Shown: piece after piece, positions 1 to 64,000 of the stretch | Position numbering within the stretch: position 1 is the first letter of the stretch | Layout of the letters: each line of letters starts with the position of its first letter | Assembly (NCBI RefSeq): GCF_963676685.1 | Contig: NC_092349.1 | Span: 33,604,001-33,668,000, forward strand | Length of the DNA stretch: 64,000 nucleotides | Direction of reading: 5' to 3' | Source of the DNA: Mytilus edulis | Taxonomy: Eukaryota | Notes under the pieces: model-generated | What the model saw: only the letters and a program-made list of their open reading frames with translations | Told to the model about the DNA's origin: nothing | The model's database searches: none | Position numbers and translations under genes: made by a program

Positions 1-1
1 A

Positions 2-358
2 GATTATCGCAACGGACAGATCATAAAATTTCCAGTTACCAAAACATCTATAGGAATCAATAATGTGACTGAATTCCATACTACAGGAACCTTTACTTGT
101 GAAACATCTGGCGTCTACCTACTTGCCGTTCACATTGCGAATTCTGGCAATTCGAATGCAGTATTTGCATTGTACAAAAACAGTAAAGTTATTTCGTATG
201 TTATGGTTGTATATGGGACACATAGTACCGATTATAATTCAGGATCGGGAACTGTAGTCGTTGAAATGAAGGCTGGTGATATTTTACTTGCAAAAGCGAT
301 TGAAAATTTTAATGTACAGGGTTCTTACAGCTGTTTTACTGTATTAAAAATTAACTGA
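2..358 (+). CDS. Terminal exon of a C1q-domain-containing (C1qDC) protein; 5' part lies outside the window
   Basis: Frame is open from nt 2: DYRNGQIIKFPVTKTSIGINNVTEFHTTGTFTCETSGVYLLAV...SGSGTVVVEMKAGDILL...YSCFTVLKIN*. Has gC1q motifs (G.F.C...GVYL, GSGTVVV.L..GD) and AATAAA at 486-491. Clear paralog of exon 43848-44233. Confidence 0.88.
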   Translation, partial: DYRNGQIIKFPVTKTSIGINNVTEFHTTGTFTCETSGVYLLAVHIANSGNSNAVFALYKNSKVISYVMVVYGTHSTDYNSGSGTVVVEMKAGDILLAKAIENFNVQGSYSCFTVLKIN

Positions 359-509
359 TAATGTTTTATTTTATTTTGATTAACTTGGCTTTTTAACGTA
401 GGGTTTCTTCCGTTTTAAACGTCAAACCCGATAAACCATAGATATAAGATTAACAATCGTGGTGTAATGGAAAACAATATTCTACAATAAACTCTCATTA
501 TTTCTGGAC

Positions 510-730
510 GATGTATTTGATGCGACTGTCATACAGGTGATAGGTTTAACGCTATAAACCAGGTTCAATCCACCATTTAATACATTTGAAAATGCCTGTA
601 TCAAGCCAGGAATATGAAAGTAGTTGTCTATTCGTTTGATGTGCCTTATTAATTGAATTTGCTATTCGATTAGGGACTTTCCGTTTTGAATTTTCCTTGG
701 AGTTCAGTATTTTTGTGATTTTACTTTTTA
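510..730 (+). repeat. Non-coding 3' fragment of a Penelope/Naiad-like repeat family
   Basis: Shares the GGTT...AA(C/T)CC.CC...CCTG-n8-CAGG module with 13388-13455, 24972-25050 and 63451-63515. Confidence 0.5.
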
Positions 731-734
731 ATAG

Positions 735-1235
735 AACCCTGGCAATTAGAGAAATTTGGATAGTTAATTGAAAGAACATCATTAATGTATCTGAATATGA
801 AATTAAATAATCTTTTTGTTTTTGACATGTGTATGAAGGAACACCGACTCATATGAAAATAAGAAGAGGTCGGCAAGGTTAGGCACACAGGTTGTGCACA
901 TAGGAATGCCGTCAATTAGTTAAAGATATCTACATCGAAATTCAACAAATATGTTGTTAATAAGAAACTCCAGCATACTGATCAATTGTTCCTATTTTGA
1001 GCATGTTTAACCTTTTTTGTTCACTTTTAACAAACCATGCCGTATGGTGTCCAAAAGTAATAAACTTATAGCTGCATTTTATTTACTGAAACCTATTGAT
1101 GGTTATTTCTTGCAGACTTTTTTCAACTTCACTCGGGGAATGGTTTATATTGGGTTGAACAATCAAATATTTTGATAGAGTTAATTTCAGAGAAAGATCA
1201 AGATTTAAAATTACCCAAGAAGTCATTGCCCCATT
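735..1235 (-). mobile_element. Decayed Naiad-type Penelope-like RT fragment
   Basis: Minus strand gives SIKIFDCST, MLEFLINNIFVEF, GIPMCTTCVPNLADLFLFSYE and FRYINDVLSIN across frameshifts, matching RT motifs of the element at 12.0-12.5 kb. Confidence 0.8.
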
Positions 1236-1754
1236 TCTTTTATTTGATATTTATACCCGGCCCATTGGACCTATATGTCACTTTAGCAATATCATATCAT
1301 ATTCGAAAAGCGTAAAAGTTTACAAATAAAAATACATTATATGAATGAATGCTGAATTTACAAGTAAAGTGCTCTAAACAATAGTTCAAATATGACTTTA
1401 TTTTTTTATTTCATATATCGTATTATTTTAGAAAGAAAGGGTTCTACAGTGATGATAAGTTCTTTCATTTCATATCCAAATGACTTATCGACAAATTTTC
1501 AGCTATGCGCTGGAACTAATTTGTCTAAAAGAGGGTCGAAAGATACCAGAGGGACATACATACTAAATATACACAACTTTCCTGATTTTTCTTTTAGACC
1601 AGGTATGAATTAGTTGTTCGATAAAGTTTTATAAAATTTATAAAGCATATTGCAAACCTGCCTCTTTAATAAAGTCCTTACCTCATGTATAAATGTTAAT
1701 TGAAAGATTTCATTAGCATTGCATGCAATTTTCTACTGGAATTCAAGATGTTTA

Positions 1755-1945
1755 GTTATCAAAGGTACCAGGATTAAAGTTTAATACGTCAGATTCGCAT
1801 TTTGTCTACATCAGACTTATCAGTGACGCTCAGATCAAAATAGTTATAAAATTAAGCAAAAAAAGTACAAAGTTGAAGAGCGTCGAGGACCTAAAATTCC
1901 AAAAAGTTGTGCCAAATACACCTAATGTAATCTATGCATAGTATG
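1755..1945 (-). repeat. Decayed copy of the hammerhead-bearing dispersed repeat
   Basis: Reverse complement reads agcgtca-CTGATAA-gtct gatgt agac-AAAA-tgcgaatc-tgacgt...aatcctggtacc. Homologous to 55863-55990 with core mutations. Confidence 0.7.
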
Positions 1946-2479
1946 AGAAATTAATAATTTAGAACGTAGTACAACACATGCTGCAGGAAACTGAAGTGTT
2001 TTATTTAAATACAACCTGCCTAATGTTTTTGCAAACATTTGTTGTTATTACATGATAGATCTGATACCTATTATGCTTAATGTACAAATTGACTGTTCAA
2101 TTCAATTCAATGGACAAACCCATATTTACTGAAAATATGTATTAGAATATTGGCCAGTACCATATACACCAAACAGTTTCTGTGATATTTATTGAACACT
2201 TAAAACTGTAAAGATACTGCATATATATTGATCTTGATTTTTTCTGTATCATTTGCAATAATAACGACAAGAATGATTAACAAATGAATTGATAAGGAAG
2301 AAAACACGAACATTTAAAGGGAAAAAAATGAATTCCGAGAACATATCAAGATTAAGCATTAAACGTTTTTCTTTTGAATAAACCGGTAAAAAGATTAGTA
2401 CCGTATGTGTTTTAGTTTACGTCATTAGTACTTAATCGTATCCTGAATCACTCGAAACCTTTAAACACATTATTCCACA

Positions 2480-5400
2480 TCATAATTGAAATTATTTCCC
2501 TATCGACTCAATATGTAGCTGTGAAGTGACATATTTTGAATGGCATGTGCAGTCACATGTGCCTTCCGGAGAGGCAATGTGTCCTTAATATCACATTTAT
2601 TTAGCTCCGCCGAATGTTGCAAGAGTTCTCTAACAACATCATCATGTCCTTATTGACTTGCTAGAAAAAGCAAAGTACATCCATCATTATCAAAGAGGTC
2701 AGTGTGAACATCATTAAACTTAAGGAGTACTTTTACAACCTCAACTTTATTTTTGTAACTTGCTATCTGTAGCGGTGGTGTGCTATCCTTACAACATTTA
2801 TTGAAATCTGCCTTATGATGAAGAAGTTCTCTCACAACATTAACATGGCCTTGATGACTTGCTATCCACAGAGGTGATACACAGCTATCATCACAGCTAT
2901 TTACAGCTACTGAATGTTGTAACAATTCTTTAACAACGGGTACATGTCCTGCTTGACTTGCTATCCATAGAGGTGACACGCCTCTATCATTACATTTGTT
3001 GATTTCAATAGAATGTTGTTACAATTCTTTAACAATATTAACATGTCCTCTATCACTGGCTATCCACAGAGGTGACACATCTTTATCGTTACACTTATTT
3101 ACGTCTGCCGAATGTAGTAACAGTTCTACTACAACGAGTACATGTTCTGCCTGACTTGCAATCCACAGAGGTGACACGCCTCAATCATCACATTTGTTGA
3201 CTTCGATATTTTTCAACAACATTAACATGTCCTCGCTCACTCGCTATCCACAGAGGTGACATATCTTAACCGTTACACTTGTTTACGTCTGCCGAATGAA
3301 GTAACAGTTCTACTATAACAAGTACATGTCCTGCCTGAATTGCAATGCACAGAGATGACACGCCCCAATCATCACATTTGTTGACTTCAATTGAATATTG
3401 TAACTCTAGTTCTGTAACACGCTTAACATGTCCCAGCTCACCGGCTATCCACAGTGGTGACAAATCTTTATCGTTACACTTGTTTACGTCTGCTGAGTGT
3501 AATTAGTAGGTCTTTACTATCATTCACATGTTCTTGCTGATTTAGTATCCATAGCGGTGATATGTCCTTGTCAGTATATTTGTGTGCTTCAGCCGAAAGG
3601 TTTAAAATATTATTTACTTTTGCTGAATTTCGTGTAAATTGTTTGACATCTTTACCATACCCTTTCCGTAGAGACGATGTGTCCTCAGTATCACATTTAT
3701 TCACTATGGATCTGCAGGATCCGGAGGAATGATGTAATAGTTTCTTAATAACAATAACATGTCCCTGATAACTAGCCAAATAAAGTGAGGAACGTCCACT
3801 ATTATCAGAGAGATAATATCAACATCAACACACGAAAGAAGAACATTGACAACTTCAATCTGTAGAGGTGAAATACCAGCATCACAACATTTATTGAGGT
3901 CGGATGAATGCTTTAATAGGGTTTTGACAACATCATCATGTCCTTGGTGACTTGCTGTCCACAAAGGTGACACACCTTTATCATAATGTTTATTTACTTC
4001 TGCTGAATGTTGTAGTAGTTCATTCACAATATTGAGATTTTCTTCCTGACTTGCTATCCACAAAGGTGAAATACCTTTGTCTTTACAGTTATTTACTTTT
4101 GCATAGTCACTTAACAGTTCTTTAACAACATGAAAATGTCCTTCCTGACTTGCCAAATATAATGGGGATCCTGTTTTAACACCCACGAGATCAAAATCAA
4201 CATCATCACATTGCAGCAGTACACTTTCAATATCAATTCTGTTTTTATAGCAAGATATCTGCATATGGGATATTTAATCTTTCACACTTGTATTAACCTC
4301 TGCTGAATGCTGTTATAGTTCTTTGACAATATTCACACGTCCTTCCTGACTCGCTTTCCACAGAGATGACACACCGTTATTTTTACAGTTTTTCGAATCT
4401 GCTGAGTTTTGCAACAATTCTGTAACCTCATCTTCATGTCCGTTATTGCTTGCTCTCCATAAAGGGATGCACCTTTATTACTACAGATACTTATCTCTGC
4501 CGTTTGTTGTAACAATTCCTGAACAACACCAATATGTCCTTGCTGACATGCCAAATAAAGCGAGGAACGTCCTTCCTTATCACTAAGATCAATAATGATA
4601 TCTTGACATAGAAAAAGTAGTTTAACAACCTTAATCATATTATTATAACTAGCAATCTGAAGCGGTGAGATGCCATCATCACAACATTTGTTGACCTGTG
4701 CAAAATGACGTAGGAGTTCTGTCACGGTATTAAAATGTCCTTGGCGGCTAGCTATCCACAAAGGCGACATACCTTTATTGCTACATAAATTAACGTTTGC
4801 TGAATGCTGTAATAATTCTTTAACTACACGAACGTTTCCTTCTTGACTTGCTATCCACAGAGATGAAAGACCCTTTTTTTACATGTATTTACCTTTGCAA
4901 AATGTTGTAACAGTATTTTAACATCAAAGTGACCTTCCTGACTTGCCAAATATAAGGAGGATCCTCCATTATCGTCACAAAGATTTACATCAACATCAAC
5001 GCATTGCAGAAGTACACATACAACGTCAATATTGTTTTTATAACAAGCAATCTGTAGTGGTGAGAATCCGTCTTTTACATATTGATATACCTTTGTTGAA
5101 TGTTGTAGTAGTTCTTTGACAGTATCAGCATGTCCTTCCTGACTCGCTATCCACAGAGGGGTTGCACCTTTATTGTTACAGATATTGAATTCTGTTGAAC
5201 ATGTTGAATTATGAAATAGTTCTTTAACACCATTAACATGTCCTTGGTAACTTGCTATCCACAGAAGTGACATGCCATTATATTTATATCTTTTTATATC
5301 TGCTGAGTATTGTGACAATTCTGTAGAAGTGTGGTGTCTTCTTTTCTACATTTATTGATATGTATTGCATGTCTTTTATGACATTGCATTTTGACAAACC

Positions 5401-6790
5401 ACTTCGTTGTCGATACCGATTGTTGCATCTCTTGACTCTGACTGCTGTAACAATTCTTTAACAACATTTACCTGTCCTTGTTGGTTTGCCAATAACAAAT
5501 GGAAATAACCGTCTTTTCCTAAATAGTTTATGTCACTGTTCTTACTAATTATCCATTTAACGATGTCAACAGAACCCATAAAACAACTGCTTCGAAGAGC
5601 TCTATGTTCATTTTTGATATCTTTCTTACAGGCAAGTTTAATTTGCTTTGACCAATCAAGTTTGTTTAAATTATTTATAAACCTTTCTGTAAATGCAGGA
5701 TAACTCATGTTTCTGTTTAAAAATGTATTGTCTACGAAACCATTCCACAGTCTTTCAGAAGCATATCTATCGACATGTGCATCGGGTATTGGGATGGCGA
5801 ACCCTATATCTTCGTCCATGTTGGTTGCGCTCCTCCATGGAAATCTTTCTCGTATGAAGCTTGTTGTTGCATTATCAATGAAGATCTGCAGCATCCTTTC
5901 ACCGAAGTACTTAGCCACAAAATCAAGCAACTTATCATGGATAACTTTGTATACACTATCTTCAATGACTAAATATGTACCTTCAAGTGCTCTAAGTGAT
6001 TCCTTTAAGATATTAACATCTGTTTCTTGTTTCAGTCCACATTCTCGCAATACATCTCCTATTCCTACCTCTATCTCCATATCGTTTTTGGACAAATCTT
6101 GTACTGTTATTGCGTTGTTTAACAACCCACAAAGAGCCAAACTACAATATTCATCTTACCGTTATCTATATTTGTATACATCCTATCAAGTTCATCTTTG
6201 AAAATATCAAACGGATTTCTACTAAAAGAGCTTATGCTTACATGCTTCTGAGGGTTCTGTTTATAATATAAACCTCTTAAAAATGGTAAAACTTGTATCT
6301 TTCTGACAACTCATTGTCTTTGTCAGAATTTTGCTTAAAGTAAACTTGAACTAAATCAAACTTTTCAGTAGCATTAAGTCAATCAAGGCAAAACCTATTT
6401 AGAATGGAAATGCTGTTACAATTTTCATCTTTAAAAATTTCAAGTTTACATGAACACACAATTTTACAACATTTATCTTTAAGCATATACGTGATGTGAC
6501 CAAGCCACTGTTCCCAGTCGTTTATCATCTGTTGATCAATCGTATACCGCCCATAAACGTCATCAAAACAAATAATGTTTTTCTGTCCTGTTTATACCAT
6601 TGTCTTATATTTACAGGATGACTGCAGGGAATTATTATATACCCCTTTTTAATCAATTTTAGTGCAACATGTCTTAAAAGAAAAAAAATTCCTGAGCCAG
6701 AAGTTCCTACGATTGCTACATAACTTTCGAATAGAACGTTTTGGATTACTTGTTTCTCTGCCTCTGTACAAACAAATTGTATTTAAATAG
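2480..6790 (-). pseudogene. STAND NTPase (nSTAND3-like) plus long ankyrin-repeat array, pseudogenised
   Basis: Minus strand from ~6790 reads FVCTEAEKQVIQNVLFESYVAIV-GTSGSGIF (Walker A position, 6684-6707)...KTLFVFDD (Walker B, DD at 6559-6564). Helical region follows (ORF 5376-6140, YKVIHDKLLD), then many ankyrin repeats (SPLWIASQEGH...VVKELL) broken by stops and frameshifts. Confidence 0.82.
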
Positions 6791-8179
6791 CGCATCCGAG
6801 CTCACCCATGAGCATGAAGCTATGATGGGTCTTCAATGTAGCGAGAAACTCATGCGTATACATACATGCATTACTGTATGCACATGCTTGGACATATATT
6901 TTATTGAAAATTATATACTAGACAATGCCAATCCAATCTTTCTTTCTTGTTGAAGAGGGGGAGGGGAGAGTGTCAGGATTTTTTTAAAACAAAACATTTG
7001 TTGGTTTCTTTTCAACATAAGACAAAAATGCGAAATTCAGTTTTAAAAACATATCTTGTAAGAAAAAAAAGGTTGTTGTTGAATAAATTCACAAAAGGGA
7101 CAGCTGAAATATAAAAAAAAAAAATGCAAGAAATTGTAATGCGAAAATTGTATTATGAAGACATGCATATCTGTACTACTTGCCACTTAACAATTATTTG
7201 TACATATTCATTTAAAAAAAGAGATTTAAATTTGTAATTTCTTTCCTGATCAGAAGATTTCACCTGTTAATCTATACATGTTAATCCAAACACACAGGTG
7301 TCAATATCTGCAAATCTACCGGTAATTATAAGTTGTCATCAATATAACCATATTACATATTTCAAAAGTTTAAATTAAAAACAACGTTCAAACCTATGAT
7401 TACATTGGAGAAAAACTACAATTTTCATTCGTATACATGCAAAACAAAATTATTGATACAGGGGTCTGAATACAGCACAGAAAAAAAAACATTTTCCTTA
7501 AAGTCATAAGAAACGAGTGACCGATGCAAAGATAATGTTTTTCCAATTCTTGAACCAATGCATACAAACATCAAAAAACTTAGTCTTCTGTGCACGAATT
7601 TATAATTTTTTTCGTGTAAATTTCGTATAATCGTCAATTTTTTTTTCAATCGGTCAGTGTTATTGTGAAAATATGGCAGGCAATTAAAGTTTGTGTTTTG
7701 AAGCCGAAGTTTAACGATTGTCATCTGTTTGTCAACAATCGACAAAAAATCAACAAAAAAGCATTGAAATTGAGCACGTGTTTAACATTTAAATTCAGAT
7801 AATAGTTTATTTTAAGGACATCCATGCGTATTGCGATCACCGGAATTTTACGAGATGGGTCACACTGAGGTCACTTTGCATACGGAAAATATGTCGGGGG
7901 AATTGCTGGAAGGAAGTAATTAAAATAAAGTAATCTTTCTTCAGAAAAAAGTATATGTACATAAGTTTTATAATGAAAACTATCCATTGAGTTATAAAAA
8001 AACATAACTCCTTGTCCTTTGTAGCAGTTGTATCATTCCAGCAGGTCCTTATTGCACATTTTTGTTCTTAGTGCACTTAGGAGGTCCTTTGCGGTATTTC
8101 TACGGACCCGAATACCGTATGGTAGTTTTTGGGTCTAACATTGTAAACAGTTCCGATAGTAAATTGACAAATATTCTAT

Positions 8180-8895
8180 ATTAATATATTTATAAACTCA
8201 ACGTAGATGGTGGATTTACTTTCGAATGGTTGATTTGTATAAAAAATATTGAATAAATAGATTTTCAAATATTTGGTTCAATCAGAGTAACTATGGTTTT
8301 AATCCAAAATGGTTAAAGTTGAGCATTAAACAGAGAATTTTTTAACCAATTTCAGCATACTTGGAAATCAGAAATGGAAAATTCTACAAAAGCATTATAT
8401 GTTACAAACTGTTTAAAGAAAACTTTGAAGTTGAATATTTAGACTTGTTACTTTTAAAAGATAAAATAACGTTATGTAGGTTTAGAACTGGTAATCATCG
8501 GTTACCTAAAGAAACCGGTAGATGGCGTTGAATTATTAGACACGAAAGATACTGTGTACTTTATAACTCTTAAGAGATTTTCACTATATTCTAAACTGTA
8601 CAGCTCTAACAGAAAGTAGAAGAGCTTTTTTTAAACCTTACTATGTAAACCGAGTAAATGTTTTGAAATTCGGCACTTTATTTATTTCCAATAAATACTC
8701 GTGTTTTGGAAAATTTGTGTAAATTAATTAGAATCAGCAATATAGAAGTATGTTCTCCAGGTTGATCACCAATCTCTCATTCTTGTTGCTCGTTTTGTGC
8801 AAACTTGTCATGCGCAAAATCTGTATGTTATTATATGTAAAATTGTCTTTCTTTGTACCGTTAACTTGGTTTTATAAGAAATAAAGAATCTGAAT
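8180..8895 (+). mobile_element. 3' fragment of an L2/CR1-group non-LTR retrotransposon ORF2
   Basis: Translates to LCRFRTGNHRLPKETGRW..IIRHERYC...FHYILNCTALTESRR, a typical C-terminal segment of these LINEs. Has stops and frameshifts; AATAAA near 8879. Confidence 0.7.
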
Positions 8896-9594
8896 TAAAT
8901 AATACATCTAATTTTATTTAGTTTTTTAAATTTAATTACGTTAAATAAAAGGATACGAAAAGATATATTAATGTAACTTCTTCAAAGTTCAAGTTGATCA
9001 ATTATTGATTTAAGTGAATAAATCAAGTTTATTTTCTCGAGGAATAAATTGCATAGTATACAAATCCTGGTTCTTATATAAATAGTGATATTTTTTCATC
9101 GGCGAAACAGATAGATACATGTTCTTTTGTTGTGTTGGAAGAATCGTAAAGTTTTATTTTTCCATATTGGACTTCAAATTGTGTATTGAATTAAAACATG
9201 AACGCGGACTTCGACGAGAACACCTTGAATTGAAATTTTGCAAACGTTTCGACCAATGAAATTAATTTTACTATGTAACGGGAACTTCAACGAGAGCACC
9301 TAGATAAAATATTTTATTCACACGGCAATTAGTTTTAACTTAGAAATTTCCGCTAAAATATAGTAAGTAAAATTATATGTTACACAATGCAGAATTGTTT
9401 CTTTTCCGTTTTAGTTTTTTAACAATGTTAATGTTCATTTCAATTTGGTAAGTAGACTTATATTAAATGGCCCTAACGTAAATATATGTTTTTTTTTTAA
9501 ATCAAAAGAAGACGTGAGAGAATGCCGACTTATAGCCATTCTAGGTCCTTAAACTTAAATCAACCTACCCCTCGTTATCGCATACTAAAATGTA

Positions 9595-9696
9595 TCTCGC
9601 TACATTGAAGACCTGTTGGTGACCTTCTGCTGTTGTTTTTTATTTGGTCGGGTTGTTGTCTCTTTGACACATTCCCCATTTCCATTCTCAATTTTA
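9595..9696 (+). repeat. 5' partial pseudo-LTR of the Naiad element
   Basis: Matches 13591-13692 (tctcgctacattgaagacc...ccattctcaatttta). Confidence 0.92.
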
Positions 9697-10051
9697 TTTT
9701 TTACAGAGTTTGTCTTTAGTGCCGTGTGGAGGCAGTAGAGTGCCTCCCCGTGCTTCAGGTTTATGCTCTTATAATATACTAGATTATGGAGTGTGTGTCC
9801 GAGCGAGAACTGCTTTAGTTCATTACTTTAGGAATATTTATCAAAAAGCAGTATTTCAATATTCAGCCCCATTCAACTATTTAGTCAGCCATCAGTCCTA
9901 CCCTGATATACACTATCTTTTTCGGGTAATTTATACTGATAGCGTTTGACATTTTCAGCTAACAAATTTATCAATTTTACATAACTTAAATTATTGTATG
10001 CTGGTTCATATTCTTTGCTCCTTTATTATGTAATTCACTAACAAAACAATT

Positions 10052-13000
10052 ATGAAGCTTAGAAATGGAAAAATACTAAATACTAAACTTGTTCAAAGGG
10101 TATCTACACGTCTCAATCTTCAAAATCGGTTATCTAAAAATACTACCATCGCTAACATTTTTAACAATAAAAATCGTGGCTACCCTTCTATCGATAAGTG
10201 TCATGCCAAAAAATGACTTACATGTCCCCGTCTTTCCACCAACAATACGGTAAGGTCCACGTTTAATGGTCGCACATTTTCTTTAAATTTTGAAACTGAT
10301 ATAACTTGAAAAACAAACAGTATTATTTATTTACTCACATGAAACAAACCGGGGTGTGGTATTCAGTACGTAGGAGAAACTGGACGATATTTATCTAAAC
10401 GCACTCAAGAACATCTGTATCGTTTTAAAAGACCAAATAAATTCAAAAGTATCATTTACCAACACCTTAAGAAGCACAACCATCCTTTTAAATATTTAGC
10501 AGTTCAACCTTTAGAAGTAGTAAATAAGCAGCCTGGTGAATCGCATTCAAAGTTTGTACGATCACGGAAAATAATTGAATTAAATTGGATTAAAAAATTA
10601 CAGACAGTTTACCCTCTCGGTCTAAATGATAATATCATGGGAATTGGTAATATATCTAGAACCAATACCGTTAACATTTTGGATATAGTTTCTAAAACTG
10701 TTCGTAAAAACCGTTCTCACGGTCGTAGAACAAATCGCAATCAAAGAAAATTTCGGGCCAATCATACCAATATTTCGAACCTAATTTCTATTTCAAAAAA
10801 CAACGGCAGACATTATCTGTTAACAAAACTCTGTTCGTTACCGGTTAATAAGTTAAATAAAATTTTGGAGGATTGCAACACAATTTCATATAGCAGTCCT
10901 AAGTATGAAATTGTTCAAATTATTATGGCATATTGTTATTCTAAATTATTTCCCAAAATTGATCGCCCTGAAGATCATAAAAAGCATTTTATTAAAATTA
11001 AGTATGTCAATAAAGGCTTTGATTTTGTAAATATTGCCGGTATATTTAACGATCATTCTGTTAAAGAACAAATTTCTGGATATTTTGACAATACTGAGCT
11101 ACCTCTTATTTGTTATATTTACAAGAAATCTACCCGGAAATTTGTGTTTAATTATAGTCAATTGTGTAAAGATGTTAATATCAGTGAAAATACACCTACT
11201 TCATGTAATTGCAGTAATTCCGAATATATTTATGGACCCATTTCCCATGTTATAACAGGAGATCTTAACATCGTTCAAGACCGAGAGTTAAAATCATTCC
11301 TCAGTAAAGGACCTAAATATCGTCCCCCGTCAATTATTAATTGGAATGAGTGTCGTAATATCATCCACGACTCACTCCATACTTACTGTATAAAATGGAT
11401 AAAACGGGAAAAAGCTGACAAAAAATCTTTGGACTCTTTTTTTAATTCAGTAATGAAGATAGTTGATATACGTATTCAACATTTTAAAGAACATTTTACT
11501 ATTAACAATAACCAAAATAAACCTATTTCTCGTATCAAACATAAACTAAAAGAATTAGCCAAGGAATTTGTTTTTGTCCCGGCCGATAAAGCTGCTAATA
11601 ACATTATTATTGTTTGACGTAAATTTTACATTGAGGTTCTGAAAAAGGAAATCACCAATTCACCAACATTCCAACTGACTCCATTTTCAGAAAACGAAAT
11701 CTGTAACAAACATAAACTTTTAGCCACCGCTTTAAAAGCAGAGCCAAATACAATGAAAGTCCCAACAATGTATTGGCTTCCGAAGCTACACAAAACCCCT
11801 TACAAATATAGATTTATTTCGTCTTCAAGCCATTGTTCAACTACTAAATTGTCTATTCTTCTTACCAGCACACTTGGTACAATTAAAAACCTTATAATAA
11901 ATTGTTCAAATAAGGCCTTCGAAAATAGTGGAATAAATTACTTTTGGAGTGTCAAGAACTCGTTGGAAGTTTCTTGATAAATTGCATGCTTATATTGGTG
12001 ATTTTGAATCTATTCAAAGTTTTGATTTTTCTACCCTGTATACCACATTGCCTCACATTCTCATTAAGAAAAAAATCACACACCTAATTAAATGGGCATT
12101 CAAAAAATCAGAATGTGAATATATATGTTCAAACTCTTTTAGGTCATTTTTTAGTAGCAATAAACAAAAAAAATATGTTAATTGGACATGCTTTGATACT
12201 ATATATGCCCTTGAATTTTTACTAGATAACATTTTTGTTCGCTTTGGGGATTCCGTATATCGTCAGATTATCGGAATTCCAATGGGGACTAACTGTGCAC
12301 CACTTATTGCGGACCTCTTTTTGTATTGTTATGAGTTACAATTTATGACAAAAATAAGCAAAGATCCATCAAAACAACATCTGATAAACAAATTTAATAA
12401 TACTTTTAGATATTTGGATGATATTTTGGCTCTCAATAATGACGACTTCAGTATGTATATTAATGAAATTTATCCTGCTGAACTTACTTTAAATAAAGCT
12501 AATATTAACAATGACCACTGCCCTTTCCTCGATCTTGATATCTATATCACTAACGGAAAGCTGAATACTAAAATTTATGATAAAAGGGATGATTTTTCAT
12601 TTCCTATCGTTAATTACCCGTTTTTAGATGGTGACGTTCCGTTGTCACCATCTTACGGTGTTTATATATCTCAACTTGTACGATTCGCTCGTGTATGTAA
12701 CAATGTTTTAGATTTTAACGAGAGAAATTTATGTATTACTGAAAAATTATTACACCAGGGTTTTCGATATCACAAACTAGTCAAAACATTTACTAAATTT
12801 TATCATCGGTATAAAGACATCATTCGTAAATATAGCTCAACATGCAGACTTCTTATACGTTCAGGTATTTCACATCCAATTTTTTATGGAAATATTCTTT
12901 ATAAAGCACAAAGGTGTCAGTATTCACCTCAGAAACTTAAAAAAACCTTTGAATAGACTTATTAAGAAGGGATATAATTACGATACTGTTGTCAAGTCAT

Positions 13001-13062
13001 TAAAGATTGCATATTTTGGCGTTAATATTGAGTCACTGATAAGGTCTTTGCGTCGGAACTAA
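10052..13062 (+). CDS. Naiad EN-RT polyprotein, predicted selenoprotein (~1002 aa, 4 Sec), with two +1 frameshifts in this copy
   Basis: ATG at 10052 (MKLRNGK) is in frame with ORFs 10637 and 11753. The only in-frame stops before ~11970 are TGA at 10214, 10307, 10340 and 11615, all at Cys positions. Extra T at ~11970 and extra A at ~12940. Corrected end is ...PLNRLIKKGYNYDTVVKSLKIAYFGVNIESLIRSLRRN* (TAA 13060-13062). Confidence 0.85.
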
Positions 13063-13111
13063 ACACATTTATTCTAAAAACAGTTGTTGGCATGACACGG
13101 GTTATGTTCTT

Positions 13112-13180
13112 CTCATATATGTTATGATGGTATGATACTAAACCCCTAACGGGAAGGATTGTGCCTGATGTACATATGAT
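13112..13180 (+). promoter_or_regulatory. SECIS element (type II form) in the Naiad 3' UTR
   Basis: ATGAT (13124-28), GGTATGATACT, AAA (13140-42), CCCC taac GGG a, AGGATTGTGCC, TGAT (13166-69). Gives the AUGA/GA core, an 11-bp helix II with one mismatch, unpaired apical As and a mini-helix, flanked by a catat/atatg lower helix. Confidence 0.85.
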
Positions 13181-13590
13181 GAAATCATAATCTTTCAGTC
13201 AGATTAATTGAAGTCTGGAGCTGGCATGTCAGTTAACTGCTAGTAGTCTGTTGTTATTTATGTATTATTGTCATTTTGTTTATTTTCTTTGGTTACATCT
13301 TCTGACATCAGACTCGGACTTCTCTTGAACTGAATTTTAATGTACGTATTGTTATGCGTTTACTTTTCTACATTGGTTAGAGGTATAGGGGGAGGGTTGA
13401 GATCTCACAAACATGTTTAACCCCGCCGCATTTTTGCGCCTGTCCCAAGTCAGGAGCCTCTGGCCTTTGTTAGTCTTGTATTATTTTAATTTTAGTGTAC
13501 AATTTGGAAATTAGTATGGCGTTCATTATCACTGAACTAGTATATATTTGTTTAGGGGCCAGCTGAAGGACGCCTCCGGGTGCGGGAATT

Positions 13591-13692
13591 TCTCGCTACA
13601 TTGAAGACCTGTTGGTGACCTTCTGCTGTTGTTTTTTATTTGGTCGGGTTGTTGTCTCTTTGACACATTCCCCATTTCCATTCTCAATTTTA
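13591..13692 (+). repeat. 3' terminal pseudo-LTR segment of the Naiad element
   Basis: Direct repeat of 9595-9696; solo relatives at 21061-21335 and 43500-43666. Confidence 0.9.
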
Positions 13693-14849
13693 CTCATATA
13701 TACAGAATACATGTTCATTTATTGGAAGTACGTCACGGTGCATGACAGCACAATAATCCCTTTACAGAACCGTAAGCACAATATTTTTGTTTGATATCTG
13801 GTTCTCTTCCACAATTAACGCCTGTTTTGTGCCAGTGACCGGTATTACAATTTAACACAGTTTTAAAAGTTCATTGAGCTGCTACTTCATTTAGAATTTT
13901 GAGCAAGACTAACTGTTTATCATATTCAACAAACGTCAACATTATTTTCATCAATTTTATTATTCAACAAAACATTGTTTTTCATTACAAGCTATTCCAT
14001 AAAATAATATACAGCTAGGGAATGAATATTTGTTGCTTACCGGAAATATAAGATACATTTATTTAAATTATGTACACAATAAATAATTTCTGTGTGGTTT
14101 TCCGTGTCTATATTTAATTTACGAGTACAATATAGTAAAACAGAAAAAAGAGAAACGGTAAATATACAGGAATACATGAAGTTTCGTAAATAGTTGCAAA
14201 GGATCACACGTTACTTACATGCCACGAGTTTTCATAGCACTTGGCAATTTTTGAAACGCATATATATGTGCGATAAAGATCTAGTGCATTTGTGCAAATT
14301 AAGATTATGTTATACATCTAGCTATTTTATTTTCAACAGATTCACAAGTTTTGCATTTTTAAACCGCGCGTGCATATATATTTTAATGTTCTTATTTAAA
14401 ACCATTATATATGTACATGTCCTGTGTATTATTCATTCGTTTGTTAAATTGTGAAGCATGTGACTTTACTAAGACTATACGCATTTAATTAACTGAAGTC
14501 GATAATGTTTGAAACAAAAGACGATAGATACATCGAGGTCGTTTTGCTTGAGTGATTTACCTGTAAAAAGCCCGGGTCTCGTCCATGTTTAAAACAAATT
14601 AATGTCTGTTTGAAATAGTTTAACGGGGGCGTGGCCTTTTAGTTTGACGCATCTAACCACCATCTTGATTTCAATTGGTTGACCGCAGAGAAATCCATTT
14701 GACTGGCGTTAAAATGAATTGAAATGAATTGAAATGGATAAAATATAATATCTAATTTTTGTCAATCTCTATCAAATGACGATTAATCTCATTTAAATAG
14801 CGTTAACACGTTTTTGTCCGTTCAAGCTAAATTCGGATTACTAGTGAAT

Positions 14850-17800
14850 GCTAGGCCCAGTGTTTCTGCCGTGTTTGGGGGGAAAATCCCTGAGTCAGGC
14901 TTCATCAGTGGTCGACACAATAAGTTGTATATTGGCGTGTTATTTATGTTTTTTGTTTTATTTCGTATATTATATTGGACCATACACCGGTTGTCTTTGG
15001 ATAACATATTAGTGGATTATGGTTTTTTTTTTGTGAGCTCAGTATCATATTGTGTTGTGTTGTGAAAAGACGAGCAGACTATACCCGCTAATGCTTTGAT
15101 AGTAGTTCTTGTTAATTTGTATGTCTTCTATAAGCTATAATAGGATGATGATTAAATATATTCACACATTCAGGGTTTAATGAAATCAGCTTCCAGTGTT
15201 TTGTAGTTATATTTTTTAGTTTCTGTATAGATGGGTTGTGAATTTTGTTAACATAACTAGTGGTTGTTCCCGTTTCGTTGGGCGTTTTATAAGCAGGTTT
15301 TCCCTTTCTATATTTTGTGTTCTTACAAAATTCGTTGATTTAAGATATTTTATATCCTCGGTTGAGGAGACGTCTTTTTAAAAGCTTCAGACTGTTTTTT
15401 AAGTTCAGTTCTGCTACTGGTGTTTCTGATGTATCTCAATACTTCACCCTTGATAAATCCGTTGAAAACACTTTTCGGGTGTGAGCTGTATCTGTTTAGA
15501 TATTGAGAGGTTTCAGTTGGTTTAGAATATTGTTTCATTACGGGAAAATTCGTAGGTGAACTTCAAGTGCGGGTGTGCAGTATTAGCTATTGTAAGTAGT
15601 TCGTGTATTTCCTCTATAGGTCCGGAATATATAATCCAGCAGTCATCCCTAAATCTGGAAGTCATTATCATTTTGTTTCTGTGCTGAAAGCGTTGTAAAA
15701 CGTTTTCAAGAATGACAAACATTCTAAGGTCGGCCAATTCAGCAGCTGCCGATCCGCCCATAGGCACGCCAAAAGTTTCACGGTAAAGTTTATTGTTAAA
15801 AAAAAATTCATTGTTCTCTAGAATAAGCCTTAATAGGCGAAGTATACTGTTCTTTGGTGGAATTTTTATTTCATACTCGCTTGGATCAATATTGGTCAGT
15901 GCCGCGTTAGTAGTTTTTAGTATTTCATTAAATGTAAAGCAAGTGTACATATTTTTTGCATCGAATGTTACTAGATAGCAGTCTCTTTGGGGTTTAATAT
16001 TTTCAATCTAATTAATAAAACTTGACGTATCTTTTTATACATGTATATTTTTTTTTAACAAGTGGAACAACAAAATAATCGATATAGTGCCCAATACTGT
16101 GTAAGGGCGTTCCACAAATTTTAAATTTCTCGTCTAGCTGTTTCATTTCTCTCCATTTCTGATAGTATATTTTGAGTAAGTTTATGTATTTTAGACAACA
16201 AAAAGAATTTTCCTACTTCAGTTGTATTTATGTTTTCTTTCAAATATTTGAATGTTATATTGTCAATATAATTATCATTATGACGGTCCACTACGTTATT
16301 AAAGACCTTATTGTTTTTCTAATAATGTTATTATTTTTCTTTAGATTCCGATTAGCCGACAATTCCTCGGCAGATATATTTCTGGTGTGTTTGTTTATTT
16401 TCATTCTACTAAGTTCTATTTTTGTTGAGAATATGTAATTTTCAATTGCTGGACAAGAATCCATCGGTTTATATCCCGAATTTATGTAAAAAGGGTGTCT
16501 CTTGTAAATTCTACCATCATTAAAGAGATATCGACATCTAAGTTTTCTTGAGAATTCGTCAAAGTCCTTCATAACGTTTCTTATGGCATTTTTGTTCGAA
16601 GGGTTAATAATGAACTTTACACCTTTTGCAAGTAATAAGGTTTCGTGATTCGTCAAATTATATCCCGATAAATTTTTCACAAATAATTCGGCATTTTTTA
16701 CTAACTTGGTACTATGTAATTTACTCCTTTATTGTTGTTGTTTTCTACAAGTTTATGTCATACTTTTTGTTTTTAATAGTTCGTTTAAAGCGTCTGGCCA
16801 TGTTGATTGTAAAGTAGTGAACTTATTTTTGTACTCGTGCTATTTTAACCTCATTTATCGTATTACATAGCAATTACCTGCAGATAATGTTAGGATCAGA
16901 TTTGTGATAAAAATAGAATGACTTACAGAAGGTTAATTAGGTGAGTAGTTATGAATGGAATATCTGACCTCCTAAGATCTTCACATAGCGTAAATAATTG
17001 TAGTTTGTGGTTTTGCGTAATATAAAAAAAATATAAATTTTACATTTTCTGCACATCCCTGAATAATAGATAATAATACAATTGATATCGTTGAATTTGT
17101 TACATTGTATAGTGTATAGATATTTGATTGTTGTAATCGTTATTGAAATGTTGTGTGTTTATCTGTCTTAACTGGTATACTCTGCATTATATTTAATGGG
17201 TGCAGGGTAGAGAGATATTATATCGTTATCGTTTCGTTTTAGGAGTAATACATAAGGTTTAATTATAATATGTACAGTGATAGTTGATATGGCCAATATT
17301 AATATAATTTTCTTCATAAATTGACTAACCAGTCGTAGTAAATTCATATAATAGAAATAAATACCAACATCTATCATAAACAAGTTTAATGTTTTAATCT
17401 GGAGGTAGACTTACATTTGTATAGTGATATATAGTCCAAAAACTAAGTAGGAACAAATAGCGTGATATATTCAAATGTACAGTTTATCTTCTTCTATTTA
17501 GTTTGCCGGCAGATTCGTGCCTGTTGCAGTAAGGGCGGTTTAGATCCCTATTAAAGTTGGTGGTGTTTCCCGATGTTCAGTTCATTCTGTTCACACTTGT
17601 TCTGTATTCTTCCGTCCAATTGTTTTTAAGTTTAAGTAGTTCATCATTAAACTCGGTGATAGCTTTGTTACCACTTTCAGAACCCGAGTTTAGTTCTTTG
17701 TATAGATCCAGTTTAAGTTTATCAGCATCGACGGTACATTTGGTAGAAAACTCCTTGCAGGATGCAGTTTATTTTTTCCATAATACACTGGTTAGATTCT

Positions 17801-18260
17801 TGACGTATAGCCTTTAATTTTCCCACGAAGAAGTCTTTCACTTCATTTGATCCATAAAATGGTCTAAAGTCAATGTTTGTATTAAAAATATGGGTGTTCT
17901 AGTTGATTCTTTTCTAATTGTATATTCTAGTGTAAGAATGTGATGTCTTTTCTCAAGGATGGTGTTAATCGCTTTGATGGTTGCTCCGACTGTTGGTGTT
18001 GCATGTTTAATTGGAGATATCAAGTCGATGTCGAAAAATTTCACTGAGTTGTCATTCGTAGTGGTATCCATACTGAGGGATTCTAGCAAAGGCATGTCCC
18101 TCTAGGTTAGATGTTCTAATTTAAAGTTCATGTCAGTTCCATGTAAAGATCCATGTTTAATTTTTCCAAATTTTCTACTGCTACTGTTGTTTCTTTGTCC
18201 GCTTGATGTTTTTCACACAAATAAATGTTGCCGTCGTATTCGGTCGTTGTTAAGATAATT
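14850..18260 (-). mobile_element. Decayed Penelope-like retroelement with an upstream ORF and an RT ORF, no GIY-YIG seen; boundaries approximate
   Basis: RT ORF relics from ATG ~16801: KNLSGYNLTNHETLLLAKGVKFI, GVPMGGSAAAELADL, SRFRDD, HPHLKFT, YSKPTETSQYLNRYSSHP...IKGEVLRY, ending PIIAYRR near 15090. A separate degraded helical ORF lies at ~17490-18250. Confidence 0.75.
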
Positions 18261-20289
18261 CCTTTTCAAGTTTTAGCAACGGGCTATTGTACGTAGTTGT
18301 ATTAGTTTTGTTGAGAGAGAGTTTGTTATTGTAGCGCCACATAATTCCAAGAAGTAATGTGAGCGAACTTGGAAATTTAAAGGTTAAAAGGTTGTACACT
18401 TACATTTTGGTGATACAGAATAACCTTATATATAAGAATAAGGAGATTATTGCTAATCATAAGATCACTTATTTTGTACCGATATTAAAAGAGAAAATTT
18501 GCTATTTTTTCAAGTTACCTCGATTGGGACTTGCTAAAGATAATGGACATTTTAACACGGTAACGGAACTTCGATGAAGATCGTTTAGTTATAATAGTTC
18601 TTATAGCAGCCGGTATTGTATGTTATTCCTGTGCATACCAAGCTAAAGAGTTTACCAACATTGTTTGGTTAGTGTTTCCCAGTTTTAAAACGGTGAATTC
18701 ATTTTGAGAAAGAGCAAACATTGTTTACCTCAATCAATGTCATTTTTCAGTGTAGCGTGATAAACATACTATATTGGTTTAGTTATCTTTTTGTACTAAT
18801 GTCTCGTGCTTATATCAATCTGCTCATATCTGTTGACCATAATCTATAAGGGCTTTGGTAATGTTATATTTGGGTTTTCTTACAATTTATAGGAGCTTAA
18901 GGATGTACACCTCTGAGGAGCCAAAAATTTCTAGAATTAAACTTTTTTTCTTAACCTGATTTTTGGGTTTATAAGACTGTAACAAAATAATTGGTGAAGA
19001 AAAAATCATATGGTGGTGCACTTCTTTTTTTGCTACGGCCCTTAGAAAATGCCCAATTTTTATGATTTTCCCATTTTTCATCGACTTTTACCTATTTTTG
19101 GACTATTATCGTGAAAAAAATCACAGTTCCACAATTAAACTTTTTTTCATACTTTCTATAAAGATGAAATGGACCAATCTGAATACATTTTAATTTAAAA
19201 AAAAAAAAACTAAAGGTAGGTGTTATTATAAGAAAGTTTTATCATATTTTTATGCTTTTTTGTGTAAAATTTACCTTGCTGTCAAATTAGTATTTTTGTG
19301 ATTTTTCTCAGTTTTCGGAACAAAATTCATATTATTTCAACTTTTTTGTTATAAATGATTGAAAAAATACATATCTAAGAAATTTGAAAAGACCAAAATG
19401 ATATGGGATGTACATGATTCTTCTAAAATATTTTTTTGTATCCCTCACCCATTTTCACAAAATTTTGGCTAAAAAATACAGACTTTATTGGTCGTAAAAT
19501 TTGAAAACTGGATTACTCAAAAACCATTCATTGTAAATTCACATTTTTTTCACAGAGTTATGTTTGATTATAATATTTTTAAAATTCATTGATATTTTGT
19601 ACTTGTATAACATGTTTTGGAAATAATTCAAGAACGAGATTTCAACGAGACTGAACGAGACTGGAAAGTCAGATGAATACATCATTAATAACGGCTCATA
19701 TTAAACTTTTTTTACTTTTTGATTTCATGTCGCGTTAATGTCAAGATTCTGACAGCTATCTTTATCCGACCTTTGTTCATCAGAAGGGTGTTTTTCAATA
19801 TCTTTTATTTTATCTCTAACCTCGAAATAAAATCTGCCGCAATTTTTATAATATATGAAATGAGTATGGTTGTGTTACTGCCTATGAATGTTATATTGTC
19901 CCCTTAATGCTTTAAGCAAACAATTAACCATTCGTGGTAGTTGCAAATTTTTTCTAAGTACAAATATATACGTTGTTCAAGGCGAGTTTACGTTTGTCCG
20001 ATGGAATTATATAAAAAATATTGATTCCTAGACCACATATGTTGGTTTTAGAATAGAGATATAAGAAAAAAGTCAACTATATATATTGACTAGGGACAAT
20101 GGACATTCGTAGCGATTTATTTGTGCTATATGTGCTAAACAGGCAAAACATTTCAGCACAATCGTCGTTTTAACTAAATGCAATTTGTTTACATTCGGTT
20201 AATCAAACACAATCTGGTTTATCACTATTTCAGTACTTCGGAGTGAACGAGCCTGCATATGGAATATATACCTCCTAGATGACACAATA

Positions 20290-20530
20290 TTCCAAAACAG
20301 GTGTTTACAACACTATTGCAGAGGGTTGCTGTGTATTTAGAAGATATCAAACTAAGGGTTTCAAGTAACAAAGTTCAAGTCATCATTTCAAAATGTTTAC
20401 GGACGCCATCACGTATTGTTTGACCATTATTGGATATTTGTGTCACAGATAAACATAAACATGTCCCAATTGTCGTAACCACCATTGCCTCCCTTACCCC
20501 GAATGTGACATCACCAAATTAGTTCTAACC
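20290..20530 (+). repeat. Naiad-like ORF-end/3' UTR fragment
   Basis: tttacggacgccatcacg...gaatgtgac segment is shared with 45520-45640, which directly follows RT-coding relics. Confidence 0.5.
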
Positions 20531-21060
20531 TGATAAAACTACTAAAACAAAATTGTCCACTCAGAATTAAATATATGCAAAGAATGATAATCAAGGTATG
20601 AAGACTCAAAGTATTCTGTTTTCTGAAATATATCTTTAGACAAATGTTTACGCCAACGCGCAGCCGGATTGTATTGCGTACACTTAGATTTTTAATTAAT
20701 TTAAAGCGAGACAAAGGGTTAATACCTGGGCTTTCAGAAGAAAATATTCATTGAATTATACAGTGTTCAAATTATGTTGTAAAATATGTTAATTTAATAT
20801 ATAGAAGATATTACTCATTCGAGTACTAGTAATCCATGGAATTTCATACAAAATTAAAAAAAAATCAATTTAGTATCAGGAATAAAGGAATATTAAACAA
20901 AACATGTACTAGTAATATCAATTTTAATAAATCAAAAGTTGTAATTGTATAATGGTATGGAGCCATATATAAATTGATATTGTATTGTAAAACTATACTT
21001 ATCATTCTATTTTGGTAGAGTTCTCGGTAGATGATATTTCCTAGAACTATTGTAATTTTT

Positions 21061-21335
21061 TTGCGCCTGTCCCAAGTCAGGAGCCTCTGGCCTTTGTTAG
21101 TCTTGTATTATTTTTAATTTTAGTTTCTTGTGTACAATTTGGAGTTTAGTATGGCGTTCATTATCACTGAACTAGTATATATAATTGTTTAGGGGCCAGT
21201 TGAAGGACGCCTCCGGCGTGCTGAAATTTCTCGCTGCATTGGAGACCTGTTGGTGAGTGACCTTCTGCTGTTGTCTTCTCTATGGTCGGGTTGTTGTCTC
21301 TTTGACACATACCTCATTTCCGTTATCAATTTTAA
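21061..21335 (+). repeat. Solo 3' end (pseudo-LTR) of the same Naiad family as 9595-13692
   Basis: Aligns by eye to 13434-13692 (gcgcctgtcccaagtcaggagcctctggcc...ggggccag.tgaaggacgcctccgg...gttgttgtctctttgacaca). Confidence 0.88.
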
Positions 21336-21654
21336 TTCCGAGAATAAAGTTTATACTTTGAATTCGTGCGAATTGAAAATCTTGTCTGTAATTAAGTCTG
21401 CTATTTCGAGAAATATATCACATTTAAATCGGACTTTGCGTAAATTTTAACTTTTGCGTATATTTTAAAGAAAGATGTGGGACGTCATGCACTACTAGGA
21501 CACAAAGCAATATGTCAAGATGACACGCATTTAAATTGAATTAAGTTTTGAAATCTTATCCTCCACAATAAAGATATGATAATTTTAACATCTTTTCATG
21601 TAACCTGTAAGTACTTACGAAAATTTTGTATGATTTTTTCAACCTGTTTTTGAT

Positions 21655-21740
21655 TCACTCATCACTGATGAGTTTTTTGTAAACGAAACGCGCCTCTTGC
21701 GCAGATAAAAAAATTAATCCTAGTATCAATGATGAGTTTA
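21655..21740 (+). repeat. Decayed hammerhead-bearing repeat copy
   Basis: CTGATGA-gttt tttgt aaac-GAAAC-gcgc-CTC; cleavage triplet and stem I are mutated relative to 55911-55954. Confidence 0.7.
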
Positions 21741-23869
21741 TACAAATACACAATTCATTTTGACATAAAAATGACGCATATCATCGAATTCCTTCATATA
21801 AAGCAAAGCTATCAATATGTAACGACAACACTTGGTTGGATCTCTTACACTCAAATTAGATCCACGTTTAAAAAAACACACTTGTAACGATTGTCTGAGG
21901 ATTTGGGATTTGACCTTTTTTTGAAAAATTTCTGTCCTTGTCCAACAGATTTACACGAGATTTCACGTTAAGCGCCAATCTTCCCGGTGAACCTATCTTT
22001 TTGTTTTAGGTGGTTTTGCGATTTTCAAAAATCAGATATGTGTTAAAATAAAATATGTTAAAACTATTCCGAGAAAAAATGACAAACCAGAGCTTAAGTT
22101 TCAAAAGTCGAAACTTATTTTAAAAGAGAGATGTATGCTACTTTAGCTTCATACACTGGTGGTAAGCGAAAGGTCCGAAAATGAGCGACAACTCTAGGGA
22201 TAAGTATTTCTTTTCCGATTTTCGTGCAGTAAAAGGTTTATTTGAGCCAAACCGCTTGTCTCATACATACTAATCGTCATGCGTTGATATTGGAACAACA
22301 TTTGATGCATCAAAACATTCCAATTTTGGTAAAATAGTCATTAAAAAATGAAAGCATGATGGTCGTAACTATATAAACAAAAATGTTGAGGATGGTCGTA
22401 ACTTAAATTTGTGATGGTCGTTACTCTTTATTAAATAAGACCGAATAAGGCAAGCCAAGAGTTTTAAACGTGTCTTTTATTATATGAATATATAATATGA
22501 TATATTTGTGAAGTTTTTTTTTTACTTTTACATACAACGTAAAATATAGCAATTTCAATCTGTGTAACACTTATCAATTCAAAATTTTAAAACAGTTTTC
22601 AAATAGTATTTTTTGGGGAATTTTGATTAAAGTTTGATTAATAAAATTTTTATTTTTTTAAAATGTTTTGAATTGAATAAGGCAAGTCAAGAGTTTTAAA
22701 CGTGTCTTTTGTCGTCTGAATAAACTATATTATATATTTGTGAAGTTGTTTTCATCCAATAATAAAACCTAAAAGGGTGAAGTGTGTGTGTGGGGGGTGG
22801 GTACCTTTAAAGTGCGAAACGGAAGAAAATTGGAACGAATCGAACAAAACAATACAAAATGAAATGAACAGTCATTGCTACTTAAAGTATAATGTATAAA
22901 ATTAACCAAGAGGCAAATAGTTGTGTTTTTTTTTTGACAAATTGGACATCACATGAAATAACAGTATCCTGTTTTTTTCTTCGTTAGATTTTGCATCTAT
23001 TGAAAAGATAAACTTTTCAAAAACAATTTGAGGATGTATATTTCATTGCATATAAGAAATTAACCATCACTGGAAGTTAACCAATCACATTTTCACATTT
23101 TTTTATTATCTGTGTACAATTTTAGTAACCATGCAACCTCAAGTGTCAAAAATATTCTATAGAAACCACCAATAAAAAATAATGGTGCTTAAATAAATAT
23201 ACCAAAGATATATGTTTATGACCAAGAAATGTATCACTGCAATGCAATGTAGGATTACTTACATGCAAGTGTCAAATTCAATCTATTTTTGTATGCGACC
23301 GGATGTGACGTACTATGATTTGTTGGTATTAGATCTAAAGACATTTAAAGACAATTGCTTGGACACTTAAAGTGGCATATGTGGGTAAACTTACAAGACC
23401 AAGTGTATCAAGATGTAGTTTAAACAACCCATATCTTCACGTCCAAAAAGAAGCCGAAAGCAGGGATACTTGTCCCAGGTACGACTGGCACGCGTCTTAA
23501 AATTTCAAAGGACGTGTTTCCTTCTAAGCGTGCATTTCATCTGCGTTAAACATACGACAATATACGTTACTTCAACGCTCCATAAACGCTTATGTGCTTT
23601 TCTCGTACACCCTAAACACGTTGTGCACACGATATAGATATGACTGACAAGTGTACTAGCGTATTGGAGGCGTACAAGGTTTATGGACACGCCCGGCGTA
23701 CGTCGGTGCTTAACGCTGATGTGTGATGCCGGAATCAATCGGACGTACAAAGTCGATAAAACCATTTTTGATGTTCTCGAAACAACCAACAACAAGTTTG
23801 CTTTGCTGTGTAATATTTTCTGATCAATTCATGTCACAAGAATCAGATATTTTTTTTATTTCAAGGATA

Positions 23870-24135
23870 ACAAATTCAAATTCAAATATGTATTGTCATA
23901 TAAACTCTGAACAATAAGTTTGTGACAAATAATATAAACATACACAAAATACATTTAACAAACAAAACCATGAAAACAAAAAAAGCAAAAAAGCAATACA
24001 ATCTATCTATATGATATATAATTAAATTTTATAAATAAATCAAGAGTCCCCTATCCTCAGTTCTAATGCATGTTCAAAATATGACCCTAAGCTTTCTACT
24101 TCTTTTGAGGTTGATGGACAAAGAAGATATAACAG
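23870..24135 (-). mobile_element. Probable 3' tail of an L2/CR1-group LINE
   Basis: Minus strand LYLLCPSTSKEVESLGSYFEHALELRIGDS*, then a T-rich UTR and a (tttgaa)n tail. Confidence 0.4.
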
Positions 24136-24777
24136 TTACACTGACCAATATTTCGCGGCAATTTCGAAAACAATTTCCAGAGGTCAATCCATGTTATCAG
24201 AAGTATCCAAATTCTTATTTGTAACTAGTTATCAATGGTGAATTTTTATAGACAAAGATAAAAACATAGTTTAAATTGTGTAGTTTTTTTTATGTTTACG
24301 TGATGATCAAATTTAGCCTTCGACCTAAAATAACAAATAGTTTAAATTCAAATAAAAAAATACAATCAATATTTTGAGAACTGTTTTATTCTAGTTTTAA
24401 ACCAGGTGAATGTAACAATGTTAACTGCAATGACTTTATTTTCACACCGATCATATAATCTACATGTAGAATGCATTTGATTATAAAATTTTACTTTACA
24501 AATAGTGTATGAATAAACACAATAATAACAATAATCGAGTTGGCCACATAGGCTTGGATTTTCATTGTATATATTTTATTTTATCTGTGGTTCAGAATTT
24601 GTCCCTTTTAAACAAAATTTGTTAATTAAATCCGTTCTGATTTTTTTTTGTACAAAAATTGATTTTTCGAAATTCTAAAAAGCAATACCAACTTGCAGAT
24701 CGGGTGATCGATTTCTTGTAGAGATGGGTAACGGCATTTACTACATAAATTAACCAATAGTCTTTCCTTATCCCGTG

Positions 24778-24860
24778 TTAGCGTCAGTGATGAGTCTTCT
24801 ATAGACGTTATACGCGTCTGGCGTATGAAATTATAAGCCTGGTACCTTTAATAACTATTA
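24778..24860 (+). repeat. Decayed hammerhead-bearing repeat copy
   Basis: agcgtca-GTGATGA-gtct tctat agac-gttatacgcgtc-tggcgt; core mutated relative to 55911-55954. Confidence 0.7.
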
Positions 24861-25267
24861 GCATTTTGTTATGTTCTATTATACTGTTAATTTTGATATT
24901 TCTCTGAATCCATTTATTTCAATTGTAGTCCTGTTATTTTGTTATTTTAGTGTTATATTTAACATTGCCATAAAAGTGGGATGTTTGGCTAGCCACTAAA
25001 CCATGTTCAACCCACCATTTTTTCTTAAAATACTCTGTATCAAGTCAGGAAATAGCAATTGTTATCTCATAGTTCGTTTCTGTTGTTTCGTTGATTGATC
25101 TTATATTGGAAGTGTTTCCCTCAGTTTTAGTTTGAAACCCGGATTTGTTTTCTCTCAATCAATTGATGACTTGCGAACAGCGGTATACTACTGCTGCCTT
25201 TATTTAAACAGAGACAAATTTAAGAGCGCTATAGTGTTTAAAGTTTGTTTTATCGAAATTCCCAATA

Positions 25268-25731
25268 GGTTCGAGACCACAATTGTCGTCCCTTGATTTT
25301 CGTTGTTCACATATATAGTCCCTAGTTTTGACAGTGGGTTACTTGCCATTAATTTTTATACCCCTTCCAAATTTATTTCTCCATGTTTAATGCCTCAAAT
25401 TGCAAGTAGGGGGGGGGGGGGGGTGAAATTACACTGTAAAGAAATTTGGGTCCAGAATTTTAGAGGAAAGTAGTGATTTGGTAACTGAAAAAGGTTTAAA
25501 ATTAGCACATCGGAAGCTGTCAAAAGATGTCAAGACGCCCTAAACATAAAAATTTCCATATTTTGATCATGAGTTAGAGCCGATGAAGTTTTGTATAATT
25601 TTGATATAATTTGTCCCAAAAGTAGTACAACACTCTGTAAAAGTTTCTTTTAGAAAGCGCAGGTGGGATTTTTTTTATTTTCATTTATGTTCTAAAAGAA
25701 ATGCACTACTAAATAATTGTGGTCTCGGACC
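25268..25731. mobile_element. MITE-like non-autonomous DNA transposon
   Basis: 17-bp terminal inverted repeats ggttcgagaccacaatt / aattgtggtctcggacc (1 mismatch); non-coding interior. Confidence 0.7.
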
Positions 25732-26499
25732 AAAATGTTAATAAAAAAGCACATCCTACGAGAATAAATCTATGAAAATATTCCCGAATGTCATCTGCAT
25801 CCTACGTCTGTACGTTACGCGTTCATGCCAATATCTTAAAGTGACATTTGCCTTTAAAGAAAAGAAAAACTTGTGAAATCTAAACGGCGTCCGTACAGTG
25901 GTCCCAGTTTGTCAAACGTTCAATATGACTCTACAGGTGAATTAAAACACGCAGAATGCCATATGAATTCGAAGTAAAACTGTCAGTGTGTTCATATGCA
26001 TATATCCCAGCCACAGAATGGTACTGGATGTCACTTAAGGTGAAATGTGGTTAGTAAGCAAGAGGATGTTACCACTATGGGCGATTTAAAGTGCTCCATA
26101 TAAATTATCTAAATATTGTGGGCTGTTGTACATTTGTCATATTTCCTTATTTATCTGTGTCTCTTCCGGACCTTAAGTTGATATGAGAATTTCATACATG
26201 TGTAGGAGGAAAACATTTATCTTCAGAAATGAACCACCGAAGTGTATTTTGAATATCAATTCATGAAGTCAGTCTGAAATTCTGAATGCGTAAAGTCATT
26301 GTACACAACCCACGATTGTGGTCTACGTATTGCATGATAGATAAATCACGTAATAAAGTCATGAACTTGCTTTAATCGATACGTATTTATGAAAAGATAA
26401 GATTTAAGTAGAAATTCTGTAACTAGAACTAACATATGTTGTGATTCTGTCTTTCTTACCTGAAGGTCTTACATGAGCTTAGGTAGCATGGATTTAACT

Positions 26500-27098
26500 A
26501 TGCAGGTACGTTTTCTGTCTTGCATTATTCTTACTGCTTGTCATGGATTTTTGTTGACCAATAAAACAGGAATACCTTCCGTTGGAACATCCGCATTCAC
26601 CGACTATCATTACCTTATGTTAACGGATGCGTTGGGCGCACAGAAGCAGTTACTCTCACAAATGGAAACTTTTGTTCTGCAACTTCAAAACCAATTGAAA
26701 ACTGTGAACCAAGAAGTCAAGGATTTAAAATCTGGAAACAGTGCCGTGCATCAGTCGCTTGCTGTTGTCGAATTGAAAAATGAAACCTCTGAGTTGCGCG
26801 TAAAAACAACCCGTTTACAGAATAGCTATGACATTTTGCAAAAAAAATTCGATACTATTCAAAACGAAAACAATGTCCTGAAGCATGATAATGCTGCATT
26901 AAAAAGTCAAATTACGGACTCGCACAACTTAAGTATTCATACAAAGCAACAGTTGGATTCCCTCACACACTCCATTGCCGCTTCAAACATCCAAAACGTT
27001 ACCACAATACAAAGCAATGTTGACACGCTTACATCTCAAGTAAAAAGTCGACTTCATTCATTGGAACAGAACTATGCTCTTCTTTCTAAAGAGATCAG
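26500..27098 (+). CDS. Secreted coiled-coil C1qDC gene, coding exon 1, 5' part (signal peptide and coiled coil), interrupted by the Harbinger insertion
   Basis: MQVRFLSCIILTACHG/FLL signal peptide-like start, then a heptad-rich coiled coil. The frame runs into the TIR at 27099. An upstream in-frame ATG exists at 26473. Confidence 0.85.
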
Positions 27099-27301
27099 GC
27101 CCCGGCGCCATAAAACTATTTGAGTACAGTTTTTTTACTCAGCCTGAGAATTTTCTCAATTTTTTTATTCTCAGCAAAATACTCCGCCATAAAAAAATTC
27201 TCAGGTATTTTCTTACTCAAAGTTAAGAATATTCTTAAATATTTGAGTACAGCCAAAACCATACTTAAGTCAAGACTTAAGACTTAAGTATTATATAAAC
27301 A

Positions 27302-30300
27302 ATGGCTGCTGTCCATGTACGCCGTATGAGAAATCGCAATCGTAGACAGAGACACCTACCTAGGCCAAGGGTTTTTAGAGACAGGCTCAATCCACTTGAG
27401 TCTATGGATGACAATGAGTTGTTTGAGAGATATAGGTTTCGTCGACCAACCATCACTTTTATTTTAAATGGAATTCACCATTTTCTTGAGCGTGAAACTA
27501 GGAGGAATTTCGCACTGTCTCCAGTTATTCAGTTGTTGTTATTTCTAAGATTTGTGGCAACAGGCACTCACTTGAGTTTAGTTGGGGATAGCTTGAATGT
27601 ATCTGAATCGGCAACTGGGAGGGCCTGCAGAGACGTTTGTCAGGCCATCATAACCGTATTTCAGCATGTTATTTCTTTTCCCGTTGGTGAGAAGGCTATC
27701 CAAGTAATGGAAGGATTTAGGAGAATTGCTGGTAAGAAGCTGCTATCTATTCAGTTTCAGCATGCATCTTACTCATCATTTCACATAGCAATTTTCCGAG
27801 TAATCGGACTTTTGTGTTTCACAAACACGTCTAAACCGGTTTACGCTCATCACCACTATGACTAGTTTTTGGGCTCTCTTTGAGAGCACTTTTAATATGT
27901 TCATACAAACTAAATTGTTGGTTCTTTTTCATTATGTGACATTATGCCAGTTTTTCTGACCTTCTTTGCCTTCCCGGCTTTAGTTTGAACATGTAAATTG
28001 TAAACATTTGCTGTACGTACCTAATTATCATGTATAGTATACAGATTTTCTTGACAGTAACAACGAAAATGATGAAAATAATGACCGTAAGATTACCAAA
28101 TAAAATTGCATTATGCAGTTTAAAAGATACTATAATGCAGAGATATTTGGATAATTTGACAATCTGTCAGGAACCCTACAGTAGAGGAGCGTCTGCAAAA
28201 TCTTAATAAAAACGACTTCGGACTTGCGTCATCCGGATCAACATGGTTGCTTCGTACCTCGAATAGCACCGTCCCTTTTTGGGGAATGTTTGTTTTATGA
28301 AGTAAAATTCAAATCCCTTTATAGTATTTTCCTCCCTCTAAAAAAAGAAGAGAAAATACAAGGGTCGACAGGAAACAATACTCAAAAGTTTTCTCTGAGT
28401 TCATCCCTCTACTTTATTCCACTTTACAGATAGTTATTTTTTCGTTAGAGGGCTATTGCAACTACATGTATGAGGGTCTGGATTGGGGGGGGGGGGGGGG
28501 GTGGTCTGTTATTCTGTAAACATTTAATTTTCACCCCTTTTTTCTCTAATCTTTAAAAAAAATAACCCCTTTTTTCTCTAATCTTCAAAAAATTAACCCC
28601 TTTTTTCTCTAATCTTCATTTTTAATTCAAACCCTGATGTATTTTCCAAATATCCATTACCCGATAATTAAATATTCCACCGGGTGAATAAGAATTTTCA
28701 CTAACATAATCGTAAACTTTTAAAATCAGTTAATAAGCCATGTAAAAAATGAGGGGTTTAAATTACAAAAATCTCCGTAGAAATGAGATGTACCGTGACT
28801 TATATTATAACATATCATTAACTTACCGTATGTTGCTCCTATTTAACTTCTCATACTACATCATAACTTTCACAATGAAATGCCTTTTATAGCCGACTAT
28901 GCGGTATGGACTCTGCTTATTGAAGTACATTGCCCTATAGTAGTTGTTAATTTCTGTGTCATTTGTTCTCTTCATCTTTTTATATACATTGTAGTCAGGA
29001 AGCTAATGTTCAATGACAATTGTTTGTTAATGTGGTTCATAATTGTTTCCCGTTTTTATAAAGATTAGACCGTTGATTTTCATTTTTGAATGGACTAAAA
29101 CTAATCATTTTTGAGGCCCTTTGTAGCTTGTTGTTGGATGTGAGCCAAAACTCATTGTTGAAGCCCATGCTTCGACCTATAATGCTTTACTTTTCCCCAT
29201 GTGGGTGTTGGATGGAGAGTTGTCTCATTTGCACTTATATCACATCTTTTAACATTTATATGAGCATAAACCTTTTTCAGCTGATGCCCCTGGAAACACT
29301 ATACTTTTGTCTCAGTATTTTACTCTTTGTGTAGGCAAGACAAAAATGAAATACGACTGAAATCATGACTAAATTTCAGACACCAAAAAAGCAATGTAAA
29401 GTCAACAGCTTCTTTTTGTCGGAAGAAATAGATCAAAACACAAAAACTTAACACTGTGCAATGAACCTTGAAAATGAGGTCACGGTCAAATAAAACCTGT
29501 GCGACTGACATAAAGATCATAAAATATTTCCATACACCAAATATAGTTGACCTATGGCATATAGTATTAGATAAAAAGACCAAAACTCAAAAACTTAACT
29601 TTGACCACTGAACCATGAAAATGAGGTCAAGGTCAGATGACACCTGTCAGTTGGACATGTACACCTTACAGTCCTTCCATACACCGAATATACTAGCCCT
29701 ATTGCTTATAGTATCTGAGATATTGAAAACTGGGCCCATAATCAAAAATCTAATTACATGTTTAAATTCAGCATATCAAAGAAGCCCAAGAATTCATTTT
29801 TTGTTAAAATCAAACTTAGTTTAATTTTCGACCCTTTGGACTTTAATGTAGACCAATTTGAAAACCGGACCAAAAATATATAGAATATGGCAAAATCCGT
29901 ATCACATTCGACCAATATCATCCCTCGGGCTGATATTGGTGTCTCAGGATGATACGACATATGATACAGATTTTACCATGTATTATTCTCTATATATCGA
30001 CCTCATACAAAGGCTATATTTGTTTAATATCCAAATTATATATTGTACCAATTTGCACTATATATTATATAAGTTGTATTGTTTACGAACAAATAATTCT
30101 TAAAAGGTTGGTCGAGAGGACCTCCGGTAGTTGAGATTGATGTTGGCTATTTTTCAATAGACCACATTGGCCGAACTTCTTTTCATAACAAATGTAAACA
30201 AGATGGCGGTGATAATAACAAAGAAGTTAATAAAATTCAATTCACTGCACGTTATTCGTTAAATAAAATAACTAAAACAAATAGATTTGTTTGAATGATA

Positions 30301-32155
30301 AGAATTTTTGTAGTTTAATTTTTACAAGATTGCAAATTTCAAGGTATACATATTTTTGCATAAATATACAACTTATGTGGGACAGAGGTTAAGTGTTGGG
30401 AAAACATATTTTCCTTATTTCAAATTTTAAACAATTATAAGGATTGAATGCCTTTTTAAAGGAATTCATTGGTGTATAAACTGGACCAAATAACTCATAA
30501 ACATATAATAAAAGTCCTTCAGACTTCAATTTGTTTGTGAGTGAATTGGTTGAATTTACACACCAGTGAAGTCCTTTAAATAGGCTTTAAATCCTATGAT
30601 AAAATATTGTTATTATACTGAGCACCTTTTAATGATTCTTTTTTATATTTGAAGGATTTCCAAATGTACTAGGATGTATAGATGGGACGTTTGTAAAAAT
30701 TATCAGCCCACATGAAAATGAAGCCGATTTTTTGAATCGAAAAGGAGTGCACTCTTTAAATATTCAAGTAAGATTAACAATTACAGAAAATAATCCTTCA
30801 AACAATATCATTTTTTTTTTGTGCTGATATAATCATAATTTCATTCAATTACAATTTTGCATTGTACTTCGAAAAATGAATTGTCGATTGTCAAATTTGG
30901 AAATAGTCTTATATGCAAAAAAGAGAACTGTATTTTAATGCAAAAGTTAAAACTATTTATTTATTTTTATATTTAAATAAGCGGATCTGTTGTGTGCAAT
31001 TAAATACTACATTTTTTAAGGTAAACAATGTTAATTTCAATTCCTGATAATTTGAATGTCATGCCAATCAGATTACATGATACATACTGTTTACATTAAA
31101 AAATATGTTGCCTTAGTTTTAAATATACCATTCTTTTTTTTAAAGATGGTTTGTGATCCAAATTTTAGAGTCACTTCTTTATGTGCAAAATGGCCTGGAT
31201 CAGTGCACGACAGCAGAATTTTCAGAACAAGTGGACTATGTCAACAATTTGAAAATGGTAACTTAATCTCATTTTGTTTATTCTTATTAGTAGAACTGTA
31301 GAAAAACTTCTTAATCTTCAAAACTAAAACTTTACATACTAACATATAGTATATTCCAGCATTTACACATATTTTAGGTTTAAGATGAACTTGCATGTAA
31401 ATTTACCATAAATCTTACAATATAATAATGAGTCATTTAAATAGCTAACACAAGCTAGTAAACATATATACATATTTGGTCATTTGGTGTTGATATGCTA
31501 ATTACAATTTCTTGTATATAGTTTTTGTGAAGGAATGCAAATAAATTGTTGTGCTTATACTTAAATGCATCAATAGTGGGGAGATAATTGTGAAGTTACT
31601 TCCCTTTGCTGAAAGTATATTATTTGATTTTTAATACAAATAAATTGGAAGCTGTAGTTTCTATAACTGTTTATGTTACAAGCTTTAACTGCTTTAAACT
31701 GAATGTTGATTTATTTGATTAATTTGAAATACAATCTGTAAATATTACATTAAAAAATTATTTTAACAGGAATTCACCAAGGACTGTTACTAGGGGATTC
31801 TGGGTATCCATGTACCAAATACTTGATGACCCCGTATCTAAGTCCAGCTGATAACTGCCAGGGAAATTTGAACAGAGCTCTTTGCAGAACACGGGTTCTA
31901 ATTGAACAAACATTTGGGATACTAAAAAGGAGGTTCAATTGTTTACATGATGGTTTAAGAACAACACCAGAACAGTCTATTAAATACGTTACATCATGTG
32001 TTATTTTACACGATATCGGCATTAATCATAATGACATAATAATAAATAATAATATTGAGGAACTTGCTATTGCAGATTGTACGGGTTGTATTAATATGAA
32101 CCCAACCTTTGACGGCACCGCAAAAAGGAATGACATTGCAAGACAATTTTTTTAA
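27302..32155 (+). CDS. Harbinger DDE transposase (HARBI1-like), 4 exons: 27302-27731, 30655-30767, 31146-31257, 31770-32155; 346 aa
   Basis: All introns are GT-AG and phase-compatible. Spliced product has RYRF, GFPNVLGCIDGT, NRKGVHSLNIQ, WPGSVHDSRIF, LLGDSGYP and RVLIEQTFGILKRRF, with the D-D-E triad intact and no stops. Confidence 0.93.
29340..29880. repeat. Dispersed repeat with internal ~150-bp tandem subunits, inside transposase intron 1
   Basis: gaaaatgaggtca.ggtca...ccatacacc.aatata...ct.t.gc.tatagtat occurs twice (~29470 and ~29617). Confidence 0.5.
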
Positions 32156-32527
32156 GTAAACCTTGCATTTGTAAACATCTTACTAGATTTCCATATTCAC
32201 ATTCTCTTGACCACACTTGATTATTATAACATAGAACTTTTCTAAGTCATGTCTGACAGGTAAAAATACATTTTTGGTCTTATTTGAATTAATAATTACG
32301 AATATATTAAAAAAATAAGGGATCTCTTACACAAAGATTTGATAAGCAATATGCAACATATTTATAGCCACTACTGATCTAAAACCTGAATTAAATATGC
32401 TGAAATATACAGTTGGTTACATTTAAATGATATGAATATATGTCAAAGTGACAAATTCTAATGCAACAACGTTTGTAACGTTCATTTTGATTGGATAACG
32501 TCACTTATCTACAGGGCATCAATTAAC

Positions 32528-33315
32528 AATTGATGCTATGGAACGTACGCGCAAGCGCAGACGGCATATGCCAGTTTTTAAATACATGTTTTAACGTTGT
32601 TTTTTGTCAGTTTCATTAGAATGGAGATAACAATATTGTATTTTAAGCTCCGACGGCATCAATTGTGGATTTGATGGTCGCAAATAATCGTTTACTGTCT
32701 CCGCTTACGCGTCACCAGTTAACTGAATTTACGACCATCAAATCCCCAATTGATGCCGTCGGAGCTTAAAATACAATACAGTTATCTCCTAATTGATGCT
32801 ATGAAACGTACGCGCAAGCGCAGACGGCATATGCCACTTTTTAAATACATGTTTTAACGTTGTTTTCTGTCAGTTTCATTAGAATGGAGATAACAATATT
32901 GTATTTTAAGCTCCGACGGCATCAATTGTGGATTTGAAGGTCACAAATACTCGTTTACTGTCTCCGCTAACGCGTTGCCAGTAAACTGAATTTGCGACCA
33001 TCAAATCCCCAATTGATGCCGTCAGAGCTTAAATACAATACAGTTATCTCCTAATTGATGCTATGAAGCGTACGCGCAAGCGCAGACGGCATATGCCACT
33101 TTTTAAATACATGTTTTAACGTTGTTTTCTGTCAGTTTCATTAGAATGGAGATAACAATATTGTATTATAAGCTCCGACGGCATCAATTGTGGATTTGAT
33201 GGTCGCAAATACACGTTTACTGTCTCCGCTAACGCGTCGCCAGTAAACTGAATTTGCGCCAATCAAATCCACAATTGATGCCATCGGAGCTTAAAATACA
33301 ATACAGTTATCTCCT
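32528..33315. repeat. Three tandem ~263-bp units, each containing a long inverted repeat
   Basis: Units start at 32528, 32791 and 33053. Each has ~60-bp arms ggagataac...gctccgacggcatcaattg.ggatttgatggtcgcaaat / attt.cgaccatcaaatcc.caattgatgccgtcggagc...gttatctcc. Confidence 0.92.
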
Positions 33316-33426
33316 AAATGGTTACAATGTTAAACAAAATTTTACCAAGTACATGTGTTTGAATGAAAAACAGTAATAATTTTAAGTTATTTAAAATTGA
33401 ATGCCAAAATATCCAGATTTAAAGGA

Positions 33427-33880
33427 AGGCCAAATAAAAATATATGTGTGGTTCCAGTTACATACTTTTAAAAAATAGGGTTGGTAGGTCAGCAATTTTT
33501 TTTTTTTTTTTTTTTTTTTTAATGTCAAAATCCGGAAAAGAATCGTGTGTTTACCGAAATTGTTTCCCTTATTATACACGCCCCAACCGGAAGTTTGACA
33601 TTTTTACATGGGTGTGGTTGTAAAATGAACAGCCATGATACATTTTTAGTTAAATTTTGTTGCATTCTGTTATGAATTCTTGCATTTAACCATAACAGAT
33701 ACTTGTGATGGAAATTCAGATGACAGAAATCTATGAATTTAATTATTTTAATTCACAATCCTCAAAATTTGATCTTTTGAAAATTTATTTTTAAGAAATG
33801 AAAAAAAAGTTCTAGGGTCTGGGGGTTTTAACTAGGGTTGGTCGGGTTACTGGAACCACACATATATTTTTATTTGGCCT
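33427..33880. mobile_element. MITE nested in the Harbinger, between the two genes
   Basis: 32-bp perfect inverted termini aggccaaataaaaatatatgtgtggttccagt / actggaaccacacatatatttttatttggcct. Confidence 0.85.
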
Positions 33881-33896
33881 AATAAACATGTTGTAA

Positions 33897-36800
33897 TTAT
33901 GGTTCATTTAAAATTTGTACACAGTCAGGAAACTCAGACTGAAGTTTACAGATTAAAGTTTGTTTTTTCAGGATAAAAACTTCTTTTGCCAATTTCAAAT
34001 TTTCTTGTTCCATCTTTATTTTTTTGGTTTCTTCACGCAACCTTTCATTGTCCAACATTAAGTTTTCCTCTTCCAACTCTGCCAAACTCCTTCGTCCCCT
34101 TTTGATGTTTCCTATGGACATGAATTATAAAACATATAAAGTTGTTATAAAGTTATACAAATGTACATTCTTTTTGAATTTCATGATGAATCTGCTTTGT
34201 GAGCTGTGTCATAAAATAAGTTAATATCAAACCTTCTTATAATAAAATAGCTGAATCCATTTAAAGACATCAAGAAAATTAATTTGTATTTATTAAGTTA
34301 TGTCCTATATGCAAATTACAATTGTGCAACAAGGTGGTTAAATTTTCAAAGATTTAGTTCCCCTTTGCTTGTTGAAATAATTATTCATTTTAAAATCCTA
34401 GAAACATTTTCATTTTCATATATCTGTTTTATTTGTTAACAGTGTTTAGAATGAATTTTTAATTATAATTCTACATAAATAAATATGATTTGTTTTTTGT
34501 ACCTGAATTAAGCCATTAGTTTTCTTTTTTTTGAATTGTTATACATCTGTCATTTCAGGGACATTGATAGAAGGCAATGCTGTATAGACTGCTCATTGTT
34601 GAAGGCTAAACAAAAGTCTTTAGTTGTTAATGTCTTTTGGTCTATTGAGGAGAGTTGTGTCATTGCCAATTATACCACATCTTCTTTTTTAAAGAAACAT
34701 TTATCCTACTTTTAAAATGATTTTATTTAATTTCCTAGGTAGCAACATGAACAAATATGTCTATGTTGATCTCTTGTCTGGTTCAAAGTGATAATGATGT
34801 TGCAATTTCAATTGTGACGGCAATCATGTGATTCACATGTTTTAATCGAATTTATTATTAGAACATGGTTGGGTTTCCAAAGCCATAGAATAAACTCATA
34901 TCAGAATCCATAACTTTTGAAAGACAAATTAGCCCTATGTTAGGAAACTTACCTTTACCTTTACCCTTTGGATTAGAACTTGGTACACTTGTCCTTTCAC
35001 CATTTTGTTCTATAAAAATCAATTTTCATGTAAACATTCATAGATTTTTATTACATTTTACATGGACGAAGACTTCAATTTTCAAACATCAACCCCATCG
35101 ATACATTGTAAAGAGGTATACTATTTCACAAATATATAGGAAATGCCCAGGTTTTATTTGCTACTGTAGACGTTTATTATCTCAAAAAGGTTATATATAT
35201 ATGTTTTATTTCAAATATGTATTTAATAACAGTTTTGATGTTATCAACTTAACCATTTTCTTTTCAACAATTATCAAAAATCACTTTTTTCATATGTTTG
35301 TCATATATAACTTGATAGTTTCAATTGCAAACTAAAAAAAACTGTTGTTCTAAAATAATCAAATATACAATAAGCTGGGTTAATTTCATGTTATGTCCAT
35401 GCCATATCTGGGGCCTGTGATTTTGAAGTATTTTTTTTCCATTTGTAAAGGTCACCTGTGTGTAATTGCTCAATCAAACTTTTTATCACTTGTCAATTTT
35501 TCCAATGGGATCCATTACAGGAAAGACAAAAATGAAATACTTTATGTAACATATATGTTACTGTATAAATGTTGAAGACCATATTTTTAATAGATTTTGT
35601 CATACTCAAGACTTTGAATTATATACATGTATTAACAACTTTACCTTGTTCTTCCACTAAATTTACTTCAATACATGTAGGCTCTTTGTCAGCTTCAATC
35701 TGTCCATCAAGCTCCTCATTTTGTGTCGATTCTGAAATGTAATTGCATTATGTTGTATAAGTTTATTAATAATTTACTATAACTTCAGAAATGTAATAAA
35801 ATTGACACTGCCTTGACAATATTTTTGTTGTTATTTTTAAAAACATTAACTATAGTTTTTTTACACTAAAACTTAGTCTGACATGAGCAGTGGTGAGGGA
35901 GACAAATTACAATATTGAGAAAATTGAGAAAGGAAATGGAAAATATATCAAATGGTCAACAACTGGACCCAATAGAAGTTGACCTCCTTGACCTTTCACA
36001 CCATCACATTGATTGTATACTAATATATATTTTAAATAACCGGAAATTAGTTTCTTTTTCTGTTGCCAAATTATTCATTTCATGTAAATTGGTTGGAGCA
36101 ACAAACCTTTATATGTGTTTTCTTTTATAAATATCACCAAATCATTGATCAACGAAGGTAAATCAGGTGTTTTTAAATTTCTCAGGCAACTGTATGTGTG
36201 ACATAGGTAATTCACCAATAAATCACTTTGTGATTCATCTTGCTCCACCTCACTCTGAGAAATTCCCTTTAAGGTATCCATAATGTGAATATCATTGGCT
36301 CTTGGGACTGGTGTTACAACTGTATGAGTGTCTAAAAAATTTTCTATTTTTACTGCCATTTTCTTGGCTGTTGTCACCAAATTTCTTTCTGAAAAATGAG
36401 ACAATGGTTGAAATGACTTTATGCATGTCATATTTCTATGCATATTCATTTCTGACCTATATAGGAAGTTGTAGTGCAAGACATACATGTCAGGTTGGTG
36501 CTTATTTATTGTATATCTAAACTTAATTGTCATTATGGGACTTCAGGCAGTGACCATTTAATGAAAGTTTAGCTTTTTTCTTAAGTAATTTTCTGATTTA
36601 TAAGCAGGAAAGACAGACATCTATAAGTAACAATATCTGTTCCTCAAATAATATCAGTTAGATTGGAGATGATGAAAATCTTACCCCTGAGCATGATCAA
36701 TTTTCAAGCCTCTTTCTTTCATATGTGTTTATTTCTTACACAAGAAGCATGAAAACAGCAAACTGTAATAAATGTATAAAGAAACAAGAGATTGTAAAAA

Positions 36801-39800
36801 ATAAAAATACCTGATAGTTCTTTGTAGGCATCAAGAGCCTCCTTCTGTCTTGAAATCCAAGATCCAGAACATTCAGGTTGTGATGCAATTGCTGAAATAA
36901 GGCATATACTATCAGTTCTCATTTCGGACAAAATACCACATGTAACTAACTGACCAACAGTCCCACAAATAAAACCTTTAAATTAATTCAAATCAAAATG
37001 TAGAAAAAAAAAAGACAGATGACTGGTTTAATATAGGTTAATTACAGATCAGGTTACATGTGTTTATTATGCAGTAACAACAATAGAAAAACATTATTAA
37101 CTATATTGTAAAAACCATCCTATGATAACTTTAATGCATTATTGATGCAACACCAAATTTATCAAAAGCTGCATATTATTGTATTCAGTTTTAGACTTCT
37201 TCTATACTTTATTATTTACAGACTTTAATAAATAAAATCTACATGTAATTCTGGTGGTAATTCCACGTTTCACATGCATGTCACAATATATTGTCAGAGA
37301 GAATAGAGTGATTAATATCTTGATGTAGGAAGATGTGGTGTGAGTGCCAATGAGACAACAATATATATACATGTAATACTAACTGTCAGTGTCTACACCG
37401 TCTGGAAAACCAGTCAGCTGTGTACGCTTCTCTTCAATCATATGACTGATGAGGAGTTCCTCTGCCTGAGTGGTTTTGGCAGCAGGACCTCCTCCTGTTT
37501 TTGGTCTCTTTTGTAGGTCATATTTTTCTCTACCTAAAAAGCATATATGTTTTTCAAATTAAGCAAGTTAAATATATTGGACTATAAAACAACTCAATTT
37601 CTGTTATTATGTCAATGGTAAAAGGGATTAAAGGGGATACAATTTGTACCGGAAATTATTAGGACAATATCAGCCAATCACATTGTGAGAAATCGTGATA
37701 ATATTAAACATACATTATAGAAATGTATCAACGATTTCACATCTAAAGGAAGCATTAATGTTTCCCCATTACACTGATGCCCCACTTGCACTATCATTTT
37801 CTATGTTCAGTGGACTGTGAAATTGGGGTCATATCTCTTATTTGGCATTAAAACTTTTAAAAACAAACATATCATGAGGAACATGTGTACGTGGGGCATA
37901 AAAATGTTGCAGTTAAAATGTACATTTTGAATATAGTATGGAATGAGAATTATTTTCTTAATTTTCTGTTGTTTTTCTAGTTCCCATTTAATGAAGCAAC
38001 AAATTGTTAAATTAATGTTGCCTTATGATGAATGAGATATTATACACCTGTTGACTGGGGGTGAGGGTAATAGCAAGTTTTTTGTGCCTGAGATACCAAC
38101 TATTGCTTGAGGCAAAGCCGAGAGCAATAGTTGGTAAGCGAAGGGACCACAAACTTGCTATTACCAGCACAACCAGTCATTAGCTGTTTTATTATACTGA
38201 ACAACACAGCCGCTAAGTGATTTTATATACAAAATAATTATTTTTCTAAGTGTATATATAACATCTGAAAGAAAAGAACTAGAGGCTCTCAAGATCCGGT
38301 ATTGCTCACCTGACTCTATTAGAGTTTGACGTTGCAAAGCATACATAACCAAGCAGAGTAGTCAATGACATCATTATTGTCCAATGAAAAATAAGCATAA
38401 AAAAGTATGGGAAAGATGATTATGAAACTATTAACCAGGGCAATAGTCTTTCAAATTATTGACTGGCAAATGTTTCTGTGGAATGAAATAGCACAACTAT
38501 TTCATTATTTTTTATATAAAAAAAACATACTGAGGTATAATAAATTGCTTTAGTATAAACACAACATGAAACTATTGAACTTACTTCTCTGTTTTAGGTT
38601 GTAGTACTTTTTCTTTACTTCTTCAGCTGTTCTTTTACGAACTGTAAATCTTCTGCATTAGAATTAAAAAGCCAAATGTTAATGAATAATAGGAAAATTT
38701 AGGCCCTGAAATTAATTTAAATTTAAAAGAATATGGATTTAAAATGGTGCTTAACTAATAAATAAAGGAAAATCAAATCATGGGCGACAATGATTAAATA
38801 AATAAATATTTGATAATCCCATTCTAAGCATTCAAACCCTCATTTATAACCGTTGACATGTTCCCCTACGACTATGTTCATTGACTCTGGTACCCAACAA
38901 AACAAAATATCATAGTGCACAGTATATGCTGTGCTTCTCAAGTTTCAGTCTCACTATTTAAGTACATAATAGACGTTTTCACAAGCAGGGAATTTAAAAT
39001 ATTTAACGGAATCACTAAACACACAAAAAATATGTTTGTTAGTCAATTCATTATGTCAGTTTATTTATAAAAACAAATCAACTAAATACCGTTCATTTAT
39101 AATGAAGACTTCAGAATAAAGTAAATGTTAGTCATTTGCCAATACACCTTATCGCTATTTGTCCGCCATTGCTGGAAATCACACAGGTTCCCGTAAAATT
39201 TTGACGTCATAAAACAAAATGTCTGACGCCACAATGGAAAAGTGATTGTTGTTGACGTCAAAAGTTCAAGCGGACGGGTCAGCCGGGAATAGCGATAAGG
39301 TGTATTGTCATGTTCATCGTGAATGAAAGAAAAGGGATACATGTATTTTCACATATTTTGTTATTTTCATAGCTTTGAGTATAGATAGTAAGGCATGTTA
39401 TTAACACTATTATGATGAAATAACATTGAACAGCAACTATTTTTAACAATTTTTTCTTGTTCAAATTGTAAAAACCTAAATAGCTTCAGGGGGTGCCCCC
39501 CTGACCACCTGCCTCGTTATAAACAGAAGGCAAGCTACGCCACTGAAATTACATTTAGTTTCCAGACTAGTATCATGCAGTTATATTGGCATTGCTGGGA
39601 CTGGGAACAACTCGTCAACTATTTTGTTGACAAAATCAATAAAGATATCAGGGCGAACGTGAAACAGTGCTAATCGCCAAATGGATCCGGATTCTTCCAA
39701 TTATATAATGACGAAGAATCTGATACAACTGACATACTCATTCTGAGAACGTTTAATAAATTGGGAAAATGAGAACCTACGCATTCAAAATATCACAGAT

Positions 39801-39956
39801 TTCCTTCCAGCCATTTTGCCGAATCGTAGCAATTTTCACATCCCCACAACCTTTCATTTTCCCAAAAAGGGCATCCTCCCTTTGATTTGCGTGGTCTATA
39901 AGGGCTAGCTCCTCGTCAGTGGTCCAGTTTGCACCTCTCTTGTTTTTTTCAGCCAT
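33897..39956 (-). CDS. Harbinger Myb/SANT-like DNA-binding protein, 7 exons: 39956-39781, 38652-38585, 37533-37384, 36891-36811, 35731-35645, 35009-34953, 34111-33897; ~277 aa
   Basis: GT-AG introns in compatible phases give MAEKNKRGANWTTDEELALI...GWKEICDILNA-RFTVRKRTAEEVKKKYYNLKQR-SREK...KTGGGP...GVDTD, an acidic linker and a C-terminal coiled coil. Exons 4-6 are less certain. Confidence 0.82.
38066..38165. repeat. Long imperfect hairpin element in a Myb gene intron
   Basis: Outer arms ggtaatagcaagttt / aaacttgctattacc, inner arms taccaactattgct / agcaatagttggta, apex ggc-aaa-gcc. Confidence 0.75.
39140..39307. mobile_element. Small MITE in Myb gene intron 1
   Basis: 20-bp perfect TIRs caatacaccttatcgctatt / aatagcgataaggtgtattg; flanks tcatttgc / tcatgttc resemble a decayed 8-bp TSD. 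Confidence 0.8.
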
Positions 39957-40261
39957 TATGGAGGCCACTAACAACAGAACTTACCTTGACAGACGACTCT
40001 ACCATCAAAACTCACCTGCATTTTCGCGGACTTTAGCACTCTTTTTTCGGTTTCAAGCACGAAAGAGTTCCGTCTACCGCTTACATCGTGGAGAAAAAAA
40101 TTCTCAGCTGAGAAAAAATATTCTCAGCTGAGAATATTCTCAACGTTGAGAATATTTTTTTATGGCGGATAAAAAAGTTCTCATTCTTAGCTGAGTAAAA
40201 TAATTCATTCTGAGAATATTTTTTTACTCAGCAAAAAAAAGTTTTATGGCGCCGGGGCCAG

Positions 40262-40299
40262 AACTGTAAACGGAACGATCAAGGAAATGGACCAACATG
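40262..40299 (+). CDS. Remainder of C1qDC coding exon 1 after the Harbinger
   Basis: Removing the element plus one CAG gives ...SKEIR-TVNGTIKEMDQH-G|gtacgt, a phase-1 donor at 40300. Confidence 0.85.
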
Positions 40300-40696
40300 G
40301 TACGTACATAAAACATTCTTCACATTATCTAATAATCTATTATCATATTGTAGTATACTGAGTGACTGGCAACCATTTTGTCATTCGACATCTATTTTAA
40401 TTAATAAATCCTTTAATAACAATGACTTTTCCTGCTTCGAACAACATTCATTAACAAAAATCAAGCATCTTCGACGTTTACCTTTTCGGATTTTCTTTTA
40501 TCAGGAAAACGCAGGATTGAAATTAAGTCCAACCGTGTCGAGTCTGATGTTGCTCAAATAACTTTTTGAGTAAATCTTGAAATGCATGAAATGCAATCTT
40601 AACACTACGGGATTGACTTTTAATATCTAAATCATCCAAGGTTTATTATTAATTTTTAGATACACAAAAACAGTGCATTTATTTAAACACTCTTTA

Positions 40697-41380
40697 AGGG
40701 GCACTAGCTACGAGATATATAAAAAGTCTAAAGTATGATTTTTTTTTATCAATCATTAATGAAAGTCAAATAGTGAAATAATAATTTGCTTTTATCAGCT
40801 AAAATAGTTCAATTTTGTCAAATAAAGCTAATAAACATTGATAATGAGTTATTCACTTGCAAGTGAAAAACTCGACCTCATTAAATCCGTATTCATGTGA
40901 ACTCCAATTTAACTCCGTAGAAAGAGACAGTATTTGCATGCATTGCCCGTGTATGGTTATTTAAAGGAAAATAATGTCAACATTGAAAGTGAAACAATCG
41001 TAAATAATTTGTTGACTAAATCAATCCACAATTTTTTTTCTTATAAAGGTAAAAACGACGATAAACATAAATTTAAAATTTATAAAACAAAATTTAACAG
41101 ACCTATAAAAATATAATTGCACGAACTTCTTGATCTATTTATATCTTTGTTTATGTTTCCATCGCTTATATGGTCATAGAAGGTCAACTCGATAGTTAAT
41201 TAGATGGCGTCTTGGCTAAAATTCTTACCAAACGAAGCTACATCTTATCGAGACCATGGCCTGTAAATTGTTTATCTTTTACTTTTGATAGTTTGGGAAA
41301 ATGTTTAAGAGTGTTACAATTAAACAATATATTAGAATTTGAATCAAATCGGTGAACATGAATTTGAAGCTAGTGCCCCT
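40697..41380. mobile_element. Non-autonomous DNA transposon at a TTAA-like site (Kolobok-like termini)
   Basis: 13-bp TIRs aggggcactagct / agctagtgcccct flanked by ttta / ttaa. Confidence 0.7.
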
Positions 41381-43499
41381 TTAACATGATATCCATGAAA
41401 TATTTCCTATAGAAATCATTGGTCTTATGAAATGGATCTCAAACAGACTTGCTTGATTTAAGATCTAAACATGAATGAAAAAGTGTTTGGTTGTTTAAAA
41501 ACAAAATAATAAGTATTTGAAACAAGATTGGAACAAATTGTCTGTACCAAACGAAAGTCCCCCCTTGTTAGCCACAAGATGAGTGGTGAGTTCAAAAGAG
41601 ACACATGGTCACATTTTAAAAGTGCCTCAAGTCACCCATTTTAGTAAAGCTTTGACTAGAAGTTTTTTGCACTTAGTAAATACAGCTGTTTCTTAAACCC
41701 CGTCTCTTTTGGGTAGATCTGTAAAATTCATAGATAATTTTATTTGTTGACATTATGGTTCCCAGATATGAACTCTATGTTTTATAGAGACATGATATCA
41801 GACATAACTTGGGACTGTTACCAGCATAACAATATACTATATTGCTGTGAAAATGAGTTCTGAAGTAGGAAAAAAGTAAAGGAAAATTCAAAACAGAAAA
41901 TCCAGTAACAAACCACAAAATTTAAAGCTCATACGCATCAAACATGCAAAACGGGTTACTTAGTGCAACCTACACTGACATTTCGTCAAATAGAAAACTC
42001 TCTAAAACACGTTTTTCTCACAACAGTACTTGTTTATCAGAAATATAGCCTTATAGAAATCACTGTATAAACTCTCTATATAAGTTTTCTGTTAAATAAT
42101 TTTAAAATAATAAAATGATAGCATGTACAAGTTAATCATCTGTTTTATGACAATATGGGGTAGACATTTTTCTCAGTTTTTTGCACCTAGGTCCTCGCAT
42201 TTACTAAATTATATCTCTGTAATTTTTGAAGCCCCTTATAACTTGCTCTTTGGTATGAGCGTACGCTCTGTGTTGAAAACCGCACCTTGACCTATAATGT
42301 TTTAGTTTTATAATTTCACAATCGTAGAAATGGAAGCCATTTTAGGGATGACGCGCTGCCAATTTTGCTCTTGAAAACCGATAAATTTATCCGCATAACA
42401 CCATTGCGATCCTTATATGTCAGTTGTATTTTAAAAGACAAATGTATCTACTAGCTAATGAGCATTAGTTAATGATCTTGTCTGCATTGATTCAACTTAG
42501 AATTATTGTCTAATCGGTTGTCATGTGGAATTTTTGAAAATTCATAAATATTTAAAAGAATTCTAATTAAATATTTCGTGGAAGAGCAGACTAGATTTCT
42601 TTAGTGGTTGAACACTATAAACCTTAGTGTTCACCCAAAAAACATTATGAATTTTCAAATATATCTTTTTTCATCATCCAACTTGAAAGACTGTCGTCAA
42701 GTACTTTTATTAAAAAAAATAGCTATTCGAACACTCTGTTTTTATGATTCATTAGATAGGTATTTCATTTGACCCATATAGTTCATCTTTTAGTACCGTG
42801 ATTTTTTAGGTTATAAAGTCAACCTGTAGCTTTGATATATAAAAATGATAGAATCTGAAGCGAGATCATGTATTAAATATTCTTGCTTTGTACGTTTTCA
42901 AGACAAAATATTCAACTGAAACACGCCCTGACGTAAAATGTGCACTTGATTTTCTCTTTTCGATACAATTGTTACCCATTTTTTAGAATTTTTTCTTGAG
43001 TCACATAATGGAAGGGCAGACACGAAAATAACGAGACAACGCTCAACTATAGCAAAATAACGTAGAAGCTAAATAAAATATGTGTCATACCAACTAAAAC
43101 AATGAAACAAAGACACAATGCATAGTCAGCTATGAAATGTCTCGAAATGAGAAATGTAAGACAATTCAAACAAGAAAAATGAGGGCTGATTTGTGTTCAA
43201 ATCAATAAACGGAAAAAGATGTGATATACATCGACAAATAACAACCATTAAATGAAGACAGACATCCAACGCGAGAAATTCTAAAATCAATGAAATGAAA
43301 CATTTATTCCTATACATGTTTCCTCTGACAACTTCACAACAATGCATTGGAAAAAAACACCTTTTTATTTCATGATTGTAGCACAAAGTAGTTTTAATTT
43401 GTCATTTTCTTCACTTTTTAAAAAATGACTCGGTCAACATTTTTACATCAAAATAAACTTATAAGAATAAACATTCAACCTTAAAACATTTATTCATTA

Positions 43500-43666
43500 T
43501 CACTTAACTAGTATATACATTTGTTTAAGGGCCAGCTGAAGGACGCCTTCGGGTGCGAGAATTTCTCGATGCATTGGAGACCTGTTGGTGACCTTCTGCT
43601 GTTGTCTGTTCTATGGTCGGGTTGTTGTCTCTTTGACACATTCCCAATTTTCATTCTCAATTTTAT
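43500..43666 (+). repeat. Solo Naiad 3' pseudo-LTR fragment in the C1qDC intron
   Basis: Aligns to 13530-13692. Confidence 0.85.
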
Positions 43667-43847
43667 ATGACATATGTTCTGAACGATAATTTTTTAAAAG
43701 GAATTTCATAACCCGTCGTTGTTCCACTTCTGTGTTCAAGAAAGTAAACTGCATTCAAAATATTCTAATGTTTGTAAGTTACAACATCATTACTATATTT
43801 AGGTTTAATTTCAGGTTACTTTTGAAGATTTTTCATTTTAATTTCAG

Positions 43848-44233
43848 TGGCCTTAACATCATGTGGTAAAAACGATGCAGATTATATCGGTGGACATCTT
43901 ATAAAGTTTCCAGTTACTAAAACTTCAATAGGAATTAATAATATTGCAGAATTCGTGAAAACTGGACAGTTTAATTGTTCAAAATCCGGTGTGTACCTGT
44001 TTTCTGTGTTTGTTACGCGTGTTGGCAATGGTGATTCACAATTCGGAATGTACAGAAACGATCATCCTATCTCATCTGTAATGATTGAATATGGCGCAAA
44101 GGGGAACCATTTTTCAGGATCGGGAACTGTTGTCGTTCAGATATCTGCTGGTGATATCCTCTCGGCAAATACCGTTAGCAGTTTCCGTGTCAGTGGTACT
44201 TACAGCTGTTTTACTGTAATAAAAATTTATTGA
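43848..44233 (+). CDS. C1qDC terminal exon (globular C1q domain)
   Basis: atttcag acceptor, phase 1 (G+TG=Val): VALTSCG...LIKFPVTKTSIGINN...GQFNCSKSGVYLFSV...SGSGTVVVQISAGD...YSCFTVIKIY*. AATAAA at 44261. Confidence 0.9.
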
Positions 44234-44859
44234 AACTTTGAAGTTTAAAATTGTAGAACCAATAAATGTGGTAAAGGAGATAAGTTGAACAGACTATACT
44301 ATTTAAAGTATGGATATATTTGAAATAGGCCTATTTATAATAATGATGTGAAATAATGTCGATATGACTAAGGACTATGAATAGGTTCAAATTTTCGTAG
44401 TCACAAGTACGTTTTTTTTGTATGTTAATCATCGATCTTTTACTTGCATTGCACAAGGCGATGGGAGCTTATAGTGAAGCAGCACCTCCTCATCCTTCTG
44501 CTGAGAATCCTGAGATCATGAGTTTGGGTGAGGTTCATGTTACTCAGTTTTGTATTTTGTGTAGTTGTTATAGACTGCTCCTTGTCATTCAGTCGGTCCT
44601 TTATTTGGCCAGGAAAATGTCTTTGATTTTAATGTCCGCTCTTATAATATTTTTTCACGATAAGAGACAGGACAATTTAATTTGAAAAAAAATCTTTGTT
44701 TAAGGGCAGTCGATTATTAAGTTGCTTGCAATATAACCTCTGGTTATATTTTTTAGCAATGAAGAGATATTTGTTAGTAATATTTTGAAACAACTGGAAA
44801 CCTTTATATACATTTGTTCGGTTAGTTATTTTCGAAATGCGTAAATGAATAGAAAGGGG

Positions 44860-46765
44860 AAGATTTCAAATGGGACAATAGTCGAAAATAAATTGACAAC
44901 GCCACGACAAGGAGAAAACAACGAATACAAACAGCACACAGAACACAATAAAAAAAACCAAAAAACATCACGAATACCGCCAAATACAGGGGTGATTTCA
45001 GGTGACTCGGAAAGGTAAACAGATCCTGCGCAACATGTTGCACCCGTCGTGTTGCTCATGTTAGTACAAATGGTTAAACTGGTGATATGTCTATATGACT
45101 ATATTGACTTTTGATAAGTTATAGTCAGCTTAGGTTTGAGTCTGGTACTGGCCTGACCCTACTAATAAAGTTTAAGGTATTCTTTAACTTTACTTTTTGT
45201 TATATCGATGCTGTTCTCTCACTAAATAATTCTAAATTTGGTGACTATGTTGAACGCATCTATCCAATCAAACTAGAGATAAAGGTACAACAGATACAGA
45301 TAAATATGTATCGTATCTTGACTTACATCTGGAAATTTACAATGAGGGTCGGCTAAAAACAAAACTTTACGACAAAAGAGATGATTTCAGCTTCCAAATT
45401 GTGAACTTTCCAATTCTATGTAGCAATTTTCCAGCAGCGCCCCAATTGATAGGATATTCCCGGGCTTGTATTTTATATCATTATTTCTTCACAAGGAAGC
45501 TATTTAACCAGGAGTTTTTACAGACGCCATCACGAGTTGGTTGAGTGTTATGGACTATCCATTTATAAACAGATGATAGCGGATATGGTAACTACAATCC
45601 CGTTCATTATTCAAGAATGTGACCTATGTATACCGAAATAGATTTTTTAACGGTTTTGTACAAACATGAGCAAAACACGTGGAGTAGGATCTGCATACCC
45701 TTCCGGAGCACCTGCGATCGCCCCCAAATTTTGAAGGGGTTCGTGTTGCTTAACCTTTACTTTTCTAAGTTGTGTTTTGAGAACTATTATTTATCTGTTT
45801 GTCTTTTTCTTCTTTAGCAATGGCGTTTTCATTTTATTTAAGATTTAGGAGTTTAGATGTCCCTCTAGTATCTTTCGTTTATCTTGAAGAAAGGATACAT
45901 TATATACAATATAGTCTACCCCATATATTGTCCTACATTTGGAAGTGGACAATGAGATCAAACTTTGGGCAACAGACGATTTCAGCTTCCTTAATGTTAA
46001 CATTGCATTTCAATGCAGCAAAACTCCTACAGCGCTAGCTAATGGTTTACATATATCCCAACTAATACGATATTCCAAAGGTTGTATACTGTATCATATT
46101 ATGATTACCCTGATATTTGAGGTCGAATGTCACCTACCGAATTATACTTATCACCGGTAGTCTACTTACATGGAGGGCAACACGATGGCTGTCGTATGTG
46201 AAGTAGGATCTACTTACCTTTCCGTAGAATATGAGATCGTCCCGAGTTTTTTGCAAAAGCATGTGTTGCTCAGTCTTTAATTTAAAATGATGTGTTGTGC
46301 GCGCTGTTGTTTGTTTGTCTTCTTCGTTTTCACAACCATGACGTTGTCATTTTAAAAAACGGATTGTGATGCTTCTTGTTTATATGCTGTATTATGGAAT
46401 CTTTTTATATGGCAGTGTCCATGTTGTTTATATATGTTATACATGTACTAGCATTCATATATATATCACGAAACAAATGTTCCCTGGGTAACAGATACAA
46501 AATTGGCGAAGGATATCAAACATGTCAAAGCAACATTCGAACTTATAAGTCAAAAATAAACTGACAACCCCATGCCTAAAAAAGAAAAAAGAAAAACAGC
46601 CAACAAAAGTACACGAAAACAACATAGAAAACCATGGATTCAGCAACACAAACCCCACCAGTTATTATATCAAGTGTTCCGGAAGAGTGCGTATATCCTG
46701 CTCCACATGTGGCACCCGTCGTGATACCCGGTGATAAGAGTAATGAGATAGGTCACATTCGGGAA
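44860..46765. mobile_element. Cluster of decayed Naiad-like RT and 3' UTR fragments in alternating orientation
   Basis: Plus-strand RT relics FNFTFCYIDAVLSLNN...IYPIKLEIK...KLYDKRDDFSF (45180-45440) and DDFSFLNVN...HISQLIRYS (45955-46080). Minus-strand copies of the related 3' UTR at 44860-45060 and 46510-46765. Confidence 0.75.
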
Positions 46766-47174
46766 AAAAATCATTTAATATAGTGTAATGAACTGGCTAT
46801 TTCTGTATTGGAACTGTGATAGATTCTCGATTCTAATATGACGTTCGTCTTTAATTTTGGATACAAAGCTTTGTTCTTATTCCAATAAAATATAGGCTGC
46901 ACGTGATTGATGTCACAATTTAAATTGCAACTTTAGATGCATTTTTAACAACGCCGAAGATCAAAATGAACATTTTTGTTGGTGTTGCTCGCTAGGAAAT
47001 TAAATAAAAACATTATAAAAGTAAGTTTAAATGTGTCTTCTTTTTTATCTTTATAAACTTTCGATTTTTTTCCTGTAACGTTTTAAGGTTCTTTAAATCA
47101 AAATAGCGACATGAAGAGCATGTATTAAAGGTCCGCTTCGAAGTACAAAAGTTCGATGTATTCCTTTCAGAATC

Positions 47175-47332
47175 GAAATAACTCTATCATGCCTCTTTGC
47201 TAATTTTAACATGGGTAGGCATTATATTTGTCAACATTTTATACCTCGTAAACGCTCGGTCTTAACATATTGCCAATATAATGCCTACCAATGCTAAAAT
47301 GAGCATAGAGCATGGCACGAGGAATTATTTCT
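47175..47332. repeat. Long imperfect hairpin element
   Basis: Perfect 15-bp arms ggtaggcattatatt (47214-28) / aatataatgcctacc (47275-89), extended by imperfect outer arms. Confidence 0.7.
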
Positions 47333-47884
47333 CAATCAGCTGTGTTGACCCTGGACTTAATAACACCATATATGTAATAAACTTATTAAAACTGCCTTTG
47401 CAATAAAAAAAAAGTGTTAACTCTGCAAATACAGAATAACTCGGCCAATATTGATTTTCCTGTTTTGCCGAGTTCTTATCCGGCAAATACAGTATTTCAG
47501 ACCGTCTCGAGTTTTAGATTGAAAGTCAGAATCAACACAAACTTGTGCATGTAAATGTAAAAAAAAGACGTTGTTTATTAACTCACCAAAAACAAATCGA
47601 AACGTTCATTGTGGCAAATATAAGCATGATAAGGACATTCTTAGTATTTCGAAAAATTTATGCTTTTGCAAACAGTAAATTTATAGAAATGACCATATAC
47701 TTGATACTCATCTCAAATATCTAAAATTATCTCTACACAATCAAACATTGCTTATTTTTCATAGAAAAATAAAACGAAATTAAAAGACATATCGATGAAA
47801 CAATTTATACAATTTCACTAGCCAAAATTTAAAAGGATTAAATTATACCTTTATTTATTCCACTATGTATTTATGCACGATATA

Positions 47885-49127
47885 AACACTTGGAAAAAGG
47901 TATTGCAACACCAAATTGAAATTTAAATTAACAAAACACTCTTTTATTTTTTTGTGATATAATTTGTTGAGTAGAACTAGTTAAACATCAATTAAATATC
48001 ACCCAAGTTTAATCAATAAATATCGACTCGATAAGTTCTTATCTGCACATGCATCTACTGTACTCGTAAACAATAAAACAGATGTTTTTATCCTCACTGT
48101 TTTCAACACTTTGAATAACCAAGTTTATAAAGTTTATGAAACCTTGTAATTGGTCATCCACATCTCTGCATGAGAGAAGCATGTATGTCGCTGTGACAAT
48201 TGCAAGTATTGATGGTCATCAACATTCCACTATAATTCGTTTTGAGAATAAACATCAGGCTACAAACGATGTTAAAAACCTCCGAGATCAAGAAAACCCC
48301 CTATAACATCTGCTAGGGAAAATCAAGCATAATGAAGGTTGGTCAGAATGAAACCCATTGCAAACAATACAATCATAAAAAGAGAGGGATGAACATACAG
48401 GAGCCATTTAACAAGAACTGTTCGAGATCGGCTCATCGCTACTGGTTATCGTGCGATAAGACCATTTTGGGGACCTTTGCCTACAAACAGACACACCATT
48501 GCCCGTATCCAATATAGTGCAGAGCTCGCCAAAGTTGGAAATTAGCATCGTAGAGGAAGATCCATTGTTCCAATGGAATTCTGTTTATCTTCCGCGACCC
48601 GAACGTAGCCCGAATTTCAACCATATCGAGCATATATGGGACAATGTTGGGCGTAAAGTGCACGAAAGGACACACCAGTTCAAACATGTCATGAAAAAAA
48701 CGATATCCTTCGTCAGGAATGGTTGCTGCTACCTATGCAAAACAATAGTCGACTTATGGCAGAAATCAGAAGACGTTAAGATGCGGTTATCCGTTTGAAT
48801 GGAGGCTGCGCACAATGTACTAATTCTTTGGCGTATAACAATCAACCATGATGTGAACAATCATCTAAAGTTTAATTTTGACATTATAAAGTTCGACTAC
48901 AGAAAAAGTAGTAAAATGCATTTTTTAGTACAAAAAAACACTTTATTTTGTTATAAAAATTTTGGTTAGATAAAGCCTTTTTTTCATATTTTTTTTAATG
49001 CCAATGATATCATTAACTACGTTTCAATATTATTTTACAAATATTTCATCATATTCTTTTCAAAATAAGAGGCTGATTTTTTAAGTTTTAAAAAATCAAG
49101 GTGTTGCAACACTTTTTTCCATGTGTA
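47885..49127 (+). mobile_element. Internally deleted Tc1/mariner transposon
   Basis: ~28-bp imperfect TIRs (47885-47912 / 49100-49127) flanked by TA. Transposase relic LPRPERSPNFNHIEHIWD matches the Tc1 WP..SPDLNPIE..W motif. Confidence 0.82.
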
Positions 49128-49229
49128 TACATAACTAGATTGTGTTACATTATGTATATGCTTTCTTTGAATATGTCAAAAAAGAATATACAACACCATC
49201 GGATAGTCGAATAGTTTAAAGATCACCTT

Positions 49230-49392
49230 TAGTTCTTGGTGGGGTTCGTGTTGCTTATTCTTTAGTTTTCTATGTTGTGGCATGTGTACTATTGTTTGTC
49301 TGTTTGTCTTTTTCAGTTTTGGCCATGGCGTTGTCAGTTTATTTTCAATTTATGAGTTTGACTGTCCCTCTGGTATCTTTCGTTTCTCTTTG
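49230..49392 (+). repeat. Solo 3' end of a second Naiad-like family
   Basis: ggggttcgtgttgct...gccatggcgttgtcagttt...gtccctctggtatctttcg matches 45735-45880, which follows RT relics. Confidence 0.65.
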
Positions 49393-49849
49393 ATAACAAT
49401 TGTAGGGTTTATGACATTTCCCTACGTTTGACACCTCAATAAAATCTTGTTAGGGAAATTTTTAGTTTGTTACATCTTTAATTGCTGTATGTTTTACATA
49501 TTCTTACTTTATAAAAATAGTTTTACTAACCCAGTATCAATACGGATGTTTTTCTAAATCAATTTGCTGTTTACAAATCTCTAAATCGTTTTCAGTTATT
49601 GAATGTATCTCTTATTGTATAGATCTGATTCATTGCAGCGGCTGCGCTTTTTTGGGGACATTATGGTTAATAAGCTCTTCAACGTATGTATAAGATGTTG
49701 GACTTTTTAATAGTGAGGCCTCGAGCATTACTGATCGACATGCATCTTTGATGTAATACACGTTGTCTGTTACTGTTATGAATGAGGGGAAGTTTAGAAA
49801 TGTTTTATATATTGGATATAAACTCAGAAAAACAATTTTCTATTAAGAA

Positions 49850-50178
49850 ACAATTTTCTATTCCTATTTTATGTACAACAAGTTTTGTTGTTTATCCAGG
49901 AGGCAAAACAGTGATTAATAGCGAAAACTTTGACACCGAATCATGTTTGTTGGAAAGATTCCAACCCTTTTCTTTTTCAACATCTCAAGCCAATAACTGT
50001 ATTTACAAGAAATCAATGTGCAGTGAAGAAGGACAACTGATTTTTAATAATGTAACTAGCAGAGAGGACAGAAAATGTAGATGAGATTATACAAAGAATT
50101 TCAATTTTGTGTCTACAAAAAGAGTTAACATGTGTTCTTGTGATCCAAAAAACGAAGACTGTTCATCTTACACGCTAG
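49850..50178 (+). pseudogene. Cys-rich extracellular-domain exon relic (TNFR-like spacing)
   Basis: C..ERFQPFSF.T.....C.YKKS.CSEEGQ.......EDRKCR*DY.......CSCDPKNEDCS, with a stop at 50082. Confidence 0.5.
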
Positions 50179-53100
50179 GTTAGAATACATGTAAAGCTTA
50201 CTTACAATTAGTTAAGATATGGATTACCATGCAGATCAGTTCTGTTTTAGTCAGTTGTTTGAACGTTCTTACATTGCGGGCATAAGATGATTTAATTTAA
50301 ACGTCTTAATATTCAACAACACGACATATATTCACTATTTCATTAAATAACTTTAAACAGTCTAAAATATCAACTAAAAAAAAAACCCGCTTTGTGACGT
50401 TTAGTCCATAAGTATACATCTGCATATGTAAAGTATCAATTTTTTCTTCTAATTAGGATGGAACTCATGATAGGTTCTGTTAGTATTGGGTAACTCTGAC
50501 TGTCATTTGTCTAGCTACTCTTTAAACGGTGCTTTATAAAAGTTAATGATATGTTTTGTGACGTACAAATATCATGGGTAAATTATTTATATTGCCTTAA
50601 GCTCCAACTGCAAGGATCATTATTTATTTTCACAAACAAACCATCACTATCGCAATATTTGGGCCTATGTGTTTTTGCATCCTGTCTGCTTTGGGATAAA
50701 AGAAACTGTAAAAAGAATCAGTGCTCTATCGTAAATATTAATAATTAGAATAAAGGACAAATTTTAAATCCTAGAATAGGTCGAACGTAATAGTTTTCTG
50801 ATGACGAGGATTTTCGTGCGCAACCTGTCTGGGATTGTTTAATAACTCATTCGACCCATTATTCTCTTGTTATCTAAAATACTAATATTTTAAAGACTAC
50901 AGATGTGTTAAAATTGAAGACTCCTATGGGAAGTTTGTTTGCAAAGACATTGAAATTCAAACGTAAGTAAACATGTTTTGAAAGATTATCACATGAACAT
51001 TTCTTGTGAAGTAAACAAATAGGTGAAAAATCGGAGAACATCATATCCTTACAACAAAACATGGGTTAAGCTGGGGCTTTGGTTGCTTATGTACTCTATT
51101 TTTATGAGAAACGTGCGTTATAGTTTTTGTCCTTATATAAGTGATAAAACTTGCAGATTTTATTCAAGTGCTTTTTAATTGAAGCAATAAAGGAAGTTAT
51201 TGGAATCTTGGGAGAGCATGAAATTAAAACAAGTATGATCTGTATTAATCTTTATCTGGCTATTGTAAGACTTGATAGTCGGTATTAAAGCTATTTCAGA
51301 TTGTGCCGAATTTTCGTATCATACACGGAAAAAGTATTCGACGATTCGATTGGAAAGTAAATGACAAAACTTTGAAATAAAATAAACATCTTAAGGTGGT
51401 TTAAAATCCTTTAAAAATAACCAAAAATAAAACACAAAATCATTGAACTCGTTACCCTTATTTCACACCACATACCATGTAGTAATATGAACAATAGCCA
51501 CTGCATTGCATACTTTGGACTTGGAAAACCCTTTCCTTGCCTTATCCATGGCAATGATGTAAAAGCACAACAAAGAAGAACACAATGTCCAAATCAGTTG
51601 GAAAGGTCTCATCGAAATCGATGCAATGCAATGAAATCAAGTAACATAAACATCCACGACACATAGACCCGATCTGTAAGTATTGGGACCTAGTTTCAAT
51701 CCAATAACAACTAACAAAAAAAAATCAGGAATCCAAGACTGCTCCATTTTTTAATTTCAGAATGAAATTCTGCTGCCAATATTGTGAACTTTATAATTTG
51801 GGCATATTTCCAATTCTGGGACATACATTACGTAATCATAGAGGTTGATTTTTTACAGTAAAACGAAAAACTACTAAAGATAATTCCCTGACATTCTTTG
51901 GTATGCCTTGTCATGGATTGTATATTTGCGAAAGCCTTGTTGCATATAGTTCATTTGAAGGGTTTGTATTTCAAGTGTTATCTGTAATATAGTTGACGTG
52001 TTTCCCTAGGTTTTAGTTTGTAACCCAGGATTTTATTTCTCACAATCGATTTATGAATTTTGAACAGCGTTATACTTTTGTTGCCTTTATTGCAATGGCA
52101 TTCAAAATATATGAGAACTAGCATGATCTGTCATATAAATAATTAGGCCGATTCTTGTAGAATACTTTTTTCTACAAATATCGCATATCAAAGGGGTTGA
52201 ATGTTGTGATTCATGGTCCTTAAAAGCCCACCTTTCGACGAATCTCTATAAACACTGTGAATAAATTTGTTCCTCGTGTGTTATCAAGTGGCGTGGCAAA
52301 CATCATCTTCCAATAATTTTTAACAGGTTTTGCCGAACTTAAGTTATTTTTGGCAAACTCCGTTGATTTTTTTATAAATATTTTCATCTAACTTGATTAC
52401 ATAGTTATTGCTTGAAACTACTGTTTTTTATTTTTTTTAAATCTAAATCTGTATCACCAACAGCTTCAAATGCCCGATCTTAAGCAGTTGCCTCTGCAAA
52501 ATCGAATGAATTCAATTTAAGGAATTCGTCTAGAATATATAGTTTTAGCGTTTGGGTTAGATAACAAAACCAATTATAATGAATTATTTGATATTATCGT
52601 TTGGTTAATTTTGTAGTTATGGTGTCCTCTTCAAATCGTTTGTTTAGTTTTGAATTTAGGTAACTGTATCGAAATCTTTTAACTTAATTAAACTATGCCA
52701 AAACAACTGTTCTAAACACTCCTCGATATGACAAAGTTACTACCAGTGAAATCAATCTCTAGGATATAAGTAAGATATTAATTATGTATTTTTCATTATA
52801 ATTATGATAAAAGTCCACGTAAAAGTAATAATACAAATCAATTTTCTATTAAATACAAATACATTGTAGTTTTTTTTCACTTACAGAATTCAAACAAAAG
52901 TTGAAAAACGTAATGAAACTATGAATGATAAAATTTGTGATATTTGGTATTGTTAAAAGGGTAAAATACATAGCAGCAATATATAAATCATCCGTAAGAC
53001 GGGGAAAGACTCAAGAAAGACTTAAGAAAAGATTCCACATAAACTAAAAATGAATATCAACTCCACATAATACTTTAGATTGTTTGACAGTTTTTAATTC

Positions 53101-55910
53101 AGAGCCTTTTATTGCAATCTACATATGTTGAAGATCGTATGATACCCTACGGTTGCTAACTATAGCTACCACTACTTTTTATTTGGTCTGTAGCTTGTTG
53201 TCTCATCGACAAGCAACACAGAATGTGTTCTTCTTTATGTTATTTTCATTCATATTTGAATGTGTTTACATCTACATTAAAGTCTTACCTGTGATGAAAC
53301 TTTATTTGTGTCTTAATTTTTGAGAGATAATTGATGAAACAAGAGCATGCTGTTCCCGCTTCTTACTAAATATATTCAAAGTAAAGCGACAGTTTAAAAA
53401 AATACAAATCGACCTATTTGAGAGATGAGTTAATGTGGATATTTTTTTTAATACATTAAAAGAGAATCCTTTTACACATGTTTCAAGAGATATGTTATAA
53501 TTTATGCTAATGCAGTAATTTTCAAAGTTTGATAATAGTTCAAAACTTTCCTTTGATATGTTCTTTCACAAACAAATTCAGAACTTTCGAAAAAATTTCA
53601 GTATTTCATTTTGCACATAAAACTAAATATAAACTATAAATTATTTAGAAAGTGTCGCATTTAACTTGTTTTTTGTTGATATATATTATGTGAATTTTTA
53701 ACAAATATTATTTTGTTTTTGAAGTATGGATTGCATGCCTGACAGGAATTATTGTAGTTGGTAAGTGTGTATGCAATTCCAAAATCGATACAAAGAAGTA
53801 AATACCCCTTAGATGTCAGATTGGATGTAATAAAAAAAATCAAGATTCCTCCTAAATTTTCAGAATTAAAACGTTCAATTGACGAACTTGGCATTATCCT
53901 GGAGTTTTAGATTCACATATTTCGTTTTTATAAGTTGAATTGCCAATATCGTTTTACGTCGTTGAAAACATATTAATGAGTTTTATTTACATCTTAATTC
54001 ATACATTGTCATTTTCTTATAACTTTACTAAAAAAAAGCGTTAGAAATATACACCTCTTTAAAGGATTGTGTTTATCTCTATTCTCAATTTGTCACTTAT
54101 CAAGAACTAAATCATATGTTAAAACTGAATGACGTCTTCTTTCTAGAAGTTACACCAGTTGTAATTGAGTAGATTTCTTTCAAGTGCTATCAGATCTTAT
54201 AACTTTATCAGAACAATTCTTTTTATTGGTGCAAACTCTTAAAAAAAAATCATGTCATTTAATGTATATATCAACTTATTGTTCCAGGTTTCCTGTGTAT
54301 CTTCCTGATTCTGCCAATACATACAATAACTGAAATAGTTAACACAGGTACAAATGTATATAATTGTGACTCCTTAACATACTTCAAAGGTACTATTGTA
54401 ACATTATATTTTTTGTCTTATACGGCATATTTTTACCATCGGTTTGTGAATGCTTCGTGTCGCTCAATACTATTGTTTTACATTTTTATTTGTCTTGTTC
54501 TCTTTTGGCCAACATCACGATGATGATGTCCTTTCGTGACAAAACAAAAAGAAACTTTTAACTTCAAGAAGGCGACATTAGAATGTAAATTCATAAGGAC
54601 TCAAGAAATTGAAGATAGGAAAACTTAAGTTATAAGTAGCTGAACATGTATTAAGAGGTACCATACAACATTATTATGAATAATAATATCTTCATAAGCA
54701 AGAAGGCCACACGTATTATGACATGCTGTAGCGTTGTTTAATATGTATCAAATAATAAAATACTACATAACTTCTCTATGAATCTTTTAATTTATTTCTG
54801 GATTCAATATTTCAATGTCATTCTACTTAATTATTTCAAACTAATGTGTAAGAGTATGAATAAATTTGATAACCTTGTACTTAATTTTCAAAAAGAATTT
54901 TCGGGAAAATTTAACGAAAAGAAAGCCAATCTTATAATTTAGAAAATTTTGTCTTTACTAAAGATCAAAACATGAATACAGAAGAAGATAGAAGTAGATA
55001 TAGAATTCATAAAGCAGTCGTGGAGTCTTACAATAGTCGACCATATAAATTTACAGTATTAAAAGATCTGATTGGAGGTAGATTGGCTAATGTATATTGT
55101 ATTAGTACCTCGACTTATACACAACATGTATCCAACACAGCACTCATTTACATCTTAATAAATAAATCAAGTTTTGAGTTCGTCTTATTAAAAATATAAA
55201 ATAAAAAATAATTTATCACATTGAATGTAACTTGGTATAGTGTGTTGTGTGTAGTGTTTGTCTGTTTGTCTGTTTGTCTTTTTCTTTTTTAGCCATAGCG
55301 TTGTAAGTTTTGTTTTACTTAGTTTAATATCTTATCGAAACAAAAATAACAAATGCAGCCTAATTATAATATAAAATATTAATGTTTATTCTACTGAATT
55401 CGTGTAATACAATAAGTTCAAGAGCTAATCAAACTTTGGCTCGAATGTATTTAATATGCATATAATGGACAACGAAATCAGTAGCATACATTAATGCAAA
55501 TAGCGAACCAGCAAAATCTGAAGGACTTTTTAATTGAGTGTCCACATTATCATCAACGTCAACTTGTTTGGCAGTTAAGAAAGTACATAGAAACGGTAAA
55601 CTTCTTTGGAAAGAGTCACAAATTTCATATGACAATAACAATATCAAAGAACATGCTATACCAAGGCTGTCCAAAAAGGGACAAAAGACAAAACTAGTCT
55701 CAATCTACAAAGTATGTCTAATGAATTACAGGAAATCCATGAGTGGCCTGAAAATTTTTAAGAAGAATTATAAGTCCATGAACAATAGGAGAAGTTTTTT
55801 AATTGAAGGTGTGTTATACCTTCTAAATATGTTTTATTGTGACGACAGAAACGATTCTTATGCTCTTCAACTTCGAACTTTACTTGGCCTTTTTAAAGTT
55901 TTTGATTCAA

Positions 55911-55954
55911 GCGTCACTGATGAGTCTTTTGTAGACGAAACGCGCGTCTGGCGT
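55911..55954 (+). ncRNA. Minimal type I hammerhead ribozyme (Penelope-associated form)
   Basis: Stem I GCGTCA/TGGCGT, core CTGATGA (55917-23), stem II GTCT-tttgt-AGAC, GAAAC, palindromic loop GCGC, GTC cleavage triplet (55946-48). Confidence 0.85.
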
Positions 55955-58900
55955 AAATATAAATATTCAATCCTGGTATCTATAATGAGTTAATTTACAT
56001 TATTGATTTTTTTAGATGGAACGATAGAGATTTACGATTGTCCTGAAAATACGACAGAGTATGTAAGTAATTGAAATGGTACTAGTGTTGTAAGTTTTCC
56101 TACACCGCTTGATTAAAAACAAATTAATTTGATTGGCAGAAACTCGGTGACTAGAAACTAGAGTAAAAAATATTATCACTTGGGCTAAATAATTCAAACT
56201 TGTATACTAAGATAAAACGAAATGGAATGAAATTGCCATCTTAAAATTTCCCCGTAAGAGACCAAACGTCGATGATGTAAAAAAAAGCAATCATCCTGGT
56301 TACTATCTTACTCATACCTGGTAAGCACTTAAAAGCAATATATACATTTATAAAACGTAAACGGCTTATTCGGGAATGCTATAACATCCTTTAAAAATAT
56401 AGAGACAAACATACGGCAAAAAATAATGGTAGATTTCCAATACAAATTAACACGATTAAAAAATAACCAGAAATCGCAAAATTGTATTACATTAAGGGTC
56501 TGGACAATGTTAATTTGGAGGCAATTGTACGAGTTATCTGTACGCTTTAAAACTGATTAAAATTAACTTACAACAGTTGGGTAAACAAGCCAAAGCAAAC
56601 AGCATAACCTGAAATCTCTGATGTTTTTTTTAAGAATCATCGAGATCACAGAAATGAAATACCGTAATAGAATAGGCTGCAGTAACATTAAAAGCTGATT
56701 TTCCTCTTATACAAGAAATGTTTATGCTATTTATCCTTCGTGATATTTTTGTTCTCTCATAGACACTACAAATTGAAGAGGAAAGAGTACTACAAAATCT
56801 ATTCGAGGAATATAAGAGTGAATACATTATTTGTAGAAGAGAAGTAGAGCAAAATCATGCAACTGTTATGGACGAATTAAAGAGATGGACTAGTGGGACG
56901 TTTCGGCATTTCAAAACATGGATAGGGTACAAAGACAATAAAAAAGAATTAATCATGTGAATTCTTAAACAGAGATTTTGGATTATATAGATATCAATCT
57001 ATTTAATTTCTTTAATCACTGAAGACAATTATAACAACCGTGTCAATCAATGAACATTAATTGTATAACAATGGCAAGCAGTTGTTTTCTTATAAATGCA
57101 GTTCGTGAAATTTGAGATCAATTGCATCAAAGCATTGAACTTTCACTGTGTCTACATTTACAACTTTGTGATTATAGATTTATAAACAGATATTTTTTCC
57201 TGATAAATTAAAGGGGTCTTAGTATACATCGATAAGCAATTTTCATAATGATTAAAGGATTTTATGAAATAATCCTCATAATACGACATCAGGGTTTAAA
57301 TAAAGCATAGTTTAATCTTAGTTGATCTTTGATGAATTTTTTATTGTTCTGGTTTTATAGCTTTTCATTTTCCGTATTCATACATACGTGACTTCCAAGT
57401 GTTTGGCGTAGAGCTTCCATGATGAAGCGTTCGATCGTACGCTTGACGTTTATTTAGTGTTGAATTACTAGGAGAGGTATATATATATATTGCACAACGC
57501 AAGCATAATCTGTCAGAATTGCCTTTTTAAAGGAATAATAAAAGTATCGTTCTTTTATGGGTATCTAGATAAAGCCCTTATAAAAGATTAGGAAGTACTT
57601 TTTGTTATATTCTTACAGACAAATGATAGTCCAATCACTGATATAAAAAAAACTATTAATTACTGCAATATTTGTTTTCATCATGTAAACACAAATACAA
57701 CCAAAGAACAAATAACAATAAAAAAAAAAACTTTATTAAAGTCACTTTCCTATACAATGATTTTGTCACTATCAAAACGGTTTCTTGAGGAAACAAATCA
57801 CTTTTAAATTTATTTTTAACATTTCAAATACTTACATCACAGCCATTTTTCTCATGTTTTTAAGTTGTCTATTTGAGCACTAATTCAATAAGTTGATCTT
57901 GTTTTTGTTGTTTTTATGAATTTCTTTTTTCAAAAGGTTTATCCTCTTCCGTCTTTAATTTATCAAAATTGACCTCTGGTGTTGCTTTTATTCTTCCTAA
58001 CATCATTTACAACTGCAATAAAAATGTAAAAAAGCAATAAAGTATTGGTTCTAAAATTTGATAGATCACGCCGCAATACAAGGGCCATGATCAACCTAGA
58101 CCTTATTATGTGTACAAAGTGCGAATCTAGAACTTCATTCATGAACTATAGGGGACTATAATAGTTTTAATAATAATTTTTATTTTTCGACGTTGATTTA
58201 GAAGTTTACAAGTCTGATATTGTTGCTTCATTATGAACAGAATGCAACACTTCGCTTATGAACGACGATGCATATGGGGGGGGGGGGGGGGGGAATAAAG
58301 GAAGGCGTTACCGCATTGTATCTGTCAAACAAACCAATCGGATGTCCGATTCGCACTTTGTTCGCAGTGATCGTTTTATAAAAGATTTTAAAAAGAAAAT
58401 AGAGACAAAATAACGTTCCAGTAACATTTAAAAACACAAGTGACTCAATACACAAATAAACGAAAAAAGAACGACACGACCTTGCAGAAAGAAAACAATA
58501 ACAGAAAGGGGGTGGTGGTATTCAGCTGGTTCCGTTTGGGTGAACAATAACAGTCTCGTGAAAATATCAACAAAAGAATATAACTGATTACATGTTGTTA
58601 TCTCTTCACTTGTTCATATTAATTATATATTTGAAATAAAATCGACTGCGGTGCACTCGATATGATTAAAAAAGAACCTGTCTTTAAATGCTATATTTTT
58701 TTTCTCTCATTCACCTAGTAAAAAAACTAAACCCGAGAAAAACAAGAAACAAATAGGAGAGGACTACATTTTGAAATATGATATATTTAAAACTTGCCAT
58801 TATTAGCTGCTTAGACTATATCCTCTTTGTAATTCGACTGAAATAATGTATCTGAATAGATTCTAAACACATATTTGATTTTAATCCAAAGTTTGACACA

Positions 58901-61900
58901 ACACAATCAATAATAACCACATCTCTTTCTTTGTTTTTGCATCAAGAATATACTTTCATCACTTTATTCATTTTGAAACACAAAACGCATGTAAAGGTAT
59001 TCACGGAAACTATGAGCGAAAAATATGAGTAGTCCTTGCGCACGCAGAAATCATGATACGAATATCCTGTCTCTTATTCTTCATTTATCAATACATGTTA
59101 TTTATCTTCAGCTGTACTTTCTTTTTGTCTATTTTTTTAAAATTGAGCTACTGTTTAAAGGGGCCAACATGTAGGATATATTTTGATGTAAAGAAAGTTT
59201 ACTCACAAACAAAATTTCATACATGATGAAGATAAATTTTTGCTTGCTTTTTCTTTTGTTTTACTTTTTTTACGTGTTAAACAATGTTTAAAGTAAGATA
59301 TAAGCCTCTGTAAAATATTGAACAGGTCTACTGCTTGCGGCCTCAGACCTATCCAATATGTTACATAATGGACTGATATCGGCTTATATCCCTAACTGCC
59401 TGCTGTTCATCCTAAAGCTTTTTGTAATGCCTTAATATCGTCAATAAATTTGCAAAGAAACTACCGATGAAAAGAATCTTGAAAGCAGGTTTGTTAATAT
59501 CCGAAACGTGAATGAATGCCTTGAAAAGTTGTTTTTTATTGTTTACATCTTCCGACAAAAAAGTCGAGTAAACACGTCTTTTATAAAAGACATGAACCAA
59601 TATGATGCATAGCGTATCATTATACTTACAATTGACTCCCTGTAAAGCTTATAACTATCACCAGGAATTAGGCGTCTCAGAGTAAAGACAATGCCTTATA
59701 CTTACCGTTATTTATTTAACGTCGGCTGTCTATATTTTCAATACAATTTTTACTGTTTGCAATACTCATACTCGCATTTTGTCCATTCTTTAAAAATCGC
59801 AATAATTATTGCACGCTTTAACATCTGAATTTCAGAATATGATAAACGATGATTAACAAAGAAAACAACTACAAAAATAACAGTTTCAAAATGAGTTGGC
59901 AACAACATATTCATTTAATATGTTGAGAACATAAGAACAATATTTTTAAAGCGGTCTCCTTACCATGAAAATGTGTCAAGTACAATCATTGTATGACAGA
60001 CAAAAGTTTTGTAATAAAATACATTTATATAACAATGGTATGAATCAACCTGGACCTTTACCCTCTGACATATTCAGTTTTAAAGGAGCAGTTTTCGCGG
60101 TTGTACTGTAATTTATATGTCTCGCATTCTGCAACTTGACGGTGTTGATGGGTTTTCAAATTAACACTAGTAGTAAATACTAAACATAAAAGTTAAAACA
60201 TCTTTTAACCATTGTATATTTTGTATGCTAGTGTGCGTGTCAAATACATCAATAATATGCATAACTGAGGGGGGCCATCAATATTTCTTAACTATATGTT
60301 AGGAGTATTACCAATTCTGCTTCATACGATATACAGATGTGTAGGATGGACTGACTTAACTGTATCTCGTTGACATTTTGATTTCACAACTTTTTTTCTG
60401 GTTGCAGTACTTCTCATTTGTGTTATACAAATATATAAAGAACTGAAGATCTTGCGTAACATAACACAAAGTTCGTAACCAATTAAAAATATATGCGTTC
60501 ATAGGAAAATGATATATTAACCGAGAATGGACGAACTAGAAACGTTTTCTAGAGTTTACTAGAAACGAATCTAATATAGTAATGAACCAAGGTAACAGAT
60601 ACCTTACAGCCGAATAAAGTGGTAAGTGTGTTCCCTATCAATACACATATTAATCTCTTATGATATTTGATCAAAGAAATGTCAAATAAGTCATTAATGC
60701 AGAAACTATATCGATAACCCTTAAAGTATATGAATATATTTCACTCTTTATAATCAAGTATGTAGGGGCGATAAACTGTCTACATTTCAATATAAATACG
60801 AGATCATGATAAAGTGATAATAATGTAAACTTTACATTTCACTAGACCGAGACACTATGCATTTTATAATTATACAAATTGCAAAGAAGAGAAAAAATTA
60901 ACAAAAAGAACAATCTACATGCACAATTCATTCTGATTTAACACAAGAGTTTGCTTCAGAAAAATTAGTATGATAGGTAGCATGATATAAAATAAATTAT
61001 AACATTAATGATATTTAAAGAATTTGTTTGTATGTGCCCGGCTGATTCACTTTTTGCATTTTTCCTTTCTGATCTCAATTGACACTGACACATACTTTGG
61101 CTTCAAGAAATGAGTTGTTTCACAGAATTACCCTCTAAAGCATAATTTAGTTCAAAGAAATCCAGCCAAAATAATTTGTTTTCTAAGTCATTATAAAAGC
61201 AGTTTCTCCATTAATCATACACTTCTAACTTTTGATTAGCCGAAATCATTTTTCATAACGCTAAAAAGGCTAAGAAATAGAAGCCGAAGAAAGATGATAA
61301 ATATACGAATTGTTCGTTTTAATTTGAGATACTATTGTGTCTACACTGTTCTGTATTGTGGTAACATGTTGGATGTTTGAAAACGCAATGGATAATGTTA
61401 AATAACTTTATAGTGTTGAATTAGTCGAAATCATTTTTTATAACGCTAAAAATTCTAAGAAGAAGAAGTCGAAGAAAGACAAAATAACTTTATTGTGTCG
61501 AATTTCTTCTGCAAGGTGCAATAACTCTTCTATAAACGGGCTCTCTTGTCAAGCAATTAAGAGGATTCCTCTTTTTTTAATTCGACAAAAACACGCGACT
61601 GAGTGTTACTTTCATTTTTTTAATTGTTTTTAAAAACAATTGATTATGTGGCACTGTTACCGGACTTTCGAATAAATCTATCACCTCTAGGTTCATACGT
61701 TCAATATTGAAATCTCAAAAATCTATACATACATAAAATGCTATATTTTAAGTGACATAGAAATAATAATTCATAAAAGTCCGCTAGCACAGATGGACAT
61801 TTATTTTTTTGTTAATACAATTAACACCTCTTATTTTAATAAAAAAAATGGGAATGTGTCTTTAACCCGACTTAAGAACAACAACAAAAAAAAAACAAGC

Positions 61901-62059
61901 CGAAGGCCACCAATGTCATTCTTTATCACAGCTAGAAAATTCAGCACTATCAAATCGGTCTTCAGCTGGCTTTGAACAAAAATCTGAACTATATATAGCT
62001 TGTACAGTGAAAATAAACGTCATAATAAATTCCAAAACATATAATTGAACTAAAATTTC

Positions 62060-62130
62060 AAATGCCTTACAAGACCAGAGGCTCCTGAATTGGAACAGGC
62101 GCAAAAAAGCTGCTGGGGTTAACATATATT
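62060..62130 (-). repeat. Short inverted Naiad 3' UTR fragment
   Basis: Reverse complement gttaaccccagcagcttttttgcgcctgttccaattcaggagcctctgg matches 13416-13463. Confidence 0.7.
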
Positions 62131-62329
62131 TGGGATCTGAACCTTTTAACATTTACCTGTAGTAGCTATTTGAGATTAAACAAACACACAACAATACTCA
62201 CAGTAAAAATAACTTTAGATTAAATCCGAGTCTGAGGTCAGAAAAGATAATAATAATGATATTATAAACAAACCTTAAAAAGGTAAATATGCTAGCTATA
62301 CTTACTGGAGGTTTGAAGAGATAATTGAA

Positions 62330-63778
62330 GCTGTTTATTTTTTCCTTGGTAATATTTATATACGTTTCGGCATCAAAGTTTATCGACAGGTTGTAGGTAT
62401 CCCTATGGGCACTTATTGCGCCGCTTTAATAGCAGACTTGTTTTTTAATGTTACGAATCCCAGTTTATGACTTAACTCAGTAAAGACCCGTAGAAATTGC
62501 ATTTAATTGATAAATTCAACAACACTTACCGTTTTCTTGATTATATTTTTTCGTTAAATAATCAAGAATTTTCTCAATATACTGCTGAAATTTACCCCAA
62601 TGAAACTCCATACAAAAAAATACGACAAAAGGGACGATTTTTCGTTTCCTATTGTTAATTTTCAAATTTAAGATAGTTACGTTCGCTTTGCCCGTGCCTG
62701 TTGTGACGTTCATGATTTTAACGAACGTAATCTATGTATTACTGGTAAATTATCAAACCAGGAATATCGTTGCCATAAATTACTTAAAACATTTACTTAA
62801 TTTTTCTATAGATATAAAGATTTGGTTTTGAAGTTTAGTTGTACCTGTAGAAATCTTATTTCAAACGGGATAGCACATCCTCATTTTTACGGAAATGTTG
62901 TTAACCGTGTCCGAAAATTTAGAAATGATCTTTGTAAACTTATCGCTCCTTTTGATAAACTTATTCTAAAAAGGTTACCAATTCAACACTGTAATAAGAT
63001 CATTGAATATTGTTTTTATTGGTATAAATATTGATTTAGTTATCAGTAAATTAAAATCAAACTAAATATTACTAGTATGTTATATACATATACACATTCA
63101 TGGATCTACAATCTATCTGTATATACCTGTATCTTGGCATTGCACAAGGTCATGTTTTTCTTTGACTGTTTATGACGTCTTAAACTTAATCCATTGTATG
63201 TTGGATGTGTACGGATTAATAATTGTGTCTTAGATGCGTGATTTTTTTGTAAGTTGTGAGTGACTTTGAACCAGCTGTCAGTTAACTGCGAGTACTCTCA
63301 TATATGTTCCTAGTGTCCTTTTGTTGTTGGGATGTACAAGTACCAGGCCACGTACACTTGTATTTTTGTCAATCTGATAAGTTAAGCCTTTTTCAAATGA
63401 TTTTTATAGATAGTTCTTATGTTGAACTGTTATAGCACTGTCCAAGGTTAGGGGAGGGTTGGGATCCCGCTGACGTGTTTTACCCCGCCCCATTATGCCT
63501 GTCCTAGGTAAGGAGCCTGTAATTGAATGGATGTCGTTTTTTTATATGTTACATATTTGTTTTTCGTTCAATTGTTTTTATATGAATAAGGCCGTTAGTT
63601 TTCTCGTTTGAATTGTTTTACATTGTCATTTCGGGGCCTTTTATAGCTGACTATGCGGTATGGGCTTTGCTCATTGTTGAAGGCCGTACGGTGACCTATT
63701 GTTATTAATTGCTGTGTCATTTTGGTGTCTTTTTGAGAGTTGCCTCATTGGCAATCATACCACATCTTTTTTATACTT
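62330..63778 (+). mobile_element. 5'-truncated, decayed Naiad element (RT C-terminal half plus 3' UTR), a different family from 9595-13692
   Basis: VYRQVVGIPMGTYCAALIADLF, KYDKRDDF, DFNERNLCITGKL, GIAHPHFYGN and a C-terminus (...NTVIRSLNIVFIGINIDLVISKLKSN*) collinear with the intact copy; 3' UTR motifs are also collinear. Confidence 0.88.
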
Positions 63779-64000
63779 ATCAGCCGGGACAAATGGAAAT
63801 TCCTTGGCGAGTTCTTTTGGCTAATGTTTGATCCGAAAAATAGGGCTAATATGTTCTTTGTAATGAGTAATATGTTCTTTAAAATGTTGTATACGTAATT
63901 CGACTATGATTATAACAGCATTGAAAAAAGAATTATGGTATTTCTTATCAGCTTTTTCTCATTTTATACGTTTCGAGCATTAAGTCGTGGATAATGTTAC

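Follow-up and report, generated by a model that had tools for sequence, protein, structure and literature searches.

Naiads, a type of Penelope-like retrotransposon, are characterized by a single ORF with a permuted order of the GIY-YIG endonuclease and the reverse transcriptase (RT), CX2-5CxxC and CCHH zinc-finger-like motifs flanking GIY-YIG, a linker with CxC, GxKF/Y, and DKA motifs, an insertion-in-fingers domain of the RT, pseudo-LTRs, and the lack of a canonical hammerhead ribozyme (Craig et al. 2021, PMC8557442). Four Naiad families that code for selenocysteine (Sec) were reported in the same study, two of them from clams and two from spiders. The clam families, Naiad_Scon of Sinonovacula constricta and Naiad_Mmer of Mercenaria mercenaria, contain three or four UGAs per ORF, and an independent origin was inferred for the arthropod families (PMC8557442). 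According to Baclaocos et al. 2019 (as cited in PMC8557442), bivalves also carry out processive decoding of very large numbers of UGAs. The preliminary description of the locus studied here was thus correct in naming clams and spiders as hosts of Sec-containing Naiads.

We analyzed a 64,000-nucleotide stretch of the Mytilus edulis genome (NC_092349.1, positions 33,604,001 to 33,668,000; hereafter the window). Positions 9697–13692 of the window very probably hold a dead, though full-length, copy of a Naiad-type Penelope-like retrotransposon. The family is abundant and was active recently, and its intact members would recode four UGAs as Sec by means of their own SECIS (Table 1). The pseudo-LTR, or partial tandem, arrangement and the length of the body (within the 3.4–4.4 kb of Naiads) are those of a Naiad. 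The upstream partial tails of other genomic copies are variable in length (∼50 to 1400 nt), and some copies have inverted partners. A stretch of the 5′ untranslated part (9884–9928) is missing in 22 of the 30 genomic copies. An Rfam search of positions 9000–14500 revealed no hammerhead ribozyme family at E-values of up to 10. Elsewhere in the window, 3′-tail fragments of related elements are located at 21058–21334 and 43493–43665.

Table 1. Features of the element in the window. Copies are the 30 genomic copies; Cys counts refer to the full-length homologues that cover the respective column.
Feature	Position	Strand	Remarks
Full-length Naiad-type unit	9697-13692	+	3996 bp
Pseudo-LTR, upstream partial copy	9595-9696	+	Repeats the final 102 nt of the 3′ tail; 100% identity to 13591-13692
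5′ untranslated part	9697-10051	+	Genomic copies align from 9697 or are 5′-truncated at varied points
Single ORF: putative GIY-YIG endonuclease, linker (CxC, GPKY, DKA), putative reverse transcriptase	10052-13062	+	1002 codons in intact sister copies; two frameshifts in the window copy
UGA codon 55, second Cys of the C-x4-C-x2-C zinc-finger-like motif	10214-10216	+	TGA in 29/30 copies; Cys in 36/36 homologues
UGA codon 86, first Cys of the CCHH motif	10307-10309	+	TGA in 30/30 copies; Cys in 42/42 homologues
UGA codon 97, Cys just before the GIY-YIG motif	10340-10342	+	TGA in 29/30 copies; Cys in 43/43 homologues
UGA codon 522, Cys eight residues after the DKA motif	11615-11617	+	TGA in 30/30 copies; Cys in 50/50 homologues
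Private 1-nt insertion (T), frame-shifting	11970	+	Not in any of the 29 other copies
Private 1-nt insertion (A, inside an A run), second frameshift	12942	+	Not in any of the 29 other copies
3′ UTR and 3′ tail, predicted SECIS inside	13063-13692	+	Genomic copies end at 13692
Predicted SECIS: AUGA core, 10-bp helix II, AAA, mini-stem, UGAU	13114-13178	+	Rfam SECIS_1, 30.9 bits (curated cut-off 35)

The translation shows the permuted motif order, with GIY-YIG at the N terminus and the reverse transcriptase at the C terminus. The linker region contains SCNCS (residues 383–387), KGPKYRPP, and PADKAANN, which correspond to the CxC, GxKF/Y, and DKA motifs, and K-G-P-K and D-K-A are invariant in the alignment of homologues. 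The zinc-finger-like region consists of C50-x4-U55-x2-C58, followed by U86 and U97 and then by His residues; these columns are occupied by Cys in 33–43 homologues. In the window element, UGA therefore occupies three ligand positions of the CX2-5CxxC and CCHH motifs. The full-length homologues (33–37% identity) match Pfam GIY-YIG at residues ∼96–223, above the cut-off in two of them (P0008 and P0027), and RVT_1 at residues ∼650–850. The stop-free pieces of the element itself gave nothing above threshold against Pfam (RVT_1 E = 0.034 for the RT piece), and the RT piece gave chance-level matches only when compared with PDB chains by phmmer. The predicted GIY-YIG and RT identity of the element rests on its motifs and on these unnamed homologues.

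Read from ATG 10052, the frame comprises 641 codons with four TGAs and not a single TAA or TAG. The remaining two frames of the same ORF contain 38 and 93 TAA/TAG codons at 31.6% GC, and the open frame is therefore far from chance. The preliminary description had reported ∼640 codons interrupted by TGA only, and the sequence contexts that it quoted are exact, but the end of this frame at 11975 is not natural and reflects the private insertion at 11970. Owing to this extra T and to the extra A at 12942, reading continues in frame 3 (11949–12956) and then in frame 2 (12886–13062) up to the stop codon TAA at 13060–13062. Because of these two private 1-nt insertions the window copy is unable to make the protein; it is dead, a true pseudogene. 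The suspicion that such an element would be mistaken for a pseudogene is justified for the family, whose copies will be mis-called by any annotation pipeline that takes UGA as a stop, but not for the window copy itself.

The genomic copies and homologues agree with what had been proposed for the four TGAs. The sites are not only typically but invariably Cys in the 36–50 full-length homologues covering them, and the TGAs are fixed in the family rather than private to the window copy, with neither TGT nor TGC in the sister copies. Twelve of the 29 sisters are otherwise open over 1008 codons, the four TGAs being the only stop codons of any kind in the frame. Among the 99 best-scoring genomic matches, 84 have an open frame of exactly 424 codons around the U97–U522 segment.

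A SECIS-shaped hairpin had been noted ∼50 nt past the true stop, and an Rfam SECIS_1 match indeed starts 51 nt past TAA 13060–13062. Its score is below the curated cut-off (E = 0.0036 in the 5.5 kb searched); AUGA, AAA, and UGAU are at their canonical places, and the hairpin is near-invariant among the 30 genomic copies. Across families, the consensus fold exhibits compensatory changes in 12 of 18 pairs, with AUGA, AAA, and GA invariant. Of 16 TGA-bearing (Sec-type) loci, 7 have a SECIS detected by Rfam, compared with none of 17 all-Cys loci. Our own SECIS model gave 19 matches at E < 1e-4, all of them on the + strand, 3′ of the ORF, and within the TGA-bearing clade. Counting against the Sec reading, some Sec-type relatives whose 3′ sequence is present (L035, L042, and L053) yielded no more than weak SECIS matches. 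The host genome contains at least 150 transposon-borne SECIS copies as well as five tRNA-Sec genes (77–80 bits; Rfam cut-off 47).

These data bear on the question of whether the UGAs are read through without Sec, either by near-cognate insertion of Cys, Trp, or Arg or by programmed read-through, with the hairpin serving another purpose. The Rfam score under the cut-off would be compatible with such a scenario, and Sec is deduced here from sequence. Furthermore, four UGAs and a single SECIS require processive recoding, which is uncommon outside Selenoprotein P and weighs against the Sec reading. Nevertheless, we consider decoding without Sec improbable, as it would leave unaccounted for the full SECIS signature with covariation, the confinement of the hairpin to loci with in-frame TGAs, the almost exclusive position of the TGAs at Cys columns (the classic Sec/Cys exchange), and the tRNA-Sec genes of the host.

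Fixation of the TGAs alone is no proof of function because the copies share them by descent. The family could in principle be a non-autonomous or decaying lineage, in which the TGAs are nonsense mutations of a dead master copy that was spread in trans by Cys-type Naiads, and both the genome and the window do contain other Naiad families. However, comparison of the element family with a 94%-identical subfamily gave a dN/dS of 0.10 overall and of 0.04, 0, 0.10, and 0.11 for the successive TGA-delimited segments, which points to purifying selection that persists downstream of every TGA. Together with the 12 otherwise open copies, this largely refutes a decaying lineage. In addition, the TGA positions are identical across families that are just 40–63% identical in protein, the chance that all four TGAs hit Cys codons is ∼0.004 (single base changes at random eligible codons), and the TGAs co-occur with a SECIS. 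A decaying lineage is accordingly very unlikely, and the selection data together with the association between TGAs and SECIS led us to reject an origin of the TGAs by chance or in a dead master copy. The host genome also contains a 93%-identity subfamily, many copies of which are identical.

It is just as hard to credit that the UGAs are true stops yielding short N-terminal peptides, with the downstream parts made by re-initiation: gene callers on public contigs do give separate ORFs that end exactly at U522, but the GIY-YIG domain would be split, with the CCHH cysteines on one side of the break and the GIY motif on the other, the inter-stop segments of 31 and 10 codons lack start codons of their own, and the Cys-type homologues are single polypeptides.

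Raw RNA-seq reads span the entire ORF, and contigs from the RNA libraries carry the TGAs unchanged. Depth peaks in the 3′ UTR and 3′ tail. At 11970, all RNA reads have one base fewer than the window copy (46 of 46 in run X22 and 71 of 71 in run X23), and the extra A at 12942 is missing from most reads. Reads are found in both orientations at similar depth, and therefore we claim no defined sense transcript, start, or end; the reads may stem from read-through transcription or DNA carry-over instead of the element's own sense mRNA.

In the Sec reading, intact copies would encode a single protein of 1002 residues, composed of the zinc-finger-like region and GIY-YIG, the CxC/GPKY/DKA linker, and the C-terminal RT, with four UGA codons standing in for four otherwise invariant cysteines. 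The SECIS in the 3′ UTR most likely recruits the Sec machinery of the host (SBP2, eEFSec, and tRNA-Sec), so that the ribosome would place Sec at all four UGAs and complete the protein. The full, presumably active protein would then copy the element RNA back into the genome and give rise to the typical partial-tandem (pseudo-LTR) insertions. Read-through with Sec, as first proposed for this family, is supported by the open sister copies, the selection data, and the covarying SECIS, and it is from the SECIS that we infer Sec as the residue at the UGAs.

The in-frame TGAs of 80 metagenome loci are almost all located at Cys columns, and intact relatives are devoid of TAA and TAG. It is possible, and we suggest it only tentatively, that Sec-coding Naiads form one old, species-rich clade, represented here by more than 20 distinct lineages on marine metagenome contigs and by several families in the host genome, in which five putative metal-binding cysteines (55, 86, 97, 522, and 385 of the CxC motif) switch repeatedly between Sec and Cys. 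Site 385 is unlisted in the text of PMC8557442. If such a clade exists, synthesis of the transposition enzyme would be tied to the selenium supply and the Sec-decoding capacity of the host, and the genome would contain hundreds to thousands of dispersed, ready-made SECIS elements with the potential to turn host genes into selenoproteins. The transposon-borne SECIS copies make the idea of SECIS donation to host genes testable, and a requirement of the enzyme for Sec at four sites, if real, should make transposition dependent on selenium status. The comparative data point to one large Sec-using clade, and continuing switches between Sec and Cys at particular ligand positions would also provide a natural series that could show the benefit of Sec over Cys.

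The principle has been known since 2021, when transposons coding for selenoproteins were first reported and Craig et al. (PMC8557442) described the class in clams and spiders. The window family extends it to a further host lineage and to a new set of sites, and represents this strategy in another bivalve genome, where copy number is high and activity is recent. The lineage had been thought possibly undescribed, which holds only insofar as our literature search found no paper reporting Sec-coding Naiads for this host; the class itself was already described. What seems new is the combination of sites, including the second Cys of the CX4CxxC finger, and the placement of the element in a single large clade with five positions that switch between Sec and Cys.

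Compared with the published descriptions of the clam and spider Sec-Naiads, the Mytilus family is of the same element type as Naiad_Scon and Naiad_Mmer, with which it shares the architecture, a bivalve host, a 3′ UTR SECIS, and three of the four UGA sites (those at the first CCHH Cys, ahead of GIY-YIG, and eight residues past DKA). The remaining UGA of the Mytilus family, at the second finger Cys (CX2-5CxxC), is described in PMC8557442 only for a spider family. Its SECIS is located 51 nt from the stop and is predicted to form an extra mini-stem (type II-like), whereas those of the clam Naiads are located 1–21 nt from the stop and a type I fold was described (PMC8557442). The spider families Naiad_Sdum and Naiad_Smim (Stegodyphus) resemble the Mytilus family in having UGAs in the CX2-5CxxC finger, before GIY-YIG, and after DKA and a SECIS past the stop, and Naiad_Sdum also in having UGA at the second finger Cys, but they lack the UGA at the first CCHH Cys (PMC8557442).

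The Cys-type Naiads, such as Penelope-2_CGi of oyster and the mussel Naiads, share with the Mytilus Sec family an ORF of ∼1000 residues with N-terminal GIY-YIG, CxC linker, DKA, and RT, as well as the pseudo-LTRs, the size range, the lack of a hammerhead ribozyme, and very high copy numbers in bivalves. They differ in having Cys codons at all sites and, in the all-Cys loci examined, no SECIS. The mussel Naiads of PMC8557442 further possess a 5-residue insert that lengthens the CX2-5CxxC finger, whereas the finger of the Mytilus Sec family (C-x4-U-x2-C) is devoid of it. Outside the transposons, Selenoprotein P resembles the Mytilus family in combining several UGAs per ORF with the help of a 3′ UTR SECIS. 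Selenoprotein P, however, is an unrelated host gene that uses Sec for selenium transport, whereas Sec in the transposon would replace putative metal-binding cysteines.

Translation from ATG 10052 yields a frame of 641 codons with in-frame stops only at codons 55, 86, 97, and 522 before it closes at 11975. As proposed in the preliminary description, all four are TGA in the residue contexts quoted there, with no other stop type in frame. The GC content is 31.6%, and TAA/TAG codons number 38 and 93 in the remaining two frames across the ORF. The length of ∼640 codons described for this frame holds, but the stop at 11975 is not the natural end, because the sequence is frameshifted at 11970 and 12942. 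Alignment with 29 other genomic copies showed that the extra T at 11970 and the extra A at 12942 are private to the window copy, which is therefore a dead, broken version of a 1002-codon ORF. The window copy is thus a pseudogene.

Coordinates of the element, its putative Sec codons, and related features (plain positions refer to the window; L0xx, metagenome loci related to the window family; G000:Cx, host genome contigs)
Feature	Position	Strand	Description
ORF of the element	10052 to TAA 13060-13062		1002 codons
U55	10214	+	TGA; second Cys of C-x4-C-x2-C
U86	10307	+	TGA; first Cys of CCHH
U97	10340	+	TGA; Cys preceding GIY-YIG
U522	11615	+	TGA; Cys eight residues past DKA
Codon 385 column	∼11204-11206		extra in-frame TGA in L034-L037, L040-L043, L048, L049, L051, L053
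Reverse-transcriptase part	11949-12956		continues in another frame
Last 58 codons	12886-13062		third frame
Segment before U55	codons 1-54		dN/dS 0.04
Segment U55 to U97	codons 56-96		dN/dS 0
Segment U97 to U522	codons 98-521		dN/dS 0.10
Segment after U522	codons 523-1002		dN/dS 0.11
tRNA-Sec genes	G000:C7:74815896-75374462 and G000:C1:49149863-49149948		host genome

Positions 9595-9696 (102 nt) are 100% identical to 13591-13692. In the 1.37-Gb genome, where matches lie on contigs C1 to C14, copies begin at 9697 or are 5'-truncated, end at 13692, and have partial 3' tails (about 50 to 1400 nt) in front of them, sometimes together with inverted partners. The 3996-bp unit therefore extends from 9697 to 13692 and has a pseudo-LTR upstream of it, forming the kind of partial tandem that is typical for Penelope-like elements. 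A search of Rfam out to E = 10 gave no hammerhead ribozyme family. In the 5' untranslated region, 45-49 nt (9884-9928) are missing from 22 of 30 copies, a difference that marks two subgroups of the family. The window also holds two 3'-tail fragments (21058-21334 and 43493-43665; 89-91% identical to 13431-13692) and, near its end, a further broken Naiad-like element (61991-63967) whose frame loses sense directly after the PADK motif.

The TGAs proved to be family-wide rather than private to the window copy: across 30 copies of 96-99% identity, codons 55, 86, 97, and 522 are TGA in 29, 30, 29, and 30, respectively. In 12 of 29 sister copies, the frame spans 1008 codons whose only stops are these four TGAs, with TAA and TAG absent. 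When the 424 residues separating U97 from U522 were used in a six-frame search of the genome, 99 scored matches had at least 93% identity; the open frame is exactly 424 codons long in 84 of them, so it is bounded where the window's U97-U522 piece is bounded. In a 93% subfamily, about 20 copies share equal score and identity, which suggests that they are near-identical products of very recent amplification.

All four sites align to cysteine in related proteins, as had been expected. Searching 1.84 billion representative proteins with HMMER returned 2675 relatives; in an alignment with the 50 that reach at least 800 residues, every sequence covering the columns of codons 55, 86, 97, and 522 carries Cys (36/36, 42/42, 43/43, and 50/50). 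Seven of the closest database proteins (37-66% identical) terminate exactly before the U522 position, and more distant relatives continue across it with Cys.

Scanning metagenome contigs gave 80 loci, each read in frame. Loci 92-99% identical have the same four TGAs, and families 40-63% identical have TGA at subsets of these sites, often with another at the Cys385 column (second Cys of the linker CxC), which is a Cys codon in the window family. In more distant families, TGT/TGC occupies all these positions. Among intact relatives, the aligned range contains no TAA/TAG and only two TGAs outside Cys columns. In a maximum-likelihood tree built from 613 C-terminal columns, all TGA-bearing loci fall in a single clade (SH-aLRT 99), together with three 5'-truncated loci with Cys at 522, a position that changed at least three times on the tree. 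L069, the sister lineage of the window family on a contig without the N-terminal part, has TGT (Cys) at DKA+8 and keeps a SECIS (37.5 bits; L069:1909-1981), which suggests a site-wise reversion from Sec to Cys with other Sec sites remaining.

We compared L031 (window family, 99% identical) with L032 (a 94%-identical subfamily) and obtained dS 0.275, dN 0.028, and dN/dS 0.10. The low values of the individual segments indicate purifying selection on every segment downstream of a TGA, a pattern that is difficult to account for if ribosomes do not get past the TGAs.

The SECIS described after the true stop was recovered by Rfam SECIS_1 at 13114-13178 (+; E = 0.0036), although at 30.9 bits it scores under the cut-off of 35. 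The hairpin has UAUGAU, AAA, and CUGAU at their proper places, a 10-bp helix II, and a mini-stem, and is almost invariant in 30 copies. Applied blind to the relatives, SECIS_1 matched directly past the ORF in 7 of 16 TGA-bearing versus 0 of 17 all-Cys loci (one-sided Fisher p ∼0.003; the seven loci come from about five families, so their independence is only partial). In the ∼40%-identity families, the match starts one base before the TAG stop ends, close to the 1-21 nt spacing of published Sec-Naiads (PMC8557442). The consensus fold of six sequences from five families has compensatory changes in 12 of 18 pairs and invariant AUGA, AAA, and GA. A covariance model built from these six gave 19 matches with E < 1e-4, all on the + strand and within the TGA-bearing clade, and only weak matches on four Sec-type loci. 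In the host genome, which holds at least 150 SECIS copies, all 150 scored candidates reached at least 67 bits with the transposon-type model; the occurrence of both 71-nt and 73-nt forms among them shows that the genome contains more than one Sec-Naiad family.

The genome encodes five tRNA-Sec genes (77-80 bits; Rfam cut-off 47), four of which tie at 79.6 bits and spread across about 0.56 Mb of one chromosome; five is more than is known from most animal genomes. Separately, G000:C10:14401393-14442259 and contig C945 carry a tandemly arrayed unit of about 895 bp, every repeat of which contains a tRNA-like stretch scoring 45.9 bits with the tRNA-Sec model, just below the cut-off; an ordinary long-arm tRNA gene present as an array is the probable explanation.

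The element was found in DNA runs under four organism labels and in six RNA-library runs. In two runs, raw RNA-seq reads extend over the entire ORF at roughly 5-80x, lie in both orientations, and define no sense mRNA; all or most are one base shorter at the 11970 and 12942 insertions. RNA-library contigs cover U55-U97 and U522 with the TGAs unchanged. Across 13100-13692, depth climbs from tens to several hundred-fold in both orientations, consistent with many 5'-truncated copies inside other transcripts.

Naiads, as defined by Craig et al. 2021 (PMC8557442), are Penelope-like elements that carry a GIY-YIG endonuclease at the N terminus, CX2-5CxxC and CCHH motifs, a linker with CxC, DKA, and pseudo-LTRs but no hammerhead, and the window family shows every Naiad feature tested. 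Fixed TGAs, their alignment to Cys, selection, and the SECIS together support the proposed read-through with Sec, and thus a putative Sec-coding Naiad. Such elements are rare but of an already-known kind: as the preliminary description noted, selenoprotein-encoding Naiads were reported from clams and spiders, two families each, every one having three or four UGAs plus a SECIS (PMC8557442). The suggestion of an undescribed lineage thus stands for this host only, since we found no literature report of Sec-coding Naiads in Mytilus edulis, or of any since 2021. In all four published families, UGA replaces the Cys that precedes GIY-YIG and the one eight residues beyond DKA; the clam families also have it at the first CCHH cysteine, and the spider families at the first or second cysteine of CX2-5CxxC (PMC8557442). 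The window family has all three clam sites and adds the second CX2-5CxxC cysteine, a spider-family feature. Beyond the 2021 text are this combination of Sec sites, a fifth putative Sec site that recurs in the CxC motif among related families, one large clade with site-by-site Sec/Cys turnover, and many transposon-borne SECIS copies within one genome.

Follow-up and report, generated by a model that had tools for sequence, protein, structure and literature searches.

Selenoprotein-encoding retroelements have been described among the Naiads, which are Penelope-like elements. Craig et al. (2021; PMC8557442) reported four such Naiads, two from clams and two from spiders, with three or four UGAs and a 3′ SECIS, and the available text of that paper gives partial tandems as typical of Naiads and a CX2-5CxxC finger, a KR-rich block, CxC, GxKF/Y and DKA as their diagnostic motifs. 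The same text already raises, as an open possibility, the donation of SECIS elements by 5′-truncated copies. In Schistosoma retrotransposons, twister variants with a relaxed P1 are active, according to the available part of PMC8501958. Selenoprotein Naiads having been published for clams and spiders, the mussel element analyzed here, which lies in a 64-kb stretch of DNA (hereafter the window), is most likely a further family of such Naiads.

The Naiad element and its in-frame TGAs

The first-pass annotation had placed the hairpin studied here inside a mobile element, and this proved correct, with other copies aligning across the region to a common 3′ end at 13692. As placed by its motifs, its homologues and a by-eye comparison with published references, the element (family A) is a Naiad Penelope-like retroelement, and its main parts are as follows.

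9595-13692, + strand: Naiad (Penelope-like retroelement) with an N-terminal GIY-YIG nuclease, pseudo-LTR included
9595..9696, + strand: pseudo-LTR, a 102-bp partial tandem copy of the element's own 3′ end, 100% identical to 13591-13692
9697..13692, + strand: full-length Naiad body, ~4.0 kb; other copies match at 97-99% over most of the span and have the same 3′ end, 13692
10052..13062, + strand: single ORF, GIY-YIG nuclease then reverse transcriptase (RT), 1002 codons in intact copies
13060..13062, + strand: true stop TAA, 61 nt before the SECIS core and 51 nt before the hairpin stem

Naiad-type traits include the pseudo-LTR or partial tandem, 5′ truncation and a body size within the 3.4-4.4 kb range. 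From its ATG at 10052, the ORF runs through a CX2-5CxxC finger, the GIY-YIG core, a KR block, CxC, GPKY, DKA and RT motifs; in the intact copy L061, the nuclease and RT motifs are GIQYVG at 103, GIPMG at 741 and YLDD at 787, and the Naiad motifs are CHAKKULTC at 50, the KR block at 216-240, CNC at 385, GPKY at 420 and DKA at 512. Pfam returned no match at E 0.01 on the intact protein, and the domains were therefore assigned from motifs and homologues. E values fall below 1e-40 for 47 of 48 database homologues, many of which are labelled GIY-YIG (PF01541) or RVT_1 (PF00078). Rfam scans gave no hammerhead ribozyme match in 9595-13692, in agreement with Naiads being without a canonical hammerhead.

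The copy in the window is broken by two extra bases, one near 11970, missing from 20/20 other copies, and one near 12940, missing from all 19 other copies that cover the position. To judge by these frameshifts, this copy is dead, so its own SECIS is most likely idle.

The ORF contains four in-frame TGAs, listed below with the number of Cys among the rows having a residue in that column of an alignment with 47 homologues, and with the number of other long copies keeping the TGA. Those 20 long copies were selected as top matches to a stretch that itself contains three of the TGAs, which biases the 20/20 counts upward for these three sites and has less effect on the fourth, which lies 1.2 kb away.

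10214..10216, + strand: TGA at residue 55, second Cys site of the CX2-5CxxC finger, predicted selenocysteine; Cys in 34/35 homologues, TGA in 20/20 copies
10307..10309, + strand: TGA at residue 86, Cys site before the GIY-YIG motif, predicted selenocysteine; Cys in 40/41, TGA in 20/20 copies
10340..10342, + strand: TGA at residue 97, first Cys of the CCHH motif, predicted selenocysteine; Cys in 42/42, TGA in 20/20 copies
11615..11617, + strand: TGA at residue 522, eight residues past DKA (DKA+8), predicted selenocysteine; Cys in 43/45, TGA in 19/20 copies

Only 11 of 921 well-filled columns in the alignment with the 47 homologues have a Cys majority, and all four TGA sites are among them. All four TGAs are kept together in 19/20 of the other long copies, and three are listed in the great majority of 150 protein-level matches to the nuclease region. 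When UGA is taken as a residue, three of the 20 copies (L061, L069 and L073) have one 1002-codon frame to the TAA with exactly those four TGAs; when TGA is taken as a stop, their longest frame is at most 435 codons. Compared by eye, both clam references, Naiad_Mmer and Naiad_Scon, have U at the sites matching residues 86 and 97, and residue 522 is the DKA+8 UGA site named in the available text of PMC8557442. The last UGA lies 1,507 nt upstream of the SECIS core.

Five tRNA-Sec matches in the genome score over the cut-off, and ARAGORN confirmed one of them, with a TCA anticodon. Four true tRNA-Sec matches are clustered on C7, at 74.8-75.4 Mb. A tRNA-like tandem array with a period of ~895 bp and dozens of units was also seen (G000:C10:14401393-14442259, and C945); its units score 45.9 bits against tRNA-Sec, under the cut-off.

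Several other features of the window were recorded. Further Naiad fragments lie at 21058-21334 (+), 43493-43665 (+), 61991-62243 (-) and 63777-63973 (-), and three of the fragments are 3′-end pieces too short for a SECIS. The remnant of another reverse-transcriptase element lies at 15522-18101 (-; RVT_1 E 5e-5, GIPMG-like and DD motifs), an ankyrin-repeat gene or pseudogene at ~2585-6782 (-; 99-nt periodicity, several frame breaks) and three tandem units of ~263 bp, each with a long inverted repeat, at 32528-33320. A hammerhead type I match at 55911-55954 (+) scores 32.5 bits against a cut-off of 34, and short repeats resembling it lie near 1785-1850, 21658 and 24780.

The SECIS hairpin and its counterpart in a sister family

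Every structural feature claimed for the hairpin by the first-pass annotation was found in the sequence, at 13114-13178 on the + strand.

13114..13178, + strand: SECIS element in the type II arrangement, with AUGA/UGA core, helix II of 11 bp, AAA bulge and apical mini-stem; Rfam RF00031, compensatory changes relative to family B
13114-13121, + strand: lower helix, pairing with 13170-13178
13124-13127, + strand: AUGA, 5′ side of the SECIS core, followed by U13128
13129-13139, + strand: helix II 5′ arm, GGUAUGAUACU
13140-13142, + strand: AAA bulge
13143-13153, + strand: apical CCCC-UAAC-GGG
13155-13165, + strand: helix II 3′ arm, AGGAUUGUGCC
13166-13169, + strand: UGAU, 3′ side of the core (UGA 13166-13168)

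Ten of the 11 positions of helix II are paired, three of them as G-U. With Rfam SECIS_1 (RF00031), the hairpin gave a full-length model alignment of 30.9 bits, with an E value of 8.5e-4 when 1.3 kb was searched and 0.042 when the 64-kb window was searched. The gathering threshold is 35 bits, and the first-pass annotation had held that a sub-threshold covariance score would refute its reading; the window copy does fall below, whereas a sister copy, L111, with two hairpin positions different, scores above it at 41.4 bits. That the window copy and all family B matches (see below) stay under the cut-off calls for caution in the SECIS reading. Other Rfam matches near the hairpin (snoRNAs and bacterial sRNAs, E 0.4-9) were set aside as chance.

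We considered whether the hairpin might be a chance fold in AT-rich sequence, as a modest folding z-score of -2.14 (5/200 shuffles were equally stable) and the three G-U pairs of helix II would allow. A descriptor of the SECIS layout, however, matched once in the 64-kb window, at the hairpin, against 0.03 matches per shuffled window at >=10 pairs (30 shuffles, two-letter blocks), and the hairpin stands directly after the stop of a TGA-containing ORF. The fold is also kept in a diverged sister family, whose compensatory changes already refute chance, and we give this explanation a negligible probability.

The sister family, family B, has ~60% protein identity to family A, and Rfam SECIS matches were found at the homologous place in 8/12 of its loci, at 22.4-33.1 bits. 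A MAFFT alignment of the SECIS copies set the 3′ arms of A and B out of register, so the copies were instead lined up at the two core motifs for pair counting. Anchored in this way, the bases of helix II differ between A and B at 5/11 positions on the 5′ arm and 8/11 on the 3′ arm, and 4/4 two-sided changes still pair (G-C to U-A, A-U to U-G, G-U to U-A and U-A to C-G), while pairing an A arm with a B arm gives only 6/11 pairs. These are the compensatory changes between families that the first-pass annotation had said to look for, although the covariation comprises essentially two lineages (A with its close subfamily C, and B) and so represents few independent events. In 16 copies of families A, C and B, chosen by their SECIS-like 5′ arm, the AUGA and UGA core flanks helix II in 16/16, each copy has 8-11 helix II pairs, and 147/176 helix II cells (84%) are paired, against 63-100 (36-57%) when the arms are slid by 1-3 nt. 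The mini-stem above the AA bulge is CCC/GGG in family A, CCCC/GGGG in L149 and UCCA/UGGA in family B. We assign the predicted SECIS to type II by its layout, that is, by this apical mini-stem. The window also holds a decayed family B copy (62282-63775, +) with a damaged SECIS (AUGA at ~63172) and a twister-like motif at ~63451-63518.

Family B is, on its codons, likewise a predicted selenoprotein element. Its TGAs occur at site 55 in 5/5 aligned loci, at site 86 in 4/5 and at site 97 in 5/5. At the first Cys of CxC, a TGA is present in 15/17 aligned loci of the 20 examined, and at residue 522 there is Cys in 18/20. With a TGA at DKA+8 in A and usually at CxC in B, the fourth predicted Sec site thus differs between the sister families. 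Two family B copies, L189 (= L133) and L190 (= L143), have a TGA at DKA+8, L189 at CxC too; they have SECIS variants in common and may represent a subfamily with five Sec codons. Two database proteins, P0001 and P0002 (75-79% identical), start just past CxC and have Cys at DKA+8; such starts are expected if Naiads of other species have a UGA at CxC that gene callers took as a stop. A search with part of the homologue P0002 returned mostly family A copies and no clear further family.

Probable use of the SECIS by the element, and its spread through the genome

The hairpin lies in the 3′ UTR of an ORF with in-frame UGAs at Cys-homologous sites. Judged from sequence, it is very probably a genuine SECIS whose most likely use is in making the retrotransposon's own selenoprotein. 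Located in the Naiad 3′ UTR, it would let intact copies read the four UGAs as selenocysteine and so produce one nuclease-RT protein. By extension from established eukaryotic Sec decoding, host SBP2 would bind the AUGA/UGA core and recruit eEFSec with Sec-tRNA. Without recoding, translation would end at residue 55, ahead of both enzymes, which would make transposition reliant on the host's selenium pathway. Copying that is target-primed and begins at the 3′ end would preserve the tail in truncated copies, and the hairpin would thereby be scattered as a by-product.

The TGAs might instead be read through leakily by near-cognate tRNAs (as Cys, Trp or Arg), or be mutations of dead copies, with the hairpin put to some other use such as RNA stability or template recognition. 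Such an account would fit a hairpin score under the Rfam cut-off and the broken state of most copies. Decay, however, is hard to square with four TGAs fixed at conserved Cys columns and a SECIS core that covaries in two families, and four serial leaky events would yield almost no protein, yet the family is young and abundant. We therefore consider this account very unlikely and retain service to the element's own protein, in whose ORF the four conserved TGAs at cysteine sites would explain why the hairpin is there.

The first-pass annotation further proposed that 5′-truncated copies could scatter the hairpin into host 3′ UTRs and so permit UGA read-through in them. The premise of this idea held: a 46-nt SECIS core has 5,320 occurrences in the genome within two mismatches (a reversed control gave 0), the intact SECIS layout is present in 13/30 position-ordered 3′-end copies, and truncated copies keep the SECIS. 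Among 40 exact-match copies sampled near the start of contig C1 (<1% of the 5,320), 38 are 5′-truncated, without the nuclease end, and in 10 the start is no more than 225 nt from the core; five of these 10 start at 13100-13104, ~10-14 nt ahead of the stem. Use in host 3′ UTRs found no such backing, a recognisable terminal host exon upstream being present in 0/40 sampled copies, a count taken from open frames rather than annotation, in which short last exons are missed. Thus, the type II SECIS inside a mobile element was borne out, compensatory changes included, while scattering into host 3′ UTRs does not appear to be the hairpin's primary role, given the element's own ORF with four conserved TGAs.

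Truncated sense copies in host 3′ UTRs could still give host mRNAs UGA recoding, and thereby new or extended selenoproteins, on top of the element's own use of the SECIS. The abundance of near-exact cores, the intact layouts and the starts close to the core all speak for this, but among the 79 sense frames that reach 70 codons in the 2.5 kb ahead of the 40 copies, just one is a credible host exon. This is AAA_12, an internal helicase-gene exon (L220:3196-3364) ~800 nt upstream of a sense Naiad copy, and because it has splice signals on both sides, that Naiad copy is likely intronic. The copy in the window, for its part, lies upstream of, and opposite to, the ankyrin gene. Pfam matches in the L215 flanks (Tipalpha, Pneumo_M2, YpjP and CTD9) and in L230 (CYYR1) are probably spurious; all but one were under the cut-off, and those at L215 were without a passing stretch. 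A genome-wide Rfam SECIS search gave one match, a Naiad copy, but as only 130 of 47,381 candidates were scored, this search is uninformative on SECIS elements of the host.

RNA reads from four runs bear on the same question. They cover the hairpin on both strands, climb steeply toward the 3′ end and mostly carry the alleles of other copies, which suggests that transcription is mostly passive. One run had five to eight times as many nuclease-region reads on one strand as on the other, as expected of sense full-length transcripts provided that the library was stranded in the usual way; on the same assumption, read depth in the four runs showed no clear strand signal over the hairpin, and this lack of enrichment on the presumed sense strand counts against host recoding. 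A junction between foreign sequence and position 13068, with the same flank each time, was covered by 20, 15, 26 and 7 reads in the four runs (X21-X24) and marks a transcribed truncated copy that starts 5 nt past the stop codon. Its recurrence in 4/4 runs makes it the best lead for donation, although its flank has 0 matches in this assembly at <=2 mismatches and the junction is thus missing from it. At the other end of the element (9699/13692), ~340-440 reads per run (X21-X23) continue into one dominant flank, which suggests a single highly expressed transcript holding a Naiad tail.

Weighing these points, we regard host recoding through truncated copies as unlikely. That Naiads amount to a genome-wide SECIS delivery, with some host mRNA recoding UGA by means of a transposon-donated SECIS, seems to us similarly improbable; if true, a donated host SECIS would mark the first selenoprotein born from a mobile element. 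More than 5,000 SECIS copies in one genome make SECIS acquisition by genes directly testable.

The twister-like tail motif and comparison with known elements

Downstream of the SECIS, the tail contains a second RNA motif.

13381..13459, + strand: twister-like RNA motif in permuted order, without canonical P1; candidate self-cleaving ribozyme with a predicted cut at 13418/13419

The Rfam twister-P1 match is weak (13.3 bits, E 8.3), but the parts of a twister are present in permuted order: UAA, P2, P4 with the GUCCCAAG loop, GAGGG and two pseudoknot pairings. Across six twister pairings, 93% of cells are paired against 33-49% when slid, with one compensatory (two-sided) pair only, and the core has 10,746 exact matches in the genome. 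A P1 stem is lacking, as the bases that follow GAGGG do not match those preceding UAA, and the motif was not counted as a twister member. At the place of P1 there are palindromes, GAGAUCUC in family A (followed by AAACAUGUUU) and GGGAUCCC in family B (L113:2053-2194), which differ by a two-sided change and could form pairs in trans, joining two RNA copies, instead of folding one copy on itself. The four RNA runs listed no accumulation of read ends at 13418; their libraries are ill suited to showing one. On these predictions, we put the odds that the motif cleaves as roughly even. If it does, cutting would free unit-length RNA from tandem copies with the SECIS at its 3′ end; it would also sever a host mRNA containing the sense tail from its poly(A) tail and tend to destroy it, and so would work against donation.

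For a mussel Sec-Naiad, or a twister in Naiads, PMC8557442 alone was directly relevant in a search that left subscription literature and transposable-element databases mostly outside; the available main text of bioRxiv 10.64898/2026.07.22.740005 contains none of the words 'twister', 'SECIS' and 'Mytilus'. Compared with the Schistosoma Perere-3 twister variants (Liu et al. 2021; available part of PMC8501958) and with RF03160, the tail motif is alike in having the core words beside a retroelement and a relaxed or missing P1. It differs in lying in the 3′ tail of a Penelope-like element, in its permuted order, in scoring 13.3-20.4 bits against a cut-off of 67.2 and in being a prediction. Cleavage by the motif, if it occurs, would provide Naiads with a ribozyme, which they had been considered to lack.

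Relative to Rfam RF00031 (SECIS_1), the hairpin has the same core, helix II, AAA and mini-stem at a score of 30.9 bits against 35, but this SECIS is borne by a retrotransposon in more than 5,000 copies. The element is like the clam Naiads Naiad_Scon and Naiad_Mmer, as far as the available text of PMC8557442 describes them, in its N-terminal GIY-YIG and RT, its pseudo-LTR and its size of ~4 kb, in having UGAs at the Cys before GIY-YIG, at the first CCHH Cys and at DKA+8, and in a SECIS just past the stop. By eye, and against references of ~400 residues, its nuclease is much closer to these clam Naiads than to the Mytilus Naiads of that paper; the mytilid Naiads there come without a UGA note in the available text, whereas the element here is from a mussel. 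Unlike the clam Naiads, it has an extra UGA at the second Cys of CX2-5CxxC, which in the same text only the spider Naiad_Sdum has. Its SECIS has an apical mini-stem, and hence the type II layout, whereas all four published ones are called type I there, and its stem starts 51 nt past the stop as against 1-21 nt in the published Naiads. The predicted Sec of family B at CxC is at a site that the available text leaves unnamed.

Elements that encode Sec in this way would be mis-annotated as dead. The present analysis adds a young, very abundant mussel lineage to the four published families of selenoprotein-encoding retrotransposons, and contributes comparative support beyond the available text of PMC8557442, namely, SECIS compensation between families and a predicted Sec site shifted between DKA+8 and CxC.

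Follow-up and report, generated by a model that had tools for sequence, protein, structure and literature searches.

Transposons of the PIF/Harbinger type depend on two proteins, of which the Myb-like one binds their terminal inverted repeats (TIRs), while the target is cut with a 3-nt stagger; as a rule they excise precisely (109 of 110 cases in yeast), with microhomology coming from the duplicated target (PMC2836001, PMC4561436, PMC11254759). In the NuwaI group of PHIS, the target is described as CWG, the TIRs as short, the genes as encoding a DDE and a Myb/SANT protein, and the mean length as ~4.5 kb (PMC4482050). A member from the oyster Crassostrea gigas, NuwaI-1_CGig (Harbinger-2_CGi in Repbase), has a CWG target and a 19-bp TIR (Han et al. 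2015, PMC4482050). Plant genes disrupted by Harbingers are known (PMC11161486), and bivalve Harbingers have been catalogued as 58 curated consensus sequences, selected with a 300-codon open-frame filter (PMC10294476). Type II C1q genes of bivalves grow by tandem duplication and the coiled-coil tails of their products are believed to bring the chains together as oligomers (PMC6835236), while the dispensable genes of mussels are enriched for C1qDC genes (PMC7653742).

Here we describe a locus in Mytilus edulis, analysed as a window of 64,000 nucleotides (NC_092349.1:33604001-33668000; all positions below are counted from its first letter), in which an element of this kind interrupts a C1qDC gene (Table 1). 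We consider it likely that a complete NuwaI-type Harbinger entered the C1q exon by a recent germ-line jump and that the result is a rare, probably heterozygous null allele of little effect.

Table 1. Features of the interrupted C1qDC gene and of the element within it (window coordinates)
Feature	Position	Strand	Remarks
C1qDC coding exon 1, 5' part	26473..27098	+	residues 1-209, predicted signal peptide and coiled coil; identical to P0012 here
Left target-site duplication CAG	27096..27098	+	
Left 19-bp TIR	27099..27117	+	perfect match to right end
Premature stop TGA, interrupted C1q frame	27121..27123	+	216 aa
DDE transposase, 346 aa	27302..32155	+	exons 27302-27731, 30655-30767, 31146-31257, 31770-32155
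Three tandem 263-bp units, high-copy repeat	32528..33320		between the element genes; also in sister copy
Myb/SANT-like gene, 258 aa	33897..39956	-	convergent with transposase; six exons in open frame, 39956-39781, 38652-38585, 37533-37384, 36891-36811, 35731-35645, 34111-33897
160-bp MITE-like insert, inverted ends	39144..39303		in first Myb intron; not in C2 sister copy
Right 19-bp TIR	40240..40258	-	
Right target-site duplication CAG	40259..40261	+	
C1qDC coding exon 1, 3' remainder, then GT donor	40262..40299	+	
C1qDC exon 2, with the globular C1q domain and the stop codon	43848..44233	+	Pfam C1q (PF00386), E 9.3e-8, above cut-off

A sequence-only reading of the window had described a Harbinger with perfect TIRs and target-site duplications (TSDs) in a C1q coding exon, an allele that ends at 27123 and a transposase start codon ~200 bp inside the element on the C1q strand. 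All three descriptions hold: the 19-bp TIRs start from 27099 and 40258 with CAG on either side, the frame closes at the tabulated TGA, and the transposase ATG at 27302 lies 203 bp inside, being the earliest ATG of the element. Removing 27099-40261 in silico and splicing 40299 to 43848 (GT at 40300, AG just 5' of 43848, phase 1) gives a single open frame of 349 aa that agrees in 349 of 349 residues with P0012, i.e. VDI72734.1 or UniRef A0A8B6H296 of Mytilus galloprovincialis. The rejoined protein had been called complete, which stands for the frame, while its signal peptide is a prediction made by eye from a hydrophobic stretch at about residues 14-27. The first in-frame ATG is that at 26473, not 26500. 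Besides the C-terminal C1q domain, the protein has a coiled-coil tail, as indicated by weak coiled-coil Pfam matches, predicted heptad contacts and 51% hydrophobic residues at a/d positions in the best register. The insertion point is a CAG within the Ile-Arg codons of residues 208-209, the final 7 residues of the filled allele are encoded by the TIR, and the proposed knock-out is a consequence of the TGA ending at 27123. The public Mytilus edulis model of this gene, P0013 (CAG2252264.1), reaches only as far as residue 187, short of the insertion site, which would be either a separate truncation or a break in the annotation.

The local C1q paralogs form a small birth-and-death cluster. The nearest paralog of the interrupted gene is an intact tandem copy ~30 kb upstream, with 393 aa and an equivalent intron, 59% identical in the tail and 55% in the head; broken C1q paralogs also lie near the locus. 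The tail of this intact tandem paralog occupies window 1-358 (+), and versions of exon 1 that have decayed through stops and frameshifts are found at 61315-61667 (-) and at locus L072. An in-frame coiled-coil stretch of 49 residues in the upstream paralog (L071:5865-6659) is missing from the interrupted gene (window 27037-27040), which makes the latter a shortened duplicate in its own right. In the assembly as a whole (G000) there are 955 C1q candidates at first look, and all of the 150 that were scored lie above the cut-off. Elsewhere in the window, 2585-6155 (-) contains ankyrin-repeat frames in many short, stop-interrupted pieces beside a 259-aa frame of another kind, and probably represents an ankyrin gene in decay. 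At 10343-12956 (+) and 15522-16728 (-) there are disrupted reverse-transcriptase frames that include a GIY-YIG-like stretch, and we take them to resemble Penelope-like retroelements.

The allele without the element was sought in 7 of the 24 available sequencing runs, representing 6 samples, and was called from mapping to the left junction alone (26300-27150), contig depths being kept out of copy-number estimates. It was read directly in three of the four runs at that junction (X1, X10 and X14), where the letters that follow 27098 are 40262-40291 and a single CAG marks the empty site. In the fourth, X11, a 583-nt contig likewise ceases to match at 27098, with its loose end outside the listed rows. 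In X10 and in X5, 461 letters of a 581-nt contig match the window from 40259 onwards, and the contig of X10 also covers 26976-27098 (461 + 123 - 3 = 581). X4 had no piece at either junction among those listed and is excluded from the count. Mapping of four runs to the 18-kb locus was swamped by nested repeats, and a skip over the element was absent among the joints listed. Together with the public gene model P0012, these animals bear out the proposal that the insertion is polymorphic, and the read mapping across individuals that had been suggested as a check thus found the empty site. By these sequences, the empty allele is common and ancestral, and the filled one rare or private, with its junctions taken from the assembly.

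Since the join of exon 1 to the TIR was absent among the contigs listed for the 7 runs and 6 samples (contigs drop rare variants), the insertion might not be germ-line at all, but a chimera of the assembly or a somatic event in the sequenced tissue; X1, possibly the source of the assembled DNA, has the empty allele and leaves the TIR uncovered. We regard this reading as quite improbable. A chimera is not expected to bring an exact duplication of a CWG triplet to both ends, and the indels and substitutions that separate the element from its sole sister copy argue against a collapsed duplicate. A clonal somatic event, in turn, seldom wins an assembly. Moreover, X10, which carries the sample label of X1, departs from the window sequence at several positions of both host and element, so that the X1 and X10 runs do not match the assembled haplotype. 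An empty haplotig was not found in G000, a result that is silent on zygosity.

Transcription of the host gene was followed in RNA run X7, where a 549-nt contig matches C1q exon 2 from contig letter 161 onwards; the 160 preceding letters, outside those listed, are as many as a spliced empty allele would contribute (123 + 37), an agreement of lengths by arithmetic. The empty allele thus appears to be transcribed. In the same run, no spliced transposase or filled-allele transcript was seen, and its element pieces are of low depth, 3-8% diverged and unspliced, which is no evidence either way on expression of the element. No variants of exon 1 were found in any of the four runs mapped to the left junction, and this invariance may reflect constraint rather than dispensability.

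The element measures 13,160 bp (27099-40258), of which 1,818 bp are coding; the extra length is made up of introns and spacer, several of them filled with high-copy host repeats. Its exon models are predictions from reading frame and splice signals, all 8 introns being GT-AG. The transposase, whose longest exon has 143 codons, carries the motifs CIDG (D153), GDSGY (D228) and IEQTFG (E264), and matches Pfam DDE_Tnp_4 above the cut-off in exon 4 (E 1.1e-15) and exon 3 (E 3.9e-8). The first exon of the Myb/SANT-like gene (58 aa), the sole one scanned, resembles Myb_DNA-bind_5 weakly and below the cut-off (E 0.007, 16.7 bits against 21.7). By these features, the element is classified as a PIF/Harbinger of NuwaI type with a CWG target: its CWG duplication is confirmed by the empty site, its 19-bp TIR is within the range of 12-61 bp, and its DDE_Tnp_4 domain has the D/D/E residues. 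The TIR begins with GCC, against the GGG that is usual, but not required, for NuwaI according to PMC4482050. The earlier description of the element as intact holds for the open GT-AG frames and the DDE motifs only, and is qualified by one coding difference. At window 30732, transposase codon 170 encodes Leu, whereas Val is found in the sister copy C2 and in all four runs mapped there, so the Leu would seem to be either a private change or an assembly error. The phase of transposase exons 1 and 3 permits an in-frame splice to the C1q head exon; such a chimeric splice was considered and dropped, as it is phase-compatible but without support, and no C1q-transposase chimeric contig was seen among the data.

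To place the element within its family, exact matches to the TIR were collected from G000. There are 45 of them (23 forward and 22 reverse), with 0 for the reversed control, and the flanks of the 44 distinct termini read CAG in 20, CTG in 17, CCG and CGG in 3 each and ATG in 1. CAG or CTG thus accounts for 37 of the 44, with C at -3 in 43 and G at -1 in all 44; beyond CWG the target preference is weak (A-rich at -7/-8, C/T at -4). Around the exact TIRs, 32 loci were compared, and only one, C2, matches the interior of the element. Most others resemble it solely in the outer 172 bp on the left and 184 bp on the right, at 84-97% identity. These short copies (1.2-7.4 kb) are mostly ~90-95% identical to each other, and no pieces of the transposase or the Myb-like protein were found in 15 of them by tblastn. 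They were rejected as fresh offspring of the window copy, since the 15 examined encode neither protein and share with it only the 172/184-bp ends, and are better regarded as older non-autonomous relatives. Several more Harbinger families with many equal-scoring copies point to more recently amplified Harbingers in this genome. One further Harbinger-like transposase family has three equal-scoring open copies (G000:C13:34648192, C13:34693381 and C3:104685420) and is 44% identical to exon 1 of the transposase described here.

Among the short copies with two TIRs, 5 of 13 (L035, L037, L038, L043 and L044) have TSDs that differ in the middle base only, with 0 of 26 outer bases changed. For L035 and L044, empty-like copies of the surrounding repeat show a single 3-bp target, which means that neither arose when two insertions were joined. 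The mismatch would be consistent with a 3-nt overhang that is carried along from the donor and ligated; in mPing such an overhang was shown to travel with the element (PMC11254759). Recombination between copies or plain mutation may explain the rest, in agreement with the fact that every target is C-x-G.

The sister copy C2 is 99.7-100% identical to the window element, which differs from it by 5 clear substitutions (8 if indel edges are counted) in ~12.2 kb, or ~0.05%. C2 was rejected as a second master, given that it lacks 27488-28250 as well as the initial 30 bp, and that 13 kb of adjoining sequence contain no TIR; the 160-bp insert is absent from it as well. When G000 was searched for transposase exon 1 and for a unique stretch of a Myb intron, with counts that are lower bounds, no third close copy came up, and the window element is the only complete one found there. 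By comparison, the host C1q intron and exon 2 differ between the window and four X10 contigs at 17 letters in ~2.26 kb, or ~0.75%. The divergence between the two element copies is thus about a tenth of that between the host alleles, from which we infer that the move is younger than the standing variation, in line with the earlier claim that the insertion is recent. Animals with the empty site also hold near-identical pieces of the element (0 differences in 1450 letters in X10, 7 in 1174 in X5), which indicates that copies exist elsewhere in their genomes.

A likely course of events would begin with a cut-and-paste jump in the germ line, in which the Myb/SANT-like protein would bind the ends of the element and the DDE protein would make a cut staggered by 3 nt at the target CAG in the C1q coding exon. 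Host transcripts that run into the element would then meet a stop after 7 codons, and would likely be ended or spliced within the element and degraded or silenced. With splicing at the transposase donor, the stop would lie 608 nt upstream of the junction and message decay would be expected, as a stop well before a splice junction is a usual trigger of decay, by a rule known from vertebrates. Loss of the C1q protein would likely be buffered by the other allele, by the intact paralog ~30 kb upstream and by the hundreds of other C1q genes; redundancy of this paralog is assumed, given that it is only 55-59% identical. The matching TSDs would leave a copy able to excise cleanly, so that reversion would leave no footprint; if expressed, the element would be expected to excise and restore C1q in that cell. 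Excision footprints, which had been proposed as a check, are the wrong test, because PIF/Harbinger elements generally excise without them (PMC4561436, PMC2836001). The window copy, with a 160-bp insert of its own and one coding change, need not be brand new or active.

A different fate of the transcript would follow from early polyadenylation within the element; intron 1 of the transposase contains AATAAA at positions 28099 and 28205. The message would then escape decay, and a secreted coil without a head would spoil the three-headed C1q trimer. This dominant-negative effect, also proposed by the sequence-only reading, is structurally feasible: the short chain retains residues 1-209 of the 221 that precede the head, bivalve coiled-coil tails are thought to drive oligomerization (PMC6835236), and one short chain with two full ones (P0012 40-349) is predicted to form an in-register three-stranded coil. 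The prediction scores 0.61, against 0.00 for the best of 3 controls, its runs agreeing in at least 42% of contacts with partner pLDDT of at least 70. In microbes, 51 of 78 solved complexes attain the mark applied to such scores, as do 2 of 108 mismatched pairs; the corresponding figures for eukaryotes are 39 of 65 and 2 of 126. A self-pairing coil, however, can pass by its likeness to solved coils, being a coiled coil was no criterion in the choice of controls, and the model speaks for the fit of the short chain, which is distinct from its expression. Neither RNA nor protein of the filled allele was seen, and the position of the stop 608 nt before the donor favours decay, so we judge a poisoned trimer rather unlikely.

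It had been suggested as well that the host promoter drives the transposase, and the C1q promoter might indeed read into the element, raising transposase expression, for instance on immune challenge. The two genes have the same orientation, the stretch between the TIR and the transposase start is free of ATG, the empty allele appears to be transcribed in X7, and G000 yielded no other complete transposase of this family. Nonetheless, a frame of 216 codons, ending 178 nt before the transposase, would make the latter a second cistron, and re-initiation behind a long frame is poor. The Myb/SANT partner, which is required, lies on the opposite strand and would gain nothing, animals that lack this insertion also have near-identical copies, which move without the help of this host gene, and chimeric contigs were not seen. 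The suggestion therefore fares badly, and we consider it very improbable.

The most far-reaching reading takes the element for a live, intron-rich master copy of 13 kb that has just jumped and that would make the C1q allele mutable: precise excision would turn the gene on again in sectors of the animal, while cells that keep the element would secrete a headless chain that poisons the trimer. If true, the element would be an animal Harbinger active in nature, its excision reported by the host gene itself, and a start for a gene-transfer tool in bivalves. We hold the master-copy reading to be unlikely.

On the favoured explanation, a recent jump that left a rare null allele, the element points to a Harbinger family that is probably still mobile. 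A transposon in an exon is textbook material, and the loss of one C1q gene among hundreds is probably of little consequence. The value of the locus lies in a farmed bivalve's natural element copy, whose two genes are both open and which seems to have moved very recently, in one route by which the immune-gene repertoires of mussels diverge between individuals, and in a precise site for measuring excision.

As regards previous descriptions, the host gene is like the secreted type II C1q-like proteins of bivalves (PMC6835236) in its coiled-coil tail, single C1q domain and tandem paralogs, but unlike them its haplotype is interrupted here. No report of this element or of a Harbinger insertion polymorphism in Mytilus was found in the literature searched, with Repbase and Dfam outside the search. 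The bivalve library of PMC10294476 could include the family, but its filter argues against this, as an element with a longest transposase exon of 143 codons would be missed by surveys demanding an open frame of 300. The insertion in the EIN2 gene of melon (PMC11161486) is similar in that a Harbinger disrupts a host gene; in plants the targets are TWA, and activity and phenotype have been demonstrated, whereas for the mussel element we can only infer activity. With the Ping/Pong/mPing system of rice (PMC2836001, PMC4561436) it shares the two-gene autonomous organization, non-autonomous relatives that have only the ends in common, and the expectation of precise excision. By description it also resembles NuwaI-1_CGig, likewise from an animal host, in its CWG duplication, 19-bp TIR, DDE gene and putative Myb/SANT gene (PMC4482050); compared to the NuwaI group as described there, the mussel element is distinguished by its length of 13.2 kb, three times the usual ~4.5 kb, and by its 8 introns, several filled with repeats. 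Finally, the reconstructed Harbinger3_DR of zebrafish (PMC3016246, PMC2836001) likewise has a CWG core target and needs two proteins, but it is reported to prefer a long palindromic target, whereas the mussel element is a natural open copy with a weak preference outside CWG.
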